Shown here: piece by piece, positions 1 through 64,000 of the stretch
Layout of the letters: every line of letters starts with the position of its first letter
How positions within the stretch are numbered: position 1 is the first letter of the stretch
DNA from: a virus
Lineage: Duplodnaviria > Caudoviricetes
IMG/VR virus record: IMGVR_UViG_3300025875_000011
Coordinates: 1 to 64,000 of that record
Reading direction: 5' to 3' (one strand)
Length of the DNA: 64,000 nt
Notes under the pieces: generated by a model
The model's input: the letters and a program-made list of their open reading frames with translations, nothing else
What the model was told of the DNA's origin: nothing
Database searches by the model: none
Program-made: the position numbers and the translations under genes

Positions 1-511
1 GCGGGACCGTGTACGTGTTCCCGGCCACGACACCGGCCTGGGTCCACTCGGTGACGGCCACGTCCTGCCAGAACGCGTCGGGGAGCGTGAGGAGCACCTG
101 GAAGCGGGCCGCGCCGCCCGCGATGATCGTCGGGGTCACCGGGTCCTCGGCCAGCTTGCACCAGGCCTGGCGGATCGTCCCGTCCCCGATGTCCTCGCGC
201 ACGTCCATCAGGCCGTGCTTCTTCGAGAACAGGAACAGCAGGTCGTCGAGGTTCTGGCGGCACTGGGCGATCGCGTTGGTGTTCGCGGGGACGACACCGT
301 TCTGGTCGGTCCCCCGCAGGAACATCCCCAGCGTCAGCAGCGAGCCCTGGTAGTCGTCGTTGAGGGAGGCCGCGACCCCGTCGACGCCGGCCATCGGCAT
401 GTCCGCTCCCCGCGACCCGGGCATGGTCTTCGTCTTCGACTCCACGGCCCACGCGAGGCTGTCGAGCAGCGTCCCGTCGACCGTGATCGGCGTAGCGGTG
501 AAGACGGCCAT
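1..511 (-). CDS. Distal tail / minor tail protein (partial, runs off window start)
   Basis: Manual translation from ATG at 511 (MAVFTATPITVDGTLLDSLAWAVESKTKTMPGSRGADMPMAGVDG...) is open to position 1; overlaps the tape measure stop; expected position for Dit. Confidence 0.65.
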   Translation of the reverse strand, partial: MAVFTATPITVDGTLLDSLAWAVESKTKTMPGSRGADMPMAGVDGVAASLNDDYQGSLLTLGMFLRGTDQNGVVPANTNAIAQCRQNLDDLLFLFSKKHGLMDVREDIGDGTIRQAWCKLAEDPVTPTIIAGGAARFQVLLTLPDAFWQDVAVTEWTQAGVVAGNTYTVP

Positions 512-3500
512 CAGTCGACCCACCCGAGCACGGACGCCTTCTGGAGCACCCGGTTGACGGTGACCGAGTTCGTCTCGGGCAGCGGGTTGTTCGTCGTGAT
601 GTGGATGTCCGGGGCGACCTTGGCCGTCGCGCTTGTGATCAGACCCGCGAGCCGGTCGAGGTCGACCGCGTCACGGCGGGGAGTGACGGCCGACGCCGGC
701 GCGGAGCGGGACACGTTCAGCGCGGGCATCGGGAACGCCATCATCGAGGCCAGCGACTGGGTGGCCCGCTTGATCGCGGCCTCCTCCGACGCGATACCAG
801 CGGCCAGGTCCTGGGAGAAGTGCTGGCCGCGGATCTTGGTGTACCCCTGACCCGACAGCGGCCCCTCCTCAGCGGGAGAGCCGGGGAGCAGACCGGCGAT
901 GGTGCGGACAGCCGACCGGGCCGCGTCGATGGCTTGACGGGCAGCTGAGCGGACACCGGCCGCGAACGCGGACATCAGCGCCGCACCGGCCGACCGGAAC
1001 GCCCCGCTCTGGTGAGTCGCGGACAGCATCCCCGAGATGGCCGCGCGGACCGCCGAGATCGCCGCCGAGCCGCCCGAGCGGACAGCGGAGAGGAACGCGG
1101 ACATCCCAGCGGCGACAGCCGCGACCATCGACGACATCCCCGCCGCGGTGACCGCGACCTGAGCAGCCATCCCCGCCCGGGTCACCGCGACCTGCGCAGT
1201 CATCCCAGCGGCGATGACAGCGGTCGCGGCCGCCATTCCAACGGTGACGGCCGCGACGACCCCAGCCATCCCCACCACGGTGACAGCGGTGGCCGAACCC
1301 ATCCCAGCGACGAACACCGCGACGACGGCCGCGAACCCTCCGGTCACGACCGCAGCGAAGCCGACCATCCCAGCAGCAGCAGCGGCGTCGACGAGGACGA
1401 ACCCGGCGCTCACCGCGAGCGCGAACGACGCCATCCCCGCGAGGACGGCCGCGTTCACCGCGATGAACCCGGCTCTCACCGCGAGCGCGAACGTCGTCAT
1501 CCCGAGCAGCGCGGCGGCGTTGACGAGGACGAACCCAGCGGTCACGGTCAGGGCCATCGAAGCGAAGCCGGCCAGGAACGCAGCCTGGACCACGACGAAC
1601 CCAGCGGTCACGGCCAGCGCGAACGTGGCCATCCCCAGCGTCGCCGCAGCTACCACCGCGACGAACCCGGTGGTGACCGTGAGGGCCATGCTGAGCATCC
1701 CGAGGGTGACCGCCGCGTTGACCAGGACGAACCCGGCCGTCACGGCCAGAGCCATCGACGTCATCCCGAGCACGGTCGCAGCGGCCACGGCCAGGAACCC
1801 GGCCGTCACCGCGAGGGTCAGGCCCGTCATCCCGAGCGCGAACGCAGCCGCGACAGCGACGAACCCAACGGTCACCGCCGCCCCGACCGCGAGCATCCCC
1901 AGCGCGACCGCCCCGGCGACGAGGACCATCCCAGCGGTGACGGTGAGGACGATGCCGGCGAACGCGGCGGCCACGGTCAGCGCGACCCCAGCGAACCCGG
2001 TGGTGAAGGCCAGGCCCACAGCGACGAACCCCAGGGTCACCGCAGCGGCCACAGCCGCCATCTGGGTCGTGACGGCCGCGACGACCGCGACGAACACCGC
2101 CGTGACCGTGGTGACGAACCCGGTCAGCGCAGCCGCGACGAGCCCGGTCAGCGTCCCGAAGATCCGCACGATCTCAGCGATCAGGTCGGGGATGATCGAG
2201 TGGCCCACGAGCACGTCGTAGAGCCACTGGAACGGCCTGACGAACAGCTGCACGGCGGCCACGATGATCCCGGCCACGACCTCGAGGCCGGCCTGGACCT
2301 TCGGCCCGAGGCTGTCCCAGAAGGTGTTCCACGACGAGCGGATCAGGTCGAAGTTGCCGGTGAGCACCCCGATGAGGGTGTCGAACATGGCCCCGGCGAG
2401 GGTCCCGATCGCCGCGAACGAGGTCCGGATGTCGGACGGCAGAGCGTTCCAGAACTCGAACCACACCGTCTTGAGCGCCCCGAGCGAGGCCGCCATCAGA
2501 CCCCCGAGGATCTGGAGGGCCCCGATCACGATCCCGTTGAGGGCCTTCGACCACCCGTCGACGATCATGTTCAGGCCCTCCCACACGGCCGACCAGTCCC
2601 CGGTGATCAGGCCGGCGAACAGGGTGATGTAGCCGCGCATGGACTCCAGCGCCCCGGAGACGATCCCCTTGATGATCGTCCACACGCCCTTGACCACGGC
2701 CTCGAGCCCAGGCCAGATCCCGTTCCACATGGCCAGGAACGCGTCCTTGAAGGCGCTCACCTCAGCCACGATCCCGTCGAACACGGCCGACAGCATCGTC
2801 TTGATGTTGTTCCACGCGCCCACCAGCAGGTCGGTGTTGTCGTAGGCCCAGAGGACCATCTTGTTCCACTCGTCGATGACAAACTTGGTCACCGCCTCGA
2901 CGGCCGGCCCGAACGTCGCCTGGAGCCAGTCGACGAACTGGCCGAACCCGGTCTGGATCGCCGAGCCGACCTGCTTGGCGAAGTCGACGATGGCCCCCGC
3001 CGCCCGGTTCACGATGTTGCGGAACTTCTCCGACTTGTTGTAGGCGATGACGAACGCAGCAGCGAGGGCCAGCACGATCCCGACCACGATCGCCACGGTC
3101 CCGGCGCTGAGCCCGATGGCCCCGAAGACGGCCGCGACGACCCCCTTCAAGAGCTTGACCGCCGACACCACGGCCGAGATGGGACCGGCCAGCTGGATCA
3201 TGGCCAGCACGAGGCCCCCCGCAGCCACAGCGAGGGTCGCGAGCCACGGGTGAGCGTTCTGGAACTCGGCGAACTTGTTCATCAGGTCCGTCAGCATGGG
3301 CAGGATCACGGCCCCGATGGGAGCCAGGGCCTCGACGAGGGCCCAGAAGCCGCGGGCGATCCCACCGATCGCGCCGAGGACGATGGGGGCGTTCGACCGG
3401 ACCATGTCGACAAAGTTCTGGAACGCCTGGTTGTTCTCCAGGTTGTTCGCCCAGTCCGCGAACCGGCGCGTCATCCTGACCATGCCGTCGTCGAACGCGG

Positions 3501-4857
3501 TCACCGTGGGCTCGAAGGCCTGGATGAGGCCGAACAGCCCCTCGACCACGTTCCCCACCGAGGTGACGATGGCGTCGAAGGCCGGCCCAGCCATCCGAGC
3601 GAACATGCGGAAGAACCCCCGCCAGCGCGGCGTGTCGAGCGTCTTCCCCATCCGGGTCCCGAGGTCGTCCATCGCGTCGGCCACCGACTGCACGATGGGA
3701 CGCAGCACCGGCAGGAGGCTGGTGAACTTGTTCAGACCCCGCGTGGCGAGGTCGAAGATCTGCGGCTGGAACGAGTCAGCGAAGCCCTTCCAGGCCGTCT
3801 GGAACTCGTTGAGCGACTTCACCACCGGGCGGATCGACGGGTCGAGCAGTTCGTAGGCCCTCTTGAGGCGCGCGAGCGCAGCCTCCTTCTGCTTGTCGGT
3901 GATGGCCTTGTTCACGGCCTCCTGAGCGGCTGTGACGTCGGCCATCCCAGCGGCGACGGGAGCGAACACCGACACCGCGACCGCTCCGAACCCGACCGCG
4001 CCGACACCAGCCGTGACCAGGGCCCCGGCCAGGGCCAGCGCACCACCCGTCGCGACGAGGAGCGCGGGAGCGATCAGCGTGGCCGTGCCAGCGATCAGAC
4101 GGACCGTGCGGTCCATCCCCCGCGACGTGTCGACGAGCGAGTTCGCCAGCTTCGTCAGTTCCCGCTCCACGGCCCGGAACCCGTTCGCCTCCGCGTGGAC
4201 CCGGACCCGCTGCCCGTCGATCTTGCGGATCACGGCGGCCAGCGCGACGAGCTGGGCGATGACCTTCGCGGCCCCGTCCTGGTCGACGCGGACGTTGGCC
4301 GTCATGTGGGCCAGCTGCTGGACCTGCTTGCGCAGCGCGACGAGTTCGGCCGACGCCTCCCCCGTGTCGGCGTCGACCTCGATGTCAGCGGTCGACGCCT
4401 CCAGGTCGGAGACCGTCTTGCGCAGGGCCAGGAGCTTCGCCTCGGCCAGGGCCGTGTCCACGTCGACCTCGACCTCGGCCGACTCGTCCTCGATCCCCCG
4501 CACCTGCTTCTGGAGGGCCTCCAGTTCGATCATCGCCTCACGGGTGTCGGCGGTGATCACGAGCTCGCCGTCCTTCATGGACAGCGCGAGGAGGTCGGCC
4601 GCGACCTTCTCGATCTCCCGCTCGGCCTGACGTGCGTCCGCGTCGACGGTGACCTCGCCGTGCTCGGTGTCGAGCGCGGCCAGCTGCGCGGCCAGGTCGC
4701 GGAGTTCGGCCTGGGCCGCGGCGGTGTCGGCCGCGATCTTGACGTCGGAGTCCTGGCCGTCGAGGGCGTCGATCATCCCCTGGACCTCGCCCAGCTTCCG
4801 CTCGGCCTTGTCGATGTCGGCGTCGACGTCGATCTGGAGTTCAGCCACCGTGGGCAC
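511..4857 (-). CDS. Tape measure protein (1448 aa)
   Basis: Longest real ORF, directly after the tail chaperones; Ala-rich helical composition, periodic W/F repeats, hydrophobic segments. Confidence 0.95.
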   Translation of the reverse strand: MPTVAELQIDVDADIDKAERKLGEVQGMIDALDGQDSDVKIAADTAAAQAELRDLAAQLAALDTEHGEVTVDADARQAEREIEKVAADLLALSMKDGELVITADTREAMIELEALQKQVRGIEDESAEVEVDVDTALAEAKLLALRKTVSDLEASTADIEVDADTGEASAELVALRKQVQQLAHMTANVRVDQDGAAKVIAQLVALAAVIRKIDGQRVRVHAEANGFRAVERELTKLANSLVDTSRGMDRTVRLIAGTATLIAPALLVATGGALALAGALVTAGVGAVGFGAVAVSVFAPVAAGMADVTAAQEAVNKAITDKQKEAALARLKRAYELLDPSIRPVVKSLNEFQTAWKGFADSFQPQIFDLATRGLNKFTSLLPVLRPIVQSVADAMDDLGTRMGKTLDTPRWRGFFRMFARMAGPAFDAIVTSVGNVVEGLFGLIQAFEPTVTAFDDGMVRMTRRFADWANNLENNQAFQNFVDMVRSNAPIVLGAIGGIARGFWALVEALAPIGAVILPMLTDLMNKFAEFQNAHPWLATLAVAAGGLVLAMIQLAGPISAVVSAVKLLKGVVAAVFGAIGLSAGTVAIVVGIVLALAAAFVIAYNKSEKFRNIVNRAAGAIVDFAKQVGSAIQTGFGQFVDWLQATFGPAVEAVTKFVIDEWNKMVLWAYDNTDLLVGAWNNIKTMLSAVFDGIVAEVSAFKDAFLAMWNGIWPGLEAVVKGVWTIIKGIVSGALESMRGYITLFAGLITGDWSAVWEGLNMIVDGWSKALNGIVIGALQILGGLMAASLGALKTVWFEFWNALPSDIRTSFAAIGTLAGAMFDTLIGVLTGNFDLIRSSWNTFWDSLGPKVQAGLEVVAGIIVAAVQLFVRPFQWLYDVLVGHSIIPDLIAEIVRIFGTLTGLVAAALTGFVTTVTAVFVAVVAAVTTQMAAVAAAVTLGFVAVGLAFTTGFAGVALTVAAAFAGIVLTVTAGMVLVAGAVALGMLAVGAAVTVGFVAVAAAFALGMTGLTLAVTAGFLAVAAATVLGMTSMALAVTAGFVLVNAAVTLGMLSMALTVTTGFVAVVAAATLGMATFALAVTAGFVVVQAAFLAGFASMALTVTAGFVLVNAAALLGMTTFALAVRAGFIAVNAAVLAGMASFALAVSAGFVLVDAAAAAGMVGFAAVVTGGFAAVVAVFVAGMGSATAVTVVGMAGVVAAVTVGMAAATAVIAAGMTAQVAVTRAGMAAQVAVTAAGMSSMVAAVAAGMSAFLSAVRSGGSAAISAVRAAISGMLSATHQSGAFRSAGAALMSAFAAGVRSAARQAIDAARSAVRTIAGLLPGSPAEEGPLSGQGYTKIRGQHFSQDLAAGIASEEAAIKRATQSLASMMAFPMPALNVSRSAPASAVTPRRDAVDLDRLAGLITSATAKVAPDIHITTNNPLPETNSVTVNRVLQKASVLGWVD

Positions 4858-5388
4858 GGCTCACCCCCCTCCGTCTGTTGCTGCGCGCGTCCTCGTGGGC
4901 CTGCGCGCCGGCCTCCGCTGATTCAGCGGCCAGCGCGATCTCCATCCACCACACGGGCTTGTCGGCCAGGTCCCACGGCGGGACGCCGAGGTACTTCGCC
5001 GCCCGGAGCAGGCGGTACCAGTCGGGGACTTCCCCGAAGGAACCTTTGGACCTCAGCCAGCGGCGGAGGTCCCGGCCGCTTCCCCCGGCATCTGGTCCTT
5101 CCCGACGGCCTCCATGACCTTGCGGAGGATGCCGACGCCGACGTTGTCCCCGATCCCCTCGGTGGTCAGCGGGATGGGCTGCTCGGCGTCGTCGGTGAGG
5201 TCCCACTTCTCGACGACCTTCAAGATCATGGCGATGATCCGGGTCGGGTCGGGGTTGGACGTGTCGACCAGCTTCGCCATCTCGAACGGCGTGTACTCGG
5301 GGGTCCGGTACTCGATGTGGAGCACGGCCCCGGAGTCGAACGTCACCGCCAGGGGCTTGCGGTCGGACTTGGCCTCGGACAACTTCAC
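4841..5388 (-). CDS. Tail assembly chaperone, long form via -1 frameshift (gpGT equivalent)
   Basis: Slippery GGGGGAA at 5080-5086 (minus strand); the -1 frame continues GSGRDLRRWLRSKGSFGEVPDWYRLLRAAKYLG to the stop at 4841. Confidence 0.8.
5053..5388 (-). CDS. Tail assembly chaperone, short form (gpG equivalent)
   Basis: 111-aa ORF between major tail and tape measure genes, slippery site near its 3' end. Confidence 0.85.
   Translation of the reverse strand: MKLSEAKSDRKPLAVTFDSGAVLHIEYRTPEYTPFEMAKLVDTSNPDPTRIIAMILKVVEKWDLTDDAEQPIPLTTEGIGDNVGVGILRKVMEAVGKDQMPGEAAGTSAAG
5080..5086 (-). other. Programmed -1 ribosomal frameshift site GGGGGAA
   Basis: Plus strand ttccccc; X XXY YYZ-type heptamer linking two overlapping ORFs upstream of the tape measure gene. 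Confidence 0.8.
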
Positions 5389-5576
5389 GGTGCGGGGTTC
5401 CTGTCTGGTTCAGGGAAGGTGGGCTCGGTGTCGCCGATGAACCGGAGGCGGCTCACCTGCTGGGTGGGCTGGGCTGAGACGGTGACGATGTTGGCGTGGA
5501 ACGCGCGGTGGACCCGCTCGTTCAGGACAGGAACGCCGCAGTCACGGCACTCCTTCGCCTCCTTCGAGCGGGCCAC
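5385..5576 (-). CDS. Small hypothetical protein (CxxC)
   Basis: GTG at 5576, MARSKEAKECRDCGVPVLNERVHRAFH...; fills the gap between major tail and chaperone genes with a 4-bp overlap. Confidence 0.5.
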   Translation of the reverse strand: MARSKEAKECRDCGVPVLNERVHRAFHANIVTVSAQPTQQVSRLRFIGDTEPTFPEPDRNPAP

Positions 5577-5580
5577 CGGA

Positions 5581-6600
5581 CTACAGCGCCGACGTGGTGG
5601 TGATGACCTCGACCTGGGTGGCCCGGCCCCACGCCGCGTCGTGGACGGCACCGAACGTCCACTCGATCCCGTAGATCCCGTCCTCGTCGTCGAACTGGCC
5701 CACGTCGGAGATCTGGCCGGCCGTGGTGATCGTCATCTGGTGGTTGACGACCAGCGGCGTCCCACCGGTGCCGGTGTAGATGTTCGGGCCCACGGCCTTG
5801 ATCTGGAGGAACCGGGTCCCGCCCGCGCGCATCGCGACGAGGTTCGCCATCCCCTGAGCGTCGGCCATCTGGGTGATGGTGAACTCGAAGTCGGGCTCGC
5901 CCTCGACGACGGCCACGAACGACGGCTGCGCGGCGTCGACGACCCACACCGGCTGGAACCGGTCGCCGCCCAGCGACCACTCCCCGGAGACGACGCGGAG
6001 CATCTTCGTGGTCCCGGCCCCGGCCCCGGTGTTGTCGAGGTAGATCGAGATCTCCGTGGGCCGCACGGGGACCTGGGGCAGCTGCGTGACGCCGGCCGAC
6101 GTCATCGTGATCCCGTCCTCGAGCGCGCGGGCGATCAGCGAGCCCTCGATCCCGACCTCCTCCCGGTCGTAGGAGAAGGAGAGTTCGGAGATGAGGCCGT
6201 GGGTGACCCGGTGCGCGCGGGACGCGTCGCCCTGCTCGATCGTGTACGTCTTGAAGGCGTCCGCGCCGAACGAGTTGGTGTTGAAGGTCCACCGCGTGGC
6301 CCCCGTCGGGGTGGCCCCGTCGGTGATCGCGGCGACGGTCGGGGCTCCGAGGATCGACGCGAACAGGTACGGCAGCTCGGTGTAGACCGGGGAGCCCTCC
6401 AGGTCGGCCTCAGCCCACTCCTTGCCCAGGATCTGGAGCGAGGGGTACTTCTGGCCGATGGGCCGCATCGCGTTGGTCTCGATGGACGGCCCGAGCGAGA
6501 TCCCGAGCGACCCGAGCCTCTTCGTGGCCGCGACCGCCGTCCCCGGCGTCGCTTCGACCCCGATCTGGGCGGTCTGGGTGATGGTGCTGCGTTCGACCAT
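5581..6600 (-). CDS. Major tail (tube) protein
   Basis: 339 aa, beta-rich T/G composition, follows tail terminator; good SD (AAGGAAGG). Confidence 0.85.
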   Translation of the reverse strand: MVERSTITQTAQIGVEATPGTAVAATKRLGSLGISLGPSIETNAMRPIGQKYPSLQILGKEWAEADLEGSPVYTELPYLFASILGAPTVAAITDGATPTGATRWTFNTNSFGADAFKTYTIEQGDASRAHRVTHGLISELSFSYDREEVGIEGSLIARALEDGITMTSAGVTQLPQVPVRPTEISIYLDNTGAGAGTTKMLRVVSGEWSLGGDRFQPVWVVDAAQPSFVAVVEGEPDFEFTITQMADAQGMANLVAMRAGGTRFLQIKAVGPNIYTGTGGTPLVVNHQMTITTAGQISDVGQFDDEDGIYGIEWTFGAVHDAAWGRATQVEVITTTSAL

Positions 6601-6627
6601 GATGGCCTTCCTTCGGGGTGATGTCGG

Positions 6628-7065
6628 TCAGGAGTGGGCGCGGATCCGGTAGACCCCGCCGAGGTGGCGAAACTGGGTACCGGCGTCGATCTCGGCGTAC
6701 TGGATGAGCGTCTCGCGGCGGCAGCTGAGCGCCCCGTTGACGGTGGTGACGTCCTTCCCGTGGAGGAGGGCGTCGACGCGCTTGGCGATCGGGTCGACGA
6801 CGGCCCAGGTGGCTCCCTCACCGACGACCTTCACCGTGTACATGGCCTCCACGTCGACCCTGACCCCGCCGACCGCGTTGATGTCGCGGGGGGACGAGCA
6901 GAAGAACGCCACGTACGGGGCAGGGACGCCGGCCACGGCCAGCGTCGAGATGATCGACCGCGTCTTGTCCGTGCCCGGGAGCATCCCGAGCAGGGCCGCG
7001 TCGGTGGACAGCGTCGTCCACAGCCACGGGTCGATGATGTCGACGGTCTCGATCCCGCTGCTCAC
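6628..7065 (-). CDS. Tail terminator protein
   Basis: Position before the major tail gene; ...VPAPYVAF...VYRIRAHS pattern; GTG start overlapping the previous stop. Confidence 0.7.
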   Translation of the reverse strand: MSSGIETVDIIDPWLWTTLSTDAALLGMLPGTDKTRSIISTLAVAGVPAPYVAFFCSSPRDINAVGGVRVDVEAMYTVKVVGEGATWAVVDPIAKRVDALLHGKDVTTVNGALSCRRETLIQYAEIDAGTQFRHLGGVYRIRAHS

Positions 7066-7412
7066 CGGCACGCTCTCTTGACCGAGGCCGACAGGTTCCT
7101 CACGAACAGCGGCTCGCCCGTGTGGGCAGCCGGGATCATGTACGGCTGTGCCCGACCTCCGGGCTGGTTGGCCCCGAACTCGACGAACCCCGCGTAGAAG
7201 CCGTGGCCCAGGTAGACACCGGACCGGATCTCCCCGTGGAGCCCGTCGTGGTGGGGCTTCGTGTTCCGGGCCAGGATCGTCTTGTCGACCGGGACGTTCT
7301 TCACGGCGACCGCGCAGATCTGCTTGGTCGTCTTCCCCACACCTTCCTCGCACTCCGGGCGGAGTCGGGAGATGACCTTCGGGAGCCGGTTGTACTTCAC
7401 CCGGACCGGCAT
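7062..7412 (-). CDS. Neck / HK97 gp10-like minor tail protein
   Basis: Basic protein with PVDKTILARN, YAGFVEFGA and AQPYMIPA motifs typical of gp10-like proteins. Confidence 0.75.
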   Translation of the reverse strand: MPVRVKYNRLPKVISRLRPECEEGVGKTTKQICAVAVKNVPVDKTILARNTKPHHDGLHGEIRSGVYLGHGFYAGFVEFGANQPGGRAQPYMIPAAHTGEPLFVRNLSASVKRACR

Positions 7413-7834
7413 CAGACCTCCCGCAGCTGGGCGCGGAGAGCGTCGTCCAACTCGCGGAGCATGACGCGGGTCGACACGGCCCGCTCCGAGTCGAGCGTCA
7501 GCGACGCCTGGGTCCGCCACAACTTCCCCACGGTGACGACCCAGTCGCCCTCGTTGATCGGGAAGCCGCGCGGAAGGGTCAGGACCACGACCGACGTGTT
7601 CTCCACCTGGAGGGCGACGTCGGCCGCTTCACGGTCGGCCATACCGCCAGCCGCACGACGCGCGGACGGGGCCGCGACCCACCCGCGCGCCGGTCGCCCG
7701 GGCCGTCTGACGTGGACGGTCGTCGACCCCCCGGTGGCGTCGCGGACGAGAGTCTCGTCGTAGACGACCACCTCCTCCTGCAGGAACCGCTCCGCGGCTG
7801 CGGACGCCTGCTCGAAGCCCATAGGGGTCGACAC
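7412..7834 (-). CDS. Head-to-tail stopper (head closure)
   Basis: 140 aa, beta-rich, synteny in the connector module. Confidence 0.65.
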   Translation of the reverse strand: MSTPMGFEQASAAAERFLQEEVVVYDETLVRDATGGSTTVHVRRPGRPARGWVAAPSARRAAGGMADREAADVALQVENTSVVVLTLPRGFPINEGDWVVTVGKLWRTQASLTLDSERAVSTRVMLRELDDALRAQLREV

Positions 7835-7837
7835 CGG

Positions 7838-8014
7838 TCAGCCCTTCGGCAGCTGTCCGGCGTCCTCGAGGACCTTGCGGTGCTCGGGGGTGATCGCGTC
7901 GGCGTACGGCCGCGCCGGGTAGTCGTCGATCGGGGCGGCCACGTCGTTGCTGGTGTCGCCGTCGGCCAGGGCCTTCGCGGCGACCTGACCCTCCTTCGGG
8001 TTGCTGTGGGCCAT
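7838..8014 (-). CDS. Small hypothetical protein (58 aa, not in ORF track)
   Basis: Manual translation MAHSNPKEGQVAAKALADGDTSNDVAAPIDDYPARPYADAITPEHRKVLEDAGQLPKG; strong SD GAAGGAG; GC3-biased codons. Confidence 0.65.
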   Translation of the reverse strand: MAHSNPKEGQVAAKALADGDTSNDVAAPIDDYPARPYADAITPEHRKVLEDAGQLPKG

Positions 8015-8026
8015 GAGGTGCTCCTT

Positions 8027-8446
8027 CTACGGCCAGTCGCCCGTGAACCCGTAAAACGGGTCAGGGGTGCCGGTGAGGTTGAGGTTCTGGTGCTCGGCCG
8101 GGGTGGTGAGGGTGACCGACACCAGACCGGGGGTGGTGGCCACCTTCCGAGCCGCTCGGCAGGTGGCCCGCTCCGAGTCGGTGAGGTAGACCCCACCGGC
8201 CGGGATGCCGGAGCGGGTGTACGTCTCGAAGAGTTCGTGGTTGACCCCGGAGGGGTTGATGTAGGCCCTGGCCGCCGCGTCGAGCTGCACGCCCTTGAGG
8301 CGCGGCGGCCAGGTCCCTCCGTTCTCGCCGAGGTCGCCGGCCTCGGCCTTGATGAGGTCCTCAGCGATGTCCAGCAGCAACGTCGCCGTCGCGGTGTCCA
8401 CGTCCTGCTGGACGCGGACGGCGAGCTCGGTCGCTGTGGCGATCAC
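8027..8446 (-). CDS. Head-to-tail adaptor
   Basis: A(T)ATELAVR...LLLDIAEDLI...ARAYINPSG...GGVYLTDSE pattern of actinophage adaptors. Confidence 0.8.
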   Translation of the reverse strand: MIATATELAVRVQQDVDTATATLLLDIAEDLIKAEAGDLGENGGTWPPRLKGVQLDAAARAYINPSGVNHELFETYTRSGIPAGGVYLTDSERATCRAARKVATTPGLVSVTLTTPAEHQNLNLTGTPDPFYGFTGDWP

Positions 8447-8455
8447 CGAGACCTC

Positions 8456-8764
8456 CTAGTGGGCCGACAGCGGGTGCTGGACGAGCGGGTTCGTCGCCTC
8501 GGCCTGCGCGGTCACCTTGTTGGCCTGGGCCTCCGGGACGGGGAGCCCCTTCGACACCCCGGCCACGGTGTAGTTCTCGTTCGGGGTCATGTCGACCTCC
8601 GTGCCGCGGAACCCCTGGCCCTGCTCCTCGTCGAGCGCGCCCTGGACCTGCTTGAGGGCGTCGACGTCCTCCTCCGAGAGGCCGTCCGGGACCTGGTCGG
8701 AGGCCCCGGCCTTGGCCGACCCCTTCGGGTCGGTCGTGTCCTTGCCGTCGTTGCGTGCGGCCAT
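8456..8764 (-). CDS. Hypothetical virion-module protein
   Basis: 102-aa acidic ORF tightly packed after the capsid gene. Confidence 0.6.
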   Translation of the reverse strand: MAARNDGKDTTDPKGSAKAGASDQVPDGLSEEDVDALKQVQGALDEEQGQGFRGTEVDMTPNENYTVAGVSKGLPVPEAQANKVTAQAEATNPLVQHPLSAH

Positions 8765-8766
8765 GA

Positions 8767-9192
8767 TCAGCCCTCCACTCGTGGGGTGAGGTACGGGGCC
8801 TCGGTGTTCGGGCTCATCACCCGGTCCGGGGTCACCGTCCCTGCGTTGACAGCGGCCACCGAGTACGAGTCGGCCTCCGCATCGGACTCCGGGGAGAACC
8901 CGAAGAACCCGTTCCGCTGGGCAGCGTTGAACTGCTCCGTCGCGGCTGCGCTCCCGGGGGCGAGCGTGCCGATGGTGGCCGCGCTCGTCGAGGTCGCGGT
9001 CGCGTTGGCCGACGCGGTCGCAGCGGTGGCCGAGGCCACAGCCGTGATCGTCGTCCCGGCCGCGAACCCGGCCCCGGAGATGGCCTTCCCCACGTCGCCG
9101 CGCTGGAAGGTCCCTGCGGCCCCGGTGAGCGCGGTGGAACCGGAGGTCCGGCCCACCGTCGCCGTACGGGGCTTGCTCGTGCGTCCTGGCAT
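8767..9192 (-). CDS. Possible capsid decoration protein
   Basis: 141-aa A/T/G-rich ORF immediately after the major capsid gene. Confidence 0.5.
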   Translation of the reverse strand: MPGRTSKPRTATVGRTSGSTALTGAAGTFQRGDVGKAISGAGFAAGTTITAVASATAATASANATATSTSAATIGTLAPGSAAATEQFNAAQRNGFFGFSPESDAEADSYSVAAVNAGTVTPDRVMSPNTEAPYLTPRVEG

Positions 9193-9230
9193 GTCTGCTC
9201 CTCAGTCCGTGATGGTCAGGTGGACGGGGA

Positions 9231-10181
9231 TCAGGCGGCCGGACGCAGGACGCCGACCGGGTAGCGGTTGGCCTCGACCGGCTGGTCCTGGTTGAGCAGG
9301 TTCGCGACCTGCCAGCCCACCCGGAAGGTGATCCGCAGGAACGTGAGGTCCTGCTGGAACGAGTTGTAGACGATCGCCCCGGTGTTGTCCTGGATGACGG
9401 CCTCGTTGCTCACCTTGAGGGTGATGTCCTGACGGACGCCGAGGACGAACTGGGACCAGTCGCCGGCCAGGAGCCGGACGCCCGTGCCAGCTCCGGTCGG
9501 CCACATGCCCCGCATGGGGTAGGTGATCGGGAAGCCGTCGAGGTCGGTGAGCGACCCGTTGGTGCGGCCCGGGTCGGTCCGCTCGCCGTTGACGGTCCGG
9601 GCCTGGCGGAAGCGGGCCTTCGCGCCGGTCGAGGCGACGAACCCGTTCACGTCGAAGCCGTCGGCCTCGGGGAGCGCGAGCAGGTTGTCGATGTCGCCGT
9701 AGAACCCACCCTGAGCAGCGGTGGAGCCCTCGTTGACGGTGTTCCCGGCCGCGACCGCCGCCGCGACGACGTTCGTCGGGAAGCTGGCTGGAGCGTTCGA
9801 GCCGAAGAAGACGGCCGCGTCGAGGACCCGACCGATCGCCTCTCCGAGCAGCGGGACGGCCTCGTCCCAGATGTTCGCGTCCACGTCGGCCATCACGTTG
9901 TCGGGGACCGGCACGATGGCCGCGATCTCCTCGATGTTCATGAACTTGTTGGCCCAGTTGACCTCGGTGGTCTGCTTGAGCCCCGTGTCGCCGGTCACCC
10001 AGTACGCCGTGGGCAGCGCGCTCAGGACCGGGAACCGGACCTGGGCCCGACCCACCGGGATGCGGCGGAACAGGGCCATCGCCGCCGACTGGCCGGCGGT
10101 GTACTTGAGCATGTCCCGGGAGACTTCCTCGGGGATGAGGGCACCGACGTCGGTACGGCTCACCAGGTTGTTGAAGGGCAC
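9231..10181 (-). CDS. Major capsid protein (HK97 fold)
   Basis: ALIPEEVS, YWVTGD, EEIAAIVPV, LAGDWSQ and FQQDLTFLRITFRVGW motifs. Confidence 0.95.
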   Translation of the reverse strand: MPFNNLVSRTDVGALIPEEVSRDMLKYTAGQSAAMALFRRIPVGRAQVRFPVLSALPTAYWVTGDTGLKQTTEVNWANKFMNIEEIAAIVPVPDNVMADVDANIWDEAVPLLGEAIGRVLDAAVFFGSNAPASFPTNVVAAAVAAGNTVNEGSTAAQGGFYGDIDNLLALPEADGFDVNGFVASTGAKARFRQARTVNGERTDPGRTNGSLTDLDGFPITYPMRGMWPTGAGTGVRLLAGDWSQFVLGVRQDITLKVSNEAVIQDNTGAIVYNSFQQDLTFLRITFRVGWQVANLLNQDQPVEANRYPVGVLRPAA

Positions 10182-10246
10182 GACAGGTCCTTTCTAGGAC
10201 TCGGGGTGAAGGGGTGCAGGACCCGGCGCGCCAGGGAGCCTGCGGT

Positions 10247-10834
10247 CTAGCGGTGGATACCGACCGCGCCGCGGATCATGTCGTCCATCGACTGGCCGGC
10301 CGACGCTGTCTGGCGCGGGCCACCGTCGAACGACTGACGCTGCGGCGGGGCGGCGAGCGCGGACCAGGTCTTGACCTTGGCCGCGATCTTCTTGACGTCG
10401 GCCTCGCCGTCGTCGGTGACGAACCGGTCCACGGCCAGGTCGTCCAGCAACGCCGGCAGCTGCTCGGCGCTGATCCCGGACGCGAGGGCCTGGGAGCGGA
10501 TCTCCGAAGTGGCCAGGCGGGTCGCGTACTCCTTGCGGACGGTCGCGGCCCCCTCCTCGCGGGCTTCGTGGGCGAGGCGCTCGGCCTCGCTCATCCCGTT
10601 CTTGAGGGCGTCGTCGGCCTTCTTCTGGAGGGTCTTGTTCGCGGCCCGAGCGGCGGCGGCCTCACGGCGTAGCTGCTCGACGTACTCGCGGCCGAACGTC
10701 TCCGGCTCACCGTTCTCGCCCACCTGGGGCGTGACGACGACCGGGGCCGTGGTGACCACGGGGACTGTCCCTGCGGTCTGGGTGGTGGCTCCCTGGAGAG
10801 CCTGGGGGTCGGTCTCAGCACCTGGCTGCGACAT
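10247..10834 (-). CDS. Capsid scaffolding protein
   Basis: Coiled coil (YVEQLRREAAAAR, MSEAERL) directly upstream of the capsid gene. Confidence 0.85.
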   Translation of the reverse strand: MSQPGAETDPQALQGATTQTAGTVPVVTTAPVVVTPQVGENGEPETFGREYVEQLRREAAAARAANKTLQKKADDALKNGMSEAERLAHEAREEGAATVRKEYATRLATSEIRSQALASGISAEQLPALLDDLAVDRFVTDDGEADVKKIAAKVKTWSALAAPPQRQSFDGGPRQTASAGQSMDDMIRGAVGIHR

Positions 10835-11061
10835 GGGGTGTCCTCCTGGGACGGGATCGGGTTACTGCAAACCCCGCCACCTGGACGGGGAAAATGTTGG
10901 GAACTGTCGGCGCTGGGCCGTAACCTGTTCCTGGGTGGGCCGCTGATCGCCACGGATGGGAGTTGGGCCCCGGGGTTCAGCGGCACCCACCACCCTCCCC
11001 AGCGGGGGGCCGGGATAGCGGGACGCCGCCATGACCCCGGCCCCTTGGGGGAAAGATCTAT

Positions 11062-11796
11062 CTATCGCTCCCGGCGCTCCCACGCTCGGCGGAACGCGCG
11101 CATCTTGTCCTTGCCCCGGTGGCCCTTCGTCGAGGCCGTGTAGATCTTCCCGGCCTCGAGCACGACGGGCTGGAACTCGATGTCGCGGGAGTAGGCCGGG
11201 GCAGCTGAGCACCCACAGTGGTCGTGGGGGTGGAACGACGCGGTGGCCTCGGTCTTGTACCAGACCCCTCGCGAGGCGATCATCGCGCAGAAGTAGCACG
11301 GGTCGCCGTCGGTCACCCGGTACCAGCCGACAGCGGCCTGGTCGGTCTGGACGGAGTCGAGGACCGCGTCCCGGCCCCCGTTGAGGGCCTCCTTCGTGGC
11401 CAGGCCAGCGGACGCGACGAACGCGCGGTCGACGGCTTCGCGCTCGACGTTCAGCGCGGCCTGCTTCTTGGCGATCGCCTTCTTGAGGTTGGTGATCGCG
11501 GTCCGGTACATCTCCAACTCGATGCGCCGCGCGTCGAGGGTCCGCTCCACGGGCGGGGTCCACGCGTCGGTGACACCGGACGCGGCGCGGACCTCGTCGA
11601 CGTAACGCTGGGCCACGACCGTCGAGTAGCCGTGGTGGTCGGTGATGACCCGCAGGGCCAGCGGGAACCACTCGGGGAACGACTGGTCGAGGCGCTTGGT
11701 GTTCAGCGCCGGCCACACGCGCAGCAACTCCCGCAGCATCACCGACCGCAACGAGAGTTGCTGGCGGCGGTGCTCCTCAGCTGCTTGGAGGCTCAC
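11062..11796 (-). CDS. MuF-like minor capsid / capsid maturation protein
   Basis: Between portal and scaffold; GWYRVTDGDPCYFCAMIASRG and FHPHDHCGC motifs. Confidence 0.8.
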   Translation of the reverse strand: MSLQAAEEHRRQQLSLRSVMLRELLRVWPALNTKRLDQSFPEWFPLALRVITDHHGYSTVVAQRYVDEVRAASGVTDAWTPPVERTLDARRIELEMYRTAITNLKKAIAKKQAALNVEREAVDRAFVASAGLATKEALNGGRDAVLDSVQTDQAAVGWYRVTDGDPCYFCAMIASRGVWYKTEATASFHPHDHCGCSAAPAYSRDIEFQPVVLEAGKIYTASTKGHRGKDKMRAFRRAWERRER

Positions 11797-13258
11797 TGTC
11801 GCTGCTGTCGCCGCTCACCAGCTGCCGAGCGGACAGCGTCGGCCGGGACTGGGCGTCGAGCCGGTCGGCCATCTGGAGGAGCAGCGAGTTCCCGCGCATC
11901 GAGTTGTCGTCGCGGGTCCGCTGCGGGCCGGTCATGCCGAGGTAGAGCTCCTGGGCGGTCTGGCGGGAGATGACCTCCCCGGAGACCAACTTCACCGCCG
12001 CGTCGGCCTGCTGGGCGGCCGAGCGGATCTCCGGGTCGACCCAGATCGTCTCGGCCGTCGTCGCATTGGCCCGGCCGTCCCCGGCCAGCTTGAACGCGGC
12101 GCGGAGCGCGGCCTCGGGGGCCTGGTCCATGTAGCGCGTCTTGCGCTTCACCTTCTGCACCAGGCCCGCCACGGACAGCGCGAGGGCCTCAGCGGAGACG
12201 TTGACCATCCCCCCGAGGAGCATCGCCACCGGGGTCCTGGAGACCGCGGCCATGTGCTTCACGCGAGACTCGTACAGCGCGATGTACGGGTCGAGGGCGG
12301 TGGCCTCGAAGTCCCCGAACTTGGCGTTCTCGTTCTCGGAGACCAGCATCCGGTTCACGGCCACGTCGAACGGCTCGATCGCCTGGCCGGTCTGCGGGTC
12401 GCGGGGGATCGACAGCCCCGTCATCCACTTCTGCTTGAAGGCTCCGTACTCGGCCGCGATGAGCGCGTTCAGGGCGATGTGGTTGCACGCGTCCTGGTCG
12501 ACGATGACGTCTGCGATCTCCGACTCGACCTGGCCGATCTGCAACTTGGGCCGGTTCGGGACCTCCCACACGGGGACCTCGCCCAGCGGGTTGCGCTCGT
12601 ACTCGGTGCGCTCGTCGCGGAGCGTCCAGTACAGCGGCTGCTGGACGTCGACGACGCCCAGCGGCCGGCGCGCCTGGAGCTTGTAGATCTCGGCGGGGAG
12701 GTAGAGCGTCCCGAACGTCTTCCCGGTCCACTCGTCGATCCACTCCTTCCACGCCGCCAGCCGCTCGCGCCTGTTCCCCGGCGCGTACGCGATGATCATC
12801 TGGGTGGCGTCCTCGGCGTACAGCGACGGCCACTTGGCTCCCGGAGCGGTCGGCTCCACGAGAATGAACGCACGGCCGGCCGTGAGGGCCTCGTTGATCA
12901 CCAACTCGAAGTCGGCGTCGAAGTCGGACTGTTGCCAGATGGCCCACGCGTCCTTGTCGGCGTCCGGGGCGTCGCCGAAGCGGAACCCGGACACGGCCAT
13001 GCGCTCGGCCGCCGCGTCGATGATCAGGCCGGACAGGTTCGTCTTCGACAGGCCCATGATGCGGCGGAACGCGCGCGACGCCCGGGCCTCGATCGACGGG
13101 TTGTCGTGGTCGCCGCCCGCGTAGCGCCGCATCTTCGTGATCTCGGCCTGACGGGCCACCAGCTGGTTGTGGAGGCGGGTGGCCCACCAGCCGGGGGTGA
13201 GCGGCTCGAACTTGGTGACCATCTGCGGGGGCAGGGTCTCCAGGGTCGTCAGGGTCAC
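11777..13258 (-). CDS. Portal protein (SPP1 gp6-like actinophage type)
   Basis: TNLSGLIIDAAAERM, ALTAGRAFILV, GEVPVWEVPNR and ETIWVDPE motifs; start taken at GTG 13258 overlapping the previous stop. Confidence 0.9.
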   Translation of the reverse strand: MTLTTLETLPPQMVTKFEPLTPGWWATRLHNQLVARQAEITKMRRYAGGDHDNPSIEARASRAFRRIMGLSKTNLSGLIIDAAAERMAVSGFRFGDAPDADKDAWAIWQQSDFDADFELVINEALTAGRAFILVEPTAPGAKWPSLYAEDATQMIIAYAPGNRRERLAAWKEWIDEWTGKTFGTLYLPAEIYKLQARRPLGVVDVQQPLYWTLRDERTEYERNPLGEVPVWEVPNRPKLQIGQVESEIADVIVDQDACNHIALNALIAAEYGAFKQKWMTGLSIPRDPQTGQAIEPFDVAVNRMLVSENENAKFGDFEATALDPYIALYESRVKHMAAVSRTPVAMLLGGMVNVSAEALALSVAGLVQKVKRKTRYMDQAPEAALRAAFKLAGDGRANATTAETIWVDPEIRSAAQQADAAVKLVSGEVISRQTAQELYLGMTGPQRTRDDNSMRGNSLLLQMADRLDAQSRPTLSARQLVSGDSSDSEPPSS

Positions 13259-13464
13259 GACTTGACGCTCCGCGCGCGGGTCATGTCGCCGTACGACTGA
13301 GCGGCCAGGCAGCAGGCCACCCCGCCGAACCACGCGAGGAAGCACAGCGCGATGTTCTGCCACGACGGCTGGAGCACCAGGACGAGGACGAGCATGAGCG
13401 CCGCGAGCGCGAGCGCCGCGAGGATGAAGCGCCAGCGGTGGAGCCAGAGTCCGAAGGTCGTCAC
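13255..13464 (-). CDS. Small two-TM membrane protein
   Basis: Two hydrophobic helices; sits between terminase and portal genes. Confidence 0.55.
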   Translation of the reverse strand: MTTFGLWLHRWRFILAALALAALMLVLVLVLQPSWQNIALCFLAWFGGVACCLAAQSYGDMTRARSVKS

Positions 13465-13575
13465 GGCGTCTCCTCTCGTGTGACCGGAGTCACTGGGGGG
13501 TGGGAAGTGATCGGGCACCTACGACGACTTACGACGGATCGCCAAGTCCTGGAGCAAGTTGGCGATCGCTTGGCG

Positions 13576-15279
13576 CTAGAACCCGAACGCCCCGGTCTTC
13601 TTCTCGGGGACGGCCTCAGCCCGCCGCCATGCGGCCGCGGCCATCGCGGCAGCTGGGACGGCGTCGACGCGGGTCCCGGTCGACTCCCGCTCAGGCTTGT
13701 GGACGCGGATCTGCTCAGGGTCGAACGGGGCCTTGCGGACTTCGGACGAGTCGAAGCAGATCTCGGCCACCGGGTTCCCGTGGTGGCGGAACCGGTTCTT
13801 CTTCACCAGGGCCATGACCTCGTTCAGCCCCGGCGTCATCCGGGCGTACGTGTTCGCGTAGGCCAGGATCTCGGGGACCCCGACGCGCTTCTCGACCTCC
13901 TGGATCACGGGGGCCATCGACCACTGGTCCGCGTCGCCGGCCTTCAAGTGGTAGCGGGTCGCGTCGGCGGCGATGTCGTCGTAGATCCGGTTGTAGTCGA
14001 CGACGTTGCCCTCGGTGACGGTCAGCCACCCCTCCATCGACCAGTCCGTCCACTGGCGTCCGGTGGCCGAGTGCTTGTCCAGCTGGGGCAGCGCGTCCTC
14101 AGGGAGCCAGAACCGCCAGATGGCGTGGACCGGCGCGGTCGGGTCGTCGATGTGACCCTCCGGGATCAGCAGGCACCACGCGGTCAGGTCGAACTTGGCC
14201 GCGAGGTCCATCCCGAAGTAGGCCGTCTTCTTCTCCAGCCGACGCGGGTACCAGGCGGGGTTCGGCCAGATGTCGCCGGCGTTGGCCCGGTAAAGGTGCA
14301 TCGGCATCCACCGGAACGACTGGCGGACCCACTGCGCGAGTCGGTACTGACGGAACGCGTTCTCCTTGGCCGGGTCGTTCTTGGCCTCCAGCGCCTCCTG
14401 GCGCAGGGCCTCGAGCGACAGGAAGTCGCCGAGCGCGGGGTTCGCGTGAGCCCACAGCGACTCGTCGAACGGGTCGGCGTCCATCGGCGTGTTCCGCAGG
14501 TAGACGAGGACGTGGGGGGCCCGCTCCGGCTCCTCGTCGATCTTGACGTACTCGTCGTGCTGCTTCCCGCACCATGACGACGGGTCGTCGCCGGGGGTCG
14601 TCGCGGCGATCATCAGCGGCTGCGCGCGGGTACCCATCGCGGTGCGGAGCGCGTCCCACAGGTCGCCGTTCGGCTGGGTCAGGACCTCGTCGAACACGAT
14701 CCCGTGGGGGTTGTGGCCCAGGTTCCCGGCCGCGTCGGCCGCGATCACCTCGTAGTAGGAGGCGGTCGTCGGGTCGACGATCCGCTTGGCCGCGTTGTAG
14801 ATCACGAGCCGCTTCGACAGGACGGGCGACAGCTCGACCATCCGCTTCGCCACGTCGTACACCTTGCGGGCCTGGTCGCGGTCCTTCGCGGCCCCGTAGA
14901 TCTCCGCGCCTTCCTCGTCGTCAGCGCACAGCAGGTACAGCGCGACCCCGGCCAGGATCTCGCTCTTGCCCTGCTTGCGGGCGAGCTCGATCCACACGAT
15001 CCGGTAGTCGCGGGCGTAGACCCCGAACTCCGTCGACCAGTGGACCCAGCCGAAGATCGGCCGGATCAGGTCCTCGCGCTGCCACTCCGACAGCACGAAC
15101 CGCTTCCTGGCCCACGTCCCCTTCGTGTGGACGAGCACGTCCTCGAAGAAGCCGACAGCGTGGTCAGCGCGGGGGTGGCAGAAGTGGTCCCCGGTCTCCC
15201 CGCACTCGTAGTCGTCGAAGACGCGGGTGCAGGGAGGAGGGCTACCCGCTGAGGTAGCGTTCGGCCCCTGCTCCTGCAC
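13576..15279 (-). CDS. terL: Terminase large subunit
   Basis: Walker A ARKQGKS, Walker B VFDEV, IAATTPG coupling motif, RNase H-like GMDLA and VDAV nuclease motifs. Confidence 0.97.
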   Translation of the reverse strand: MQEQGPNATSAGSPPPCTRVFDDYECGETGDHFCHPRADHAVGFFEDVLVHTKGTWARKRFVLSEWQREDLIRPIFGWVHWSTEFGVYARDYRIVWIELARKQGKSEILAGVALYLLCADDEEGAEIYGAAKDRDQARKVYDVAKRMVELSPVLSKRLVIYNAAKRIVDPTTASYYEVIAADAAGNLGHNPHGIVFDEVLTQPNGDLWDALRTAMGTRAQPLMIAATTPGDDPSSWCGKQHDEYVKIDEEPERAPHVLVYLRNTPMDADPFDESLWAHANPALGDFLSLEALRQEALEAKNDPAKENAFRQYRLAQWVRQSFRWMPMHLYRANAGDIWPNPAWYPRRLEKKTAYFGMDLAAKFDLTAWCLLIPEGHIDDPTAPVHAIWRFWLPEDALPQLDKHSATGRQWTDWSMEGWLTVTEGNVVDYNRIYDDIAADATRYHLKAGDADQWSMAPVIQEVEKRVGVPEILAYANTYARMTPGLNEVMALVKKNRFRHHGNPVAEICFDSSEVRKAPFDPEQIRVHKPERESTGTRVDAVPAAAMAAAAWRRAEAVPEKKTGAFGF

Positions 15280-15706
15280 TCGGCTTCTCCTTCGTGGACA
15301 GGCCCACCCGCGCGGCCGGGGAGAACCCGAACTCGTTCCCGAGGACCCGCAGCTGGGCTCCGAAGTCGCGGACGAACTGAACGGCGGGGTTCTTCACGAT
15401 GTTCCCGTCGCGGCCCCGCATCACCAAGCCCGCGCTGTTGACGAGCCGGACGGCGTCGCGGTACTTCACGACCGTCACGCAGTACGCGTAGATCATGTCC
15501 TCGTCCGCGCCGGCCAGCATGTGCATGATCCGGAGGTCCTCGACGACCCGGTCCCACACGGCCTGGATCTCGGGGGTGACGTCGGTCGGCGGAAGCGGCT
15601 GGCGGTTCGCGGGGACGGGCTCGTTCTGGTTGATCCTCGACGGCCGCGACTCCCCGCGCAGGAGCCGCAGGTTCGTCGGGGTCGGGGTCGGTCCGCGCTT
15701 ACCCAT
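15242..15706 (-). CDS. terS: Terminase small subunit (P27 family)
   Basis: MGKRGPTPTPTNLRLLRG...KNPAVQ...EFGFSPAARV signature. Confidence 0.92.
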   Translation of the reverse strand: MGKRGPTPTPTNLRLLRGESRPSRINQNEPVPANRQPLPPTDVTPEIQAVWDRVVEDLRIMHMLAGADEDMIYAYCVTVVKYRDAVRLVNSAGLVMRGRDGNIVKNPAVQFVRDFGAQLRVLGNEFGFSPAARVGLSTKEKPSAGAGAERYLSG

Positions 15707-15893
15707 GAAGGGTCTCCTCTCGATGAGGTGCGGGGCACCCTCCCGCTCCCGGACTACCCGCCTTGGATACCGGCCCGATCTTGCGTGTGGTGTGGGGGTT
15801 GGGACGTACTTCCGCACGCTCACCCATTGCGCCTCGGGGTACGCGCGGGCGTCGTACGCAGTGGTGTCCCAACCCCCGGTCTGGGGGCTGCTG

Positions 15894-16814
15894 TCAGCCG
15901 TGGTGGAGGGCCAGGAACTCCGCTCGGAGGTCGCGCTCCAGGAACCGGCCGACGAGGTGGGAGGTGACCATCTCGCCGGGGGTCCGGACCCCGCGCATCT
16001 CCATGCACAGGTGCGACCCGGCCCCGATCACTCCGACGTGGTCGGTCTCGGCCACCTGAGCGATCCGGTCACCGATGTTCGCCACCAGCCGCTCTTGCAG
16101 CTGGAGGCGGTGGGCGTACAGGTGAGCGATCCGGGCCAGCTTCGACAGGCCGACGACCTTGTTCTCGGTGAGGTAGCCCATCGTCAGGGTCGTCTTGAAC
16201 GGGACCAGGTGGTGCTCGCACAGCGACCAGACGGTGACGCCGCGGACGACGACGAGTTGGTTGGCCGTGACCCCGTCGAACACCGTCGAGATCGTGCCCG
16301 GGTTGTAGTCGACGAACTCGGCCCACATCCGAGCCCACCTCGCGGGGGTGTCGCGCAGACCCTCACGGTCGGGGTCCTCACCGATGGCCACGAGGAGCTC
16401 TCGCCCGATCCGCTCGAGCGCGCCGGTGTCGACCGTGCCGACCTGATCGAGGAACGCCTCCCAACCTTCGACCGCTGCTGCGGGCATGGCGGGGCGCACC
16501 CCCATTGTCTTCACGGGCTCGCCGATTTCCAAGTCCGGGGTGTCCTCGTCGGCGTGTCGCGGGGGTGGGATGTCCCCCGGCTGTGGTGGGCGACAGACCC
16601 AGCAGCGCGCGCCGGGGACCGCGCGGTGAGGTTCGTCCCCGAGCGCGTTACAGGCCACGTCGAGGGTGTTGTGCTCGCCGTGGCCTGCGAGTTCGCGCTC
16701 GGACGACGCGATGAACGGGTCGCGCGAGACCGGGGCCGCGTCGGGGTACGGGTCGACCCCGGCCATCCACTTCGGGGTGAGGTCGTCGGGGGTGATCTCA
16801 GGCTCAGGTGCCAC
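15894..16814 (-). CDS. folE: GTP cyclohydrolase I with N-terminal extension
   Basis: GEDPDREGLRDTPARWA, SLCEHHLVPF, GLSKLARI, RLQLQERL and HLCMEMRGV motifs. Confidence 0.96.
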   Translation of the reverse strand: MAPEPEITPDDLTPKWMAGVDPYPDAAPVSRDPFIASSERELAGHGEHNTLDVACNALGDEPHRAVPGARCWVCRPPQPGDIPPPRHADEDTPDLEIGEPVKTMGVRPAMPAAAVEGWEAFLDQVGTVDTGALERIGRELLVAIGEDPDREGLRDTPARWARMWAEFVDYNPGTISTVFDGVTANQLVVVRGVTVWSLCEHHLVPFKTTLTMGYLTENKVVGLSKLARIAHLYAHRLQLQERLVANIGDRIAQVAETDHVGVIGAGSHLCMEMRGVRTPGEMVTSHLVGRFLERDLRAEFLALHHG

Positions 16815-17580
16815 GCTGGTCTCCGTGGAGTAGGACCTGCTGGCGCAGGGACAGGTTGTAGCCCCGGGCCTCGACGGCCGGGGCGATCGCGCGGGCGTGG
16901 GTGAGGGTCTCCTCGACGCTCGTCCCCCCGGGCATGACCCACACGTTCGTCAGGTCGTGGGCCTCCACCATCGCGTCGACCTCGTCGAGGTCGGACGGGG
17001 CCGTGGCGACGAACTTGAACGCGGTCGGGTAGTCGGCCAGGTCGTCCAGGTGGGCCTCAGACAGTTCACGGAGGGTGTCCGCGACGAGCCGCTTGCTCGG
17101 GGTGACCCCGGAGTTCGCCAGCTTCGGGGAGCACACGTAGCGCCTGATCCGGACCGACAGAGGGCTGCGGGTCCCGTTCGTCTCGATGTCGACGTTCACG
17201 CCGGAGGGGTAGGTGACGCTGTCGACGAGCGCGGCCAGCGCGGTGCGTTGGAGCAGCGGCTCCCCCCCGGAGATCACGAGGAGGCGGGTGTGGAGCCCGA
17301 GCACCTCGCGGACCTCAGCCAGGGCGTCCTCGACGGACATCGAGTGGACCTCGCGTCGACGGTCGTGGGTGTCCCAGTCCCAGGTGTACGGGGTGTCGCA
17401 GTGCCAGGTGGCCCCCTCCCCCTTCCCGCAGTTCAGGTTGCAGTTCGCGAGCCGGAGGAACGCGCACCGCTCCCCGGTGGCCGGCCCCTCCCCCTGCCAC
17501 ACCGGGCCGAAGATCTCGTTGACGTTGAGCGCCGGGACCCGCGTCCGCCCGTAGACGTCGAGGTTCCCCGTGATCGTCAC
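16804..17580 (-). CDS. queE: 7-carboxy-7-deazaguanine synthase (radical SAM)
   Basis: EIFGPVWQGEG, FLRLANCNLNC...CDT (CxxxC-insert-C), ISGGEPLLQ, IETNGT, SPKLANSG, LRQQVLLHG. Confidence 0.93.
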   Translation of the reverse strand: MTITGNLDVYGRTRVPALNVNEIFGPVWQGEGPATGERCAFLRLANCNLNCGKGEGATWHCDTPYTWDWDTHDRRREVHSMSVEDALAEVREVLGLHTRLLVISGGEPLLQRTALAALVDSVTYPSGVNVDIETNGTRSPLSVRIRRYVCSPKLANSGVTPSKRLVADTLRELSEAHLDDLADYPTAFKFVATAPSDLDEVDAMVEAHDLTNVWVMPGGTSVEETLTHARAIAPAVEARGYNLSLRQQVLLHGDQRGT

Positions 17581-18023
17581 GGTCTCGCCCCGTGGGCCTC
17601 GGCCTCGGCCAGGAGGCGGGCGACCTTCTGCTCGACGGTCTCCTCGATCTTCCCGATCCCGGCCGACGAGGTGTAGAGCGCCCACGTCGCGGGGGTCTCC
17701 GACCAGCCGACTGACGCGACGGGCCACCCGAACTCGCGGACGGCGTGCTCGTAGACGTACTTCGCCATGAGCTCGGCGCTCGGCTGGAAGTCGACTCGCT
17801 CGTTCAGGTGGCGGTGGTCGAACCTGTCCCACAGCCAGTCCTTCAACGGGGCCAGATCGCCGTAGTCGACGACGAACCCGTGGTCGTCGAGGTCGGGGGA
17901 GACGAGGACCACCCGGACGGCCACGTTGTGGCCGTGGAGCCTCATGCACTTGTGGCCCTCCTCCAGCCCGAGCAGCTGGTGGCTGAGGCACAGCGGCCCG
18001 AACTCCTTCGTGATCGTGTTCAT
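17577..18023 (-). CDS. queD: 6-carboxytetrahydropterin synthase
   Basis: CMRLHGH (CxxxHGH), GFVVDYG, FDHRHLNE, PSAELMA and WSETP motifs. Confidence 0.95.
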   Translation of the reverse strand: MNTITKEFGPLCLSHQLLGLEEGHKCMRLHGHNVAVRVVLVSPDLDDHGFVVDYGDLAPLKDWLWDRFDHRHLNERVDFQPSAELMAKYVYEHAVREFGWPVASVGWSETPATWALYTSSAGIGKIEETVEQKVARLLAEAEAHGARP

Positions 18024-18026
18024 GGG

Positions 18027-18548
18027 TCAGTCCTTCCAGGGGATGTCGGTGGCCTCGCCGAAGATCGGGGCGATGAGGAACTGGTCGTTGACGGCTGGGT
18101 GTCGGGTCACCGTGTAGCGGGTGACGCCGTTGTCGTGACCGATCTTGTCGTGGTTGGAGTGGACGTCGAGGTCGACGCCCAGCAGCTGGTAGTCCCCACC
18201 CCACTCGGCCCACGGCTCCTGGGTGGCCCAGTCGATGCTGTCGATCCAGGCGAAGAGGCGACGGGCCACGTCCTCGTTCGTCGCGTTGGTGAACAGGCCC
18301 TTCCCGGTGAGCGCGAGGACGTGCTTGCGGAGGGCGTCGTTCGTCGTCTCGAACGACGGGTAGCCGTGGCCCCCGTTCAGCGTCGAGAAGGCGACGGTCA
18401 CCTCGCCGTGGTGGGAGTGGGACTTGAGCCCCATCGCCAGGTTCTGGTTGGAGAAGAAGATCGGGATCGGGCCGATCTCGACCGTCTCCATCACCTCGAC
18501 CTTCAGCGCAGGGATGTCCGGGTCGCCGTGGTCGATCATCGGGGCCAC
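18027..18548 (-). CDS. Divergent QueD-like T-fold protein (candidate DpdL-like enzyme)
   Basis: HSH in place of HGH without the upstream Cys; TNEDVARRLF aligns with QueD SAELMAKYVY; adjacent to queD. Confidence 0.5.
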   Translation of the reverse strand: MAPMIDHGDPDIPALKVEVMETVEIGPIPIFFSNQNLAMGLKSHSHHGEVTVAFSTLNGGHGYPSFETTNDALRKHVLALTGKGLFTNATNEDVARRLFAWIDSIDWATQEPWAEWGGDYQLLGVDLDVHSNHDKIGHDNGVTRYTVTRHPAVNDQFLIAPIFGEATDIPWKD

Positions 18549-18724
18549 ACCTCCCGCCGTGGCCGACGGGTCTTCCCCTCACGCCAGTGCCACCAGCGGG
18601 TCAGGTGGTGGGTGTGGTCGAAGGCCTGGGGACACCGGCACTCCCGGTAGTTCAGCCGGTTCCGCAGCGCGGCCATCGGGCGCGCGGTCAAGTCGCGGAG
18701 ACGCTGGGCCAAGCCGCGCTTCAC
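18536..18724 (-). CDS. Small hypothetical protein
   Basis: 62-aa basic ORF with Cys/His, overlapping neighbours at start and stop. Confidence 0.45.
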   Translation of the reverse strand: MKRGLAQRLRDLTARPMAALRNRLNYRECRCPQAFDHTHHLTRWWHWREGKTRRPRREVWPR

Positions 18725-19149
18725 TGGACCTCTCCCGTGTCGGGGTCGACCCGGGGCTCGCGTCGGAGCATCACGATGTGGCGCTCGTAGATGTTCGTCG
18801 GCCGGGGGTCGCCGTCGATGAGGACGTGGAGCAGGCCGTCGGTGTCGGCCGCCCCGGAGTACACCGCGACCAGCTGCCCCGTGACCCACAGGCCGTTCGC
18901 GCCGGCGTCGAGCAGGATCCCCACCCGGTCTCCGACCGCCGCGACCTCCTCGACCTCCTCGACCTCGGTGGTGTCGTCCAGGCCCAAGTGGGCGAGGAGC
19001 TCGTCGGCGATCTTCTTGGCCCGGTCGGAGTCGAACACGCCCTGGTGCTCGGTCATCCTCGACCAGCACACCGAGGCCGCCCCAATGGCTTCCTGTACAG
19101 CGGTCCTCGGGGACTGATCGGTGAACCCCATCACTTCGTCTGGCTTCAC
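18721..19149 (-). CDS. Hypothetical protein
   Basis: GTG start overlapping the dpdA stop; EAIGAASVCW motif; GC3 bias. Confidence 0.6.
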   Translation of the reverse strand: MKPDEVMGFTDQSPRTAVQEAIGAASVCWSRMTEHQGVFDSDRAKKIADELLAHLGLDDTTEVEEVEEVAAVGDRVGILLDAGANGLWVTGQLVAVYSGAADTDGLLHVLIDGDPRPTNIYERHIVMLRREPRVDPDTGEVQ

Positions 19150-20042
19150 AGCCGGTGTCCTTCCAGGTAGGTCGTCTCGATCGCCTTCGACGCGAGACGG
19201 AACTGGCGGATCACGGTGTCCGCCACGTAGGAGTGGAGCCCGGGCCCGGACCGGTTGGTCTCGTCGCCCGGGATCATGATCGGACCATGACGCAGCCGGA
19301 GCCAATGCTCGGCCCGCTTGTGGGCGACCGCGGCCAGCATCACCGCGTACTGGCGCTCGTACTTTGCCGGGTCAAGGAAGATCAGCGGGTCTGCGCCGTG
19401 CTCACGGATCAGGGCCCGGTTGTCGATGATCGTCGAGTGGTCGCGGAGCGTGGCCGTCACCCACCGGCCGTTCTTGAACATCTTCAACTGCCCGTAGCGG
19501 AACCCCTGGCCCCACGACGACGAGTCCACCGAGTAGAACGGGAAGTCGCGCAGGGCCTGCCACACGTTCAGGCCGAACCCGTGGAACACCGCGCGGTCCC
19601 CCGCGATCCGGAACGCCTTCGCCAGCCACGGCTCGAGGATCTTCCACGAGTTCCCGAGCAGCTTGCCGAGCGCGATGTACGTGTGGCCGGCCTCGATGTA
19701 CTTCTCCAGCCACTCCCACGGCTCCCCGGTGTGGAACACGGGCAGGACCTTCAACCCGTGGACCTCCTCCAAGATCCGCTGGTTCCGCCAGGTGTTCGCC
19801 GGCGCGCCGATCACGTCGAGGTTCGACACCACGTCGAGGTGGCGTCCCCACCGCTTCACCCATGCCGCGTACTCGTCCACACGCAGATCCACACCCTGTG
19901 TACGAGCCGAGTGAGCGCCGGAGTCCGCGAAGACGAGCGGCTTCTGGCCGGTGACCGCGCCGACGACCTCGTCCATGTCGTGGTCCTTGAAGTACCAGTA
20001 CGAGCACAGCATCTTGAACCGGCCGTCGATCGGCACGCTCAC
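19146..20042 (-). CDS. dpdA: DNA 7-deazaguanine transglycosylase (TGT-like)
   Basis: FADSGAHS, NLDVIG, LPVFHTG, FHGFG and YSVDSSSW motifs; clustered with folE/queD/queE. Confidence 0.9.
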   Translation of the reverse strand: MSVPIDGRFKMLCSYWYFKDHDMDEVVGAVTGQKPLVFADSGAHSARTQGVDLRVDEYAAWVKRWGRHLDVVSNLDVIGAPANTWRNQRILEEVHGLKVLPVFHTGEPWEWLEKYIEAGHTYIALGKLLGNSWKILEPWLAKAFRIAGDRAVFHGFGLNVWQALRDFPFYSVDSSSWGQGFRYGQLKMFKNGRWVTATLRDHSTIIDNRALIREHGADPLIFLDPAKYERQYAVMLAAVAHKRAEHWLRLRHGPIMIPGDETNRSGPGLHSYVADTVIRQFRLASKAIETTYLEGHRL

Positions 20043-20236
20043 CGCGACGCCCCCAGGCACGGGTTCGGACCGTCCGCGGGGCACGGGACGGCGGCCGGGT
20101 GCGCGAGGTGGCCGTACTCGACGTCGGCCGACTGGCACCGGTAGAGCCCCGGGCGGCCTTCACGCGTCAGGTGGACCCACCCGTCGTGGCCGTCGGTGAT
20201 CACCCCGACGCCACAGTGGACGCACGAGTCAGCCAT
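20039..20236 (-). CDS. Small Cys/His-rich hypothetical protein
   Basis: 65 aa, CxxC, overlapping start/stop packing. Confidence 0.55.
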   Translation of the reverse strand: MADSCVHCGVGVITDGHDGWVHLTREGRPGLYRCQSADVEYGHLAHPAAVPCPADGPNPCLGASR

Positions 20237-20396
20237 TGGGCGGCTTCGGAGTGGTGGCCGCGACTATCTGGCCGATGACGACCAGGGCCTGGGTCTCGGT
20301 GAACCCCTCGAGCGTCAGGGCGAGGAACAGCTGGCGCAGCGTCTTGGCGAACTTCCTCGACGTGGCGTCCGGTTCGACGGGCCCGTTGTCAGCCAT
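20229..20396 (-). CDS. Small hypothetical protein (55 aa, not in ORF track)
   Basis: Manual translation MADNGPVEPDATSRKFAKTLRQLFLALTLEGFTETQALVVIGQIVAATTPKPPNG. Confidence 0.6.
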   Translation of the reverse strand: MADNGPVEPDATSRKFAKTLRQLFLALTLEGFTETQALVVIGQIVAATTPKPPNG

Positions 20397-20541
20397 GAGC
20401 GGACCTCTCGACCCCGCACGTCAAGCAGACCTCGATCTTCACGGGACCGCCCAGCGCCGGGTCCCCTCCGGTGGGGTCCGTCCATCCCCACGACGGCGTG
20501 TGGGGTCGGCTCTGCTGGAGCCACTCCAGCCACTTACCCAC
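20389..20541 (-). CDS. Small hypothetical protein (50 aa, not in ORF track)
   Basis: Manual translation MGKWLEWLQQSRPHTPSWGWTDPTGGDPALGGPVKIEVCLTCGVERSAHG; overlaps both neighbours by 8 bp. Confidence 0.45.
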   Translation of the reverse strand: MGKWLEWLQQSRPHTPSWGWTDPTGGDPALGGPVKIEVCLTCGVERSAHG

Positions 20542-20923
20542 GGCCGGCCTCCGAGATCATGGCCGGGTCCGGTACGACCACGATGCGGGGGCCGACCTCC
20601 GCGATCCGGACGACGGCGTCGGTCAGCCGGTCGACGCGCTTCCGCTCGTCGTCGTAGTCGCGCCGCAGCGCGCGGGTGTCATGACCGGTCCCGCCGAAGT
20701 AGTCGGCCAGGGCCTCGTACAGCGCGCGGGCCTCCTCCTCGTTGAGCCGCAGGTACTCCGTCGACCCCTCGGGGACGACGGCCTGCTCACCCGGCTGGAC
20801 GAACACCCGGCTCGGGCCTGTCTCCAAGGGCCAGACCCGTAGGCCCCCGGCAGCGCCGATGACGGCCCGGACCCCGAAGAACTGGGCGTCGTACTCGACG
20901 CGCGCGCGGACCGCGTCAGGCAT
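20534..20923 (-). CDS. Hypothetical protein
   Basis: 129 aa, packed in operon, GC3 bias. Confidence 0.65.
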   Translation of the reverse strand: MPDAVRARVEYDAQFFGVRAVIGAAGGLRVWPLETGPSRVFVQPGEQAVVPEGSTEYLRLNEEEARALYEALADYFGGTGHDTRALRRDYDDERKRVDRLTDAVVRIAEVGPRIVVVPDPAMISEAGRG

Positions 20924-21542
20924 GGTCGGCCCGGTCGCTCGCGTTGTGACGGCCGGCCTCGACCTCGGAGAGCAGCGCCAGCAGCTTCACGACGTCGTTC
21001 TCGCCCTGGTGGTGGTCGAGCGCGTCTCGCCAGCGGTCCATCGTGTCGGGGGTGACCTTGAGCCGGATCTCGGGCCAGAACAGTTCGTCGTCCGGGTCAC
21101 CACCACCCGTCCCGCCCGGACCGCCACCGGACTGCGGCACGGACATCAGGAGTTCGAGGTCGGAGAGTTCCCGGTCGGTGTAGCCGGACCCTGCGAGGTC
21201 GGCCAGCTCCTTGAGCGATGCGAGCAGAGCCTCCTCGTCGGTCGTGCCCTTGGCCCCGTACGCGTTGTCCCCGAGGTTGATCCGTCGGGCGTGGTCGGGG
21301 TTGTCGGTCTTGACGAGGAACACCGGGATCGTGTCGGCGTCGTCGACCATCGCGGCCTTGTACCGGTGGTTCCCGGCCAGGATCTCCTTTGTCTCGCTGT
21401 CGACGACGATGGCCCCGTAGAAGCCGTTCTCGTCCAGCGACTCCCCGATCGCCTCCACGTCGCCGCGGCGGGGGTTCCCGGGGAACTCAGCCAGTTGCCC
21501 CATCGGGAACTCGGCCACGTACTCCTGCTCCAGCACTCGCAC
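20916..21542 (-). CDS. ParB/Srx-like domain protein
   Basis: GNPRRGDVEAIGESLDENGFYGAIVVD...ILAGNHRYKAA...LGDN ParB N-terminal signature. Confidence 0.88.
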   Translation of the reverse strand: MRVLEQEYVAEFPMGQLAEFPGNPRRGDVEAIGESLDENGFYGAIVVDSETKEILAGNHRYKAAMVDDADTIPVFLVKTDNPDHARRINLGDNAYGAKGTTDEEALLASLKELADLAGSGYTDRELSDLELLMSVPQSGGGPGGTGGGDPDDELFWPEIRLKVTPDTMDRWRDALDHHQGENDVVKLLALLSEVEAGRHNASDRADHA

Positions 21543-21903
21543 TGGGTGATGCTCCTTCGGTCATGGCCGTCAGGCCTTCGAGGTCGTAGCGCAGCGTCGT
21601 CCACCACATGTCGTCGGGGTCCTCGGCGTAGTGGACGGTCTCCACCCGGTACGGGGAGCCGCCACCGTTCGGCCCTTCGAGCACGAGGATGTCACCCACG
21701 GCGATCCCGCGTCCCCAGCCGACGGCCTCCCCGTGCTGTCCTGCGGTCCCTGGCGTGGGGGTCCACGTGTAGTCGTGGCCCCACCCGCGCCGGGTGTAGT
21801 CGTGGATCTCAGCCATGACCAGGAACCGGTTCACCCTCATGTGCCCCGGAGCCCGGGTTTCGGGGGGTCGGAGCGTGAACGGCTTCACGGTCGCCGCCCG
21901 CAT
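21487..21903 (-). CDS. Hypothetical protein (start uncertain)
   Basis: In-operon ORF; GIAVGDILVL...YRVETVHY core. Confidence 0.55.
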   Translation of the reverse strand: MRAATVKPFTLRPPETRAPGHMRVNRFLVMAEIHDYTRRGWGHDYTWTPTPGTAGQHGEAVGWGRGIAVGDILVLEGPNGGGSPYRVETVHYAEDPDDMWWTTLRYDLEGLTAMTEGASPSASAGAGVRGRVPDGATG

Positions 21904-22069
21904 CGCCCTCGTACAGCGCGACCATGCTCCTCAGCGCCTCCGAGATCCCTCGACAGCGGTCCTCAGCCTCGTACCGAGCGCGTCCCCGGAACTCCTCGCC
22001 CGTCCTCTCGACCTCGCTCGCAGCACGGAGGACGATCTCCACGGCCTCCTGCTGGACGGTCCACGTCAC
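21809..22069 (-). CDS. Hypothetical protein
   Basis: GTG start overlapping the upstream stop, helical content. Confidence 0.45.
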   Translation of the reverse strand: MTWTVQQEAVEIVLRAASEVERTGEEFRGRARYEAEDRCRGISEALRSMVALYEGDAGGDREAVHAPTPRNPGSGAHEGEPVPGHG

Positions 22070-22326
22070 GACAGCACCGGCCCCTCCACCCGGAACACCC
22101 GCGAGCACGGAGCCCCGCCAGGTGGGACAGGCTTCGCTCGAGGCCGCAGCTCGACGACGTCAGGCTCGCCCAGGACCCGGCCGGCCGCGGCCGAGCGTCT
22201 CCACATCTCGACCGCGAGCGCGCGCTGCTCCGCGATCGCCTCGTCCGAGGTCACCGAGTCGAGGACCGGGTGCTCGTAGTTGTGGCGGGCCTGGTGGCCG
22301 AGCGTCCGGTACGACGGGACGCTCAC
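22066..22326 (-). CDS. Hypothetical protein
   Basis: 86 aa, 4-bp overlaps on both sides. Confidence 0.5.
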   Translation of the reverse strand: MSVPSYRTLGHQARHNYEHPVLDSVTSDEAIAEQRALAVEMWRRSAAAGRVLGEPDVVELRPRAKPVPPGGAPCSRVFRVEGPVLS

Positions 22327-22589
22327 GACTTCGGGGGGACCGCGATCGTCAGGTTCAGACCGATCGACCCTCCCTGGCCTCCGCTGATGTTGTCCCAGCC
22401 CATGACCGTGACGGTGGCCCCGATCTCGGTGGGGTGCTCACCGCTGTCCTCGACGATCTGAGACGCGGCGATGAGGCCGGCCTCCAGGAGTGCGAGGTGG
22501 GGCACGTCGAGCGTGCTCGTGTCCAGCTGCGTGGCTGCGTCGCGGACCGACTGACGCGGGGCGACGGTGAGCGTACGGGTGAAGGTCAT
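22323..22589 (-). CDS. Hypothetical protein (first gene of the leftward block)
   Basis: ATG 22589 with GGAGG SD; 88 aa. Confidence 0.6.
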   Translation of the reverse strand: MTFTRTLTVAPRQSVRDAATQLDTSTLDVPHLALLEAGLIAASQIVEDSGEHPTEIGATVTVMGWDNISGGQGGSIGLNLTIAVPPKS

Positions 22590-22639
22590 GCCTCCGGAGC
22601 GTAGGGGAACCCCCTGGTCAGGGCCACCTCCTGGCACAC

Positions 22640-22760
22640 AGAAACCGGAAAAACTCGTCCGCGACTGCGCGCGCTAAACCCAAGGTCGGGGTGCGCGGGT
22701 GCCCGGGGGGTCCCCCCCAGGGGGGCTGAGGGCGAGGGGCCGGGTGCGCGGGGCGAGGCG
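22640..22760. other. Probable genome-end / packaging (cos) region
   Basis: Non-coding, directly upstream of the terminase-containing block; G/C homopolymer dyads (gggggtccccccagggggg) and an A-tract GAAACCGGAAAAACTC; position inferred only. Confidence 0.3.
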
Positions 22761-22921
22761 GGGGCATGCGGGGCCAGGCGATGGGGAGGCGTGAGGAGGT
22801 GTGCCGCACAGGGGGAGGCGCGCAGGGGGCGACGTGTGACCACGCACAGGCATGAGGAGTTGATGATCTTGGTGTGTGTGGGCGTGTGTGTGCTCAGGCA
22901 TGAGTGAGGGGGACGCACATG

Positions 22922-23074
22922 CACCACGGGGAGGCATGAGCGGAGGGGGCGCAGGGCACAGGGATGAGCGGAGCGCACGCACATGCACCACCACCACCAC
23001 CACGGGGTGGGGGGCAGGCACCACGGGGGACGCACGCACCACGCACCACCACGGGGACGCGTCGCACCACGGGG
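22922..23074 (+). repeat. Five direct copies of CACCACGGGG
   Basis: Copies at 22922, 22998, 23019, 23047 and 23065, three followed by (G)ACGC. Confidence 0.8.
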
Positions 23075-23667
23075 ACGCACGCGCATGTGTGTGTGCGCGG
23101 TCGCAGGCGGGGGCGTGCTGGCCTCAGGGGGGGCGTGTGGCGTGAGGGACGCACATAGGAGCTCCGCTGGCAGGACCCCCGTGCAGGGTCGCGCAGGGGT
23201 ATGTCGACCAGGCCGCACAGGGGTAGGTGCGAAGGGGTAGGGGGCGAGCGCCAGGACCATGATCATTTGGGGCGCAGGGGTGGGTCTGGTCTCAGAGTGT
23301 GGGACGGATGATCATGGTTTCATCTCACCCCTTGGTACGGGAGGGGGTAGGGCCGGCACGAGTTTTCTGGACGTTCCTCCTAGTGGGAGCGTATTTCGGG
23401 GGGTCCGGCCAGATTGGTCTAGCGGGAAGGGTTGACAGGGGGGAGGGTGCGGACGCATGGTTTGACCAGTTCCACCGCAGCACCGCTCCACTTCTCCCCC
23501 CTCACGGGGGGAACGGGATCGGGTCAGTCTCGGTAGCGGACCCGGATCGTTGAAAACTTCACAGTGTGTTCCTCCTCCTGTCTCTCACAGGGGGAGCCGG
23601 TGACTTCGGTCCCCGGCTCCGCTTGTGTCCACTCGGAACCGTTCCGAGTGGCCTAACAGGAGGAACC

Positions 23668-24297
23668 ATGTCCACCACCACCACCACCAAGGTCACCCCG
23701 TCGTCCACCAAGGTCACGGGGTCCAAGGTCCGGACCGCACCCGCGATCCCTGTCAACGCTGAGGGATTCTCGACCAAGGTCCGGGACGCGCTCGCTCTGA
23801 GCGTGTCCAAGGGTGTCGGAGAGGTCCGGGTCCGCGTCGCGGACGCTTCGGACCGCGCGGAGGTCCGGAAGGTCCAGAAGCGCGTCCAGGCGATCGGGTA
23901 CAGCGCGGGTTTCAACGCGAACTTTCGCGTGACGCTCGCTGGCGACATCCTCACGGGGAAGGTCCAGGACCTCACCCGGGAGAGCGGTCGCCCCGGTCAG
24001 ACGGACCCCACGGCCAAGACGCCGGGGACCCGCTCCACGTTCGAGGGTTGGACCCCCGCGCAGATCAGCGCGTGGAAGAAGGCCCACCCCGTCAACGCGA
24101 AGGGGGACGCGAAGGTCACCCCGAAGGGGACCAAGAGCGCGACCAAGAGCGCGACCAAGGTCCCCGCGAAGCGCGTCACGGTCCGGAAGGTCACCAAGAG
24201 CGCGAAGGTCGCTCAGACCGTCCCGCAGTCGCTCGCAGGGGTGACCAGCGCGACCCCCGTCGACACCGCGACGGTGACCACCACCAAGAAGTCCTGA
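23668..24297 (+). CDS. Basic K/T/A-rich protein, paralogue of 29698-30747
   Basis: SD AGGAGG; core RKVQKRVQAIGYSAGFNANF; histone-like tail. Confidence 0.8.
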   Translation: MSTTTTTKVTPSSTKVTGSKVRTAPAIPVNAEGFSTKVRDALALSVSKGVGEVRVRVADASDRAEVRKVQKRVQAIGYSAGFNANFRVTLAGDILTGKVQDLTRESGRPGQTDPTAKTPGTRSTFEGWTPAQISAWKKAHPVNAKGDAKVTPKGTKSATKSATKVPAKRVTVRKVTKSAKVAQTVPQSLAGVTSATPVDTATVTTTKKS

Positions 24298-24320
24298 CCA
24301 GGAGGAACCGAGCAACGACC

Positions 24321-24354
24321 GGGATACCCGGACCCCACGGGGTCCGGGTGTCCC
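24321..24354 (+). terminator. Hairpin (probable terminator)
   Basis: gggatacccggacccc-ac-ggggtccgggtgtccc just after the 24297 stop. Confidence 0.5.
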
Positions 24355-24392
24355 GGGGTCCGCTCGGACCGCTCACCACCACAGGAGGAACC

Positions 24393-24608
24393 GTGCCCAC
24401 CACTATCCGGGCCGCGTACGTCACCCACGACCGTAGGGGCCGCCTGTTGCTGCCCGTCCGGATCATGGCCGACCCCCGCACCCGTACGGCCGTCGTCGCC
24501 CGTCCTGACCCTTGGGGCTACGGGTGCCTGACAGGCCCCGAGGTCCCCATGCCGGGACTCGTCTTCCCGCTCACCCGGCTCGACGCTCTCGGCCGACCTC
24601 ACCCGTAG
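24393..24608 (+). CDS. Hypothetical protein
   Basis: CACCACCAC-AGGAGGAACC-GTG leader. Confidence 0.65.
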   Translation: MPTTIRAAYVTHDRRGRLLLPVRIMADPRTRTAVVARPDPWGYGCLTGPEVPMPGLVFPLTRLDALGRPHP

Positions 24609-24691
24609 CCCGAACGCTCAGAGATGGGCCATCTCCCCACAGGAGGTGGCCCGTCGGGTCCGTTCGGACCGCCACCACCACAGGAGGAACC

Positions 24692-25027
24692 GTGACCACC
24701 ACTGCCTACAGGGCCGACGAGTGGGATCGCTTCAACGCGATGCCCGCGCCGGCCGAGGTGTTCATCATGACGTGCCCCGAGGGCCACCAGTCCGAGTGGA
24801 GCCACCGTGAGTGGCACATGCTCGACACCGGTGCCTGTCCTCGTGAGTGCCCGGGTCGGATCGACTTCGCCCACGCCCGTCGCCACGTCGACTGCCCGTG
24901 TGACGAGGAGGTCCTAACCGCGCCTGGAGATCTCGATACCGCGCCTGCGGGAGAGACCCCTACCGCGCCTGCACTTCGGAATCCGCGGGCCGTCCGTCGC
25001 TTCCCCACCTTCATCCCGAGGGCCTAA
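24692..25027 (+). CDS. Cys/His-rich hypothetical protein
   Basis: Same leader motif; 3' end reads through three ACCGCGCCT repeats (TAP x3). Confidence 0.65.
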   Translation: MTTTAYRADEWDRFNAMPAPAEVFIMTCPEGHQSEWSHREWHMLDTGACPRECPGRIDFAHARRHVDCPCDEEVLTAPGDLDTAPAGETPTAPALRNPRAVRRFPTFIPRA

Positions 25028-25135
25028 CCGCGCCTCGAGATCGAAACCGCGCCTGGACCGTCGAAGGTGAGGCCACACCGCGCCTGGTGTGACCGCGCCT
25101 GGTCTGTCCAGACCACCACCACCACAGGAGGAACC

Positions 25136-25471
25136 ATGAAGATCACCCGTGCCGCTGCCGCGCTCGCGCTCGCCGCTGCCCTCGTCGTGGGGGTACCGGC
25201 CACCGCGTCCGAGGCCGCGTCCAGGCCGACGAGGGCCGACCGTCACGCGATGGTCGAGGCCAACCACGCCTGTACCGCCGCGCCTGACGAGTCGACGTAC
25301 GAGAACTGCGTCGTCGGTGCCTTCGTCCAGGCCCGCCACCGCTACATCGACGAACGGTTCTACGTCGCCGACTACTCGGACGCCGACCCCACCGTCTACT
25401 CCGAGCCCGAGGGAACCGGTCCTGTGCCGTGTACCTGCGTCCGCCTCACCCGCGCCTCGAAGAAGATCTGA
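25136..25471 (+). CDS. Secreted hypothetical protein
   Basis: Signal peptide MKITRAAAALALAAALVVGVPATA; four Cys; leader motif. Confidence 0.75.
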   Translation: MKITRAAAALALAAALVVGVPATASEAASRPTRADRHAMVEANHACTAAPDESTYENCVVGAFVQARHRYIDERFYVADYSDADPTVYSEPEGTGPVPCTCVRLTRASKKI

Positions 25472-25560
25472 CCGCGCCTGAGCTGCCTACCGTCCCCCAG
25501 GGCCACACCGTCCCTGGAGGGCCAGGACTGCTCAGTCCACCGCCACCCACAGGAGGAACC

Positions 25561-25896
25561 ATGACCGCTGCCCACATCTACGGGGCGTGTGGCGTCGAGG
25601 ACTGCCGGGACTGTCTCCCGACTTTCTCCGACGACAACCAGGTGTTGACCGAGGCCGAGACCTACGTCTCGGGCGAGCTCATCACGGGCGTCACGGCGGC
25701 CGGCTCCCACTTCACCGTGGACAGCCGCGTCGACCGGTACCACCGCGCCTCCAGCCACGTCATCACCGGCTACACCCCGAACGGGCGCTCCGACTACTAC
25801 ATGCGGAACGTGTCCTACCGCGACGCCATGATGAACCTCGCGAACGCCGAGCGTGCCGGGTGGACGAACCTGGCCCTTGGGATCGAGGGGTTCTGA
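25561..25896 (+). CDS. Hypothetical protein (N-terminal CxxxxCxxC)
   Basis: Leader motif and SD; GC3 bias. Confidence 0.75.
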   Translation: MTAAHIYGACGVEDCRDCLPTFSDDNQVLTEAETYVSGELITGVTAAGSHFTVDSRVDRYHRASSHVITGYTPNGRSDYYMRNVSYRDAMMNLANAERAGWTNLALGIEGF

Positions 25897-25981
25897 ACCG
25901 CGCCTGAGTGATCAGGGTGAGGCCCCCGTACGCGGGGACCGCGCCTGGACTACTCAGTCCGCCACCACCACAGGAGGAACC

Positions 25982-26437
25982 ATGCCAGCAGCACTCACCG
26001 TCCAGCACGCGGTCGGCTCGGAGGTCCACATCGTCCCCGAGTACGCCTCCAGCTGGCCCGCGCGGTCGATGGCCGAGCACGGGACGTTCATCGTGGAAGC
26101 GGTGCCGGGGACCCGGGGCCGGACGACGTACGCCTTGCGCCACAAGACGTCCGAGCGGATCCGGTTGAAGGCCCACGCCTACATGCTCGCAGCCGGCCCT
26201 CACCCGTCGTTCGCCGGGATCGAGGCCGTGCCGCTGCCCGCGGTCCACCTCAACGGCACGGTCGTCGAGTTCAAGGACGGCTCCCAGCCGGGCCTGTGGG
26301 TCGTCACCGGCTACACCGAGCGCGGCCACAAGGTCTTCCGGCTCGGGGGTAGCGCCGACGGTCGCCGCAACGTGTCCGGAGCTCGCCTCGAGGTCGTCAC
26401 GCTCGACGTGGGCGGGGACGAGACGGACGGGTCCTAA
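25982..26437 (+). CDS. Hypothetical protein
   Basis: Leader motif and SD. Confidence 0.75.
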   Translation: MPAALTVQHAVGSEVHIVPEYASSWPARSMAEHGTFIVEAVPGTRGRTTYALRHKTSERIRLKAHAYMLAAGPHPSFAGIEAVPLPAVHLNGTVVEFKDGSQPGLWVVTGYTERGHKVFRLGGSADGRRNVSGARLEVVTLDVGGDETDGS

Positions 26438-26513
26438 CAGCGCCTGAGCGAAGGGATTGGCCCACGGGTGGAGACACCCCTGGGCTGGTCGGTCCGCTCA
26501 GGACCCTGCCGCT

Positions 26514-26523
26514 CCGCTAGAAT
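26514..26523 (+). promoter_or_regulatory. Recurrent -10-like motif CCGC-TAGAAT
   Basis: Same motif recurs at 29277, 30830 (+) and 45755, 46771, 51635 (-), each followed by a CCACCACC-SD leader. Confidence 0.6.
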
Positions 26524-26557
26524 GGAGTGTGACAGACCACCACCACCAGGAGGAACC

Positions 26558-26992
26558 ATGACCCGCCTCACCCTCAGCCTCGACAGCGCCAGCGCCGACG
26601 AGGCCAGAGCGTTCCTGCTCGCGTACCAGCGCGCCCTCACCGAGGACGACAAGGTCGGCCTCCCGGACGGAGACATCGCCTGGGACCAGCCCACCGTCAA
26701 GGTGATGGGCCTCGGGTGGCACATCACCACGCCCTCGATCAGCGTCGAGACCGCTGCCGAGCTGATGCGCGACTTCGCGCCGGTCCCCGACACCACGGGC
26801 TCCACGTCGGGCTACTCCGACACCGACGAGTGCCTCACGTGTGGCGTCCACATCAGCGACCCCCACGACAAGTCGTGCGCCGCGCCGGCCGCGGTCGCCC
26901 AGCGGGAGGAGGACGAGCGCCACTGCCTCCTCGTCGGGAACCTCGGGGAGAACGCCGACGACTGCACCACCCACGGCCACGTCTTCCAGTAG
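26558..26992 (+). CDS. Hypothetical protein
   Basis: Leader motif and SD; C-terminal Cys/His. Confidence 0.75.
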   Translation: MTRLTLSLDSASADEARAFLLAYQRALTEDDKVGLPDGDIAWDQPTVKVMGLGWHITTPSISVETAAELMRDFAPVPDTTGSTSGYSDTDECLTCGVHISDPHDKSCAAPAAVAQREEDERHCLLVGNLGENADDCTTHGHVFQ

Positions 26993-27031
26993 CCGCGACA
27001 CGCCGGGATAGTTATCCGGTCCAGGCGTAAA

Positions 27032-27062
27032 TCGGTCCCCCACAACTGTTGTGGGGGACCGA
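27032..27062. promoter_or_regulatory. Perfect 31-bp palindrome (15+1+15), candidate operator
   Basis: TCGGTCCCCCACAAC-T-GTTGTGGGGGACCGA upstream of the DUF932 gene. Confidence 0.6.
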
Positions 27063-27132
27063 GCCGCTATGTCATACTTGTTCTAGCGGGACCTCAGACA
27101 GGGGCCCGCGCCACCACCAGGAGGATCAGATC

Positions 27133-28203
27133 ATGGCTCACGCACTCGAAGTCAACCCGGTCACCGGCCAGGCCTCGGCCATCTTCGGTCACGCGACCAG
27201 CGCCTGGCACCGCCTCGGGACGACGGTCCCGGGAGGGTTCACGGCCGAGGAGGGGATGAAGACGGCCGGCCTCGCCGGGTGGAACGTCCGGAAGCTGCCG
27301 ATCTACCACATGGGCGACGACCCCGACAAGGGTGAGGCCCACGAGATCGACGGCCAGTACGTCACCGTCCGCGACAACCCGTTCGTCGAGGGCCAGGTCG
27401 ACGCCCTCGGGATCGTCGGCGAGATCTACCACCCGTTCCAGAACGAGCAGGGAGCCGAGTTCCTCGACCTGCTCGCCGGTGAGGCCGGGGCCCACTGGGA
27501 CACGATGGGCTCGATCCGGGGAGGGACCCAGACGTTCATGTCGATGTCGCTGCCCGCGCACCTGATGGTCGGCGGGGTCGACCGCCAGGACCTCAACCTG
27601 ACGATCCTCAACTCCCACGACGGCTCGCTCAAGGTGACCCCGATGGTCACCGCCGTCCGGGTCGTCTGCGCGAACACGTTCGACTGGGCCATCCGGAACA
27701 ACGTGGCCTTCGCGTCGCTGCGCCACACGTCGTCGACGTCGGCCAAGGTCGCTGAGGTCCGCGAGGCCCTCGGGGTCACGTTCTCGGCCAAGGACGAGTT
27801 CGCTGCGGAGGCCGAGCGGATGATCCAGGAGACCATGACCAAGGGTCAGTTCGAGAAGAAGATGTTCGGCCCGAGCGGTGTCTACGCCGCCATCGCTCCG
27901 AAGGTCACGGCCGGTCAGTCCGCGAAGAACAACTGGGCCGCGACCCGCGACGGCCTGTTCGACTACTTCCTCGGCGACATCGAGGGGGCCGAGTCGAAGA
28001 TCGGGAAGACGGCGTGGGGTGCCTTCCAGGCCGTGACGTGGATGGAGGACCACAAGCGGAACATCCGGTCGGCCGAGACGGACGCCGAGGGTCGTCAGCG
28101 CGACCGGGCCGAGCGGGCCGTCAGCGGGACCGGGGTCAACCTCAAGAACCGGGCCTGGTCCGCCCTCCGCGTCCCGGAGAAGGGCCAGCTCGTCACCGTC
28201 TGA
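27133..28203 (+). CDS. DUF932 family protein
   Basis: SAWHRLG, GLAGWNV, YHPFQNE, GSIRGG, NSHDGS, RVVCANT, LRHT and TAWGAFQAVT motifs. Confidence 0.9.
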   Translation: MAHALEVNPVTGQASAIFGHATSAWHRLGTTVPGGFTAEEGMKTAGLAGWNVRKLPIYHMGDDPDKGEAHEIDGQYVTVRDNPFVEGQVDALGIVGEIYHPFQNEQGAEFLDLLAGEAGAHWDTMGSIRGGTQTFMSMSLPAHLMVGGVDRQDLNLTILNSHDGSLKVTPMVTAVRVVCANTFDWAIRNNVAFASLRHTSSTSAKVAEVREALGVTFSAKDEFAAEAERMIQETMTKGQFEKKMFGPSGVYAAIAPKVTAGQSAKNNWAATRDGLFDYFLGDIEGAESKIGKTAWGAFQAVTWMEDHKRNIRSAETDAEGRQRDRAERAVSGTGVNLKNRAWSALRVPEKGQLVTV

Positions 28204-28210
28204 CCAGACC

Positions 28211-28239
28211 GGGGGGAGGGGACCGCGACCCCTCCCCCC
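28211..28239 (+). terminator. GC hairpin terminator
   Basis: ggggggagggg-accgcga-cccctcccccc immediately after the DUF932 stop. Confidence 0.6.
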
Positions 28240-28377
28240 TCAGCGCGTCTGTGCGGTCCCGGACCCCCGGACCCATACCCGTACAAGGGTCCGGGGTCCG
28301 GGACCCCCGCAGATCGCTCCGCAGCGTCACCCGTGACCGGGGTCCCCTGGTCACGACACCACCACCACGGAGGAACC

Positions 28378-28824
28378 ATGAAGGACCTGCACATCACGGC
28401 CGGGGAGCTTCGCCCCGAACACCTGGGCCACGACATCATCGTCACGATCCCCGACCTCGGACGTGAGGGCGTCTACCTGACGACCATCACGATCAAGGCC
28501 GCTCCGGGTCGTCGCCTGGACACCCGGGTCGTCGTGGCCGGCCCAGGACGCCATGAGGTGTTCGAGGTCGACCCGGACGCCCCCGTCGAGGTCTTGGGCT
28601 GGGACGAGTCGACCCTGTCCGACAGGGACGCGGTCGACGCTCTGGCGACGCTGCTCGGGACGGCTCCGGACTGGGACGGGGCCGCCGACTTCCTCAGCGA
28701 CATCGCCACGATCCTGAGCCGGACCAGCCGGCCTTCGGTCGACACCGACCCGGACGACTTCCGCCGCGAGTTCCTCAAGGCCACGGGTCGCCCGGTCGTG
28801 AACGCGTTCGACGGGAGCCTGTGA
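28378..28824 (+). CDS. Hypothetical protein
   Basis: CACCACCAC-GGAGGAACC-ATG leader. Confidence 0.75.
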   Translation: MKDLHITAGELRPEHLGHDIIVTIPDLGREGVYLTTITIKAAPGRRLDTRVVVAGPGRHEVFEVDPDAPVEVLGWDESTLSDRDAVDALATLLGTAPDWDGAADFLSDIATILSRTSRPSVDTDPDDFRREFLKATGRPVVNAFDGSL

Positions 28825-29255
28825 TGTTGCCCGACAAGATCGAGACGGGGCTCCACACGACGGCCGACGACCTGGCCCTCAACGTGATCCACGACGCCCT
28901 CGCGGCCGGGAAGATCGTCCGCTACACGGGCTCGGTCGAGAAGGCCCGTGGGTCTCAGGTGCTCGCGATGGAGCGGTGCGAGTTCCACGACGCCCGGGAC
29001 CCGTTCAAGGACTGCTGCCACCGTCAGCAGGCCATCGTGTGGACCAAGGACGCCGAGCTCCGCCACGTCGCCGCGTTCAGCCTCACCGTCGAGGAGTGGG
29101 AGGTCGTGACGTGTGCCAGCTGCGGCGAGAGCGGGCCATGCACGCCGTGGTCGGACTACTACGTCACGCCGTTGCTCGAGGGCGGGGGTCGGGTGTGCGA
29201 GGGGTGCTTCGGACGGCTCGTCCGCGAGCACCTGTCGGGGGACGCCACTGCGTAG
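28821..29255 (+). CDS. Hypothetical protein with C-terminal zinc ribbon
   Basis: CxxC...CxxC; 4-bp overlap with the upstream gene. Confidence 0.7.
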   Translation: MMLPDKIETGLHTTADDLALNVIHDALAAGKIVRYTGSVEKARGSQVLAMERCEFHDARDPFKDCCHRQQAIVWTKDAELRHVAAFSLTVEEWEVVTCASCGESGPCTPWSDYYVTPLLEGGGRVCEGCFGRLVREHLSGDATA

Positions 29256-29323
29256 ACCCGATCCCTGCCTCTCCGCTAGAATGGAACCTGACAGGTTCCA
29301 CCACCACCATGAAAGGCCAGACC

Positions 29324-29617
29324 ATGTGTCAGGACTGCCAGACGCTGTACGGCGTCTCCGGTCACCTCGACGAGCCGACCGCGAGCGAGGTGTCCGACCA
29401 CCAGAACTCCCGCGAGTTCGCCCTGGTCGAGTTGACCGTCAGGACCCTCGCGCTCGCCCTCCGCCTCGAGTTCACCGAGGACCAGACCCGGAAGATCGTC
29501 GAGGCCCTCGTCATGGACGACCGCCGCTTCGACGGACACCACGACCTCACCACAGCTGCCCTCACCCCCGAGCGCGTGCTCGACCAGGTCCGCCTGTTCG
29601 GAGACCTCTCCGGGTAG
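29324..29617 (+). CDS. Hypothetical protein
   Basis: Promoter/leader motif upstream; GC3 bias. Confidence 0.65.
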   Translation: MCQDCQTLYGVSGHLDEPTASEVSDHQNSREFALVELTVRTLALALRLEFTEDQTRKIVEALVMDDRRFDGHHDLTTAALTPERVLDQVRLFGDLSG

Positions 29618-29697
29618 TCGGGGTGGGTCAGGGACCTCCTGCCCTGGCCCGCCCGGTCCACCCGGACCACCACCACCACCAAGATCGGAGCAAGACG

Positions 29698-30747
29698 ATG
29701 GCCACCAAGGTCACCAGCGTGAAGAAGGCCCCCACCAAGGCCACCCCCGTCAAGGCCCCCGGGAAGACGAACCCGGCCCGCGAGTTGAAGGTCCTCAAGG
29801 CCTTCACCGTGAGCCACGACCTCGAGTCGTCGGCGCTGATCACCGCGATCAGCCTCGCGTTCGACAAGCACGGGAAGGTCGCGGTCACGGCCCAGGGAGA
29901 CAAGGCCCTGGACCGGAAGATGCAGCAGCGCGTCCAGTCGATCGGCTACCGGCGCGGGTACAACTTCAACCTGTCGACGGCCGTCACGGACACCCACGTC
30001 GTCGCGTGCCCGAAGAACCCCGAGGTGGCCAAGAGCGAGGTCCAGGCCCCGGCCACCCCCCGCGCTCCGAAGGCCGCGGCCGAGAAGAAGACCCCGGCCC
30101 GGAAGATCGCGGACGACATCGCCAAGAAGATCGTCGCGGACCCCAAGGCCCGGGCCGCGGTCGAGAAGGCCGCGAAGACGGTCAAGGGGTCGACGACGAG
30201 GAAGGCCACCGTGAAGCGTCGGACGCCGGCCCAGGACGCCTACGACCGGACGTTCGCCGCGAAGGACGCGGAGATCAAGGCCCAGGCCGAGGCCGACCAG
30301 AAGGCCCAGGAGTCCGCGATCGCCAAGCTCCGGGCCGACAAGGAGGCCGAGGCCGCGGAGAGCGGGACGACCCCGGCCGACCTGGAGGTCCCGGCCGACC
30401 TGGCCGCGAAGATGGCCGCGAACCTCGTGGCCGACCAGGAGCGGATCGCTCGGGAGGAGGCCGGCGCTCCGGCCGACATCGTGATCGGCGGGACCACGGT
30501 CCTCGCGGTGGTCGCCCCGGACCACGACGAGCAGGTCCGGGCCGGTGTCCTCGCGGTGGGGGAGGCCCTCGTGAAGAGCGACGTCGCGCCGACCGACGGC
30601 CTGCGGATCGGTGTGCGCGGGAAGGACCCGGTGATCGAGACGAACTACGGCCTCGCGCTGGGCCAGCCGTTCAAGGGTCGGGCAGTCGCGGACGACGTGC
30701 TCCGCGAGATCGACCGGCTCCGCGTGGAGGCCACCACCGAGGCCTGA
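29698..30747 (+). CDS. K/A-rich protein, paralogue of 23668-24297
   Basis: Core RKMQQRVQSIGYRRGYNFNL; histone-like K/A/P region; coiled coil. Confidence 0.8.
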   Translation: MATKVTSVKKAPTKATPVKAPGKTNPARELKVLKAFTVSHDLESSALITAISLAFDKHGKVAVTAQGDKALDRKMQQRVQSIGYRRGYNFNLSTAVTDTHVVACPKNPEVAKSEVQAPATPRAPKAAAEKKTPARKIADDIAKKIVADPKARAAVEKAAKTVKGSTTRKATVKRRTPAQDAYDRTFAAKDAEIKAQAEADQKAQESAIAKLRADKEAEAAESGTTPADLEVPADLAAKMAANLVADQERIAREEAGAPADIVIGGTTVLAVVAPDHDEQVRAGVLAVGEALVKSDVAPTDGLRIGVRGKDPVIETNYGLALGQPFKGRAVADDVLREIDRLRVEATTEA

Positions 30748-30872
30748 GCGGTCAGGGTGGCGTCCGGGACCTTCCCCCCGGACGTCGCCTGGTCCGCTCA
30801 GACGTTGGACCCCGGTCTAGCCGTTCCGCTAGACTTGATCTGTCAGACCACCACCACCGAAGGGACCAGTCC

Positions 30873-31754
30873 ATGCCTCACACCCCCGGGGATCTCCTCC
30901 CCCTGTCTGCCCTCGTCGACGTCACGGAGGCCGAGGGGTTCTTCGTCGGCCTCGACTTCCAGGCCGAGAACGCTCAGTGGCGCGTCTACCACAACCCGTG
31001 CGCGACCGACCTGTCCAGCCTCGACTACGACAACGACCTCGGGTCGGTGTTCCGGGCCATGATCGCCCACAGCTGCCCCCCGCCGCTGTCCCAGATCGAG
31101 GCCCTGAACTGGGCCATCTTCGCGGTCAACAACCACACCGACCCCGACGCCTCCGAGGAGGAGGACGTGGTCCGGATGGAAGACAAGGCCGAGGAGGTCC
31201 TCGCGGCCTTGACCCGTCTCCGCGACTACGTCGTGGCGTCCGGGGAGGACCTGCCCGACTGGGTCCTCACCGGCGACACCGCGAAGGACGACGACCCCGA
31301 CGGGACGGTGGTCCACGACGCCGTGAGGCCGCTGTCGGACTTCGCCATCCACATCGGCCTGATCCCCGAGGCCGGCCAGGACGGGCCCGCGTACCTGTGG
31401 AACCGCGCGCCCGGTGTGGCCGCGTTCAAGGTCGACGGCTCCCAGGAGGACCAGAACCTCCACAGCCTCCCCGGCGCGTACATCAACGGTGACTGGCTCC
31501 AGTGGGGTGAGTACGCCGAGAACGGGACGACGCACGTCGTCTACGACATCCCGGCCAACCCGTGGACCGACAACATGAGCGACCTGCTCGCTGGCCTGCT
31601 CTCCTGGGTCAAGGGCCGGATGGTCGGCCGTCTCAGCGACGTCGCCTACATCACCGAGAAGGACAGCCACGACACCACGGTCGGATCGGTCTACGTCGGC
31701 GGGACGGACCCGAACCTCGACGTGGTGAACCCGAAGGACTGGCGGACCCGCTGA
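30873..31754 (+). CDS. Acidic hypothetical protein
   Basis: 293 aa, promoter/leader motif, GC3 bias. Confidence 0.75.
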   Translation: MPHTPGDLLPLSALVDVTEAEGFFVGLDFQAENAQWRVYHNPCATDLSSLDYDNDLGSVFRAMIAHSCPPPLSQIEALNWAIFAVNNHTDPDASEEEDVVRMEDKAEEVLAALTRLRDYVVASGEDLPDWVLTGDTAKDDDPDGTVVHDAVRPLSDFAIHIGLIPEAGQDGPAYLWNRAPGVAAFKVDGSQEDQNLHSLPGAYINGDWLQWGEYAENGTTHVVYDIPANPWTDNMSDLLAGLLSWVKGRMVGRLSDVAYITEKDSHDTTVGSVYVGGTDPNLDVVNPKDWRTR

Positions 31755-31931
31755 GGTAGCGAGGGAGGGGACCTCAGACCGGGGTCCCCTCCCTCGCTCC
31801 CTGGTCCGCTCCCTGACGAACGGACCCCGGACCTAGTACCTAGTACCCCCGGGACCTCCGGGTCCCGCAGATCGCAACGTCGTCCCCCGCAGGAGGGGGA
31901 CGATTCCACCACCACGGAAGGAACCACCACG

Positions 31932-32504
31932 ATGAGCACGAAAACGCGACGACGGGTCGCCAGCTTCACCACAAAGGCCCGAGCCCTCCTCGACGCAGCC
32001 GACTGGCCCGAGGGGGTCAAGGTCATCGTCGACAGCCAGACCGGCGGTGACGCCATCCACGTCTACCAGGAGGGCGGCGGTGGCCGGTGCTTCTGGTACC
32101 TCGACGCCCGGTACCTGGAGTCGGCCGACCCGGCCGAGGTCCGGGCCACCGCGATCCGTCGCCTCGAGTCTCAGGGCCGTGACCCGAAGTACAGCGAGAA
32201 GTCGCGGGCCGAGGACCTCGCGCTGGCCGCGCTCTTGAAGGGCCCGGTCCAGCCGGTGTTCACGACGCGGGCGACCGTGACGAGCGGCGAGGTCGACGGG
32301 ATCGTGGTCATGGTCAACGGCCACGACCTCCTCGGCGTGTTCCCCAGCCTCGACGTCCCCGACTCCCCCTGGAGCCTCGGCTACTGGGACGCTTCCTCGG
32401 GAGAGTGGGTCGACGCCGACTACGACGGTGACTTCTGCGCCCAGCTGGTCAAGTACCTGGCGCTGGGTGAGGAGACGTTCACCGTGGGGGAGGGGCCGTC
32501 GTGA
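31932..32504 (+). CDS. Hypothetical protein
   Basis: Leader motif and SD. Confidence 0.75.
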   Translation: MSTKTRRRVASFTTKARALLDAADWPEGVKVIVDSQTGGDAIHVYQEGGGGRCFWYLDARYLESADPAEVRATAIRRLESQGRDPKYSEKSRAEDLALAALLKGPVQPVFTTRATVTSGEVDGIVVMVNGHDLLGVFPSLDVPDSPWSLGYWDASSGEWVDADYDGDFCAQLVKYLALGEETFTVGEGPS

Positions 32505-32737
32505 CGAGCCTGCTGGACCTCCGCCCGGTCTACTCGCTGGCCGAGCTCGCCGAGGAACTTCGCTGGCGGGTCGAGGAGGCCGAACAGGAGATCGTCCGGC
32601 TCACGTTCCCGGGTGAGACCCTGCCGGGGATGAGCAAGCGGCCGACGCGGGGTCAGGTGGCCCGCTACACCGCCGTGCTGGAGACGAAGATCGACGCGTG
32701 GCGAGACGTCCTCGCCGCGATGGGACAGGAGACGTGA
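32501..32737 (+). CDS. Hypothetical protein
   Basis: 78 aa, overlapping start/stop. Confidence 0.65.
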   Translation: MTSLLDLRPVYSLAELAEELRWRVEEAEQEIVRLTFPGETLPGMSKRPTRGQVARYTAVLETKIDAWRDVLAAMGQET

Positions 32738-33033
32738 TGGAGCGGACCCGTGAACAGCGCCTGGAGTTCCTGGCCCTGAGTCCGGAGCAGGTGCGGGTGA
32801 GGGACCAGGAGAACCGGGAACAGCGAGAGGCTCAGCGGGTCCTCACGCTGGACCAGGACGGGGCCGTGTGTCAGCGTCCGGGGTGTTCCCACAAGCGGGT
32901 CAGCCACGGTTCGTTCGACCCGGCCGGCCAGTTCGTCGGGATCGGCCTGGGTCGGTGCGGCGCGGACGGTCCTGACCACGACACCTGTCCGTGCCGCGAG
33001 TTCAGGACCCTGGCTCCGGTACCCGTAGCCTGA
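32737..33033 (+). CDS. Hypothetical Cys/His protein
   Basis: CQRPGCSHKRVSH...C...CPC; overlapping start. Confidence 0.65.
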   Translation: MERTREQRLEFLALSPEQVRVRDQENREQREAQRVLTLDQDGAVCQRPGCSHKRVSHGSFDPAGQFVGIGLGRCGADGPDHDTCPCREFRTLAPVPVA

Positions 33034-33086
33034 CGCGGGTCCGGAAGGGGGCCACCGATCCTTGGGGGAGCGGTGGCTCCTTCTGG

Positions 33087-33641
33087 CTATCCGGACGCAG
33101 CAGCGCGGAGTTTGGCCAGGGCCCGGTGGTGAGCGACCCGGACAGCGTTCTCCTTCATCCCGAGCCGCTCCCCCACCTCGCTGGCGCTCAGTCCGTGGGC
33201 TCGGAGCATCACGATCCGACCGGCCTGCTCGGGGAGCGCCGCGACGAGGACCAGCGCGGCGTCGAGATCTTGGCGGACTTCTAACAGCGCCTCCGGAGAC
33301 GGATCGTGGCTCGTCTGGTCGGGCAGCTGGTCGACGACGTGGAACGGGGTCCGCGAGTAGGCCCGTTGCGCGTCCCGGACCTTGTTCGAGGCGATCGCGT
33401 AGACGAACGCGCCGAACGGGGAGCCGCGGTCGTCCCAGTGGGGGAGCGCGGCTGCGACCGCGACGCACACCTCCTGGGTCACGTCCTCTGCCGCTTCTCC
33501 CCCGCCGGCGTACGTCGCCAGCCGGGTCCGGGCGTAGCGGTGGACGGCCCTCCTCACAGCGCCCAGCAGGTCGTCGAGGGCGGCGGTGTCTCCGTGTTGG
33601 GCGTCGTGGACGAGGGAGCCGTCGTCCATGCTGGCGGTCAT
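33087..33641 (-). CDS. ECF sigma factor, SigD/ShbA-like
   Basis: Region 2 (AAEDVTQEVCVAV...PFGAFVYAIASNKVRDAQR) and region 4 (LSASEVGERLGMKENAVRVAHHRALAKLR). Confidence 0.92.
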   Translation of the reverse strand: MTASMDDGSLVHDAQHGDTAALDDLLGAVRRAVHRYARTRLATYAGGGEAAEDVTQEVCVAVAAALPHWDDRGSPFGAFVYAIASNKVRDAQRAYSRTPFHVVDQLPDQTSHDPSPEALLEVRQDLDAALVLVAALPEQAGRIVMLRAHGLSASEVGERLGMKENAVRVAHHRALAKLRAAASG

Positions 33642-33655
33642 AGGTCACCTCCGGG

Positions 33656-34012
33656 TCAGGACTGCGCGGCGACAGCCCCTCCGGGGGTGTCGTGGGCGGT
33701 CCACTTCATGTGGCACGACTGGCACAGGCCGCGGCCGTACTGGGGGTCGTTCGGGTCGAGCCCATCAGCGACGAGCTGCCTCCTCGTCTTCGGGTAGTGG
33801 TCAGCGTGTCGAGCGCGTTGCCCGCACACACACCACGGGGTCCGCAGGAGGACCGGACCCCGAAACCTGGACTCATGGTCGGACCCGTACCCGCGCGCGT
33901 CTGCGGACCCCCTGACGCGCTCCGCAGCAGACCGGTGTCGGGGACAGCGTCCCGCTATGGTCCCCACCTCCGTGCAGCCCGGTGTGGAGCACACCTTCCG
34001 CGACGTCGGCAT
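33656..34012 (-). CDS. HNH endonuclease (terminase-associated gp74-like)
   Basis: CSTPGC...RGSADARGYG...CVC...HADH...GLCQSCH. Confidence 0.88.
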   Translation of the reverse strand: MPTSRKVCSTPGCTEVGTIAGRCPRHRSAAERVRGSADARGYGSDHESRFRGPVLLRTPWCVCGQRARHADHYPKTRRQLVADGLDPNDPQYGRGLCQSCHMKWTAHDTPGGAVAAQS

Positions 34013-34413
34013 CAGCGGCCGACCGGCCAGCCCATCATCCGGTACCAGGCCTCGGCCTGGTCGTTGAGGACCGCGCCGCATTCGCGGCACCACACGCGAG
34101 CGAGGTAGCGGCCGAGCGTCATGATCTCGTGGGACTCGTCGCGGATGCGGATGGTCTGGACCAGGAACGGCCACTTCGTGACGCCGCCGTGGGTGACGAC
34201 CCACGACTGGACCCACGCTCGCGCGCCGTCGCGGGTCGGCCCGTCTTCCCGGTCGGGGGCGTGGACTCCCTCGAGGCGGAGGGACACGTCCTGCTTGGCC
34301 CGGTCGTGACGGTCCAGCTGGAGCCACAGGGTGTCGCCGTCGGTGACCGGCTCGGTGAAGTCGCGGCGGTCGGGGAGCCTCGCTGGTGCGATGAACAGGA
34401 ACGGCTCAACCAT
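34012..34413 (-). CDS. Thermonuclease (SNase) family protein
   Basis: TDGDTLWL, LRLEGVHAPD and LGRYLARVW motifs. Confidence 0.82.
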   Translation of the reverse strand: MVEPFLFIAPARLPDRRDFTEPVTDGDTLWLQLDRHDRAKQDVSLRLEGVHAPDREDGPTRDGARAWVQSWVVTHGGVTKWPFLVQTIRIRDESHEIMTLGRYLARVWCRECGAVLNDQAEAWYRMMGWPVGR

Positions 34414-34522
34414 CAGACCCTCGGAAGGTTCGGGGACAGCCACGCGGGGGGAGGTCCGGGGCGACCAACGTGGCTGTCCGGTGCCCAGTATCCACAGACC
34501 GGCCGGGGTGCGGCGGTGAGGT

Positions 34523-35527
34523 TCACGGTGTGTCCTCGTCGGGGACGCGGCGGTACTGGTCGCGTCTCATGGCCCACACGTCGCGGAGCCGGTAGTGCCA
34601 CTGGTAGTTCGCGACGAGGACGCCGTCGCGCCAGCGGGGCCGGTTCAGCGACTCGCGGGGGAGACCGTCGCGGGCGATCAGGTTGTCGAAGGCGTGCTTC
34701 GACAGCGGCTCGCCGGCCACCATCAGCATCTTGGTGATCTCGGAGTACGTGTGCCACTCGTCTTGAGCGGCGAGGACCTGGGTCCGCTGGTGCTCGACCA
34801 GCTCGGCGCGGTACCCGCAGCGGCGGCACCGGACGTACTCCCCCGGCGACACGCGCTCCTGACGCAGCGGGACCCGGCACGGCTGGCCGTCTTCGGTCTT
34901 CCCCGGGCACGGCCCGTACTCGAACAGGGTCGGGGGCCGGTCGATCACCCGGTGGGCCCGTGATGCGGCCGCGGTGACGTCGGCCATCTTCACGACCACG
35001 TCGGGGTCGCGGACTAGGCGGGCCCAGTCGTCGAGCCAGAAGCGGGCCACGACGTGAGGGGTCCCTCCCAGCGCCTGGTGGAGAGCGACGAGCGCGGCCG
35101 ACGCACCCTCGGACCAGTCGAGGGAGGCTTCGTCGGGGTCGGACTCCTTCGGCGCGCCCTGGTCGAGGAACTCGACCTGCTTGGTGAAGGCCACCTCGAG
35201 CTCGGCGACGAGGAGCGGCACGTCAGCGACGACGGCGCGGAACTCGCCCTCGCACACCGAGCAGATCCACCGGTCGTCGCTGTGGCCGTGGTCGCACACC
35301 AGGGTCCCGGCCGGGTCGATACGCCAGTCCGGGCTGAGCGGGTCCCTCGCCGTGTGGATCCGGCCGGGGTAGTCCATCGCCAGCGGAACAGTCGGTGGTG
35401 GTGGGGGTGGAGGTTCGGCCGGGTGAGACGCGGCGTAGTTGGCCGACGCTGGCCGGGGTGACGAGTCGCAGTGGAAGCACGTCGCCCGGGGGAGGTCGGT
35501 GATCGGACAGTACGAGAAGTCAGGCAC
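34523..35527 (-). CDS. Zinc-binding / C-terminal HTH phage protein (putative transcription regulator)
   Basis: Several CxxC pairs, C-terminal helix-turn-helix-like segment; position next to the packaging HNH. Confidence 0.6.
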   Translation of the reverse strand: MPDFSYCPITDLPRATCFHCDSSPRPASANYAASHPAEPPPPPPPTVPLAMDYPGRIHTARDPLSPDWRIDPAGTLVCDHGHSDDRWICSVCEGEFRAVVADVPLLVAELEVAFTKQVEFLDQGAPKESDPDEASLDWSEGASAALVALHQALGGTPHVVARFWLDDWARLVRDPDVVVKMADVTAAASRAHRVIDRPPTLFEYGPCPGKTEDGQPCRVPLRQERVSPGEYVRCRRCGYRAELVEHQRTQVLAAQDEWHTYSEITKMLMVAGEPLSKHAFDNLIARDGLPRESLNRPRWRDGVLVANYQWHYRLRDVWAMRRDQYRRVPDEDTP

Positions 35528-35793
35528 CCGACACCGGACGCCCCTTTACGCTCGACACGCGGCGAGAGTAACCGGTGGGGCTGGAGTTGTCACAGGTCGA
35601 ACGCATCCGTGGGCGAACTTCACCCGAACGGGTGACCCAGGGCTGGTCGACGCTCCTACCGCTGAGGATTATCCCTGGCCCTGGGTCGTGACGCCGTCCG
35701 TCTCTCCGCCCATCCCCGGTGCGGCTCCGGATCTTGTGGACTAGCGACGGCCGGCGTCGGCCGACACCCTAACAGCGCCTCGGTCGGGGAACC

Positions 35794-36141
35794 TTAGCGG
35801 CGGCGAGGGAAGTCCGGGGTGACCGGACCGATCCCGCCGATGGTCGGGTACGACGGCCTCGGGGTGAGGGGCATGGAGAACCCGCACGGGGCCGACAGGT
35901 CGATCTCTTCGGGGTCGTCGAGGGTGGCCCGGTAGTCGCGGTTCCCGACACACACCGCCACCCACCCGCTCAACGCGACACCAACGCCGTAGGTCACGGG
36001 GCCCGGGCCGGGGACGACGACCTCCACCTCGTACGGGTGGAGACGGCCGGCCTGGCACGCGGGACACAGCGGCTGGCCGGTGTCGTACCCGCCGTTCAGG
36101 GGACGCAGCGAGTCCAGCGGTACGGCTCTGGTCCCGTTCAC
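35794..36141 (-). CDS. Hypothetical zinc-ribbon protein
   Basis: CPAC...C...C; 4-bp overlap with the upstream gene. Confidence 0.6.
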   Translation of the reverse strand: MNGTRAVPLDSLRPLNGGYDTGQPLCPACQAGRLHPYEVEVVVPGPGPVTYGVGVALSGWVAVCVGNRDYRATLDDPEEIDLSAPCGFSMPLTPRPSYPTIGGIGPVTPDFPRRR

Positions 36142-36392
36142 TGTCCTGCCTCCCTCACCAGTCGCCGCACGTTGTCCGCTCCGATCCCCTGACCCTTCCA
36201 GTCCCCCGGTCCCCACCCCAGGTGGGCGAGCTCGGCCTGGACCGCGCTCGCGGCCTTCGGAGCGGACCCCATGCGCTGAGCGAGCCGGATCATCGCGGGG
36301 TCTCGAACCGTCTCGAGTTCGGCTTGCGCCCGTAGGTACCGGTCCATCGCCTGCGCGGCGATCATCGCGTCCCTCTGGGCGTCGTCATCCAC
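36138..36392 (-). CDS. Hypothetical protein
   Basis: 84 aa helical, in operon. Confidence 0.6.
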   Translation of the reverse strand: MDDDAQRDAMIAAQAMDRYLRAQAELETVRDPAMIRLAQRMGSAPKAASAVQAELAHLGWGPGDWKGQGIGADNVRRLVREAGQ

Positions 36393-36395
36393 GCC

Positions 36396-36713
36396 TCACA
36401 ACCCTAGGGCGTTGAACAGTCCGAAGCCCCCGGTGAGGATGAAGACGACGAGGAGCACGGCCAGCTCGGACACGATGAACATCTGGCCCCAGATGATCCA
36501 CAGCGGCTTCTCGTCGAAACTCATCGGCCGGGGAGACACGGGGAGCCCGCTCGGGTCGTACACCTGGACCTGCCCGCCGACGACGGCCTGGGACTGGCCG
36601 TACTGGTTGATCATCCCGTCGGGCCGGTGGGCGTACTTCAACGTGACCCTGGTGGCCACCCACATCGCGGCCAGTGTTCCCAGGCCGAGGAGGACCTGAT
36701 AGAGCGTGTTCAT
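36396..36713 (-). CDS. Two-TM membrane protein
   Basis: N- and C-terminal hydrophobic helices; 4-bp overlap with the hydrolase gene. Confidence 0.75.
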   Translation of the reverse strand: MNTLYQVLLGLGTLAAMWVATRVTLKYAHRPDGMINQYGQSQAVVGGQVQVYDPSGLPVSPRPMSFDEKPLWIIWGQMFIVSELAVLLVVFILTGGFGLFNALGL

Positions 36714-38947
36714 CGTGCTCCTGTCAGCTGGGCCGTCTCGGGCCACAGCGTGGGGTGGGGGGCCGGGTCGTTGTTGTACCCCGACAGTCCGTTGCCGTGG
36801 TTCGGCCACGACCCCGTGATCTGCGGTGCGCTCTTGGTGCCCTCGTCAAGGAGAGACTCGCCGTGGACGTGGGACCCGGACCCGACGCTCGACCGTCCGG
36901 GGACGTTGCGGGCCCAAGCCGCGAACCCGGCCTGACGCATCGCCGTCTCCTTCGAGATGCAGTCGTCAGCGCCCGAGCAGGCGACGTCGACAGCACCCGG
37001 GTACTTGTGGGAGGTGCCCGACGCTCCGATGTGGCCGCCGCCGTACCCGCCTTGCATGAGGACCAGGTCCTTCCCGGTCTTCGACTCGACGAGGCGGATC
37101 TGGGCGGCGGTGATCGCGGACACGAACTTGCCGTCCATCGTCACCTTCTGCGACGGGACCGAGGGCGGGGCCACGACGCCGACCCCGATGGCCGCCTGGG
37201 CCGACGACGTCGCGATCTCGTGCCACACCGCTTGACGGGCGGTGTGGTCGGACCCGAACTTGCCGAGGTCGTGGACCTCGTCGGGCATCCGGCCGGTGGT
37301 GGCGATGACGTCGATGGTCCGCTTGCGCAGCGTCGGGGACAGGTCGGGCATGTGGAGACCGACCTGGGCGTACATCCCGTTCGGGTCGCCGTCGAAGTTC
37401 ATGTCGCCCATGACGATGACCGGGCCGAGGGGGGCGTGCTGTCGGACGACCTCCTGCAACTTCTTCCACCCCCGGATGGCGACCGCGATCCGGTGGGGCT
37501 CGTCGGGGTTGAGGACGCCGTGGCTCTGAATGTGGGGCAGCTGGTGCTGGTTGACGTACGTCTCGACCTGGCCGGTCCGGATACCGTCGGGTCCCTTCTT
37601 GGCCAGGACCATGACGACGAGGTAGCGGTCGCCCTGGTCGGGACCCTCGACGTTGTCGCCGCGCTCGTAGTAGCCGATGGTGTCGTCGGCCACGAGGTCG
37701 TAGGTCTTGCGGTCGTAGAACATCTCGTGGCTGGTGTGCTTCCCGACGAACGCGAAGTCCTGGCCGTCCATAGCCGCGTTGACGGCCTCCTTCCGGTCGG
37801 GGTCGGACAACTCCTGGGTGGCGATCACCTTCGCCTGCTTGGTGAACCCGACGAGGGCCTTCACCACCCGCTGGTCGTTGCCGTGCTGCTCGCGGGGGTA
37901 GACGCTGCCGTGGTAGCCGTTCCAGGTGATGACGGAGGTCCCCGAGATCGGAGCCCCCGCCCCCGCCGTCGGCGAGCAGCCGGGCGTCGGGCCCGGGGTC
38001 GTCGGGACGGTCGGAGCCGGGGCCGGGGCCTCCTCGCCGGGGCCCACGCCGGACGTGTCGCCCGGGCCGGTCCCGTTCGTCTTCGGCTCGAGGAGCTTCC
38101 CGAGGCCCTTCCCGACCTGCGGGGCCAGGCCGCCGACCTCGCTGCCCGGGACCGGGCTCCCACCGTCGCCGCTGGGCGGGGCCGTGGAGATCGTGGCGTA
38201 GCGGGCGTACTGGCCGACGTGGGACTGGGCCGTCTTGTACGTCGACCAGTCACCGGCCCACGTTCCCCCGCGCCCCTTCCACAGCGCGTAGGCGTACTTC
38301 GCGTTGACGTACGGGTCGGTCCGGTCGCCCAGCTTCAAGTGGTCAGCGTTCGGGCCGGAGATCTGCCAGTAGCCGACGTGGTTGCTCGAGTTGGCGATGT
38401 CGTGGTCGTAGCCCGACTCGTACTTGGCGATCGACACACCGAGCGGGATCTGGCCGAGCCACTTCGCGTCGGTCGGGGCCGCCGCGCGGAGCGCAGCCGC
38501 GGCCAGGTCGGGGCCGTCCTCGCCGGCCGTCCCGCTGGTCCCAGCGGGCGACAGCGGAGCGTTGGGGCTGGAGGGGAGGGTGACGGCTGGCTGGCAGCAC
38601 GACGCGAGCGCAGCGGCCCGACGCTTCTCGGTCTCGACCTGCCACCCCGTCTGCCAGGTGCTGTCCTCGCCGGTCTTCACGTTGGAGTCGAAGTTGTCGA
38701 ACCAGCCCTCGATCGTCCCGATCCCGCCCATGACGTTGCGGTAGATGTCGAGCGCCGACGGGGCGTCACCCTCGGTGAAGTTGTGGACGACCTTCCCGAA
38801 GGAGCCGACCTTCTCCCCGACGGAGAACGCGGCCGGGGTCCCGACCTCCCCGCCGCACGTCACCTCGACCTCGTCCATGTTGAAGGCGACGATCCCGACG
38901 AGGAGCACGCCGACGGTCAGCGCGGCGGTCTTGCGTCCGAGGCTCAC
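36710..38947 (-). CDS. Exported three-domain protein: lytic transglycosylase + EEP phosphodiesterase + M15-like peptidase
   Basis: N-terminal TM/signal; AKYESG...GYWQI...DPYVNAKYA (SLT); TWN, TQE, MGDMN, IDVI, SDH (EEP); SH...AVD...HVH (M15). Confidence 0.8.
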   Translation of the reverse strand: MSLGRKTAALTVGVLLVGIVAFNMDEVEVTCGGEVGTPAAFSVGEKVGSFGKVVHNFTEGDAPSALDIYRNVMGGIGTIEGWFDNFDSNVKTGEDSTWQTGWQVETEKRRAAALASCCQPAVTLPSSPNAPLSPAGTSGTAGEDGPDLAAAALRAAAPTDAKWLGQIPLGVSIAKYESGYDHDIANSSNHVGYWQISGPNADHLKLGDRTDPYVNAKYAYALWKGRGGTWAGDWSTYKTAQSHVGQYARYATISTAPPSGDGGSPVPGSEVGGLAPQVGKGLGKLLEPKTNGTGPGDTSGVGPGEEAPAPAPTVPTTPGPTPGCSPTAGAGAPISGTSVITWNGYHGSVYPREQHGNDQRVVKALVGFTKQAKVIATQELSDPDRKEAVNAAMDGQDFAFVGKHTSHEMFYDRKTYDLVADDTIGYYERGDNVEGPDQGDRYLVVMVLAKKGPDGIRTGQVETYVNQHQLPHIQSHGVLNPDEPHRIAVAIRGWKKLQEVVRQHAPLGPVIVMGDMNFDGDPNGMYAQVGLHMPDLSPTLRKRTIDVIATTGRMPDEVHDLGKFGSDHTARQAVWHEIATSSAQAAIGVGVVAPPSVPSQKVTMDGKFVSAITAAQIRLVESKTGKDLVLMQGGYGGGHIGASGTSHKYPGAVDVACSGADDCISKETAMRQAGFAAWARNVPGRSSVGSGSHVHGESLLDEGTKSAPQITGSWPNHGNGLSGYNNDPAPHPTLWPETAQLTGAR

Positions 38948-39249
38948 CGGCGGAACACCCGCATCACGGCAGCGACCAGGAGGAGGACCAGCCCGATGAG
39001 GCCGATGACACCTCCCGCGTTGGGGAGGCCCGCGGTGGCGAACTTTCCGCCGCCCATGAGCACCCCGACACCGGTCGCGGCGACCCAGGTGGAGCGCCGG
39101 TAGGTCTTCTTCGGCGGGGTGGCGGGGTCAGCGTCTCGCGCGTCCTGGGCCTGGAGGTCGCGGCCGCGGCGGGACACGGTGGACTCCCGGACGTGGACGG
39201 TCCTGCCGTTGACGGTGCGGACGTGAGCTCGCCGGGTGAAGGTGCTCAT
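38944..39249 (-). CDS. Small basic membrane protein
   Basis: Basic N-terminus (repeat RAHVRTVNGRTVHVRE) and two C-terminal TM helices; overlapped packing. Confidence 0.7.
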   Translation of the reverse strand: MSTFTRRAHVRTVNGRTVHVRESTVSRRGRDLQAQDARDADPATPPKKTYRRSTWVAATGVGVLMGGGKFATAGLPNAGGVIGLIGLVLLLVAAVMRVFRR

Positions 39250-41303
39250 TCGCTGTCTCCGAAGCCTGGGATGTGGGTGAGGTGGTCGCCGCCGACGAGG
39301 ACCGGTTCACGTCGGGGGACCGGCTTGCGCTTCCGGGTCCGCGGCTTGGCCTTCGGCTTCGGCTCTTCGACGACGTCGACGACCTCGCCCTCGAGCACGA
39401 CGGGAGCCGTCGCGTGGGGGTAGCCGCGGTACGCGTGGAGGATGTCGATGGGGGCCTGGTCCTCGAACAGGTCGGGCTCGACCGGCTCGGGCGTCTTGCG
39501 CTTCCGCTTCGGCAGATCGAGGGGGGTGATCTCCCCGTCGCGGTCGAACTTCGGGCCCCGGTAGGTGAGGCGGGTCAGGTGGGTGGCCCGGTTGTTCCCC
39601 GCGCCGGCGATGTTGAACATCGGCTGGAGGGCGTGGATCTCCTTCGACTCCCAGGCGAGCGCGGTCGGCTCGCCTGGGAAGACGCCCGACTCGGTCCAAC
39701 GGACGTGGGTGGCCCACCAGCGGCAGTCGACGTTGGAGCAGCCGGGGAACGGGCACCAGCCCTTCCACACGTCGTCGCGGCGGTGCTCGCCGTAGCGGCG
39801 GTCCCGCTTGTTCGTCTCCCCCGAGTAGATGTGGATGGCCCGTCCCTTCGGGGTGACGCCGAACGCGCGGTAGCCGTAGTGGGGACGCAGACCGTTGCGG
39901 AGTTCCCGGGCCAGGTCGCGGGTCATCATGTTCTCGGGCAGCTCGCCGGTCGTCATGAGGTGGCGGACGTGCTGCTTCCCGACGTCGGCGGTGCGGAACT
40001 TCATCCGCTCCCCCTCCTCGGTGACGTAGTAGCCGACGCCCCGCATCCCGAAAGGGATCTGGGAGCAGGGGACGCCTTCGTTCTCCCCGATTCCGAGGAC
40101 AGCCTTCGTGTCCTCAGCCGACGTCTGACGCATCGAGGCCCGCAGCTGGAAAGCCTTTCGGATACCGCCGATCTCCTGGACGGTGGCGACCTGGACGCTC
40201 ATCCACACAAAGTCGGCGGTGCTCCGACCCTGAGACATGTAGACGCCCATGTCGGTCTTCGCCATTCCGGCCTGGAATAGCGGGGCCACGTCGAGGCCTT
40301 CGTCGATGATCGTCAAGACGCCGGGAAAGTCGGGGTTAGGCCCGCCGATGTCGTTGAGGTCCATCGCCTCCTTTTCGGCCAGGATCTCTTGACGTTCGTG
40401 GAGTTCGGCGCGCATGGCCTTGAAGTGTTCGGTGGCCTCCTCCAGCGTGGTGAAGTAGCCGCGGATGCGGATGTTCCCGTGGCCGAAGGACTTGCCGACC
40501 CACCGCTGGAACCAGCGCAACTCGGTGCGCTTCGGGTCGACGATCCACACGTCGGTCGGCGTCTCGTCGCGGACGAGGTCGAACCACAGGTTCCAGGTGA
40601 ACTTGCTCTTACCGGCCCCCGACGCGGCACCGACGAGGATGTTGAAGCCGTACGGGACCTGGGCCACCTTCCCGTCGTTCTGCCAGCCGAAGGAGATCGA
40701 CGCCTTCCCCGACGGGGGGAGGTCGAGGATCGACCGGGTCGCCTCGAGCGGGCTCTTGTCCCAGAACGTCAACCACCCAGCGCCCTTCCCGGACGGGCTG
40801 ATCGAGATCTCCTCGCACTTCATCGTCCCGGGGAGGACGGTGACGGCGTCAGCGGAGATGCGGGCCATGTCGCCACCGAGCGAGCCGGGACTGACGTAGG
40901 CCCGGACCTGCCCGGTCGGCGTCAACTTCTTGCGGAGGAGCTTCGGCTCGACCCCGTTCCACGACACCTTCTGGCCGGCCGTGTAGATGGCCCACCGGGC
41001 GTCGATGTCGCCGAACTTCTTCCCGCTGGTCAGGAAGTTGAACGGAAGCCGCCACCACGGGACCTCAACGCCTTCGTCGACGAGCTCGGCGCGACGGTCG
41101 ATGATCTTCGTGACCACCAGCCACAGCAGGACGGCGGCGATGGTGAGGAGGACGACCTTCCCGCCGCTGAAGATGTCGCCGGTGAGGTCCCAGCACAGCC
41201 ACCAGTAGAGGCCGAGGACGGTCAGCGCGACCGGGGGTGGGAAGTCCATCCACCGACGGTTCGGCGTGCCGATCCAGTTCCACAGATCCTTCATGGCCTT
41301 CAC
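39246..41303 (-). CDS. Membrane-anchored FtsK/SpoIIIE (TraB-like) ATPase with C-terminal GIY-YIG-like domain
   Basis: Two N-terminal TMs; Walker A GAASGAGKS, VDPK, Walker B LTIIDEG, QGRS; C-terminal HYGYR...IYSGETN...R...H...E..EI....PMFN. Confidence 0.85.
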   Translation of the reverse strand: MKAMKDLWNWIGTPNRRWMDFPPPVALTVLGLYWWLCWDLTGDIFSGGKVVLLTIAAVLLWLVVTKIIDRRAELVDEGVEVPWWRLPFNFLTSGKKFGDIDARWAIYTAGQKVSWNGVEPKLLRKKLTPTGQVRAYVSPGSLGGDMARISADAVTVLPGTMKCEEISISPSGKGAGWLTFWDKSPLEATRSILDLPPSGKASISFGWQNDGKVAQVPYGFNILVGAASGAGKSKFTWNLWFDLVRDETPTDVWIVDPKRTELRWFQRWVGKSFGHGNIRIRGYFTTLEEATEHFKAMRAELHERQEILAEKEAMDLNDIGGPNPDFPGVLTIIDEGLDVAPLFQAGMAKTDMGVYMSQGRSTADFVWMSVQVATVQEIGGIRKAFQLRASMRQTSAEDTKAVLGIGENEGVPCSQIPFGMRGVGYYVTEEGERMKFRTADVGKQHVRHLMTTGELPENMMTRDLARELRNGLRPHYGYRAFGVTPKGRAIHIYSGETNKRDRRYGEHRRDDVWKGWCPFPGCSNVDCRWWATHVRWTESGVFPGEPTALAWESKEIHALQPMFNIAGAGNNRATHLTRLTYRGPKFDRDGEITPLDLPKRKRKTPEPVEPDLFEDQAPIDILHAYRGYPHATAPVVLEGEVVDVVEEPKPKAKPRTRKRKPVPRREPVLVGGDHLTHIPGFGDSE

Positions 41304-41386
41304 GGTGCGGGGGTCCTTCCGGGGGGTGGTGGTGGTAGACGAGGACGTCGGTACCCAGTGCAGGTACCGACGCCCTCAGGGGTGGC

Positions 41387-41617
41387 TCAGCCCTTCGACG
41401 GAGCCGAAGCGATGTCGAACGCCTTGTCGAACTTGTCGCCACCGCCGGAGAGGGAACCGGCGAGGACGCCGGCTCCCTGCTCACCGGTGTCGCGGACGGC
41501 GTTCGTCATGTTGGCCGCGGCCTGGACGTCTCGCATCTGCGCGATCCCTCCGATGGCGAACGACAGGATGATGAACGTGCCGAGGATCAGTCGGCTCAGG
41601 GATCCGCTCTTGAACAT
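41387..41617 (-). CDS. Small membrane/exported protein (pilin-like size)
   Basis: 76 aa, single N-terminal hydrophobic helix; first gene of the FtsK module. Confidence 0.65.
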   Translation of the reverse strand: MFKSGSLSRLILGTFIILSFAIGGIAQMRDVQAAANMTNAVRDTGEQGAGVLAGSLSGGGDKFDKAFDIASAPSKG

Positions 41618-41660
41618 GAGGTGGGTGCCTCTCGGATGGGGGTCGGGGGGAGCGGTTGGC

Positions 41661-41683
41661 CTGACCCCCCGGAAGGGGGTCAG
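41661..41683 (-). terminator. Hairpin ctgaccccc-cggaa-gggggtcag
   Basis: 9-bp stem between the long inverted repeat and the 41617 start; no clear U-tract. Confidence 0.45.
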
Positions 41684-41687
41684 TGCT

Positions 41688-42338
41688 TGGTCCTGCCGCA
41701 GGTCACACTCGCTGGACCGGGGAGTCCGTCACTCCCCCGACGGGGTGGGACGTCTCGGTGCTGGAGTCCTGCTGGACGAGGGGACAGGGGCCTCGCGTTC
41801 CTTCCCTTGGTGGTGGTGTCGGGGCGGGGGTTCGGACCCTCCCCTGGCTGAGCAGCCCTCAGGATAGCGTGAACCGGTTCCACGGTGGTAGGCGGCGGCC
41901 CAGCGGGGCCTACGCCTACCACTCCAGCTGCCCTATCCACCGGTCGGGAACGGGCTGCTGTTGACGCCTGCTTGACATGGCGAATAGGATCGGCGTCGCA
42001 CCACTCGCTCCGCTCCCCGCGCGGCGCCGGACCCCCCCACCTCGTCCGGCCAGGCCCCGCCTGCCGCCCTCCCCCAACCTGTTGCTCGGGCTGGCTGTCG
42101 AGGTACGGCTCAGGCCCCGCAGTGCCGCCTTCTCCCACCGTGGAACCGGTTCCCGCGATCCTGTCGGTCTGCCCAGCCCGGGTCGGGTCCTCTCCCCCGC
42201 CCCTCCCCCACCACCTCGGGAGAGGAACGCTCGTCCCCTGTCCCCGCGTCCGCAGGACTCCCGCACCTTGACGTCCCACCCCGGCAGGGGAGGGACACAG
42301 ACTCCCCTGGTCCCGCGAGGGTGTCTGCGGGGGGACCA
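41688..42338 (-). repeat. Long imperfect inverted repeat (arms ~41688-41896 and ~42124-42338); candidate structured ncRNA
   Basis: Manual alignment; perfect 18-bp core GAACCGGTTCCACGGTGG (41871-41888 vs 42135-42152) plus many 5-14 bp matched blocks. Confidence 0.8.
41961..41990 (+). promoter_or_regulatory. Sigma70-type promoter TTGACG-N18-TAGGAT inside the repeat loop
   Basis: Consensus-like -35/-10 hexamers in a non-coding region. Confidence 0.5.
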
Positions 42339-42596
42339 CGACCCTCCTCGCGGGGGTCGTCCCCTAGGGGGGTGTGGGGGGGACAGCAAAGCGCCCGCCC
42401 CCCTGGGTGGGGACGGGCGCTCGGGTTGCGTCAGCGGGGGGTGGGGGGCCAGGTGGTGACGGCCAGGACCTTCGGTGCGCAGTTCTCGCACGCGATGGGG
42501 TGGGCGATGAGAACGACCCCATCCCGTAGGACGGCCTGCCACCGGGCCGTCATGACCCACACGCTGGCCAGGGAGTAGCGGGTGGTCTTGACCTGG

Positions 42597-42869
42597 CTAC
42601 TCAGCATGGCTGGCTCGCCGTCGCGCTCCGGAGGATCGCTTCCCGGAGTCGCGGTGGCGCTGGTCGATCGCCGTCTCTCCCGTGGAGTGGCCCTTCCACC
42701 CGGAGAGGGCGTAGCCGGCCGCGGCTCCCCACTCCGGGTCGGGGACGATGTCCTGGCGGCCGTTGAGGGCAGCTGGGGTGTGCTCGGGACAGCGGGGTCC
42801 GGGCTGGTACATCCGGACCCCCTTCGTGGCCGCGCAGGACTTCGTCTGGAGCCAGTGTTCGCACATCAT
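42597..42869 (-). CDS. Small Cys/His hypothetical protein
   Basis: CEHW...C...RCPEHTPAA motif. Confidence 0.6.
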   Translation of the reverse strand: MMCEHWLQTKSCAATKGVRMYQPGPRCPEHTPAALNGRQDIVPDPEWGAAAGYALSGWKGHSTGETAIDQRHRDSGKRSSGARRRASHAE

Positions 42870-43285
42870 CCGACCACCTTGACAGGTCGGCCCGGGCAAC
42901 GCGCGAACAGCGTCACGCCCTCCCCCTCCCCCGTGGTGTCCTCCACGGGGAAGGACCGGTGGCCCTGGGGGAAGGGGTGGGAGCGGAGCCACGGCTTCTT
43001 CGGCCAGGTGGTGAAGCACTGGGGGCAGATCCACCACCCGACCGGGTCGAAGACGCGCTTGGTCGGGATCGGCCAGGAGCCGGACGACGACGCGCCGACC
43101 TGGGGGTGGTCGGTGACGAGGTGGACGGTGGCCCGGTCGGGACACCACGGGTCCCCGCACACCGGGGCAGGGTGGGGTTCGGGCCGGAACAGCCAGGCCT
43201 CGAGGATGCGGGCCAGGGGGTGGATCACAGGCCACCTCCGCGACAGTTCGCGGTACACGTCCCGCCGTCGAGGATGTCGCACCAC
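42866..43285 (-). CDS. Hypothetical zinc-binding protein (start uncertain)
   Basis: CxxxxC and CPQC motifs. Confidence 0.5.
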   Translation of the reverse strand: MVRHPRRRDVYRELSRRWPVIHPLARILEAWLFRPEPHPAPVCGDPWCPDRATVHLVTDHPQVGASSSGSWPIPTKRVFDPVGWWICPQCFTTWPKKPWLRSHPFPQGHRSFPVEDTTGEGEGVTLFARCPGRPVKVVG

Positions 43286-43488
43286 GGGAGGTGGAGGGCG
43301 AGCTCGGCCTCACGCTTTACCCAAGCGCGGCCAGCGAGCGGCGCGAACACCGTCTCGCCGGGAGTCACGTTGGCCAGGTCGTCCCGGATGAGGTTCAGGT
43401 AGGCCGGCCGAGCCGGGTCCTGCTCGGGGTAGAGCGGGACCACGTTCACGTCCAGGGGGGCGGGGTCGAGGTCCATCCAGTCGGCCAT
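43225..43488 (-). CDS. Hypothetical protein
   Basis: 87 aa, overlaps the PLD stop. Confidence 0.55.
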   Translation of the reverse strand: MADWMDLDPAPLDVNVVPLYPEQDPARPAYLNLIRDDLANVTPGETVFAPLAGRAWVKREAELALHLPWCDILDGGTCTANCRGGGL

Positions 43489-44567
43489 CAGCGCCACACC
43501 TTCGACTCGCGGTGGACGAGGTCGAACCAGCGCATCGTCTGCTCGACTTCGGCCAGCGACTTGATCGTGACGATGGCGTTGGTGTTGTAGGAGCTGCCTC
43601 CCAAGTTCGCGGAGCCGGTGATCACCTCGTTGACCTTCTTCGACCGGATCAGGATCACCTTGGCATGGTCCTTCACCTCGGCGAACGACGTGTCGCGGGT
43701 GTCGATGTCGTATTTCCGGATCGCCTTCAACACGTCGGGCTCGGTCTGCTCGGACGCGATGACGAGGCGGACGTAGCAGCCCTGCCGCTTCTTCTTCCCG
43801 GCCTCGATCGCCACTTCCTTGCGGGAGTCGTTCCAGATCATCATCACGACCTCGATGGTCGGGCGGACTTTCTTCCCGTGGAGGGTGTAGGCGTCGCAGT
43901 TGACGGCCGCGACTTCCTTGGCCCGGTTGTCCGGCCCGCCCGGGAGATAGTCGATTTTCCAGCTGCCGTCCTTCGACTTGATCGACTTCGGCGACTTCAC
44001 CTTGCGGTCGTAGCCGAGCGCCTTCACCCAGGCGGTGGTGGTGGTGTAGATCTTCCGGTCGTACGTCGAGGACCAGGTGTTCCACTTCACCTCGCCGGTG
44101 TTGGTGACGTTCCCGGAGGCGAGGAGCGAGCGGCCGGTCGTCTCGTTCCCGAGGAACTTGAGGTGCTGGACGCCCTTCCCCTTCTTCGCGGACGCGGGGG
44201 ACCCGTCGGCCTTGATCGCCCACGAGCTGGCCTTCGGGTTCGACCCGAGGCGGTGGACGAGGTCGTCCATCGCGTTGTAGTGGTCGCCCTTCCACGACAG
44301 GACGCGGACGTTGACGTGGCGGGCGATGGCGCGGACGAGCGCGGAGTGGACCTCCCAGTTCGACAGGCCGTACGTGGCGAGGGTGAGGTCGTCGCCGGCC
44401 TTGGCCCGGTCGATCTCCAGGCGCATCTGGTGGTTGAAGGAGTCGGCGGTGGTCTTGGTCCCACCGGCCGAGGAGGGGATGTTGAAGGAGATCGCCTGAG
44501 CGGGAATCGCCGGGGCGACGAGGAGAGCGGTGGTGGCCAGGCCGGCCAGGACGGGGCGGAGCTTCAT
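43488..44567 (-). CDS. Secreted phospholipase D superfamily protein (two HxK motifs)
   Basis: Signal peptide ending AQA; HLKF...ASGN and HAKV...ITGSAN. Confidence 0.85.
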   Translation of the reverse strand: MKLRPVLAGLATTALLVAPAIPAQAISFNIPSSAGGTKTTADSFNHQMRLEIDRAKAGDDLTLATYGLSNWEVHSALVRAIARHVNVRVLSWKGDHYNAMDDLVHRLGSNPKASSWAIKADGSPASAKKGKGVQHLKFLGNETTGRSLLASGNVTNTGEVKWNTWSSTYDRKIYTTTTAWVKALGYDRKVKSPKSIKSKDGSWKIDYLPGGPDNRAKEVAAVNCDAYTLHGKKVRPTIEVVMMIWNDSRKEVAIEAGKKKRQGCYVRLVIASEQTEPDVLKAIRKYDIDTRDTSFAEVKDHAKVILIRSKKVNEVITGSANLGGSSYNTNAIVTIKSLAEVEQTMRWFDLVHRESKVWR

Positions 44568-44617
44568 GGGGTGGGTCCTTCTGTGGTGGTGGTGCGGGTG
44601 GTGGGTTGGTGGAGGCG

Positions 44618-45358
44618 TCAGAACGGGTCTCCTACTTGGGTGGTGGTGGGCTCGGGGTCGACCTTCTTGACCCACGGGAGGCGGACGGACGTGAACCCTC
44701 GGTCGATGCTGGCCCGGAGGTATCCGGGCTCGACCAGGCCGATCGAGACCATGACCGCGAGGAGCGCCCACAGCTGGTCGCCCGTCATGGGGGTGTCGAG
44801 GTAGAGGTGGCCGTGGCCTTCGGTCGTCGACGGCACATAGGTGACGGGGACGTCGAGGTCGATCACCGGGGCGTGGAGGGCCGTGGCGAGGTGCTCGGGG
44901 TCGATCGTCCCGTCCTTGCGGGTCTTGGGCCAGAACTCCTCCTGGATCAGCGAGGTGACGACGTCGGCCCGGGCGACACCGGTCGGGGCCACGCTCCCCT
45001 CGTAGGACGACCAGTCGGCCACGGTCCCTGTGACCCGCTTCACGGTGCCGGGGACCACCTTCGCGTCGTGCTCCGCGAGCACAGAGGCCGGGTAGTCCTC
45101 GCGGGGCATGATCCCGGGGCTGGTGGTCGCGTCTTGGAACTGCTCGGCCGTGACCTCGAGAGCCAGGTTCGTGAGGGTCGCGCTGACGGCCTCGGCCATC
45201 CGGTCCTCGGGGTCCTCGTCGGTCCGGGAGTCGAGGAACCGCACGAACGCGCCGAGCACGCCCGCGGCGGCGGCGTCGACCTCAGCTGCCGTGGTCGTCC
45301 GGGGGAGGGTCTCCTTGATCGCCGCGGCCACCTCCTCGCGGAGCGTGAGCGTGGTCAT
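44618..45358 (-). CDS. Conserved phage protein with DxD / HxH motifs
   Basis: HAPVIDLDVP...STTEGHGHLYLD...RLPWVKK. Confidence 0.7.
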   Translation of the reverse strand: MTTLTLREEVAAAIKETLPRTTTAAEVDAAAAGVLGAFVRFLDSRTDEDPEDRMAEAVSATLTNLALEVTAEQFQDATTSPGIMPREDYPASVLAEHDAKVVPGTVKRVTGTVADWSSYEGSVAPTGVARADVVTSLIQEEFWPKTRKDGTIDPEHLATALHAPVIDLDVPVTYVPSTTEGHGHLYLDTPMTGDQLWALLAVMVSIGLVEPGYLRASIDRGFTSVRLPWVKKVDPEPTTTQVGDPF

Positions 45359-45723
45359 CACCACACCTGCCGTACGGGCTGCTCGTGGAAGGTGCAGGTC
45401 AGGACGTGCTCGACGCTGTGGAGGATCTGGCCCTCGCTGGCCTCGCAGTCGGAGCCGTCGTCCTCGTGCTCGTAGCGGGGGGCCAGGACGATCTCCTGGC
45501 CGTGGGTGGAGCAGACGTGGAACTCGCGCTCGCCGCCGCCGGGGGTGTCCTCGATCTCCAGGAGGCGCTGGTTCTGGCCGGCTCCGCACAGGACGCCGTC
45601 GGTGTGGCGGTAGATCCGGCCGTCGGGCCACGCGACGCGCTTGGCCGGCGCGTGGTTCGGGGTCGTGTGCGAGACGGGGAGGACGGAGACGGCGTACGCG
45701 CCTTCGGTGGGGATGTCGTTCAT
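45358..45723 (-). CDS. Cys/His-rich hypothetical protein
   Basis: Promoter and leader motif upstream. Confidence 0.7.
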   Translation of the reverse strand: MNDIPTEGAYAVSVLPVSHTTPNHAPAKRVAWPDGRIYRHTDGVLCGAGQNQRLLEIEDTPGGGEREFHVCSTHGQEIVLAPRYEHEDDGSDCEASEGQILHSVEHVLTCTFHEQPVRQVW

Positions 45724-45769
45724 GGTGGAGCCCTTCTTCCTTGGTGGTGACCTCAGTCTAGCAGAAAGA

Positions 45770-46168
45770 CTAGACAGTGGGGGAGGTGCGGGCACCCGAT
45801 CCGAGGAAGTCGTCCGGCATCGGGTCGACACCCTCGGGAGGACGGAACGCCCAGTCGAGGGCCTGGCGCACGATCTCGGCCTCCCACCCGCGCAGGCGAG
45901 GACCCTGGGTCTTGGTCAGGGTCTCCTCGCGGATCTCCAGCTCGGCCTCGGTGAACTCGTCGACGCGGATCGACACCTGGTGGACGAGCGGCGACGACGT
46001 CGACGGGCGACGGACGGCCTGGCTGGGGGCGTACCCCAGGTCCTTGATCGCCGTCTCGACCTTCGTACGGACGGCCTCCGCGACGAGCGCGGGGTCGTTG
46101 ACGACGCGGCCGACCGTACGGACGGACACGCCGGCCTTGGTGGCGACGTCCTGAGCGGTGGCGGTCAT
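45770..46168 (-). CDS. LacI-type HTH DNA-binding protein
   Basis: ATAQDVATKAGVSVRTVGRVVND...RTKVETAIKDLGYAP LacI N-terminal signature, no sugar-binding domain. Confidence 0.85.
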   Translation of the reverse strand: MTATAQDVATKAGVSVRTVGRVVNDPALVAEAVRTKVETAIKDLGYAPSQAVRRPSTSSPLVHQVSIRVDEFTEAELEIREETLTKTQGPRLRGWEAEIVRQALDWAFRPPEGVDPMPDDFLGSGARTSPTV

Positions 46169-46434
46169 GAGGAGGCTCCGATTCTGAACTGGGCGAAGGC
46201 GCGAGCGACCGCGCGGACGGACTTGTTGAACTGGCGGAACGCGTGGTGAACACCACGCAACGCGAGACCGCGCCTCGCGGCCCTGACCCGTAGCCGACGC
46301 ACCGCGAGGGTGTGACGGTCGCGGGACCTGCGGGCCACGGCCGACCGGCCGGTCCACGTCTTGCGGTCGGGGTAGTGGTCGGCGTACCGACGAGCGACGA
46401 GCATCCGCCGCTTGATCTTGGTGATGCTGGTCAT
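46165..46434 (-). CDS. Basic hypothetical protein
   Basis: 89 aa Arg-rich; overlapped packing. Confidence 0.55.
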   Translation of the reverse strand: MTSITKIKRRMLVARRYADHYPDRKTWTGRSAVARRSRDRHTLAVRRLRVRAARRGLALRGVHHAFRQFNKSVRAVARAFAQFRIGASS

Positions 46435-46733
46435 CTGGGGATCTCCGTGAGGGTGAGGTAGTAGGTCCGGCCGTACCCGTCGGGCGCGGTCGGGTCTGCG
46501 GTGTCGACGAGGATGGCGGTGTCGTCCTCGGAGAGCGGGAACTCGGGGAACGCGTGGGCCACCTGGGCCAACGCCAGCTTGGCGTCGTCGCTGGTCGCGG
46601 TGAGGAAGCGACGCATCTCGCCGCGGACGTCGTCGAGGTCCTGAGCGGCCTTCTTCGGATCGTGGGTGGTCGCGGCCTTCTCGGCCAGGTGGGAGATCCC
46701 AGCGAGCGCACGGCGGGTGGCGATGTCGGTCAT
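46431..46733 (-). CDS. Hypothetical protein
   Basis: Promoter/leader motif upstream. Confidence 0.7.
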   Translation of the reverse strand: MTDIATRRALAGISHLAEKAATTHDPKKAAQDLDDVRGEMRRFLTATSDDAKLALAQVAHAFPEFPLSEDDTAILVDTADPTAPDGYGRTYYLTLTEIPR

Positions 46734-46773
46734 GGTCTGGCCCTTCGGTGGTGGTGGTCTGTCTGGTCTTAGT

Positions 46774-47202
46774 CTAGCGGGATTCCTGGTCTGTGGCTAC
46801 CCCCTTCCGCACAAGACGGTCTGCGACCCTGACCGTCCGCGCTGACCGATGGTTGAGGTCCCGGACCCCGTGCTCCGCAGACGCTCGGAACGACGGGTGC
46901 AGCGGGACCGGGGACACGTAGTCCAGGACCGACCGAACGATCCGGCCGGTGGCGAGCGCGATCCGCAGCGCGAGGAGTTGGTGCGGTCCGGCCGCCGCGA
47001 GGCCGACGCCGACCCAGCCGGCGCACAGGTTCCCGTCCTTCTGGTGGCACATGAACAGTCGCGGCGGCTGGTTGAAGGTCTCTGCGTCGTAGGGGGGCAG
47101 CTTTGCGTACTCGCTGAGGGACCAGAGCCCCGAGGGGGCGTCCGCGCGCATCGGACAGGATCCGCACGGACGCCCCGCTACCGGGTGAGGGTCACTCAGC
47201 AC
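46774..47202 (-). CDS. Cys-rich hypothetical protein (DUF6283-like)
   Basis: RPCGSCPMR..APSGLW..EY.KLP.YD...CHQ..CAGW pattern. Confidence 0.65.
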   Translation of the reverse strand: MLSDPHPVAGRPCGSCPMRADAPSGLWSLSEYAKLPPYDAETFNQPPRLFMCHQKDGNLCAGWVGVGLAAAGPHQLLALRIALATGRIVRSVLDYVSPVPLHPSFRASAEHGVRDLNHRSARTVRVADRLVRKGVATDQESR

Positions 47203-47999
47203 CCGAGGTCACCGTTCCAGCGGGCCCGCTGGTAGGCGTACGGGTGGCCGGTGACGATCATGTCGGCCCCGGCCGCGATCCCGGCCTTCCAGGAGGTGAG
47301 GGTTTCCCCTCCGGTCCGGACCACACCCCCGGCCGCGTGGATGGCCTTGACGGCCTCCGGGGTCATCTGGGAGGCGGAGGTGAAGTTCTCCCCGGAGATC
47401 CCGGCCGGCATCGGGAGGAGCGGCGCGTCGACGTTGAGGCTGATGTTCAGCTTCGGGTTGTTGGCCTTCATCCGCTGCATCGAGGCGAGTTCCCAGCGGA
47501 ACCCGGTCAGGTAGACGCGGCCCTCCAGGCCGACCAGCTGGGGCTCGAGGACGGCCTGCTCGGTGGGGGTGAGGTACCGCTTCAACTCCAGGAACAGGTG
47601 CGCGTTCGGGTCGGCCCGGACCAGGGCCAGGAGGCGGACCAGGGTGAGGATCTGCTCCCCGTCGTCGAGCCGGAGCGCGGCGATCTGGGTGGACGACTTC
47701 TCGATCACCAGGCCGTCGCCGTTCGACACCCGCTCCAGGGTGTTGTCGTGGAACATGACGCCCTTGTGGTCGGTGGTGAACCACAGGTCGGTCTCGGCCC
47801 AGTCGACCCCGTCGATCTTGTACGCGGCCAGGAAGGTGCGCTCGCCGTTCTCGGTCCCGCTCCCCTCGTAGGCCAGGCCGCGGTGAGCCGCGACGGGGGG
47901 ACACCCGGCCGCCTGAGCGGTCGGAGCGACGAGGGTCAGGGGGACAGCGGCGAGGGTGAGGGTGGCCCCGAAAGCAGCGAGGCGGTGGCGGAGGTTCAT
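47196..47999 (-). CDS. Secreted glycerophosphodiester phosphodiesterase (GDPD)
   Basis: Signal peptide ending AQA; AAHRG, EN, ETDLWFTTD, VMFHDNTLER, LFLELK, GADMIVT. Confidence 0.92.
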   Translation of the reverse strand: MNLRHRLAAFGATLTLAAVPLTLVAPTAQAAGCPPVAAHRGLAYEGSGTENGERTFLAAYKIDGVDWAETDLWFTTDHKGVMFHDNTLERVSNGDGLVIEKSSTQIAALRLDDGEQILTLVRLLALVRADPNAHLFLELKRYLTPTEQAVLEPQLVGLEGRVYLTGFRWELASMQRMKANNPKLNISLNVDAPLLPMPAGISGENFTSASQMTPEAVKAIHAAGGVVRTGGETLTSWKAGIAAGADMIVTGHPYAYQRARWNGDLGC

Positions 48000-48508
48000 C
48001 GGTGGGTTCCTTCGGTGGTGGAGGGGGTGGGGGTGTGGCCGTGGTTGTCCTTGGCGTCCTCGGTCCAGCACTCGTCGCACATGCTGTCGTGCTCGACGTC
48101 GGTCCCGCCCGGGACGTGCTTCGAGCACTCCGAGCACGCCCGGTTCCGGTGCTCCGAGCAGAAGAACAGGCCGTCGGTGGTCTCGGCCCAGTCGCTGTCG
48201 AGCGCCTCGTCACGAGCACCACCCGTGTCGGCCCAGGCGCTGTACTCGCTGTCCTCGGTGGACTTGACTCCGCACCCCGGCTCCTGGCAGACGATGAACC
48301 AGTAGGGCGCGGAGACGTAGCCGGTGGTCGGAGGGTCGGGTTCGGCCAGCCGAAGGATTGCCTCAGCGGGGAACAGCAAGTCGATGGTCTCGACGAGCCG
48401 CTCCCGCATCTGGGGGTCGAACACGATCTCGGCCCCGGCCTGCTCGTCCATCACGACGAGGAGATCGTCGACGCGCTGGACGACGAGCCGGTCACTGAGG
48501 CGGGTCAC
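47996..48508 (-). CDS. Hypothetical zinc-binding protein
   Basis: CQEPGC...FCSEH...CSEC...CDEC. Confidence 0.65.
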   Translation of the reverse strand: MTRLSDRLVVQRVDDLLVVMDEQAGAEIVFDPQMRERLVETIDLLFPAEAILRLAEPDPPTTGYVSAPYWFIVCQEPGCGVKSTEDSEYSAWADTGGARDEALDSDWAETTDGLFFCSEHRNRACSECSKHVPGGTDVEHDSMCDECWTEDAKDNHGHTPTPSTTEGTHR

Positions 48509-48906
48509 GGGAGCACCACGTCTCGGTCTTCGACGGGCTGGTAGTTCCCGCGCCGGGTCTTGACGATCGGGTCCCACCCGTTCCCGCGCATGTTCGCGGC
48601 GAGGGTGCGGAACTCGTTGCCCCACGACTCGACCTCGGCCAGGGTGTGGGTGGTGCCCCGGTAGATCCGGTGACGGTTGACCGGGGTGGCGACGGTCTCC
48701 TTACACGGCCGCCATTCGACGTCTCCCTCGTCGGTCGACCACCGCTGCCACCAGGCGTCGGTGACCTCCAGCGCGAACCATCCGGCCGGGTCGACCGCGT
48801 CGAGGGCCACGGCGGTACCGGGGTTGTCGATGCGGATGGCCTCTCCCTCCTCGGAGAAGAACGACCCGGGGTAGAGCGGCTTGACGTGGAACCTGCGTTC
48901 GATCAC
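48505..48906 (-). CDS. Hypothetical protein
   Basis: 133 aa, 4-bp overlaps. Confidence 0.65.
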   Translation of the reverse strand: MIERRFHVKPLYPGSFFSEEGEAIRIDNPGTAVALDAVDPAGWFALEVTDAWWQRWSTDEGDVEWRPCKETVATPVNRHRIYRGTTHTLAEVESWGNEFRTLAANMRGNGWDPIVKTRRGNYQPVEDRDVVLP

Positions 48907-50270
48907 TTTTTCCGACCCTTCTCCTCGGCCTTGCGGTCGGCGATGATCCGCTTCTCGATGTCGGACAGGCCGTACCCCCACTTGCTGAGGATCTCGAGGT
49001 ACGGGGCTGCGGTCGCCAGCTGCGAGCGCCACGCGTCGTCGGTGAGGTAGTCCTCGACCGACGCGACGACGATGCACAGCGTCAGGTGCGCGGCCCGCTT
49101 CGCGGAGGCCCGGTTGATCTCGGTGGACACCTTGTCGCGGTCCAGGCCGACGAGGGGGAGGTGGGTGGCCGACGTCGGAATCCACGTCGTCAGGTGGCCG
49201 GCGACGAACTTCTCGGACCCGGCCAGGGTCGCGGTCGACTTCCCCAGGGTGAGGAGCCACTTCGCGCGGACGTTCGTGGCCTCCTTCCACGCCTTGTTCG
49301 ACTCGACGACGCGCTTCCGCTCGGCCTTCGCGGCCTCACGCGCCTCGTCGGACTGCTCGGAGGCCGGGACCTTCGCGGCCGGGGGCTGGGCGTACGACAT
49401 CTTCTCGTGGCCGTTGGCCTTCCAGTCGGTGCAGACCTCGGTGGTGGTGACGTTCCACCCGGAGGTGCGCCAGTCCTGGTGGACGGTGAGGTAGACGGCC
49501 TTCCCGGGGCAGGTCGCGTGGTCGTTCGCGGAGACCTTGAGGTTGAGCAGCCGCTCCCACTCGGGAGCGAGCGGGCCGTGGTCGACGGGCCGCTCGACGA
49601 CCTTGATCCCCTCGGCCTCCAGCGCGACGGTCGCGTCTTCAATGGCCTTCACCCGGGCCTTGTCCGACTCCCACTCGTTCCGGACGTGCTCGACGTCCTG
49701 GCCGGCCGCGGCGTCGTTGAAGACCTCGATCAGCATCTCCCCGTCCGCTCCGTCGGCCTCCATCTCCGCGACGAGCTCGGCGAACTCCAGAGACAGGCCC
49801 TCCTCGGCGTACGTCTTCGCGGTCGGGGACGCGACGATCTTCCGGGCCGCGTGGACCGTCTCGGGGTCGAGGTTCAGGCTCGACGCGAGCAGGTCGGCCG
49901 GGACACCGAACAGGGCCAGCTCGTCGACGGCTGCGACCTCGTCGGTCAGGTTCATCGCGGTGCGGTGGTGGTTCTCGGCCCACTGGTCGACGACCCGCTC
50001 GTACGTGGTGGGCTCGGAGGGGTGGACGTAGACGGGGACGGTGTCGCGCTCGGCCACGATCGCGGCCAGGGTCCGGCGCTGGCCGGCCTTGACGACGATG
50101 GCCCCGGTCGGGTCCCGCCAGGCGACGATGGGCTCGAGGACGCCCCGGTCGCGGATGGAGGCGATGAACTCGGGGTTGAGGTCGACGTGGTCGGCCGATC
50201 GGATGTTCAGGCCGATGGTCAGGGTCTTCGGGTCGAGGTGCTCCAGCGTGGGAGCGGTGGTGTCGGTCAT
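48903..50270 (-). CDS. ParB/RepB/Spo0J family protein, long plasmid-type form
   Basis: NIRS...FIASIRDRGVLEPI...KAGQRRTLAA...AENHHR, then HTH and C-terminal CPG/CTDW segment. Confidence 0.85.
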   Translation of the reverse strand: MTDTTAPTLEHLDPKTLTIGLNIRSADHVDLNPEFIASIRDRGVLEPIVAWRDPTGAIVVKAGQRRTLAAIVAERDTVPVYVHPSEPTTYERVVDQWAENHHRTAMNLTDEVAAVDELALFGVPADLLASSLNLDPETVHAARKIVASPTAKTYAEEGLSLEFAELVAEMEADGADGEMLIEVFNDAAAGQDVEHVRNEWESDKARVKAIEDATVALEAEGIKVVERPVDHGPLAPEWERLLNLKVSANDHATCPGKAVYLTVHQDWRTSGWNVTTTEVCTDWKANGHEKMSYAQPPAAKVPASEQSDEAREAAKAERKRVVESNKAWKEATNVRAKWLLTLGKSTATLAGSEKFVAGHLTTWIPTSATHLPLVGLDRDKVSTEINRASAKRAAHLTLCIVVASVEDYLTDDAWRSQLATAAPYLEILSKWGYGLSDIEKRIIADRKAEEKGRKK

Positions 50271-50464
50271 GCGGGTGAGCCTTCCTTGGTGGGGGTGGAG
50301 ACGGAGCCGTAGACGACGGGGACGTCGTCGGGCTCGGAGAGGCGGCGGTAGAACTCCTCGGGGAGACCCGGGGAGGCGGGGATCGTGATGTACCCGGGGG
50401 CGACTCGGACGGTCTCCCGCTCGGTGTTCATGGTCCCGCCGACGTACGCGATGATCACGCTCAC
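50267..50464 (-). CDS. Small hypothetical protein
   Basis: Leader motif and SD. Confidence 0.55.
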   Translation of the reverse strand: MSVIIAYVGGTMNTERETVRVAPGYITIPASPGLPEEFYRRLSEPDDVPVVYGSVSTPTKEGSPA

Positions 50465-50549
50465 GGCGTGTCCTTCCTGGTGGTGGTGGTGGTGGTGAGG
50501 GTGGCCCGTCCGCGCGCGGTGGGAGCGGGCGGGCCACCCGGTCAGTGGG

Positions 50550-50660
50550 TCAGTCGCGGTCTTTCTCGTCGCGGACGACTTTCGCGGCGGCGGCGAAGCC
50601 CCACAAGATGACGGCGACGACGAGGCCGACCACGCCGATCAGCGCCCAGATAGAGATCAC
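50550..50660 (-). CDS. 36-aa single-TM peptide (not in ORF track)
   Basis: MISIWALIGVVGLVVAVILWGFAAAAKVVRDEKDRD; GTG overlaps the upstream stop. Confidence 0.5.
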   Translation of the reverse strand: MISIWALIGVVGLVVAVILWGFAAAAKVVRDEKDRD

Positions 50661-51181
50661 GGGATCTCGTGTCCCTTCTGGATTAGGACGCCCTCCGTCA
50701 TCGGCGCTGTCCAGGGACCGTTGTCGATGGCGACCTTGAAGGCGTCACCGTCGATGGCTAGGCGGAGCCTGTCGATGTAGGGGTCCACGTTGAGGTCGCC
50801 CAGGACGTGGCCGGTGAGGGTGACCATGAGGTCGAAGGGGGGCGGGTTCTTCCGGTCGGCCCACGCGACGAGGGCCTCACCGAGCGAGCGGGCCAGCTCG
50901 GGCGGGAGGTTGACCCCCTGGCCGGACCACAGCGACAGGCACGAGCCGAGGTCGACGAGGTCGACCTGACGGCGCTCACCGCCGTGGGTCTGGCCCACGA
51001 TGCTGATGTGGTGGTTCTTCGGGTCGACGTGGATCCCCTCGGCGTCGTGGTCGACGAAGCCGTCCAGGATCTCGGACTGGGCGAGGTAGGCGTCGAAGAC
51101 CTCGCGGGTCAGGCCGCCGACGACGGGGGCCGCGGTCATGTACTCGCGGACCCGCTCGGGGAGGGACTTCTGGTCGTTCAT
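50657..51181 (-). CDS. Hypothetical protein
   Basis: Leader motif; 174 aa. Confidence 0.7.
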   Translation of the reverse strand: MNDQKSLPERVREYMTAAPVVGGLTREVFDAYLAQSEILDGFVDHDAEGIHVDPKNHHISIVGQTHGGERRQVDLVDLGSCLSLWSGQGVNLPPELARSLGEALVAWADRKNPPPFDLMVTLTGHVLGDLNVDPYIDRLRLAIDGDAFKVAIDNGPWTAPMTEGVLIQKGHEIP

Positions 51182-51217
51182 GGGTGGAGCCTTTCTTCGG
51201 GGTGGTGGTGGTGGTGG

Positions 51218-51592
51218 TCAGCGGGAAGCGCAGTCGGCCTTCTCAGCGTGGTAGTCGGGGGTCACGCCCCGGACCTTCTCGGAGAGCCGGTTGATCTTGG
51301 CCGTGTTCTCGGGGATGCGGTCGTAGTCGCTGTCCGCGATGGCCTGGAAGCTGTCGCCCGCGATCTTGGAGGCGTCGCTGGACCAGCCGATGATCTGGTC
51401 GCCGTGGTCGATCGCGTCGAGGCACGACTGGGGGGTCCTGGTGACCGTGACGGTCGCGGTCGGGGCCGGGGCGGGGGCGTCGGACTTCGCGGTCGCGCTT
51501 CCGATGGTCAGGCCCAGGATCAGGGTCGCGCCGGCGACGAGGGTGGGGACCAGGACCCGACGCTTCGGTGCGGGCGGGGTGGGTGTGCTCAT
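51218..51592 (-). CDS. Exported / membrane-anchored protein
   Basis: N-terminal hydrophobic helix, PAPTATVTVT linker, two Cys. Confidence 0.75.
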   Translation of the reverse strand: MSTPTPPAPKRRVLVPTLVAGATLILGLTIGSATAKSDAPAPAPTATVTVTRTPQSCLDAIDHGDQIIGWSSDASKIAGDSFQAIADSDYDRIPENTAKINRLSEKVRGVTPDYHAEKADCASR

Positions 51593-51670
51593 GGGGTGGA
51601 ACCTTTCGCTGGTGGTGGTGGTCTGTCGTGTCTCAGTCTAGCGGAAGGGCGGGGATAGGTCTAGCGGGAC

Positions 51671-52084
51671 TCACAGACCGGGGAGCGCGCCGTCCGTCGA
51701 CCCCTCCACGCCGTAGTCGGACTCGTCGAGGTCCCACCAGGTGTCATCGCGCCGGTCCCAGACCGTGTCCAGGTGGCAGCTGGGACAGCGCCAGACGTGG
51801 AGCCAGTACGTCGGAGTGGCCGGGATCTCCTGGGTCACCTCGTAGGTCCGTCCGGGCTGGTTCTTCGACCGCTTTAGCCGGGTCATGGTCACGGTCTCCC
51901 CCGCCAGCGGGTAGACCAGGCCGGTGTTCATCGCGGACTTGTCCCGGGATCCGCACTCGTTGCAGGTGACCGGCTTCATGTGCCAGTCGGCCGTCGTCCA
52001 GTAGGTCTCCCAGCCCTTCCACTCCACCCGGTGGCCGTCCCACAGCGGCGGGAGGTCGTGGAGCGTGGGGAGCGCCCGGACCAT
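51671..52084 (-). CDS. Zinc-ribbon hypothetical protein
   Basis: LPPLWDG...CNEC...CPSC...WDLDESDYG. Confidence 0.7.
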   Translation of the reverse strand: MVRALPTLHDLPPLWDGHRVEWKGWETYWTTADWHMKPVTCNECGSRDKSAMNTGLVYPLAGETVTMTRLKRSKNQPGRTYEVTQEIPATPTYWLHVWRCPSCHLDTVWDRRDDTWWDLDESDYGVEGSTDGALPGL

Positions 52085-53490
52085 CAGTCCTTCACCACCG
52101 AGAGGTAGTCGCGGCTCGACTGGATCGGGGTGAGCCGTTCCGGCTGGGACAGGCGGGCGTACTCCCCGAACTTGATTAGGCTCCGGACTCCGGTCGGGCC
52201 GTTGCGCTGCTTGCCGAGGATGGCCTCGACGTCGTCGGACTTCTCCATCTTGCCGTTGATCTCGACCTCCTCCTCCCACAGCAGCCACACGTTGTCGGCG
52301 GTCTGCTCGAGGTCGCCGGACTCGCGCAGGTCCGACACCTGGGGGCGCTTGTCCTGTCGGCCCTCGGGGTTGCGGTTCAGCTGGGCGAGGACCAGGAGGT
52401 GGGTGTCGTACTGCTTGGCGAGGGCCTTCAACTCGACGATCACCTCCCCGATGTGCTGCTGGCGAGACAGTCGCGGGTTCACGGCCCGGACGAGGCCGAT
52501 GTAGTCGATCGCTACGATCCCGAGCCGGTTCCCGGCGCGGTGGGCGCGGCGGTGAGCGGCGACGATCGCGCTCTTGATGTCGAGGATGGTCTGGCCGCCG
52601 TCGTCGACGACGGTCAGGTAGTCGCGGTCGGCCCGCATCTTCGGCAGGGCCCGGTTGATCCGGTCCCAGTCCTTCGGTCCGAGCGCGTCGCCTCCGGTGA
52701 GGATCGAGGTGAGGTTGACCCCGGCCGTGTGGGCGAGGGTCCGCTGGGTGATCTCCTGTTCGGTCATCTCCAGGCTCACGATCAGCGCGTGCTGCTGGTG
52801 GCGGCGGACGAGGTCGGTGACCGCGTTCTCGGCGAACAGCGACTTCCCCGCGCCGGGGCGGCCGGCGACGATGGTCACCCCTCCGGGGGTCCAGCCGCGG
52901 AACAGGTTGTCGAAGTCGGACCAGGCCGTCGTCGGGACCCGCTGGTTGCCGTTCTGGGCGATGTCGACGACAGCCTCGAGCGCGGACGGCTTCACGTCGT
53001 TGGTCTCGCGGCGCTCCCGGATGCGGTCGAGCCACTCCTGGGTGGAGGCGAGGAGCCGCTCCGGGTCGGAGCCGGGGGTCCGTACGGCCTGGACCATCCG
53101 GAGCCCGACTTCCCCGCTCTGGCGCAGGAGGGAGCACTCGCGCAGCTTTCGGGCGTAGTGCTCGGCCTGGAACGAGAGGATGGTCGTGTCGCCGTTGAGG
53201 TCGGTCAGGAACACCGGCCCGTCGGGGAGCCGGTGGACGTGGCCGCCCATCCGGGCGATGAACATCGCCACCGAGGGGACCTCACCGTCCGCGTCGAGGT
53301 CGACGGCCAGCTGCCACAGGTAGCCGTGCATCGGGTTCGCGAAGTCGTGACGGTCGACCAGCCGCTTGAGCCGGGGGATGTCGTTGTAGCCCTGGAGGAC
53401 CGCGCCGACGACGGCCCGTTCCCACCACGCGTCTTCGGGGCCGTCGAGGGCGTCGACGGCCTCCACCTCGGTGCTCACCGTCTCGCTCAT
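52084..53490 (-). CDS. dnaB: DnaB-like replicative helicase
   Basis: AGRPGAGKS, SLEMT, IDYIGL, LAQLNR, RPQVSDLRESGDLEQTAD and KQRNGPTG motifs. Confidence 0.96.
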   Translation of the reverse strand: MSETVSTEVEAVDALDGPEDAWWERAVVGAVLQGYNDIPRLKRLVDRHDFANPMHGYLWQLAVDLDADGEVPSVAMFIARMGGHVHRLPDGPVFLTDLNGDTTILSFQAEHYARKLRECSLLRQSGEVGLRMVQAVRTPGSDPERLLASTQEWLDRIRERRETNDVKPSALEAVVDIAQNGNQRVPTTAWSDFDNLFRGWTPGGVTIVAGRPGAGKSLFAENAVTDLVRRHQQHALIVSLEMTEQEITQRTLAHTAGVNLTSILTGGDALGPKDWDRINRALPKMRADRDYLTVVDDGGQTILDIKSAIVAAHRRAHRAGNRLGIVAIDYIGLVRAVNPRLSRQQHIGEVIVELKALAKQYDTHLLVLAQLNRNPEGRQDKRPQVSDLRESGDLEQTADNVWLLWEEEVEINGKMEKSDDVEAILGKQRNGPTGVRSLIKFGEYARLSQPERLTPIQSSRDYLSVVKD

Positions 53491-54215
53491 GCGATGTCCC
53501 AGTTAGGCTCGCGGGTCGGACGGCCCTCGGTGAACGAGTACGCGTCCCTGGTGGCGACCTTCGCGCGGAGCCCCACGATCTCCTCCTCCCAGCACCCGCC
53601 GTTCAGCCACGGGAGCGACGTCTTGCGGTAGCCGTCCGGGGTCTGCTCCTGCTCCCACCAGGCCACGCGGGCCTTGATCGCCTCGACGATCATCTGGGGG
53701 TCGACGCCGGCCTTGACGACGGTCCGGAACTTGGCGAGGTTCTTCGCCTTCGACCCCGCTCGACGGGTGCTCGGGTAGGTCGTCCAGAACTCCTCGAAGG
53801 CGACGAGGATCGGGTCAGGCGCTACGTCTACTTCCCTTCCATCGTTCCCTTCAATCGTTAGTAGGTCTGTGGGACACCCCTGGGGTGTCTCTGTGACAGG
53901 GGTGGGGTGTCTGTGTGACACCCCTTCCTCGGGGCCTCCGAGCGTGTAGATGTTCGGTGCCCGTCCGGGCCTTCCCTTCGGGTCCACGGTCCAGGTGACG
54001 AAGCCACGCTCGCGGAGCGAGTCGAGCGCGCGCCGAGCTGTCGACTCCGAGACGGACGCGTCCTTGGCGATCACAGCGAGCGACGGCCAGCACTGGAGTC
54101 GAGCGTTCGCCCTCGACGACAGCGCGAGGTAGACGATCTTCTCCTGCACAGAGATGTCGGGGTCGCGCTGGATCGCGCGGGGGATGGTGGCGAAACCTTC
54201 AAGGTCGCCGCTCAT
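53487..54215 (-). CDS. Replication initiator (N-terminal winged HTH)
   Basis: CWPSLAVIAKDASVSESTARRALDSL; FEEFWTTYP; WLNGGCWEEE; directly upstream of dnaB. Confidence 0.85.
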   Translation of the reverse strand: MSGDLEGFATIPRAIQRDPDISVQEKIVYLALSSRANARLQCWPSLAVIAKDASVSESTARRALDSLRERGFVTWTVDPKGRPGRAPNIYTLGGPEEGVSHRHPTPVTETPQGCPTDLLTIEGNDGREVDVAPDPILVAFEEFWTTYPSTRRAGSKAKNLAKFRTVVKAGVDPQMIVEAIKARVAWWEQEQTPDGYRKTSLPWLNGGCWEEEIVGLRAKVATRDAYSFTEGRPTREPNWDIA

Positions 54216-54433
54216 CGGACGGCCCCCTTGCCGGGTGCCGTCGGGGTCCTGTACCTTTGCTCACGCATCAGTCGTTCGCTTCCGCTGGTGCCCTTCCACT
54301 TGGTGGTGGAGAGCGGGCCTGGTCTTCGGACCGGGCCCGCTTGGGCGTTTAGGACGACCACCGGCTGGTGGCCGCTTCGCACTTCTTCGATCCCTTGGTG
54401 GTGGGGTGCTGCTGGAGCGGACCTTACCCCTTC

Positions 54434-54832
54434 CTATCGCCGCCGTGTCAACCCCCCGTCTCTGCCGCTGGTCGGTAGCGGGTCCTGGATCGGGAGCCCC
54501 ATCAGGACGGCCCGGATCTCCCCCGAGATCAGGTCGTACGGCCGCCACACGTACACCTCGACCCCGCACGCGGCGAGGTCGTCGAGCCATTCCCGCTGCG
54601 CCGGCTCGGGATGCTGGGCCTGTTGCTTGAGCTCGGCGAACAGCAGACGCGGAGGATTGACCAGGGTGTTGTCGGGGAAGCCGGCCGTCACCTTCTCGTT
54701 CACCGCTCGTGGCGGGTGGTACCAACGCCAGCCGAGAGCTTCGGCCAACTCGTTGAACCTGACCTGGAGGCCACCCGGGCCCTTCTCCTTCATCGCGCGG
54801 GCCTGGAACATCCACGCCTCCTGCGGGGTCAC
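54434..54832 (-). CDS. VRR-NUC (PD-(D/E)xK) nuclease
   Basis: AGFPD...LLFAELK...QREWL...EVYVWRP. Confidence 0.88.
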   Translation of the reverse strand: MTPQEAWMFQARAMKEKGPGGLQVRFNELAEALGWRWYHPPRAVNEKVTAGFPDNTLVNPPRLLFAELKQQAQHPEPAQREWLDDLAACGVEVYVWRPYDLISGEIRAVLMGLPIQDPLPTSGRDGGLTRRR

Positions 54833-55506
54833 CAACGCGTCCCCCCGTGGACGGGACAGGCCCGGACCCGGATGGGGATGGCGACTTCCCCGCCGAACAT
54901 GGTCATCGTCTCGAACTCGCACTCACGGCACGGCGTGTGGAGGTCATAGGTCACCTTCGGCGTGGTCGCGGTGACGTGGGGGAGCGACACCGCGTCGTGG
55001 GCGCGGATCCGGTCGGCGTCCCGGCGGAAGACGCGGATCCGGTCGGCGTCCCGGTGGAACCGGTCGACCTCCAGGGCCACGATGCTGTTCACGGGAAGGT
55101 CCCCGGGGATCGCTTGGCCGAGGGGGACGTACGCGGCTACCTCCACCCCCGACATCGGTGGCCTGGCCGGACCCTTCGGGGGGTCGGGGCGCTGCTGCTC
55201 CTCGCGGGGGACCGACGCGTTGTGGAGGCGGTAGGCCAACAGCTCGGCCTCGACGATCACCTCGTCGAGGGGACGGTTCGCGGCCAGGGCCACGCGGACG
55301 CGGGGGTCGCACCCCTCGTACGGGTCCGGGAGTGCGGGTGGTGGCTTCGCCGGCCCGAACGCGATCCGGGTCCACGTCTTCTCCATCCCGGTCCCGAGGC
55401 CGCGCATCAGCCCGACCATCCCATGCTGGACGACCAGCACGATCAGGGTCGAGACCACGGCGGCCAGGAAGATGAGCAAGCCCACGTCGGTCACAGGGGT
55501 CTCCAT
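54829..55506 (-). CDS. Membrane-anchored hypothetical protein
   Basis: N-terminal TM helix, C-terminal CxxC..C..H. Confidence 0.6.
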   Translation of the reverse strand: METPVTDVGLLIFLAAVVSTLIVLVVQHGMVGLMRGLGTGMEKTWTRIAFGPAKPPPALPDPYEGCDPRVRVALAANRPLDEVIVEAELLAYRLHNASVPREEQQRPDPPKGPARPPMSGVEVAAYVPLGQAIPGDLPVNSIVALEVDRFHRDADRIRVFRRDADRIRAHDAVSLPHVTATTPKVTYDLHTPCRECEFETMTMFGGEVAIPIRVRACPVHGGTRW

Positions 55507-55916
55507 TCCAGGTAGGCCGCGACGGCCTCACGCCAGCCGTCGGGCAGGTGCGGATGGTCGTCTTCGAGCCAGGACACCGTCAGGTCGGGCCACCACAAGC
55601 GCCACCCGTTCAGCGACCACCACGGACGTTCGAGCGGGTCCTGGGCGCGGTGGAGGACCCAGCCGAGCGCGTGTCCGAGGTCGGGGTGGTGCTCGACCCA
55701 CCCGTGACAGCCCGTCGTCCCCGACCCGCACAGACACACCCCGTTCGTGGGGTGGCTGATCTTCGCCAGCTTCGTCCCGCCCATCCCCCGCGCGATCCGG
55801 TGCTGGGTCGTCAGCGGGGACGGCGCTCCGCACCCGACGCAGCGCCACAGCGCGGCCGTGATGATCGCGTCCCGCGCGGCCGGGGAGAACGACCCGTCCG
55901 GCGTCTCGAACGTCAC
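55491..55916 (-). CDS. HNH endonuclease
   Basis: CVGC...QHRIARGMGG...NGVCLCGSGTTGCHGWVEHHP; start chosen at GTG 55916, uncertain. Confidence 0.8.
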   Translation of the reverse strand: MTFETPDGSFSPAARDAIITAALWRCVGCGAPSPLTTQHRIARGMGGTKLAKISHPTNGVCLCGSGTTGCHGWVEHHPDLGHALGWVLHRAQDPLERPWWSLNGWRLWWPDLTVSWLEDDHPHLPDGWREAVAAYLEWRPL

Positions 55917-56097
55917 CGGCCGTCCCGGACGATCTTGGCCTGGGTCTCCTCGACGGTTCGCTGGGCCCCGTCGCAGAACTCGGCACCCTTCCCGGGGTGC
56001 TGGTTGTGGTAGCGCATCACCCCAGCGTTCGACACTGACACCCTCCGGTAGCAGGATGGACACTCGACCTGCTTGGTACTCGCGGGGCGGTTGGTAG

Positions 56098-56442
56098 CTA
56101 GCCACAGTCGACCACCAGGAGATCGTCGACGAACGCGGCCGGGTACTTACCAGGGGCCAGGCCGATGTACCGGATGAACTCGGCCGCGCCGATCATCCCC
56201 GACCCCCCGGCGCGGAACGTGGTGTCGCTGGACCCCGCGCACGCGCGGATCGCGATCCTCTCGCACCACGGCCCTGACGCGGTCGTGACGAGCGGGGGCC
56301 CGTCGTAGAGCAGGTGGACGTACGTCGGCTGGTCGAGGGCCCGGTACGCGGCCATGTTGAGCCGCAGGACCCCGTTCTCCTGGACCGTGACCAGCATCGG
56401 ACCGCGCGCGGCGCGCGGCCGGTGGAACACCTCGAACGTCAC
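56098..56442 (-). CDS. Hypothetical protein
   Basis: 4-bp overlap packing; GC3 bias. Confidence 0.6.
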   Translation of the reverse strand: MTFEVFHRPRAARGPMLVTVQENGVLRLNMAAYRALDQPTYVHLLYDGPPLVTTASGPWCERIAIRACAGSSDTTFRAGGSGMIGAAEFIRYIGLAPGKYPAAFVDDLLVVDCG

Positions 56443-56741
56443 GGGGTCTCCACCTTCCACGCCTCCCACTTCTCGAACGGGCCGCAAGGGACCTTCCAGC
56501 CGCCTTCCCGGGTCTCGCCTTCCAGGCTCAGTTCGGGGAACACCCGCTGTGCGCCTGGAAGGACTTCGGCCAGGTCACTGTCGCGGATGAACCGCTCGTG
56601 GCTCGACGGCTTTCGCTTCGCGTGCGACCACTTCCTGCACTTCGAGCACCGCCACAACGTCTCCGAGATCGTCGGCTGGGTGGCCTTCGTGATCCTCGGG
56701 GGCGGGACGTACGGCTCGAGCGGAGCCACGCTCCCCTTCAC
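56439..56741 (-). CDS. Hypothetical protein (CxxC)
   Basis: WRCSKCRKWSH; overlapped packing. Confidence 0.6.
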   Translation of the reverse strand: MKGSVAPLEPYVPPPRITKATQPTISETLWRCSKCRKWSHAKRKPSSHERFIRDSDLAEVLPGAQRVFPELSLEGETREGGWKVPCGPFEKWEAWKVETP

Positions 56742-57187
56742 GACGGCTCCAGGGCGTCGGGGTGGGTCTCCGCGAACGCGGGGTGCTGGCCCTTGATGTG
56801 GTTGCGGACGTTCTCGAACGACCGCTGGCAGCACGGACACACCCCGTTGGAGATCCGGTTCCGGAGTCGCGTCAGGTGACCCCGGACGGCGGCCGCGGAC
56901 CGACGCTCGTGCGCGGCGCGCTCCCGGTGGAACTGCTCGTTCTCCCGCGCCGTCTTGGCCTGCGCGCGGAGCCGCTCGTTCTGGAACCGCAGATTCTCGG
57001 CCTCGGTCTCGTGGTCGTAGACATTCGAGTGGCCGTTCGGGCAGTAGAACGTCCCGTGGTCCTCCCGGCGGCGGCGCTCGAAGTCCTGGCCGATCCCGAA
57101 GTCGATCCCGCACCCAGCGCACTGGATGATGTCGATCGCCTTCTCGACGTAGACAGTGCGGGTCTGGGCTGTGATGGTGATGCTCAT
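56738..57187 (-). CDS. Zinc-binding coiled-coil phage protein
   Basis: CAGCG...FYCPNGH...coiled coil...CPCCQRSF...H...H. Confidence 0.75.
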   Translation of the reverse strand: MSITITAQTRTVYVEKAIDIIQCAGCGIDFGIGQDFERRRREDHGTFYCPNGHSNVYDHETEAENLRFQNERLRAQAKTARENEQFHRERAAHERRSAAAVRGHLTRLRNRISNGVCPCCQRSFENVRNHIKGQHPAFAETHPDALEPS

Positions 57188-57453
57188 CGAGGTTCCTCCT
57201 GGTTGATGTCGGGGTCGTCGCCTTCCTGGATGAAGCGGACCCCGCGCAAAATGTGGGTGAACAGGGCCGCGAAGATCACCAAGGCCAGCAGGTACTCGAG
57301 GCGGTCGAACCACGGCCGGTCCTGGTGGAAGACGTTGCCGACCCACCCGACAGCGAGACCGAGTGGCACCCCCCACAGCACGAGACGACGCCGGCGCTCG
57401 GCGTCCTCGACGTCGCGGTAGACAGCGGTCGCCCAGTAGCGGCGCTCGCTCAC
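57184..57453 (-). CDS. Two-TM membrane protein
   Basis: Two hydrophobic helices. Confidence 0.65.
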   Translation of the reverse strand: MSERRYWATAVYRDVEDAERRRRLVLWGVPLGLAVGWVGNVFHQDRPWFDRLEYLLALVIFAALFTHILRGVRFIQEGDDPDINQEEPR

Positions 57454-57755
57454 GACGGCTCCTTCACCTGGAAGTAGTAGGTCCGGCCGTCTTTCTCCGC
57501 GCCGAGCTGGTGGTCGCCTCTCGGGACCCACGCGACGAGGTCGGCCTGCTCGATGAACTCGACCACGTCGGCCAGGTCCCAGTCGGCCCCGAACGAGCCT
57601 CCCCGCGAGTGGACGATCACGCGCTGCTCCCCGCAGGTGTGGTCGCAGTGGTCGCACCCCTGACGGATCGTGAACGCCTGGTCCTTCACCGCGGCGACAG
57701 CGGCCGGTCGCTCCTCGGGGGTGAGCATCCGGGCTACCCTGACCTGCTCGCTCAT
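57450..57755 (-). CDS. Hypothetical protein
   Basis: SD GAAGGAG; 101 aa. Confidence 0.7.
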   Translation of the reverse strand: MSEQVRVARMLTPEERPAAVAAVKDQAFTIRQGCDHCDHTCGEQRVIVHSRGGSFGADWDLADVVEFIEQADLVAWVPRGDHQLGAEKDGRTYYFQVKEPS

Positions 57756-58471
57756 GCTCCGATCTCCTTCACGCCGACGAGCTTGGCGAACTGGGACACC
57801 TGGTCGAGGATCAGGCCAGCGGTCTCGGCCTTCTTCTCCTTGTCGAACCGGCCGGACCACGTCACCTTCTTCGGGACGGCGGTGGCCCACGGCCACTCCT
57901 CCCCCGTCTCGGAGTCGACGACGACGAGGCGAGACGACCGGTCACGGTCCGGATGCGTCTCATCCGGCCCCGGCTCCTCCCAGGTGACGATCTTGGCCCG
58001 CTCGGTGAGGTACGGGATCACCCACTCGGCGATCTTCTCCGGGACCGTCCGGGGAGGGAACGCAGCCCGGAGCGCAGCGAGAGCGATGGTCCTGGCAAAC
58101 ACCTTCTCGAACACGGGGGAAGACACCGACTCCACGGCGGTCACCGCGCGGCGCAGCTGGTGCTCGTCGAACGTGTCCTCGTCGTGCTCGGGGACGACCG
58201 ACAGCACCTCCTCGCGGCCCTCGCGCGGGTCGTAGGGGAGGTTCTCCACCAGCCACGCGCGGAGGTCGGCCGACGACAGGATGTCGACGTGGGCCTCGCT
58301 GGTGGAGGTGTAGACCTTCCCGAACGGCGTGGTGAAGGTGCTCGTCCCGGTGGCCTCAGCGGTCGGGACGACGTTCTCCTCTAGGACCACGTCGGCCGCG
58401 GCCTTTGCGGCGTCAGCGATCACGCGGAGCGCGGCGTACGCGTCAGCGGGACGCACCGTCAGCGCGGTCAC
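57752..58471 (-). CDS. Hypothetical protein in recombination module
   Basis: 239 aa, downstream of the Rad52-like gene. Confidence 0.7.
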   Translation of the reverse strand: MTALTVRPADAYAALRVIADAAKAAADVVLEENVVPTAEATGTSTFTTPFGKVYTSTSEAHVDILSSADLRAWLVENLPYDPREGREEVLSVVPEHDEDTFDEHQLRRAVTAVESVSSPVFEKVFARTIALAALRAAFPPRTVPEKIAEWVIPYLTERAKIVTWEEPGPDETHPDRDRSSRLVVVDSETGEEWPWATAVPKKVTWSGRFDKEKKAETAGLILDQVSQFAKLVGVKEIGA

Positions 58472-59319
58472 GACTGGACCTCGTCGGTGCGCTGCGCGTC
58501 CTCAGCGGAGGGTGCGTCGGGAAGCGCACCGTCCCGCTCTACCTCGAGTTCGGTGGCGAAGCTGTTGAGGTCCGCGAGGTCGGCCCCGTTGTACTTCCGG
58601 GCGATGAGCTCGGCGCGGACCGCGTCCATCCGGGCCGACGGAGACAGGTCCGGGTAGAGGTCGGTGTGGACCGCGAACACCCGGTCGCGGGCCTCCTGGA
58701 GGAGACGCTGCTCCCGGTTCTCCTCCGGGGCCTGCGACTCCCGCGAGGGCTGGGTGTTCCCCTCCGGCTCAGGGTCGGTGTGGAGGTTCGCGGCGTGGTC
58801 CGACTTGCTCCACAGGTAGGTCCCGATCCCGAACCGCATCCCCGCGTTGCGGAGAGCGTCGCCGATGGTCTCCTTCGTGGCGTTGTGGCCGGTCTTCCCC
58901 TGCGCGTCGCCGTAGCCCTTCTTCGTCACCCCGAGGATCGTCAGGGTGATCCACATCCCGCCGTCGATGATCCCGGGCGTCCCGGACGGGTGGTGGGCCA
59001 TCGAGTCCCAGTCCCAGTTCTCCGGGCCGACGACGGTGTTGAGCCGCATCGTCAGACCGGCGTGGCCGACGTAGTCGAGGTGGACGGAGCGCGCGTGGCG
59101 CTTCCCGCAGAACACGCCGTCCGCGGAGTAGCGCGACCCCTGGACGCACTGGCCGTAGTCCTTGTCGTCCTTCGACACGGCCTTGGGCAGCTTCTCGATC
59201 TCGGCCTCGGGGAACGGAGCAGCGAGCGCAGCCCAGCGCGGGTCGCGGTGGGAGGCCAGGTAGTCGCGGACCTGCTCCTCGGTGATCTCGACCTTGGGGG
59301 CCGGAGCGGTGGGGCTCAT
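58468..59319 (-). CDS. Rad52/Sak-like single-strand annealing protein
   Basis: LDYVGHAGLTMRLNTVVG..NWDW...KKGYG...KETIGDALRNAGMRFGIGTYLW. Confidence 0.88.
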   Translation of the reverse strand: MSPTAPAPKVEITEEQVRDYLASHRDPRWAALAAPFPEAEIEKLPKAVSKDDKDYGQCVQGSRYSADGVFCGKRHARSVHLDYVGHAGLTMRLNTVVGPENWDWDSMAHHPSGTPGIIDGGMWITLTILGVTKKGYGDAQGKTGHNATKETIGDALRNAGMRFGIGTYLWSKSDHAANLHTDPEPEGNTQPSRESQAPEENREQRLLQEARDRVFAVHTDLYPDLSPSARMDAVRAELIARKYNGADLADLNSFATELEVERDGALPDAPSAEDAQRTDEVQS

Positions 59320-59501
59320 CGGATGCCTTCCGTGTTGCTGGTCTGGTGGTGGGCGCGGGGAGGGACGACGCAGTAGTGGTACCGCGTGATCCGGGGGCCG
59401 GCTGGGGTGGCGACGACGTCGAAGCCGAGGACCCCGTACCCGTTGCACCCGACGGAGTGGCCGTCCTCGCGGACGGGAACCTCACTGGTGGTGGTGGACA
59501 T
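59316..59501 (-). CDS. Small leaderless hypothetical protein
   Basis: ATG 6 nt after a consensus -10. Confidence 0.6.
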   Translation of the reverse strand: MSTTTSEVPVREDGHSVGCNGYGVLGFDVVATPAGPRITRYHYCVVPPRAHHQTSNTEGIR

Positions 59502-59507
59502 GCCCCG

Positions 59508-59536
59508 AGCCTAGCCGCCCTGGTCATTTCGGTCAA
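59508..59536 (-). promoter_or_regulatory. Leftward sigma70 promoter TTGACC-N17-TAGGCT
   Basis: Plus-strand ggtcaa 59531-59536 and agccta 59508-59513. Confidence 0.75.
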
Positions 59537-59550
59537 GACACCCACGATGG

Positions 59551-59579
59551 TTGACAACGGACAATCTGCCCGCCAGGAT
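59551..59579 (+). promoter_or_regulatory. Rightward sigma70 promoter TTGACA-N17-CAGGAT
   Basis: Back to back with the leftward promoter; ATG 6 nt after the -10. Confidence 0.65.
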
Positions 59580-59585
59580 GGAGCC

Positions 59586-59765
59586 ATGCCACCACCCACC
59601 GAGCAGACCTGGGTCACCCCAGAGGAAGCCGCCAAGGACCAGGGGGTCGACGCGCGGACCGTCCGCCGCTGGGCCCGCACCGGGAGGATCGCCGCGAAGC
59701 GGACCCCGGGCAACCGCTGGCGGATCCTGTTCCCCGTCACCACCACCGAAGGAGACCAGCCGTGA
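59586..59765 (+). CDS. MerR/excisionase-type HTH protein (59 aa)
   Basis: [39 protein letters not shown]. Confidence 0.88.
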
Positions 59766-60025
59766 AGTTCCGCAAGAAGCCCGTCGAGGTCGAGGCCGTC
59801 CTCTGGACCGGACACAACCTCGTCGAGGCCATCACGTTCGTGAACACCGAGGACGTGGTGGCGCGCGGCGACAAGTTCGAGATCGTCACTCTCGAAGGAA
59901 CGATGACCGCCTCGCCGGGGGACTGGATCATCCGGGGAGTTCACGGCGAGTTCTACCCCTGCAAACCGGACATCTTCGACGAGACCTACGAGCCGGTCAC
60001 CACCACCGAAGGAGACCAGCCGTGA
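59736..60025 (+). repeat. Exact 30-nt direct repeat GTCACCACCACCGAAGGAGACCAGCCGTGA
   Basis: Copies at 59736-59765 and 59996-60025, each forming a gene 3' end (VTTTEGDQP*) and the next gene's SD. Confidence 0.9.
59762..60025 (+). CDS. Conserved phage protein (KKPVxVEA family)
   Basis: [15 protein letters not shown]...[31 protein letters not shown]. Confidence 0.85.
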
Positions 60026-60291
60026 TGGAGTACCGGATCACGTTCGGCCAGCGGTACCCCCGGGAGCCCCACCCCACGTTCCCCCAGGCCCACAAGGACG
60101 GTTACCTGACCGTCGTCGCCAGAGACTCGGAGGACGCTCGGACCCAGACGAACGACGCCCTCGGACCCCGCTGGGCCGCGGCCTACCCCCCGGGATTCCT
60201 CGACGACCACTGGGTCCCGCTCGGCGAGCTCGGCCGCTTGGAGAACGGCGTCCTCACCCCCACCACCACCACCGAAGGAGCACAGGCATGA
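60025..60291 (+). CDS. Hypothetical protein
   Basis: YRITFGQRY..EPHPTF; coupled start. Confidence 0.7.
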   Translation: MEYRITFGQRYPREPHPTFPQAHKDGYLTVVARDSEDARTQTNDALGPRWAAAYPPGFLDDHWVPLGELGRLENGVLTPTTTTEGAQA

Positions 60292-60701
60292 CCGCGCCCG
60301 CGTACGGACCATCCCGAGCCGGCGGGACCGGCATCATCGAGATCGAGGACCTCCGTCGCCGCATCCAGGCCCTGGAGGACACCCTCAACACGATGATCCA
60401 GACGGCCTCCCGCGAACTCACCCGCCGCCTCGAGGACGAGCTCGCCACCTGGGGAGACGTCCCCGACCGGCTGGCCCGCGTCGAGGACCTCCTGTCCCCG
60501 CTCACCGTCGACCCGACCGGCCCCGACGTCGAGTGGTCCTACCGGCGCAGCGACGGCATCCTCCGACCCGTCCCGGCCGACCCGGAGGAGCGACTGGCCC
60601 TGATCACGGCCGGCGTCCCGCTGACCCCCGTCGTCCGCAACACCCGCGAGGACGGCCGGATGGTCGTCCTCCCCCTCCCCGAGATGGCGAAGGCTCCGTG
60701 A
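60288..60701 (+). CDS. Hypothetical protein
   Basis: Coiled-coil N-terminus; coupled start. Confidence 0.65.
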   Translation: MTAPAYGPSRAGGTGIIEIEDLRRRIQALEDTLNTMIQTASRELTRRLEDELATWGDVPDRLARVEDLLSPLTVDPTGPDVEWSYRRSDGILRPVPADPEERLALITAGVPLTPVVRNTREDGRMVVLPLPEMAKAP

Positions 60702-61129
60702 CCCCCGGAGACGAGAAGCAGGTCGACCGGTTCGCCGCGTTCCTCCGAATCATGGCCGAGGCCGTCGTCGACCCGAACGGTGGACGCCTCGTCACCGACG
60801 AGACCAGGCGGTACGCGCTCGGTGAGGACGTGGAGCCCGTCCCCGTCGACGACACCCACCCGGCCACCTGGACGCTCCGAGGTCCGAGCCGAGCCACCAA
60901 GATCGGTGGAGACGTCGGTGAGCGGGTGCATCGTCCCGGTCCTTCGTGGCGGCCACCGGACGCGAACTCGACCCCAGGGGACCATCGCCTCTTCCCGCGC
61001 GAGCCCGAGGGGGACTGGTACTGCACCGGATGCGTGTGGGCGTTCGGGTACCGGGTCCCCGCAGACCGCGCCCGGGAGGTGTGGTGGAGCGACGAACGCC
61101 ACCCTGACCCTGAACTAGGAGGCTCGTGA
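60698..61129 (+). CDS. Hypothetical protein
   Basis: GTG overlapping the upstream stop; WYCTGC. Confidence 0.6.
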   Translation: MTPGDEKQVDRFAAFLRIMAEAVVDPNGGRLVTDETRRYALGEDVEPVPVDDTHPATWTLRGPSRATKIGGDVGERVHRPGPSWRPPDANSTPGDHRLFPREPEGDWYCTGCVWAFGYRVPADRAREVWWSDERHPDPELGGS

Positions 61130-61461
61130 TGATCACCGAGAAGGTCGCTGTCCTGTACCGGGGCGGTCCGGAGTCCGACGCCCGCCTCCACCTGGGAGTG
61201 GGGAACCATCCGACCCCTCCGGGGTGCGCGGGAGCGAAGCCGCAGCAGGTCCTGGCCCGGACGTACCCCTACCTGGTGTCGCTCCTCGCGCCGGCGTCGA
61301 CCCCGCTCCTCGCGGCGCTGAACGAGGTCGCGGAGCAGCTGGCGATCCGGGCCCTGGGCCAGTCGCTCACCGACTCCCAGCGCGAGCGGCTGTGCCAGCG
61401 GTGCGCGACGGACCTCGCAGACGCAGAAAAGCCCCCCACCTCCGAAGAGGTGGGGGGCTGA
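61126..61461 (+). CDS. Hypothetical protein
   Basis: SD AGGAGG; 111 aa. Confidence 0.6.
   Translation: MMITEKVAVLYRGGPESDARLHLGVGNHPTPPGCAGAKPQQVLARTYPYLVSLLAPASTPLLAALNEVAEQLAIRALGQSLTDSQRERLCQRCATDLADAEKPPTSEEVGG
61427..61460 (-). terminator. Rho-independent terminator of the lysis operon
   Basis: agccccccacc-tccgaaga-ggtggggggct stem with a plus-strand AAAA (U-tract on minus). Confidence 0.75.
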
Positions 61462-61500
61462 TCCGGCCTGGTCGCCAGGGGCGAACCTAGCGGGTGGTGG

Positions 61501-61608
61501 TCAGGCGCGACCGGACGCGCGGCCGGCCGCGCTCGCCGTCTCCGCGAGGACCGTGATCAGCGGGATGCTCACGGCGACGGCGGTGGCGATGCGGGTGCGG
61601 ATCTTCAT
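61501..61608 (-). CDS. 35-aa secreted peptide precursor (not in ORF track)
   Basis: MKIRTRIATAVAVSIPLITVLAETASAAGRASGRA; SD AGGAGG; signal-peptide architecture. Confidence 0.7.
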   Translation of the reverse strand: MKIRTRIATAVAVSIPLITVLAETASAAGRASGRA

Positions 61609-61734
61609 GGGGTTCCTCCTGGTGGGCCAGGCTCCAGAGCGGGGCCTGTTGAGGGAGAACCTATGGGCCGTCGTTACGGATCGGGCCGTCGTAGGAGCAG
61701 CAGGAACCGGACATGTCCGCTACTTGCCACCCGG

Positions 61735-61974
61735 TCAGCCTCGACGCAGCGGGTCCCGCTTGAGGTAGGACGAGATCGTCGTCGCGGCGCTGGTGAGGAC
61801 CGCGAAGACGAGGACCCCGAGGATCGGGCTGTGGATCGGCAGCGAGTCCGGGTTCGCGATGATGTAGACGATCGTCGCCAGGATCGCGGGGGCCAGGAAC
61901 GACGCGACAGCCGCGGCGATCACCTTCGGGCTCCACGTCGTCTCGGGGTTGACGTGGGCGGGGACGGTGGACAT
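61735..61974 (-). CDS. Holin
   Basis: 79 aa, two TM helices, basic C-terminus, downstream of the endolysin. Confidence 0.8.
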   Translation of the reverse strand: MSTVPAHVNPETTWSPKVIAAAVASFLAPAILATIVYIIANPDSLPIHSPILGVLVFAVLTSAATTISSYLKRDPLRRG

Positions 61975-61994
61975 GGTGCTCCTTCGGTTGAGGG

Positions 61995-62708
61995 TCAGAC
62001 CAGCCGGACCGGCCGGCCGTACAGGTTGAGGGTGGTGTGGCCGAGCTGCCCGACCGAGAACCCGACGATGACCCACGGCTCCCCGTCGATCTCCGCGACG
62101 GTGACACCTTCGGGCTCGTAGCGGCCACCGATCGGGTTCCCCTTCACGTCGCGGGCCACCGCGTCGAGGTCGATCCGCCCGACCTCCACGGTCCCGTCGA
62201 TGACCTGGAGCCACGCGTTCTCCCCTGGGTGCCAGGCCGGGTCGGTCTTGATCGACCCACCGTGGAGCCGGACCCACCGGGTCCCGCCGAGGTGAGCGTC
62301 TCCCTGGGACCCGTTCGGGCGGGGGAGCGGACACGACGGCGGGGCCTTCGTCGGCTCGGTCGTGAACTCGGGGCCGAACGTGACCTTCGACCACACGCCG
62401 TTGATGCGGGTGACCATGTGGCCGTCGGCGTGGTCGGTCCGGTCCCCGTGACCGCCGCCGATGACCGTCCGCGTCTCCACGGCCAGGCCACCGCCCGCCT
62501 CGTAGCGGGACAGGACCAGGTCGTCGCCGGCGTTCGTCGGCTGGTCGGCCCGGTCGCGTCCCTGGGTCCCGCCCCACCCACCGGCGATCGGGACCCCGTA
62601 CTGCGGGACGACGTCGGTGTCAGCGGGGACGAGGTTGACCAGGAACTTCCAGCCCGGGTCAGGCTCCGGGGGCAGGGGGAGCGGGGTCGGGAAACGGGGC
62701 GGCCCCAA
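61995..62708 (-). CDS. Possible TagC/P68-RBP-like beta-propeller fragment (start uncertain)
   Basis: IGGGHG and RYEPEGVTV motifs; located between endolysin and holin. Confidence 0.45.
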   Translation of the reverse strand: MGPPRFPTPLPLPPEPDPGWKFLVNLVPADTDVVPQYGVPIAGGWGGTQGRDRADQPTNAGDDLVLSRYEAGGGLAVETRTVIGGGHGDRTDHADGHMVTRINGVWSKVTFGPEFTTEPTKAPPSCPLPRPNGSQGDAHLGGTRWVRLHGGSIKTDPAWHPGENAWLQVIDGTVEVGRIDLDAVARDVKGNPIGGRYEPEGVTVAEIDGEPWVIVGFSVGQLGHTTLNLYGRPVRLV

Positions 62709-64000
62709 GGGCCTCCACGGCCGCCGTCAGCGCGTCGACCTTGGCCTCGATCCGGTTCGACTTGTCGCCGAGCTGGTGGATCGCGGTCTTCGGGGCCACG
62801 TTCTCGTTGTCGGGGTTCGCGGTCAGCGCGCCCCCGTTCGGGACGTAGTCCTCGTCGAGGACGGCCTGGGCGATCTTGTGGAGCAGGTCGTCGTCGGCCT
62901 TCATCGCCGTGATCAGCGCGGGCACGACGGCCTTGACGACTTCGGATGTGGTGGTCATGGCGAACTGGTCCTCCTGGACTTCGGGTGGGTCGATCAGGGT
63001 GTAGCCGTTGCCCTCGACGAGGGCGTATCCGGCGTAGGTGAGCCCCCAGTGGACGCGGGGCATGGTGATGTCGCATTCCCCGATCCGGCCGTAGCGCGGA
63101 CCGGAGTCGGTCATGTCGGTGGACACGATCCGACGCCCGCCCAGGCCGACAGCGGCGTGGCCGTGGTCAGACGACCCGCCCGTCCAGTAGTGGTAGACCC
63201 CGGGCGGGATCTGGTCGTACTTCACGTCGGCGGCCTTCACGACCCGACCGTTGGCGACGGCCTTCTTCCAGCCGTCCTCCGCGTCCGCGGCCGCGTCACC
63301 GTCGTAGTCGCCGACCGATCCGGTCTGGCCGCACTCGTTGGTGAACTTCTGGCACCACGCGATCCCGTACGAGTCACCGACCCGGCCGCGCGCGTACGCG
63401 GCCAGAGCCTTTCCGTGGCGGGGGGCGAGCTTCACAGGGACCTCCTCGGTTGTGGGGAGCAGGTCGTCCCCGATCTTGAGCCAGGCGTCGTACCAGGCCC
63501 GTCGTGCGCTGATCCCGTTCGGGGTGGCGCTTGAGGTCGGGTTCCCGAGGTTCACGGCCCGCTGGGTGGCGAGGAAGTCGCCGCGGTTCCCGTACGCCCA
63601 GATCCCGTTCTTGCGCCAGAACCAGACCCCGCCGAGCCAGGCCCACCGGATCTCGGCCAGCTTCTTCGGGGAGTCGACGAACGTGTCCGGGTCCGACAGC
63701 AGGCCCCGCTCGGAGCACCACTTCCCGAACGCGGCGTAGTTGTCCTTCCACGTCACCATCTCGAACGTCCGCCCGATGAACGGTGCGTAGCGGCCGTTCT
63801 TCGCGTACTCCTCGGTGACGCGGAACGACGCGGACTCCTGGGCCATCGTGGCCAGGAACGCAGCCGCTCCCTTCACCGTCAGGCCCTCCGGGGCCGTCGA
63901 CAGGGCCGCGTCCGCTCCCGACGCGAGCACCGCCAGACTCGTCACCTGGCGGCCGTACGCGCCGGGGATGGCCCGTAGGACCTGCTCGACGTGCTTCGCG
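62659..64000 (-). CDS. Endolysin (partial at 5' end): GH19-like glycosidase + CHAP/NlpC-like amidase
   Basis: MAQESASFR...FIGR...TW..NY..FG...TQRAVN; AWCQKF...HGHAAVGLG; frame stays open upstream of 63945 to the window edge. Confidence 0.85.
   Translation of the reverse strand, partial: AKHVEQVLRAIPGAYGRQVTSLAVLASGADAALSTAPEGLTVKGAAAFLATMAQESASFRVTEEYAKNGRYAPFIGRTFEMVTWKDNYAAFGKWCSERGLLSDPDTFVDSPKKLAEIRWAWLGGVWFWRKNGIWAYGNRGDFLATQRAVNLGNPTSSATPNGISARRAWYDAWLKIGDDLLPTTEEVPVKLAPRHGKALAAYARGRVGDSYGIAWCQKFTNECGQTGSVGDYDGDAAADAEDGWKKAVANGRVVKAADVKYDQIPPGVYHYWTGGSSDHGHAAVGLGGRRIVSTDMTDSGPRYGRIGECDITMPRVHWGLTYAGYALVEGNGYTLIDPPEVQEDQFAMTTTSEVVKAVVPALITAMKADDDLLHKIAQAVLDEDYVPNGGALTANPDNENVAPKTAIHQLGDKSNRIEAKVDALTAAVEALGAAPFPDPAPPAPGA

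Follow-up and report, generated by a model that had tools for sequence, protein, structure and literature searches.

The locus described here lies in a 64,000-nucleotide stretch of DNA (the window; positions 1 to 64,000 of IMG/VR record IMGVR_UViG_3300025875_000011), and belongs to an uncultured actinobacterial phage, identified as a tailed phage by the surrounding gene content. The record is 76,216 bp in length with a completeness rating of 91%, and the phage encodes its own TerL; the tailed-phage setting proposed in an initial annotation of the window is borne out by these surrounding genes. Five tightly packed genes, designated g1-g5, occupy positions 36396-41617 as previously proposed, with all ORFs on the minus strand. 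The genes g2 and g3 overlap by 4 nt (39246-39249), as do g3 and g4 (38944-38947), and g4 and g5 share an ATGA overlap provided that Met33 in the longest g5 ORF is the true start (ATG at 36713-36711), whereas g1 and g2 are separated by 83 nt. The GC3 of the five ORFs (0.86-0.95) resembles that of the remaining genome. A chimeric assembly, which had been raised as grounds for refutation, does not account for the segment, since separately assembled sequences contain the same cassette, among them a genome bounded by DTRs with a completeness rating of 100%. In the window genome, the cassette is flanked by replication genes and a sigma-like gene, which places it among early or middle genes. The phage also carries queuosine/deazaguanine-pathway genes, and a secreted PLD-like protein is encoded at 43488-44771, whose gene lies near the cassette in close relatives only.

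The 685-aa product of g2 (39246-41303, minus strand) is a membrane-anchored, TraB-like FtsK-type ATPase with a fused GIY-YIG nuclease. Its family profile matched FtsK (6e-27), TcpA (9e-16), the UvrC GIY-YIG domain (4.7e-5) and SLX1, and a Foldseek search with the AF2 model (pLDDT 85.8) retrieved FtsK (4e-15) and TcpA (1.4e-14). The membrane anchor is a helical hairpin at aa 23-76 (41076-41237, minus strand), modelled as helices 23-41 and 44-76 with hydrophobic 19-mers at aa 42-70; a hydrophobic segment is present within the first 130 aa in 87 of 96 family members, and the positive-inside rule would place both the N and C termini in the cytoplasm. The FtsK alpha/beta-type motor follows at aa 115-455 (39939-40961, minus strand) and can be structurally aligned with the FtsK motor over approximately 400 columns. 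Its residues, comprising Walker A G231, K232 and S233, Walker B D334 and E335, Q371 and R382, are invariant or nearly so over the 96 members, with G231, K232, D334 and E335 found in all of them. The membrane FtsK-type ATPase recognized in the initial annotation was thereby confirmed by family profile, Foldseek and N-terminal hydrophobic segments, but the nuclease domain at its C-terminal side had been overlooked.

This GIY-YIG domain, which has a Cys/His-rich insert, spans aa 470-570 (39594-39896, minus strand) and shows Y478, Y493, G495, R503, H507, E552 and N564 at the usual spacing. Pfam GIY-YIG was detected in two of five close g2 relatives (best E-value 0.0016), and a structural comparison with BFVD matched the domain to a GIY-YIG endonuclease from Mycobacterium phage Cornie (E-value 2.5e-4). 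At least four of the five core GIY-YIG residues are retained in 92 of the 96 family members; together with the family-wide conservation of the ATPase residues, this indicates that the predicted nuclease and ATPase activities are both under selection. The remaining part (aa 571-685; 39249-39593, minus strand) is a basic, Pro-rich disordered tail (pLDDT <50), for which the AF2 model contains neither secondary structure nor a winged helix, and which is closed by an HLTHIPGFGxSE motif retained in the alignment of close relatives. The family is known from metagenomes only, in which it comprises 199 clusters at an E-value of 1e-10 or below.

Conjugation of double-stranded DNA relies on TraB as its only pump (PMC3429521). 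In a comparison with 10 reference proteins, the anchor and motor of the g2 family scored 207-252 bits against TraB-like proteins of plasmids and AICEs (M. avium pS2b, 252 bits; Gordonia pGRS1, 243; Micromonospora pMR2 TraB, 225; Amycolatopsis pAmy1, 207), the other references being FtsK (84 bits), StarPlatinum gp112 (83), pIJ101 Tra (72), an EccC-like protein (70) and TcpA (59). A phylogeny of the ATPase, which had been suggested as a check, was consistent with these scores: the IQ-TREE analysis contained a split, with support of 100/98, that unites the g2 family with AICE-type TraB proteins and separates them from FtsK, TcpA and the EccC-like protein, and Streptomyces pIJ101 Tra also falls outside this grouping. 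A tblastn search with the g2 ATPase gave no Streptomyces plasmid matches. The TraB-like references have N-terminal hydrophobic segments as well, and their alignment to the family HMM begins at positions 24-35, thus including the anchor, and extends no further than position 467 of 631. The anchor and motor of g2 are homologous, along the full TraB-like length, to the TraB-like proteins that serve DNA transfer in actinomycete plasmids and AICEs.

Three small membrane proteins accompany the pump. The 76-aa g1 protein (41387-41617, minus strand) begins with a single hydrophobic helix (aa 4-29), after which comes a tail rich in Gly and Ala, probably located outside the membrane. It had been described as an exported or pilin-sized protein; the length and the N-terminal helix agree with this description, but no pilin mark was found, and searches of Pfam, PHROG and NCBIfam gave no matches. 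The ORFs upstream of the ATPase in two related loci share 59% (L001) and 32% (L003) identity with g1, and in seven of eight sampled contexts (L001, L003, L006, L007 and L011-L013) the ATPase gene follows an ORF in the g1 position whose product has a hydrophobic segment at its N terminus, while the ORF adjoining the ATPase in L008 has its hydrophobic stretch further in. The 101-aa g3 protein (38944-39249, minus strand) is a basic membrane protein (17 K+R versus 5 D+E overall) whose N-terminal half is strongly basic and whose C terminus forms a hydrophobic hairpin. A 104-aa ORF at the equivalent position in L001 shares 52% identity with it, and no counterpart was found among distant cassette members. 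The 105-aa g5 protein (36396-36713, minus strand) contains two hydrophobic helices and has a positional homologue in L003. Its assumed start at Met33 is supported by homology to an 82-aa protein of L001 (BLASTP E-value 6e-4).

The remaining gene, g4 (36710-38947, minus strand), encodes a 745-aa N-terminally anchored wall hydrolase composed of an anchor, a helical stalk, an SLT transglycosylase domain, an EEP (endonuclease/exonuclease/phosphatase) phosphodiesterase domain and a C-terminal domain without assignment. Although the Pfam matches of g4 to SLT and Exo_endo_phos are weak, the peptidoglycan hydrolase fusion reported earlier was upheld by catalytic residues and homologues. The SLT/SLT_3 lytic transglycosylase domain (aa 165-250; 38198-38455, minus strand; PF01464 at aa 171-235) contains a catalytic E177-S178 pair that is invariant among homologues, and SLT_3 (PF18896) was found in five of seven homologues scanned and is also recorded in the homologues P0156-P0159. 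The EEP domain (aa 338-575; 37223-37936, minus strand; PF03372), which is predicted to be located outside the membrane, has all five EEP catalytic motifs, and these are intact across the six EEP-bearing homologues. It is the sole well-modelled portion of the g4 AF2 model and retrieved Tdp2, along with further EEP structures, in Foldseek (3e-11). Homologues share an N-terminal anchor and an SLT_3 or lysozyme domain followed by NlpC/P60, CHAP, M23 or EEP, the latter being restricted to some of these hydrolases. The N-terminal 134 aa of g4 (anchor and stalk) are 60% identical to the homologue in the related genome G001, in which the pump is 69% identical, and the remainder diverges. Because the anchor and stalk are the best conserved part of the hydrolase, they may be the part that contacts the pump.

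The search for the same gene set in other phages, another check that had been proposed, showed that a small anchored protein, the pump-nuclease and an anchored transglycosylase recur together in seven of eight sampled contexts. Most of these are phage-like; some carry integrases and others do not. The pump and hydrolase genes overlap or abut in five of the eight; one small ORF separates them in the window, L001 and L013, and three ORFs in L007. In temperate relatives, the cassette has the integrase on one side and genes for the tail or for lysis on the other, and it is also present in phages that lack the portal and DnaB of this phage and have unrelated heads and replication genes. It is a conserved, horizontally exchanged phage cassette that resembles accessory cargo passed between otherwise unrelated phages, and because its carriers include phages that encode an integrase as well as phages whose heads and replication genes are unrelated, it is not bound to a plasmid lifestyle.

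The initial annotation had gone further and suggested a phage-plasmid carrying a transfer module without relaxase or VirB4 and with a plasmid-type ParB. Neither of these two transfer components was found here: VirB4-like AAA_10 (PF12846) is missing from the phage genomes G000, G001 and G002, and the relaxase search, which covered the family PF03432, was empty. Neither tyrosine nor serine integrases were found in the phage genome (the record being rated 91% complete), as had been stated, and two ParB-like genes are present, but their plasmid type could not be established because ParA (PF13614) was not found in this genome. SpdB2/DUF2637 gave no matches, the control genomes being likewise silent for that family. 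No clt-like repeat array was detected in or beside the cassette, and clustered 7-9-mers were found neither where g2 ends nor within the cassette, a repeat-free site being undetectable by these methods. An imperfect palindrome of approximately 570 bp (inverted repeats I1-I3 and I7; fold z-score -23) occupies the non-coding gap upstream of g1 (41728-42296). It is missing from G001, G002 and the corresponding gaps of L003, L006, L009 and L010, and is therefore specific to this genome and outside the conserved cassette. Given that ParA, clt-like repeats and SpdB2 were not found, the phage-plasmid claim is weak.

Several known systems share parts of this design. The TraB mechanism has been worked out for the pSVH1 protein. 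Like TraB/Tra (TraSA) systems, the cassette combines an anchored FtsK-type motor with small membrane proteins, with neither relaxase nor VirB4 found; however, the C terminus of g2 consists of a GIY-YIG domain and a disordered basic tail where TraB has a clt-reading winged helix, and the cassette is carried by tailed phages and has an anchored wall hydrolase as a regular partner, whereas TraB is borne by plasmids and AICEs. An anchor followed by a lytic and a second hydrolase domain is the wall hydrolase design of Gram-positive conjugation systems, such as CwlT of ICEBs1, PrgK of pCF10 and TraG of pIP501, although their VirB4, PF03432 relaxase, VirB6-like and VirB8-like genes were not found here. 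In pCW3, an FtsK-like ATPase anchored by two helices (TcpA) similarly stands beside an anchored bifunctional hydrolase (TcpG), but TcpA is only a distant relative of g2 and the present hydrolases often carry an EEP phosphodiesterase. Large terminases also unite a translocating ATPase and a nuclease within one polypeptide. This is an analogy only, since both folds are unrelated to those of g2, and terminases are soluble enzymes that dock on the portal, in contrast to the membrane-anchored g2.

Conjugation-type DNA-transfer genes in actinophage genomes have precedents. The Streptomyces plasmid-phage pZL12/phiZL12 depends for its transfer on a tra gene together with two genes next to it (PMC3583192), and SpdB2 homologues on the actinophages phiC31 and VWB have been proposed to aid the spread of phage DNA (PMC4447253). 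In contrast to the present phage, in which ParA was not found, pZL12 encodes ParA/ParB and can exist as a plasmid (PMC4487206), and a nuclease fusion has not been described for any of these systems.

Based on the domain architecture, TraB-like homology, conserved catalytic residues, gene coupling and phage context, we tentatively propose, with somewhat less than even confidence, that the cassette is a cut-and-pump DNA conduit across the cell envelope, which would most likely serve to bring phage DNA, independently of virions, to a neighbouring cell or compartment. The pump would assemble a membrane ring through its helical hairpins, like FtsK and TraB, and the nuclease would nick or make an end in replicating phage DNA, or trim its branches. 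The motor could then drive double-stranded DNA through the membrane while the anchored hydrolase opens the wall locally, and the basic g3 protein, together with g1 and g5, may help to build or gate the passage. Such cut-and-pump logic would be terminase-like, but placed in the membrane. The TraB homology, the pump-hydrolase coupling, the design of the hydrolase and its conserved stalk count for this proposal, as do the conserved nuclease and ATPase residues and the published precedents of TraB, the phage SpdB2 homologues and pZL12. The replacement of the clt-reading winged helix, the clt repeats that were not found, the cargo-like mobility of the cassette and the experimentally demonstrated defence function of a nuclease fused to a membrane-bound DNA binder, SNIPE, count against it; moreover, we know of no requirement for a nuclease or a wall hydrolase in TraB systems. 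Of the transfer module suggested earlier, the TraB kinship and the tight coupling that links the pump with a wall hydrolase and small membrane proteins are supported. The winged helix of TraB is absent, and clt repeats, SpdB2 and ParA were not found.

The most serious alternative, possible although rather unlikely in our view, is superinfection or entry exclusion, in which the anchored pump-nuclease would catch incoming foreign double-stranded DNA of a phage or conjugative element, reel it in and cut it, thereby protecting the cell or lysogen. Membrane-bound exclusion had already been mentioned as an alternative and has gained weight through SNIPE (PD-lambda-1) of E. coli, a membrane-bound GIY-YIG nuclease that cleaves phage DNA during injection (bioRxiv 10.1101/2025.11.03.685801). 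Compared at the level of layout and fold, SNIPE and g2 both start with a membrane anchor and end with a GIY-YIG domain, and between the two lies a cytoplasmic domain that engages DNA; this middle domain is a motor in g2, but DUF4041 rather than an ATPase in SNIPE, which is encoded by one host gene and has no hydrolase as partner. A nuclease in place of the TraB winged helix would remove self-selection and add a destructive activity, and the mosaic cargo common to phages with unrelated portal and DnaB, as well as its position beside the integrase in temperate relatives, also fits exclusion. Own phage DNA would be spared by its location or by a 7-deazaguanine-type modification, for which the queuosine/deazaguanine-pathway genes could provide the mark. 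However, exclusion leaves the accompanying, often translationally coupled transglycosylase-type hydrolase and the small anchored protein unexplained, and the PADLOC match was marginal only (mad8, E-value 0.001).

A combination of host takeover and auxiliary lysis appears less probable still and is on the whole unlikely. The nuclease-motor would degrade membrane-attached host DNA for nucleotides, while g4 and the small proteins would form a second SAR-endolysin/holin-like unit. The GIY-YIG enzyme endonuclease II of T4 degrades host DNA for nucleotides, g4 starts with a weakly hydrophobic stretch rich in Gly, Ala and Val that is similar to a signal-anchor-release segment, g1, g3 and g5 are holin-sized, and both the early or middle location of the cassette and a possible modification of own phage DNA are compatible with this explanation. 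However, a separate endolysin or holin already exists in the genomes, degradation of the host chromosome needs no membrane anchor, and the coupling of the pump and hydrolase genes along with the co-conservation of stalk and pump points to one machine. Very little probability can be given to DNA import, in which DNA from lysed neighbours would be pulled in and chopped by the nuclease for nucleotide salvage, with the external EEP domain and the secreted PLD-like enzyme pre-processing DNA or clearing wall polymers. Phosphodiesterase-type domains outside the cell do occur beside a motor with a cytoplasmic nuclease, but homology to competence proteins is lacking, EEP is present in some hydrolases only, the PLD-like gene lies near the cassette in close relatives only, and we know of no phage precedent for such a machine. 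A type VII-like secretion ATPase of the EccC/EssC kind exporting a small g1-like protein is barely credible: despite a weak NCBIfam EccCa match (E-value 1.5e-4; 20.7 bits versus a cut-off of 509) and matches of the family profile to EccC structures, the AF2 model has a single motor domain instead of three tandem FtsK-like ATPase domains, the EccC-like reference scored far below the TraB-like proteins and lies on the opposite side of the 100/98 split, g1 is not WXG100-like, and the fused DNA nuclease indicates a DNA substrate.

Virion-independent transfer of phage DNA is thus the interpretation that we prefer, in the tentative sense given above, and exclusion is its main competitor. In either case, phages exchange a TraB-like pump that is fused to a DNA-cutting domain and accompanied by an anchored wall hydrolase, a combination that may serve either the spread or the destruction of DNA.

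The cassette consists of five ORFs on the minus strand, read from 41617 to 36396, whose third-position G+C is high as in real genes. The first, g1 (41387-41617), encodes 76 aa with a single N-terminal hydrophobic helix and is followed by the pump ATPase g2 (39246-41303, 685 aa). Next come g3 (38944-39249, 101 aa), with a very basic N-terminal half and a hydrophobic hairpin at its C terminus, the wall hydrolase g4 (36710-38947, 745 aa), with an anchor at its N terminus, and g5 (36396-36713), which has two hydrophobic helices and comprises 105 aa if translation starts at Met33 of the longest ORF. Overlaps of 4 nt link g2 to g3 and g3 to g4, and g4 and g5 overlap in the sequence ATGA. The initial annotation had described a five-gene module here; given the ORFs, their coding-like third-position G+C and the gene overlaps, that description is correct. 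Another ORF, g6 (36138-36392), was excluded as a cassette gene, its conservation not being demonstrable. A sigma-factor-like gene (phrog_1740, 33087-33641) lies on the same strand ~2.5 kb downstream of the cassette, with several minus-strand ORFs intervening, and suggests that transcription timing is directed by the phage.

Single-sequence searches with g2 gave just weak FtsK-type hints, and neither the single protein nor a 5-sequence profile returned anything useful from PDB and Pfam; a 96-sequence profile was required. Just four close homologues were present in a collection of 5.8 billion proteins, and an exhaustive profile search yielded a family that counts 583 cluster representatives with E<=0.001, of which 199 have E<=1e-10. 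The ten members that were looked up all came from metagenome collections (JGI/IMG, Logan, ENA), none having an NCBI or UniRef record. Two sets of residues (g2 numbering) are invariant or nearly so in the 96-member alignment. The motor set includes Walker A (G231 K232 S233), Walker B (D334 E335), Q371 and R382, and the second set (Y478, Y493, G495, R503, H507, E552 and N564) has the spacing of a GIY-YIG nuclease. The family profile over the motor matches FtsK (6e-27), EccC (1e-23) and TcpA (9e-16), while positions 484-562 match the GIY-YIG domain of UvrC (4.7e-5) and also SLX1. Pfam GIY-YIG is matched in two of the five closest members, and a structural search of viral models retrieved a GIY-YIG endonuclease from a mycobacteriophage. 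In the AlphaFold model of g2 (pLDDT 85.8), a helical hairpin (23-41, 44-76) and an FtsK alpha/beta motor (~115-455), which aligns with FtsK and TcpA structures over ~400 columns, are followed by a compact domain at 475-560 and a disordered basic tail; no winged helix is found. Profile and model thus bear out the FtsK-type motor of the initial annotation, in which the GIY-YIG nuclease had been overlooked. The disordered tail closes with the motif HLTHIPGFGxSE (39249-39290), which is kept in the closest relatives and may be a docking peptide for some partner.

For placement among FtsK-like proteins, reference proteins were taken from annotated records, on the TraB side pMR2 TraB and the TraB-like proteins of M. 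avium pS2b, Gordonia pGRS1 and Amycolatopsis pAmy1. Other references were pIJ101 Tra, pCW3 TcpA and TcpB, and E. coli FtsK, together with a Bacillus plasmid SpoIIIE-like protein, a three-domain EccC-like protein and the FtsK-like protein of Streptomyces phage StarPlatinum. The traB-like gene of pS2b directly adjoins a replication-initiator gene, and the initiator gene of pMR2 lies further along the transfer region. Against the four pMR2-type proteins the family HMM scored 207-252 bits, compared with 59-84 bits for the remaining references and ~10 bits for TcpB. The match to the pMR2-type proteins spans the N-terminal membrane region to the motor end (HMM positions 26-30 to 466-468 of 631) and ends exactly at the nuclease start. 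A careful IQ-TREE run (29 rows, 332 columns), made on an alignment built with the family's own HMM and with few references, separated the family together with the pMR2-type proteins from the rest of the tree by a branch supported at 100/98; support is 89/91 for the g2 family and 98/94 for the TraB-like group. In the comparison of TraB with FtsK, TcpA and EccC that the initial annotation had proposed, the ATPase therefore groups with TraB by both score and split. The TraB-like references also have hydrophobic segments at the N terminus, as does g2. The TraB-like match, the tree split and these shared segments together argue that g2 is a TraB-type pump in which a nuclease stands where the DNA-reading tail would be. 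Clusters of 450-480-aa actinobacterial FtsK-domain proteins in a protein atlas point in the same direction, as a lead only. Thermobifida phage P1312 ORF63, an FtsK-like protein, was rejected as a family member, the family HMM giving no match, and the small proteins encoded 5' of traB genes of the type found in actinomycete integrative conjugative elements were rejected as g1 counterparts, being soluble and unrelated to g1.

The genomic surroundings of the pump were read in eight contexts (L001, L003, L006, L007, L008, L011, L012 and L013), whose members range from 69% to ~21-24% identity to g2, the identity of the distant members being taken from the 96-member alignment. Phage structural or lysis genes are present in the three largest loci (L001, L003 and L006) and typical phage genes in L007 and L008; L011, L012 and L013 are short or unannotated loci. 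Upstream of the pump, seven of the eight contexts encode a small protein whose N-terminal segment is hydrophobic, and downstream of it seven encode an anchored hydrolase with an SLT_3 or tail-lysozyme domain, the L012 sequence ending too early; the pump stop codon is often overlapped by the hydrolase gene. These hydrolases share an anchored N terminus, a helical stalk and a conserved Cys, along with a transglycosylase whose Glu-Ser is invariant, and their rear domains vary (EEP, M23, NlpC/P60, CHAP, beta-propeller or VldE). All five EEP catalytic motifs are present in g4, and the fold was confirmed in a structure model in which, the whole being poor (pLDDT 52), EEP is the sole readable domain. 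The last 156 residues of g4 received no domain assignment from Pfam or PDB, neither of which supported a candidate M15/LAS-type metallopeptidase at aa 590-745 (SH-x6-D ... HxH pattern). Between g4 and its homologue in the complete relative G001, the first 134 residues, which form the stalk and are the best-kept part, are 60% identical, and the EEP part ~30%; such a conserved stalk would fit a contact with the pump. Both g3 and g5 are kept in close relatives only. DUF6221 proteins are encoded inside or right after the cassette in three distant carriers (L006:13055-13405, L007:11860-12117 and L008:14677-14982), and none is encoded in the window.

The source record is a single 76,216-bp IMG/VR virus entry, rated 91% complete and without terminal repeats, of which the window (70% G+C) is the first 64 kb. 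Its gene content is that of a tailed phage, including a tape measure (511-4857), a major head protein (9231-10181), a protease, a portal (11777-13363), a large terminase (13576-15279), DnaB (52084-53490), a strand-annealing protein (58468-59448) and an endolysin (from 62659). The portal shares at most 38% identity with its counterparts in Streptomyces, Arthrobacter, Thermobifida and Mycobacterium phages, which places the host among the actinobacteria without fixing its genus. Within the tape measure gene, a 66-nt (22-aa) repeat forms a tandem array at 1365-1905 whose higher-order periods are 132 and 198 nt. A queuosine/7-deazaguanine-type gene set adjoining the terminase (15894-20138), with GTP cyclohydrolase-like and tRNA-guanine-transglycosylase/DpdA-like genes, suggests that the phage DNA may be modified, which could bear on self/non-self discrimination by the fused nuclease. 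Direct-repeat clusters at 22909-23147, 24917-25095 and 53832-53925 contain short units (GGGACGCAC / CACCACGGGG and CCAGGCGCGG) and a 22-bp unit, the last present in 2.8 copies near DnaB (53832-53925); the cluster at 22909-23147 sits in the gap separating leftward from rightward gene blocks. These clusters are candidate operator, parS or origin sites.

Two complete relatives, G001 (68,646 bp, with terminal repeats) and G002 (60,852 bp), share the pump and hydrolase with the window. No homologue of the window portal or DnaB was detectable in either genome by the same tool that found the hydrolase, which served as a positive control, and this pattern of sharing indicates that the cassette is mosaic cargo swapped among otherwise dissimilar phages. 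The concern that the segment might be an assembly chimera falls away, as both relatives carry pump and hydrolase too. Searches for tyrosine integrase, serine integrase, ParA, AAA_10/VirB4 and PF03432 relaxase found none in the window genome, G001 or G002; the earlier remark that relaxase and VirB4 are missing holds for the PF03432 and AAA_10 families, both absent from the window genome. Both ParB-like genes (20916-21542 and 48903-50537) occur without ParA (PF13614) anywhere in the record or the two relatives, and their products may not serve plasmid partition. More distant carriers (L006 and L007) have integrases, the cassette there lying between tail or lysis genes and the integrase. The proposal of a phage-plasmid is weak, since ParA, a clt-like array (the repeat site read by the TraB winged helix) and the plasmid spread protein SpdB2 were all not found and the cassette also occurs in integrase-bearing phages; the cassette is no mark of a plasmid lifestyle. 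Cultured phages in INPHARED gave no match by megablast and tblastn with the cassette, the ATPase and two family members; FtsK-like genes of cluster-BE Streptomyces phages, which gave weak P-loop matches only, were set aside, having another context and no hydrolase. Two scans of GTDB genomes returned no prophage or ICE copies, a PADLOC defence-system search gave marginal matches only, and our literature search found no publication joining GIY-YIG, TraB and Streptomyces.

The non-coding gap 5' of g1 is filled by an imperfect ~570-bp palindrome (41728-42296) with arms of ~190 nt and a predicted fold of -234 kcal/mol (z -23). Each arm has the 10-mer GAACCGGTTC, and the centre has a plus-strand sigma-70-like site (TTGACG, 18 nt, TAGGAT; 41961-41990). 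Rfam gave sub-threshold noise only in this region. The palindrome occurs in this genome only and is missing from the relatives, because of which it was rejected as a clt or oriT-like site of the system; a MITE-like insert, an origin or a regulatory hairpin are possible readings. Further upstream, a 139-aa Cys/His/Trp-rich ORF (42866-43285; CGDPWCPD ... CPQC) with no database matches lies between the palindrome and a gene for a PLD-like protein (43488-44771; PLDc_2, DrmC-like). The latter appears to be secreted: residues 68-91 of the longest ORF resemble a signal peptide, and translation probably begins at an internal start. In L001, too, the cassette has a PLDc_2 gene beside it.

A transmembrane segment combined with SLT and CHAP or NlpC/P60 domains is the hydrolase design of Gram-positive conjugation systems. 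To deliver double-stranded DNA to another cell, actinomycete plasmids require a single protein, which is of the TraB type (PMC3429521, PMC3583192). TraB homology and the obligatory anchored hydrolase together point to a device that carries DNA through the envelope, and an envelope-crossing machine that cuts and pumps DNA is the reading we tentatively prefer, although we give it somewhat less than an even chance. The nuclease would supply an end or nick, or strip branches, for a ring-shaped pump working on circular, concatemeric or branched DNA, the same motor-plus-nuclease logic as in terminase. Thoma et al. suggested that Spd-like proteins of actinophages could aid the spread of phage DNA (PMC4447253), and for a phage genome that conjugates as well, the plasmid-phage pZL12 offers an experimental precedent (PMC3583192). 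Possible but less probable is exclusion in the manner of SNIPE, in which the membrane-anchored nuclease would cut incoming DNA; SNIPE itself, a membrane-anchored GIY-YIG nuclease of E. coli, was demonstrated to cut phage DNA at injection (bioRxiv 10.1101/2025.11.03.685801). Such exclusion is favoured by the exchange of a winged helix that selects DNA for a nuclease, and the mosaic, cargo-like distribution is also compatible with it; the hydrolase and the small anchored protein are left without explanation. Host-DNA breakdown with auxiliary lysis is unlikely, DNA import very improbable and protein secretion hardly credible, and on sequence evidence the readings would rank in the order in which they are named here.

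A further step from the envelope-crossing cut-and-pump machine is that many Actinomycetota tailed phages may have a second, particle-free mode of spread, in which the pump-nuclease would cut replicating phage DNA and drive it through the hydrolase-made hole into a neighbouring cell or hyphal compartment, g2 being in effect a terminase set in the membrane; we regard this step as rather doubtful.

In short, the cassette encodes a phage-borne TraB-type pump in which a nuclease replaces the DNA reader and which is tightly tied to a wall hydrolase. Should this cassette carry phage DNA from cell to cell, the spread of phages in actinomycetes would not depend on virions alone, which would alter the view of plaque growth and host range as well as of the flow of genes between phages and conjugative elements. 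Particle-free spread, if true, would also show a way for a ring-shaped pump to export DNA without a free end, and the presence of a nuclease within the pump suggests that circular double-stranded DNA may pass the TraB pore with the help of a cut. If the cassette is instead an exclusion device, it would be an ATP-driven, phage-carried counterpart of SNIPE built from a conjugation protein. Either way, the family, which comprises at least 199 sequence clusters (E<=1e-10) and is so far metagenome-only and without annotation, is a clear experimental target.

Follow-up and report, generated by a model that had tools for sequence, protein, structure and literature searches.

The window analysed here, a stretch of 64,000 nucleotides, comes from a 76-kb tailed actinophage of high GC content, which is uncultivated; a Pfam search of the phage's other 12 kb yielded no LysB and no clue to the host. 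A gene on the minus strand (36710-38947) encodes a 745-aa hydrolase, P0001, in which the ORF, its translation and a whole-protein model reveal an anchor, an N-domain, an SLT domain, a linker, an EEP phosphoesterase and a LAS-fold peptidase. The ORF list, the translation and the codon GC, which reaches 0.92 at the third position versus 0.67 at position 1 and 0.52 at position 2, establish the predicted ORF as a genuine gene at exactly these coordinates. An 809-aa ORF lying over it on the plus strand was rejected as a shadow frame by its Arg/Gly/Val-rich composition and its GC3. The GTG start codon of the hydrolase gene overlaps the stop codon of the upstream gene as GTGA, and the N-termini of the protein and its relative P0010 align from residue 1.

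The hydrolase is translationally coupled into a module with an FtsK/SpoIIIE-like ATPase and a small protein with two TM helices, all on the minus strand. The ATPase, encoded upstream at 39246-41303, has two N-terminal TM helices and the Walker A motif GAASGAGKS and belongs to phrog_1358, while its orthologue on contig L002 scores 30.1 bits against Pfam FtsK_SpoIIIE. The gene between these two (38944-39249) encodes 101 aa with a TM segment at the C-terminus and overlaps both flanking genes by 4 bp. Downstream, the ATG of the gene for the 105-aa protein with two TM helices (36396-36713) overlaps the hydrolase stop codon as ATGA. Neither strand carries a terminator-like site between 33000 and 42600, and the minus strand lacks a promoter-like site there as well. 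Pfam and PHROG assignments place the hydrolase gene among replication and regulatory genes, and the neighbours include, besides the FtsK/SpoIIIE-like ATPase, a sigma factor, DnaB, a ParB-like protein, a PLD-like enzyme and a GDPD; no VirB4/VirD4-type T4SS family was detected among the neighbours scanned against the same two collections.

Residues 7-25 of the hydrolase (38873-38929; this and the following domains are on the minus strand) form a signal-anchor/TM helix by hydropathy, corresponding to a helix at residues 2-21 in the model, and are the sole stretch of the protein in which the Kyte-Doolittle mean over 19 residues exceeds 1.6 (maximum 1.77). This N-terminal helix supports the exported, membrane-anchored topology of the original prediction, and a single TM helix together with six Cys at conserved positions fits export. 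It is followed by a conserved helical N-domain (residues 26-135; 38543-38872) with conserved C31 and C117-C118, which was delimited by family alignments and by an HMM built here that matches about 27 clusters; its pLDDT is low in the whole-protein model. The earlier domain list was right about three catalytic domains and overlooked this conserved region of about 110 aa, which separates the anchor from the SLT domain.

The SLT/GH23 lysozyme-like domain (residues 141-254; 38186-38527) carries the catalytic E177-S178, the motif G192-Y-W-Q-I (G192-x-W-Q-I) and DPYVNAKYAY, and E177, G192, W194 and Q195 are invariant in both family alignments (A4 and A5). The Pfam SLT (PF01464) score of the protein, 20.6 bits, is just below the cutoff of 21.3, and relatives exceed the cutoff on Pfam SLT_3 (PF18896), namely P0007 with 57.1, P0011 with 48.6 and P0009 with 46.5 bits. 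The domain is modelled with a pLDDT of only 50-80, and VIA aligned 102-111 of its residues with muramidases, MltF, MltC and AtlA at Z 6.0-7.9. A Pro/Gly/Thr-rich linker (residues 255-331; 37955-38185), recognized from the sequence and from a pLDDT below 50 over residues 253-331 of the whole-protein model, is disordered and ends at the conserved C324.

The EEP phosphoesterase domain (residues 335-580; 37208-37945) is modelled with a pLDDT of about 90 as a four-layer alpha/beta sandwich, the fold being recognized by Foldseek (E 2e-10) and by VIA, which aligned 209-221 residues at Z 21.8 and rmsd 2.7-3.2 and gave 38 chains at Z of at least 8. Its residues N343, E379, H468, D515, N517, D546 and S566-D567-H568 show no or almost no variation among 16 EEP sequences. 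Against Pfam EEP (PF03372), the hydrolase scores 21.8 bits, just below the cutoff of 24.5, which is exceeded by its relatives P0038 (48.1 bits) and P0009 (50.2 bits). In a PDB search with the EEP family profile, 3g6s was matched at E 7e-13, and the closest solved EEPs by sequence are the Bacteroides proteins 3g6s, 3mpr and the mannosyl-6-phosphatase BT3783 (4c1r); TDP2 and ExoIII matched far more weakly, while DNase I and sphingomyelinase were absent from the matches. The domain shares with these Bacteroides proteins the fold (Z about 21) and has the full metal-binding and catalytic set, whereas identity is only 14-17% and the phage domain sits between two wall hydrolase domains.

The C-terminal domain (residues 597-740; 36728-37159) is a LAS-fold, M15-like zinc peptidase domain with the signature H647-x6-D654 and H693-x-H695, whose four residues are invariant in 28 C-domain sequences. 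It was modelled by AF2 with a pLDDT of 89.9, and the best 15 VIA matches are all LAS/M15-fold enzymes (Z 4.8-7.3), including 1lbu (Z 7.3, 106 aligned residues, rmsd 3.6), hedgehog (6.8), VanXYg (6.2), VanX (6.1) and MepA (6.0); the Foldseek lists from PDB and BFVD consist mostly of M15/hedgehog entries, with endolysins among those from BFVD, at weak E-values. Residues 590-745 have no Pfam match at E up to 1, and a profile of the domain found no usable match among PDB sequences; therefore, the domain is LAS-fold and M15-like but lies outside the described M15 families. The prediction of an M15-like peptidase holds for the fold and the zinc signature; by sequence, the domain matches none of Pfam M15, M15_3, M15_4 and VanY. 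A lone Pfam M15_4 row on the protein falls on the SLT region and was discarded as noise. Compared with the S. albus Zn DD-peptidase (1lbu), VanX/VanXY, MepA, Ply500/LysB4, which are L-Ala-D-Glu peptidases, and the hedgehog N-domain, the phage domain has the same fold (Z 5-7.3) and the same H-x6-D and H-x-H signature, which presumably corresponds to the zinc ligands known from 1lbu, VanX and Shh. It belongs to a separate family, for which the representative library contains at least 115 clusters, and some stand-alone members end in a stretch that, judged by eye, may be a PG_binding_1-type motif.

All motifs quoted in the original prediction were found in the translation (AKYES at 174, GYWQI at 192, ITWN at 340, ATQE at 376, GDMN at 514, TIDV at 544, GSDH at 565, SHKYPGAVD at 646 and SHVH at 692), and its reading of three catalytic domains is upheld by the fold matches and conserved residues of the EEP, SLT and C-terminal domains, for which the agreement exceeds what chance would give. 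The catalytic residues of all three domains are intact, and the domains are apparently active. However, intact motifs do not imply three activities, because in the multi-domain hydrolase PrgK of pCF10 the SLT domain alone is active and the other domains regulate it (PMC11323569).

The hydrolase itself has no match in NCBIfam or PHROGs, and a sequence search of PDB with it gave no usable match. The literature search found no paper describing the combination of SLT, EEP and peptidase, tblastn of the hydrolase found no match in PLSDB plasmids or INPHARED phages, profile searches with A4 and A5 found no relative in reference genome contigs, and scans of viral contigs with the hydrolase, A5, P0097 and P0079 were without a match. 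A metagenome scan recovered only the contig of L002, and word-indexed homologue searches added few members. In the Atlas, the EEP part returned generic EEP clusters only, and one match to an EEP, M23 and VldE cluster (score 0.81) is a lead only. On the other hand, at least 12 unannotated metagenomic protein clusters join SLT, EEP and peptidase domains. The remark that an inserted EEP was not known therefore stands for papers and annotated reference records but not for these clusters, and the architecture is rare rather than unique.

Among the proteins that combine SLT and EEP, the peptidase slot is filled by LAS, NlpC/P60 (P0006, P0011 and P0167), CHAP (P0003 and P0038) or M23 with VldE. The order of the domains also varies, being SLT-LAS-EEP in P0009 and M23-SLT-EEP-VldE in the hydrolase of contig L005, and P0169, P0171 and P0172 combine M23, EEP and SLT. 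Two-domain proteins with EEP and LAS occur in both orders, some of them lysin-like and without a signal peptide, and L005 also encodes a protein with LysM and EEP. Four further matches of our own EEP HMM (P0029, P0015, P0111 and P0091) were left out of the counts, as Pfam gave no confirmation.

From these features, we infer the activities and substrates of the protein and its link to DNA transfer. It would be an extracytoplasmic envelope hydrolase held to the membrane by its N-terminal helix, in which the GH23/SLT-type domain would cut glycan strands and the LAS-fold zinc peptidase would cut peptide stems or cross-links. The Mg-dependent EEP phosphoesterase between them may remove or cut phosphodiester-linked wall glycopolymers, such as teichoic-acid-type polymers or their MurNAc linkage, which would otherwise shield the peptidoglycan. 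We know of no EEP enzyme to which wall-polymer phosphodiesterase activity has been assigned.

The EEP fold does not single out a substrate, since TDP2, neutral sphingomyelinase, CCR4-type nucleases and unknown EEPs, which differ in function, are tied as structural neighbours at Z 20-22. The same architecture might therefore hold a nuclease, a membrane-tethered extracellular DNase that would either process or break down DNA at the site of translocation or destroy foreign or extracellular DNA, and wall-anchored EEP nucleases do exist in Gram-positive bacteria. TDP2, ExoIII/AP endonucleases, CCR4/CNOT6L and DNase1L3 are among the top Foldseek and VIA neighbours, and the neighbouring gene encodes a DNA translocase. 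Nevertheless, this alternative appears improbable, given that the EEP domain is fused repeatedly to wall hydrolases or LysM in proteins with no DNA-related module, that some of these fusions are lysin-like and lack a signal peptide, and that the nearest solved sequences belong to Bacteroides EEPs, one of them a sugar-phosphate phosphatase, with TDP2 and ExoIII much weaker and DNase I absent. Alternatively, the domain might act like a phospholipase C or sphingomyelinase on lipid or lipoglycan head groups, for example on the phosphatidylinositol-anchored lipoglycans of actinobacteria, and loosen the membrane-wall interface. The best structural matches, which are tied, include neutral sphingomyelinases (Z 21.5 and 20.4) and Streptomyces sphingomyelinase C (Z 19.2), and tethering keeps the enzyme at the membrane surface; however, no sphingomyelinase appeared in the sequence-profile search of PDB, the long linkers predicted to be disordered would hold the EEP domain off the membrane, and the LysM and peptidoglycan-hydrolase partners point to the wall, which makes a lipid substrate very improbable.

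Because the EEP domain is repeatedly fused to wall-targeting modules, phosphodiester-linked wall polymers are favoured over DNA as its substrate. Indirect support for such a role is given by the occurrence of EEP and wall hydrolase fusions in either order, by the LysM and EEP protein of L005, by the Bacteroides EEPs as nearest solved relatives, and by the GDPD and PLD-like enzyme that the same phage is predicted to export. In its full form, the EEP domain would be a wall-polymer phosphodiesterase that cuts the phosphodiester between MurNAc and a teichoic-acid- or arabinogalactan-type polymer, or the polymer backbone, and the combined cutting of glycan, peptide and phosphodiester bonds would bore a local channel for the FtsK/TraB-like translocase; this is put forward tentatively, as a rather unlikely possibility.

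The wider role of the protein may be approached through its partners. The trio of FtsK-like ATPase, hydrolase and protein with two TM helices is present in this phage and in two other viral contigs, L002 and L005, these being the three contigs with context, although their ATPases are only 24-30% identical; in L002 and L005, the gene for the protein with two TM helices is likewise 3' of the hydrolase gene. The phage also has a GH19-like endolysin and an adjacent TM protein at about 62.6-64.5 kb, past the tail genes, and this separate canonical lysis cassette led to the rejection of P0001 as the main endolysin. It could instead be a second, SAR-like tethered lysin with the small protein as its holin or pinholin, the FtsK-like adjacency being incidental, as might be suggested by the translational coupling of the small protein downstream in all three phages, by the Gly-, Ala-, Thr- and Val-rich N-terminal helix, and by the resemblance of related EEP and LAS proteins without signal peptides to endolysins. 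This explanation is doubtful in view of the canonical cassette elsewhere, the FtsK-like adjacency kept in three contigs despite the divergence of the ATPases, and the position of the gene among replication and regulatory genes. The modular, multi-catalytic endolysins of the actinobacteriophage LysA type resemble the family in that both shuffle peptidase and glycosidase modules, and the relatives are actinophage-like, with a TerL 48% identical to those of Mycobacterium phages; the phage hydrolase differs from these endolysins in being membrane-anchored, in lying outside the canonical lysis cassette and in having an EEP domain, which to our knowledge the published LysA domain catalogue does not contain.

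Parallels are found in Gram-positive conjugation machines, where CwlT (ICEBs1) and TraG (pIP501) are membrane-anchored multi-domain wall hydrolases with genes next to that of the DNA-transfer ATPase. PrgK likewise combines a TM anchor with LytM, SLT and CHAP domains and is encoded beside a DNA-transfer ATPase (PMC11323569). The original comparison with conjugative wall hydrolases is supported by the TM anchor, the glycosidase and peptidase, and the membrane DNA-translocase gene alongside: PrgK, CwlT, TraG and P0001 all place a TM anchor, an extracellular lysozyme/SLT domain and a peptidase on one chain, and the one or two peptidase domains of the conjugative enzymes (LytM/M23, CHAP or NlpC/P60) are of the same types as those used by the relatives of P0001. 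In contrast to the conjugative enzymes, P0001 has an intact inserted EEP and a LAS-fold peptidase that no Pfam model detects, its partner is a single-ATPase FtsK/SpoIIIE-like protein rather than a VirB4/VirD4 T4SS, and the element is a tailed phage. In the Streptomyces TraB/Spd system of pSVH1, a membrane FtsK-like motor works alongside small membrane proteins in contact with peptidoglycan, and peptidoglycan-binding proteins but no dedicated hydrolase are encoded (PMC4447253). Both systems pair an FtsK-like motor with small membrane proteins, whereas a hydrolase occurs only in the phage module, whose role in DNA transfer is putative. By analogy, the hydrolase might open the wall locally where the FtsK-like translocase works, as PrgK, CwlT and TraG do; this role as a PrgK/CwlT-like wall-opening enzyme for the adjacent translocase is quite plausible, if a little short of an even chance. 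Counting against it are the lack of a dedicated hydrolase in the TraB/Spd model and of a VirB4-type T4SS gene among the neighbours scanned.

Anchored multi-domain wall hydrolases are known to assist DNA-transfer machines as well as phage lysis, and the literature searched contains no description of one with an intact built-in EEP phosphoesterase. The recurrence of the EEP domain with LysM and with four kinds of peptidase, also in a permuted arrangement, argues for a wall-related job of EEP domains in Actinobacteria. Should the domain release or cleave phosphodiester-linked wall polymers, it would supply a missing activity in wall-turnover enzymology and a mild tool for freeing such polymers, and would account for the passage of a phage-borne FtsK-like pump across a thick wall.

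The 745-aa hydrolase P0001 is encoded on the minus strand (window 36710-38947) by an ORF with a GC3 of 0.92, in a window whose overall GC content is ~70%. The gene starts with GTG, which forms a GTGA overlap with the stop of the upstream gene, and from its first residue on the protein can be aligned with a relative, P0010. A plus-strand ORF over the gene, though longer, is rich in Arg, Gly and Val and was rejected as a shadow frame. The protein opens with an anchor (residues 7-25), its sole strongly hydrophobic segment (Kyte-Doolittle mean 1.77), followed by a helical N-domain (residues 26-135, window 38543-38872), a lysozyme-like SLT domain (residues 141-254), a Pro/Gly/Thr-rich linker that is disordered in the model (residues 255-331), an endonuclease/exonuclease/phosphatase (EEP) domain (residues 335-580) and a zinc peptidase domain of the LAS fold (residues 597-740). 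The ORF, the fold matches and the conserved catalytic residues bear out the original prediction of a three-catalytic-domain protein, while the conserved N-domain had been left out of it. This N-domain is common to ~27 clusters according to our own domain HMM, with an invariant Cys close to its start (C31) and a CC(P) motif at its end (C117-C118); no known fold or family was matched, and model confidence is low there.

On P0001 alone, the SLT and EEP domains score slightly under the Pfam thresholds (20.6 and 21.8 bits), and in its aligned relatives both pass clearly, at up to 57 bits for SLT_3 and 50 bits for EEP. The SLT region resembles muramidases and lytic transglycosylases in VIA structure comparison (Z 6-8), and family alignments indicate that its E177-S178 and G-x-W-Q-I motifs are kept. 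The EEP domain is modelled by AF2 in the whole protein at pLDDT ~90, matches EEP structures with VIA Z of 20-22 and Foldseek E of 2e-10, and conserves N343, E379, H468, D515, N517, D546 and S566-D567-H568 in the family alignment. Against the PDB, the EEP family profile best matches the Bacteroides EEP structure 3g6s (7e-13), followed by 3mpr, mannosyl-6-phosphatase 4c1r, TDP2 and ExoIII. TDP2, neutral sphingomyelinase, CCR4-type nucleases and EEPs without an assigned function tie as structural neighbours, so the fold names no substrate, and the domain may be a nuclease or a lipid-directed enzyme.

The C-terminal domain matched neither Pfam, M15 models included, nor any PDB sequence. Modelled on its own together with 27 stand-alone homologues, it reached an AF2 pLDDT of 89.9, and each of its 15 best matches in VIA is a LAS enzyme, the list being led by the Streptomyces Zn DD-peptidase 1lbu (Z 7.3) and including hedgehog, VanX/VanXY, MepA, VanY, LdcB, LysB4, Ply500, VldE and T5 endopeptidase. 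H647-x6-D654 and H693-x-H695 are invariant in the LAS-family alignment. The expected M15-like Zn-peptidase thus stands in fold and H/D signature but not in sequence family, and the domain is termed LAS-fold, M15-like, outside described M15 families. The LAS domain also lies deep within 1200-2200-aa proteins (P0013, P0016, P0019, P0022 and others) that look like putative tape-measure or tail-lysin proteins; the LAS domain of P0013 is followed by a Phage tail lysozyme domain (78.6 bits). As a query, the stand-alone family member P0085 gave only two matches in the annotated plasmid and phage collections, L006 of Nonomuraea gerenzanensis (NZ_LT559118.1, 180416-180811) and EBPR siphovirus 6 gp2 (57% and 52% identity), one lying where nothing is annotated, the other carrying the label hypothetical.

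Searched exhaustively with HMMER, 1.84 billion representatives yielded 279 matches, mostly to the LAS domain alone, and the best 150 of the 279 were scored with our own domain HMMs and Pfam. Within these 150, the full N-domain, SLT, EEP and LAS series is present in three sequences (P0001, P0004 and P0005), and the 710-aa metagenomic P0009 has a permuted order (SLT_3 174-254, LAS ~290-437, EEP 485-694). SLT and EEP also occur with NlpC/P60 or CHAP (~8), and at least four Pfam-confirmed proteins consist of EEP and LAS in either order. The search with the hydrolase of L005, a related viral contig, adds M23+EEP+SLT (P0169, P0171, P0172), NlpC/P60+EEP+SLT (P0167) and EEP+SLT (P0168, P0170). All listed architecture relatives come from metagenome assemblies, and searches of PLSDB, INPHARED and 185,579 species genomes found none. 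The ESM Atlas includes an Actinomycetota cluster of 53 members that combines EEP, M23 and VldE, which by its match score is a lead only. Literature searches on EEP with peptidoglycan hydrolases, teichoic acid, phages or endolysins returned nothing relevant. The inserted EEP, previously called unfamiliar, is indeed absent from the reference collections and literature searched, but it recurs in metagenomic clusters.

P0001 lies within a run of overlapping minus-strand genes. In this run, an FtsK/SpoIIIE-like ATPase of 685 aa, which has two TM helices at its N-terminus, comes before a 101-aa TM protein, P0001 itself and a 2-TM protein of 105 aa (36396-36713); the ATG of the last forms an ATGA overlap with the P0001 stop. 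Across 33000-42600, the run is free of minus-strand promoter-like sites and of terminator-like sites on both strands. The trio of FtsK-like gene, hydrolase and 2-TM protein is shared by all three contigs whose context was read. In L002 (29 kb), the FtsK-like gene (30.1 bits on Pfam FtsK_SpoIIIE) is followed by a 633-aa hydrolase with the four-part layout of P0001 and a 2-TM protein (11857-12126). In L005 (38 kb), it is followed by an 811-aa hydrolase (7131-9563, plus strand) and a 2-TM protein (9567-9836). Behind its TM anchor and N-domain, the L005 hydrolase carries four predicted catalytic domains, Peptidase_M23 (100.6 bits), SLT_3, EEP and, at the C-terminus, one of VldE type whose last residues are HRDHVHVS. 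The three ATPases share only 24-30% identity, which marks the linkage as old, and the 2-TM protein could be a holin-like or Spd-like partner of the hydrolase. A separate 579-aa frame of L005 (12071-13807, minus strand) ties EEP directly to a peptidoglycan-binding module, with LysM (33 bits) before a C-terminal EEP and an N-terminal H..D/HxH domain that is VldE-like as read by eye.

The source IMG/VR contig (76,216 bp, estimated 91% complete) encodes a tape measure protein, major head protein, portal, large terminase, DnaB helicase, queuosine-pathway genes and an endolysin-like gene, and its terminase shares 48% identity with the terminases of 75-kb Mycobacterium phages. P0001 was rejected as the main lysin because the canonical lysis genes sit elsewhere, at ~62.6-64.5 kb. 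In this cassette (62659-63999, on to ~64450; L004:2659-4450, minus strand), a 145-aa TM and coiled-coil protein precedes a 450-aa endolysin-like protein whose N-terminus is GH19-like and which lacks a signal peptide; Pfam detected no LysB-like esterase in the last 12 kb of the phage. The phage also carries, on the minus strand, a PLD-like protein (43488-44771; PLDc_2, 44 bits) and a GDPD protein (47196-48209; 38 bits), whose likely true starts (MKLRPVLAG... and MNLRHRLAAF...AQAAGC) are classical signal peptides; the second may be a lipobox, and the GDPD protein may be a lipoprotein. With EEP, this makes three predicted exported phosphodiesterase-type enzymes in one phage.

The earlier likening to conjugative wall hydrolases holds for the membrane-anchored multi-domain layout, shared with Gram-positive enzymes such as PrgK of pCF10, which joins a TM anchor to LytM, SLT and CHAP domains (PMC11323569). 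The partner differs, being an FtsK/TraB-like motor in the phage and a T4SS for PrgK-type hydrolases. The Streptomyces plasmid TraB/Spd model has peptidoglycan-binding proteins and no hydrolase (PMC4447253), whereas the P0001 module has one. SLT is the sole active domain of PrgK (PMC11323569), so three intact motif sets in P0001 are no proof of three activities. Wall teichoic acids have been shown to be important for an intact envelope when ICEBs1 conjugates (PMC9324163), which makes a teichoic-acid-directed activity within such a conjugation-type machine plausible, though it is no proof for P0001.

Phosphodiester-linked wall polymers are the favoured substrate for the predicted EEP activity, because EEP is repeatedly fused, in either order, to wall-cutting or wall-binding modules, some fusions without export signals resemble lysins, the nearest sequence relatives with structures include a sugar-phosphate phosphatase, and two other exported enzymes of the phage are of the phosphodiesterase type. 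P0001 would act as the local wall-opening enzyme of a conserved FtsK-like ATPase, hydrolase and 2-TM protein module, and its family is one of rare yet recurrent, uncharacterised phage-borne multi-hydrolases with an EEP module.

Follow-up and report, generated by a model that had tools for sequence, protein, structure and literature searches.

An uncultivated actinophage carries, in an untranslated gap ahead of an FtsK-like gene module, a long imperfect inverted repeat whose arms differ mainly by transversions that leave purine-purine mismatches on the minus strand. We tentatively interpret the repeat as a fold-back duplication, single-copy and specific to this lineage, whose minus-strand transcript would form a structured leader RNA acting in cis. 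Such a folded-RNA role is plausible, and the interpretation of the repeat as a decaying relic of a DNA rearrangement is nearly as likely. The non-random aspect of the repeat is the orientation and type of its mismatches, not its thermodynamic stability. Here we describe the repeat and its genomic setting, the spectrum of differences between its arms and the corresponding spacers of related phages, and weigh the explanations that these data allow.

Genomic setting

The window analyzed here (64,000 nucleotides) is part of an IMG/VR virus record of 76,216 bp, with 69.5% G+C and an estimated completeness of ~91%, which represents an uncultivated tailed phage of a high-GC host with a double-stranded DNA genome. 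PHROG matches in the record include the tape measure protein, major head protein, portal and large terminase, as well as a queuine tRNA-ribosyltransferase-like protein (PHROG 887), a DnaB-like helicase, a ParB-like protein, an Erf-like annealing protein, an endolysin and a sigma factor. From ~59.5 kb down to 33 kb, all genes called by GC3 lie on the minus strand, and the repeat occupies the sole large gap in this gene block.

The gap is 810 bp long and non-coding. In a GC3 frame plot, values remain flat at 0.70-0.78 across 41620-42430, compared with more than 0.85 in genuine genes of this phage, and it is this absence of GC3 periodicity that identifies the stretch as non-coding. A 219-codon ORF that spans the repeat was considered and rejected as a gene, as its product is of low complexity and its GC3 lacks periodicity. 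No Pfam matches were found among the ORFs of the gap region.

Along the minus strand, the order of features is the 58-aa gene, a GC hairpin, the repeat, the 76-aa gene, the FtsK-like gene, the 101-aa gene and the 745-aa gene. The 58-aa gene (42431-42607, minus strand; called from GC3 and translation, no known family) is the final gene of the upstream block. The first gene downstream of the repeat (41387-41617, minus strand) encodes a 76-aa protein with an N-terminal hydrophobic helix, and is the leader gene of the module, kept in relatives. It is followed by the gene for the FtsK/SpoIIIE-like protein (685 aa; 39246-41303, minus strand; PHROG 1358, E = 2e-9), which served as the anchor for locating relatives, and then, on the same strand, by the genes for the 101-aa protein and the 745-aa protein. 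The latter has weak matches to the SLT lytic transglycosylase and EEP (endonuclease/exonuclease/phosphatase) domains, both below Pfam gathering scores. A sigma factor gene (33087-33641, minus strand) lies further along the same strand as the FtsK-like module. No relatives were found for the PLD-like gene on the right flank.

Extent of the inverted repeat

Formal local alignment pairs arm 1 (41663-41928) with the reverse complement of arm 2 (42094-42358), with 213 matches, 46 substitutions and 13 gap columns (~9 indel events), giving 82% identity over ungapped columns. The arms, ~265 bp in length, enclose a loop of 165 nt (41929-42093). The initial annotation had described arms of ~210 bp; its outer coordinates, 41688-42338, match those obtained by self-BLAST, while the formally aligned arms are longer, at ~265 nt. 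Arm 1, which is also recovered by a repeat finder (I1-I4), is G-rich on the plus strand, and on the minus strand forms the C-rich 3' arm (C/G 1.16, purine 0.50). Arm 2 forms the G-rich, purine-rich 5' arm on the minus strand (purine 0.58, C/G 0.71), and the loop is likewise purine-rich on this strand (0.61).

The longest perfect block between the arms covers 18 nt (41871-41888, partner 42135-42152) and holds the 10-bp palindrome GAACCGGTTC, which adjoins the loop in each arm. The full 12-bp palindrome GGAACCGGTTCC is present in arm 2 only; it was considered as a member of an operator family and rejected, with no such site family elsewhere in the genome. Small basal hairpins are located at the outer end of arm 1 (41661-41683, 45 nt before the start codon of the 76-aa gene) and of arm 2 (42340-42358, the repeat partner of 41663-41681). 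With the GC hairpin at 42390-42421, described below, these account for the flanking hairpins noted earlier.

The long imperfect repeat recognized in the initial annotation is real. The self-complement alignment score is 431, compared to 32 ± 5 in shuffles, and the folding z-scores are -18 (minus strand) and -14 (plus strand) for RNA, and -26 (minus) and -19 (plus) for DNA, so that a chance origin is excluded. By self-BLAST, it is the sole long inverted repeat of the genome, where it is present in single copy. A fold-back artefact of assembly was also rejected, because the arms have diverged and lie well inside the contig, and because an independent ENA assembly (ERZ27293403; 77,996 bp) is 100% identical over 6.3 kb around the repeat.

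Mismatches between the arms

The two arms differ by 38 transversions and 8 transitions overall, and by 23 and 1 within the core (41740-41888). The formal alignment thus bears out the transversion bias proposed earlier and gives no ordinary transition bias. By class, there are 27 A:T↔C:G, 7 A↔T and 4 G↔C changes in addition to the 8 transitions. On the minus strand, these become 29 purine-purine mismatches (22 of which are G.A), 9 pyrimidine-pyrimidine mismatches, 5 G.U pairs and 3 A.C mismatches. The excess of purine-purine over pyrimidine-pyrimidine mismatches on this strand, also claimed earlier, is recovered both overall (29 vs 9, p = 0.0017) and in the core (21 vs 2, p = 7e-5), and stands at 17 vs 7 (p = 0.06) when counted per loop instead of per base. 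The related claim that transitions become G.U wobbles on the minus strand holds for five of the eight, the other three being A.C. Tandem mismatches are of the 5'-GA-3'/3'-AG-5' type on the minus strand in 5/5 cases, with none of the opposite type (p = 0.06), and both arms therefore read 5'-TC-3' at the matching places of the plus strand. The 5'-GA/3'-AG tandem is the stable sheared form under Turner rules.

Mutation accumulation in wild-type Mycolicibacterium smegmatis yields 62% transitions, and transversion classes in a ratio of 18:2:3 (PMC7015689). Relative to this actinobacterial spectrum, transitions between the arms are ~8-fold depleted (8/46 vs 62% expected, p = 5e-10), and they are still scarce after the directional excess is subtracted (8/26, p = 0.001). 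The split among transversions (27:7:4) does not differ significantly from the mutational one (p = 0.10), and the distortion therefore lies in which changes were kept.

On any one strand, the two arms of an inverted repeat cannot both be rich in purines, so that a purine pressure shared by the arms would itself produce purine-purine mismatches when the minus strand is read. At an equilibrium purine share of 0.65, the overall count of 29/38 is compatible with such pressure (p = 0.10). Purine pressure alone can therefore account for the overall strand asymmetry, while the excess in the core (21/23) goes beyond what the purine skew of the relatives predicts (p = 0.004).

Predicted stability of the hairpin

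The predicted minus-strand fold is better than the plus-strand fold by 20-35 kcal/mol in both RNA and DNA models. Its stability was compared with that of 300 simulated hairpins, in which the 46 substitution positions were fixed and their identities drawn at random. The minus-strand hairpin is no more stable than these random-identity versions (-453.9 vs -455.8 ± 8 kcal/mol), whereas the real plus-strand hairpin is weaker than 300/300 of the simulated ones. The energy asymmetry between the strands is not significant when whole mismatch loops are swapped at random between the arms (p ~0.12, two-sided). These two tests thus give no sign that a minus-strand rod is specially stabilized. The number of G.U pairs, only 5, is below expectation for a helix under simple purifying selection.

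Relatives and their spacers

The FtsK-like protein has few relatives (69%, 69%, 56% and ~40% or lower identity), and only two of these have a complete upstream spacer, namely G001 (locus L004), a 68.6-kb phage with terminal repeats, and L018, with a spacer of 508 bp. What G001 has in common with the present phage is limited to the small gene, the FtsK-like gene and the beginning of the transglycosylase gene, and the DNA similarity ends at 41623, 40 nt from the repeat. The spacers of G001 and L018 contain no inverted repeat, their best self-complement scores lying below the shuffle means, and homology of the arms to these spacers was rejected (z below 2). The repeat is therefore lineage-specific and located at a mosaic boundary, and, as judged from the two spacers, it appears to be dispensable for relatives with the same module. 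The contigs of most other relatives end within 50-400 nt upstream of the module and are uninformative on repeats; such breaks fit a stretch that is hard to assemble.

The spacers share a compositional feature. In G001, no 300-nt window of the genome is more purine-skewed than the spacer (0.67, ~5 sd, module sense strand); in L018, the spacer likewise ranks first among the 300-nt windows of the locus (0.62); and in the present genome it ranks second (0.63 at 41951-42275). These values point to a strand-specific pressure on the sense strand of the spacer, acting most simply at the RNA level. Part of the loop (41972-42031) is homologous to positions 33-93 of the spacer of a further relative, L169 (score 17 vs 11.3 ± 1.3, reached by 0/200 shuffles).

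Promoters and terminators

The loop contains a sigma-70-like promoter, TTGACG-18-TAGGAT (41961-41990, plus strand), directed toward arm 2 and away from the FtsK-like operon. It is the sole sigma-70-like match in 41200-42900 (0.0 expected in shuffles), and one of 5 such sites in the 76-kb genome. On the plus strand, the loop and L169 have in common the hexamers TTGACA and TAGGAT separated by 7 nt, while the upstream TTGACG is not conserved; with the conserved hexamers so close together, the promoter call depends on the non-conserved TTGACG. L169, in whose available sequence no repeat is seen, has the promoter core in the same orientation with respect to the module. L004 and L018, which lack the repeat, have a weaker aligned TANNNT on the same strand. 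In these two loci the matching spacer is bounded on its far side by a divergent gene, whereas in the present phage no gene follows the promoter. The plus-strand RNA predicted to start from the loop promoter folds no better than shuffled sequence (z = 0.0).

No sigma-70-like promoter was found on the minus strand in 41560-42480, which makes read-through the simplest source of transcription of the module. Starting 10 nt past the stop codon of the upstream 58-aa gene is a strong GC hairpin of 13-14 bp (42390-42421, minus strand), followed by TTTGCTGT. The hairpin resembles a terminator, though with an incomplete U tract, and a consensus scan called no terminator in 41200-42900. Outward-facing ECF-type motifs (GGAAC-N18-CGTC) are also present in both arms; as the pattern is too common in this genome, they were set aside as evidence.

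Searches for homologs and known families

No homologs of the arms were found by blastn against phage and plasmid collections, nor in IMG/VR by an 18-mer scan. A looser pattern search of metagenome contigs gave >100 loci, all of them chance matches by BLAST, and a search for the 18-mer core in 185,579 species genomes gave 26 loci, all chance matches of seed length. No curated RNA family (Rfam 15) matches the repeat region at its gathering score. The best match, Guanidine-II (42353-42405, minus strand), lies outside the arms and scores 25.1 bits against a gathering score of 32, and the remaining matches fall far below their thresholds.

No copies indicative of a MITE or foldback mobile element were found, the repeat being single-copy in the present genome and absent from G001, and there is no target-site duplication, since the flanking bases (41660-41662 and 42359-42361) have no direct repeat in common. 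The 76-kb record contains no match to RVT_1 (reverse transcriptase), as would be expected for a retron, no relaxase-type context, and no match to the recombinase families Resolvase (PF00239) or Phage_integrase (PF00589). Features of a replication origin were sought in the repeat, which shows neither a directly repeated 8-mer array (iterons) nor an AT-rich unwinding region (GC 0.70-0.78), and the cumulative GC skew does not turn at 42 kb. Elsewhere in the genome, five direct CACCACGGGG repeats (22922-23075) form an iteron-like array that is a better origin candidate. No array resembling the Streptomyces clt/TraB recognition sequence was found, with no 8-mer occurring more than three times on one strand.

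The leader model and its alternatives

In the leader model, transcription from the upstream gene block would read through the 810-nt gap into an operon encoding the small membrane protein, the FtsK-like protein and the SLT-domain lytic transglycosylase. A fold-back (inverted) duplication in the untranslated spacer would bracket the spacer core that the relatives also have. A rod of ~265 bp would form between the G-rich 5' arm (42358 to 42094) and the C-rich 3' arm (41928 to 41663), with interruptions every 1-18 bp, and would end 45 nt ahead of the small gene's ribosome-binding site. The sole C-rich, pyrimidine-rich stretch of the leader would thereby be kept double-stranded, while the unpaired positions would be purines. 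Single-stranded, C-rich untranslated RNA is a substrate of Rho. The folded leader would expose little such RNA to Rho or to nucleases, and the relatives would reach the same end by a purine-rich leader with no repeat. We suggest that the constraint on the spacer may be the avoidance of single-stranded C-rich untranslated RNA. In a helix under selection, transitions would be compensated via G.U intermediates and vanish from the arm-arm comparison, and transversions would survive mainly as stackable purine-purine pairs, including sheared GA tandems.

The persistence of an 18%-diverged 265-bp repeat in a compact phage genome suggests that it may not be free to be deleted. The appeal of a leader helix is that a single cause would cover this persistence, the scarcity of transitions and the way in which the transversions are oriented; minus-strand read-through, formation of the rod in vivo and its protective role are the parts of the model that we infer. 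Counting against it are the lack of arm homologs in the collections searched and of the repeat in relatives, the terminator-like hairpin directly upstream, a loop promoter that would fire against read-through, the null results of the stability tests, the fit of 29/38 to purine pressure, and the small number of G.U pairs. The minus-strand RNA rod proposed in the initial annotation is thus upheld in part: the position of the gap among minus-strand genes, the purine-purine excess, the five GA/AG tandems and the better minus-strand fold favor it, while the lack of a minus-strand promoter (41560-42480), the upstream terminator-like hairpin, the ordinary stability and the ability of purine skew to reproduce the asymmetry do not. 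A bolder version, in which the phage makes a viroid-like rod RNA of ~700 nt interrupted by selected purine-purine pairs (the five tandem sheared G.A pairs among them), and not by decay, and serving either as a Rho- and nuclease-proof shield in cis, by which transcription and mRNA would persist over the long untranslated gap, or as a decoy in trans for a host nuclease or sensor, is improbable.

The repeat may instead be a DNA relic, an inverted duplication that template switching or snap-back produced at a mosaic junction and that is now decaying, its pairing serving no function; this, too, we regard as possible. The orientation of the mismatches would then come from the purine pressure on the spacer, and the shortage of transitions from the repair or mutation spectrum of the phage or its host, such as a fixation spectrum poor in transitions or the action of NucS on the mispaired arms. 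NucS is nearly confined to transition mismatches, with an effect of ~65-fold on transitions and <2-fold on transversions (PMC7015689). Such an origin fits the position of the repeat at a module boundary, where G001 homology stops at 41623 (40 nt off), and its absence from G001 and L018, whose spacers are still purine-skewed. The skew is sufficient for the 29/38 count (p = 0.10), the minus-strand hairpin is not unusually stable, the transversion sub-spectrum is ordinary, and indels occur (~9 events). The relic requires, however, two separate ad hoc causes and the acceptance of long neutral persistence, although a useless, recombination-prone 265-bp repeat should probably have been lost before reaching 18% divergence. 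Nor does it readily accommodate the 21 vs 2 count in the core, which surpasses the skew prediction (p = 0.004), the transitions that remain too few after removal of the directional excess (8/26; p = 0.001), or the 5/5 tandem mismatches of the sheared GA type.

The remaining explanations place the function elsewhere, and all are unlikely. An element acting at the DNA level, as a cruciform or protein site, an invertible promoter (by flipping of the 165-bp loop) or a replication origin, would make sense of the palindrome GAACCGGTTC next to the loop in each arm, and of the region's sole sigma-70-like promoter, which sits between the arms facing no gene and, if flipped, would face an operon that has no promoter of its own. 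We consider it unlikely, given that the record encodes no serine or tyrosine recombinase, that arms of 82% identity with a longest perfect run of 18 bp are a poor substrate for homologous recombination, that the promoter core has the same orientation in L169 (with the weaker TANNNT in L004 and L018, which have no repeat), that iterons, an AT-rich unwinding region and a skew turn at 42 kb are lacking and the CACCACGGGG array lies elsewhere, and that strand-specific mismatch identities are not predicted by it. Slightly less probable still is a plus-strand RNA of ~430 nt, starting at ~41997, passing through arm 2 and ending at the hairpins at 42340-42421, with the repeat incidental. Such an RNA would be complementary to the 5' arm and to the 3'-terminal part of the upstream operon, and would control read-through into the module of the FtsK-like protein and sigma factor by transcriptional interference or antisense action. 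Its promoter is strong by consensus and conserved with L169, a divergent gene lies beyond the matching spacer in L004 and L018, and the pyrimidine-rich tract after the promoter matches the skewed tract of the relatives. On the other hand, no gene follows the promoter here, the predicted RNA has a structure z of 0.0, arm 1 and the mismatch pattern are left unexplained, and the conserved TTGACA and TAGGAT are only 7 nt apart, so that the call needs the non-conserved TTGACG. Least probable of all is a free-standing rod-shaped ncRNA or ssDNA acting in trans, as a dsRNA-like decoy, a small-RNA precursor or a single-strand initiation signal. The mismatch orientation, tandem GA pairs and very low folding energy suit such a molecule, but the gap offers it no minus-strand promoter and no clear terminator, there is no Rfam family match and no reverse transcriptase, the tailed phage has a double-stranded genome and a DnaB-type helicase, and relatives that carry the module have nothing comparable. 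The suggestions of a dsRNA decoy or ssDNA origin made in the initial annotation find no support, there being no relaxase context or reverse transcriptase in the record, and a better origin candidate at 22.9-23.1 kb.

Comparison with known systems

The proposed leader resembles the RNase III processing hairpins of the T7 group (R0.3, R1.1 and others) and other intercistronic phage hairpins, which are also imperfect, with internal loops, and located on the gene strand in untranslated gaps of long phage transcripts. The T7-group hairpins act in cis on downstream genes, as proposed for the repeat. They differ in being 20-30 bp long, repeated along the genome and conserved, whereas the repeat is ~10 times longer, a single-copy orphan, and interrupted by purine-purine mismatches. 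As a DNA structure, the repeat resembles the fold-back or tandem-inversion duplications of bacteria, which arise by template switching at quasi-palindromes and likewise consist of an inverted copy with a short unique spacer at a rearrangement junction. Fresh fold-back duplications have identical arms; the present arms are 18% diverged with a non-random spectrum, and must therefore have been retained for long.

Invertons (fimS and the Hin/Gin/Cin type) share the arrangement of a promoter bracketed by inverted repeats upstream of a promoterless operon. Known invertons use repeats of 9-30 bp and a dedicated recombinase, whereas here no recombinase is found and the orientation is that of the repeat-less relatives. 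The loop has an identical orientation in both assemblies. Frpo and ssi of conjugative plasmids, and rolling-circle single-strand origins, are similarly long imperfect hairpins with strand-specific function and functional mismatches. These elements act on transferred or displaced ssDNA and have a promoter in the stem, whereas the present element belongs to a dsDNA phage without relaxase or Rep, and its promoter-like site is in the loop. The clt locus of Streptomyces plasmids, which also adjoins an FtsK-like translocase gene, consists of clustered direct copies of an 8-bp motif; the present element, unlike clt, is inverted, lies upstream of the FtsK-like gene and occurs in a tailed phage. The rods of viroids and hepatitis delta virus are comparable as helices of several hundred nucleotides with small symmetric loops and some purine-purine pairs. 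These RNAs are circular and replicating, with ribozymes in some families, none of which is detectable here, where the element is integral to the operon of a DNA phage.

Should the rod form and prove important, it would exceed in length every cis-acting RNA helix described so far from phage operons, and would be a natural case in which the identity of mismatches (purine-purine, sheared GA) is a product of selection, as opposed to being tolerated. It would also link two ways of leader protection in high-GC phages, by purine loading in the relatives and by sequestering of C-rich sequence here. If the repeat is a relic, it would illustrate how a local compositional pressure, measurable in repeat-less relatives, can generate transversion-rich, strand-biased mismatches. 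The minus-strand bias is real, and much of it can stem from this common pressure; since compositional pressure can yield such mismatches, the pattern alone is no proof of selection for structure. Either way, the purine-skewed spacer before the FtsK-like module, conserved in this phage group, is an unexplained regulatory region. Among known kinds of element, the repeat is best placed with the structured phage leaders or the fold-back duplications, as a member with an unusual mismatch anatomy.

Spacer and hairpin of the FtsK-like module

The untranslated spacer upstream of the small gene and the FtsK-like gene is purine-skewed in this phage (window 41951-42300) and in two relatives, the 68.6-kb phage G001 (57051-57400, corresponding to about 5100-5450 of its locus L004) and the phage represented by locus L018 (7126-7500). 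The skew of this spacer ranks first in G001 and in the L018 locus and second in the window's genome, and in all three the purine-skewed strand is the sense strand of the module. G runs are abundant in the spacer.

In five phages, a GC hairpin of 12-15 bp separates the small gene from the FtsK-like gene (window 41341-41377; L004 5920-5953; L018 7925-7958; L017 2-32; L168 399-434). Its sequence differs in each of them, so that position and structure are conserved while sequence is not. It may function as an attenuator or as a processing site. The gene block that opens with the FtsK-like module carries the phage's own sigma factor gene at its far end (window 33087-33641).

The metagenome contigs of nine relatives (L015, L016, L017, L168, L169, L170 and L172-L174), including contigs of 9 kb and 20 kb, start ∼50-400 nt upstream of the module, which suggests either that this stretch consistently resists assembly or that a genome end lies here. 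An inverted pair with 68% identity lies on either side of the module in G001 (52694-52919 and 57901-58135). It reflects coding-sequence similarity between paralogous endonuclease/exonuclease/phosphatase domains of the divergent gene and of the large lytic protein, and is not a structural repeat.

A second large non-coding spacer

Another large spacer without coding sequence, ∼1.2 kb in length (window 22330-23570), separates the minus-strand structural block from the plus-strand genes. Its plus-strand purine content of 0.67 is the highest of any stretch in the genome. Five direct copies of CACCACGGGG(A) occupy 22922-23075. The spacer also carries several AGGCATGAG repeats and three GAGCGTA motifs, and GAGCGTA recurs in the spacers that precede the FtsK-like module in L004 and L018. 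This second spacer may serve as an origin or have a regulatory role.

Motif matches in and beside the inverted repeat

In Rfam, the Guanidine-II (mini-ykkC) aptamer matches weakly at window 42353-42405 on the minus strand (25.1 bits vs a gathering score of 32). This match covers a GGGG-ACGA-CCCC hairpin and is probably due to chance. Both arms of the inverted repeat contain an outward-facing ECF-type promoter-like motif, GGAAC-N18-CGTC (41775-41801, minus strand; 42224-42250, plus strand), with hexamer-like ends kept between the arms and a variable spacer. These motifs are not significant, because the genome contains 29 instances of the pattern.

Elsewhere, the phage encodes a queuine tRNA-ribosyltransferase-like protein of the DpdA type (window 19146-20138), which suggests 7-deazaguanine modification of its DNA.
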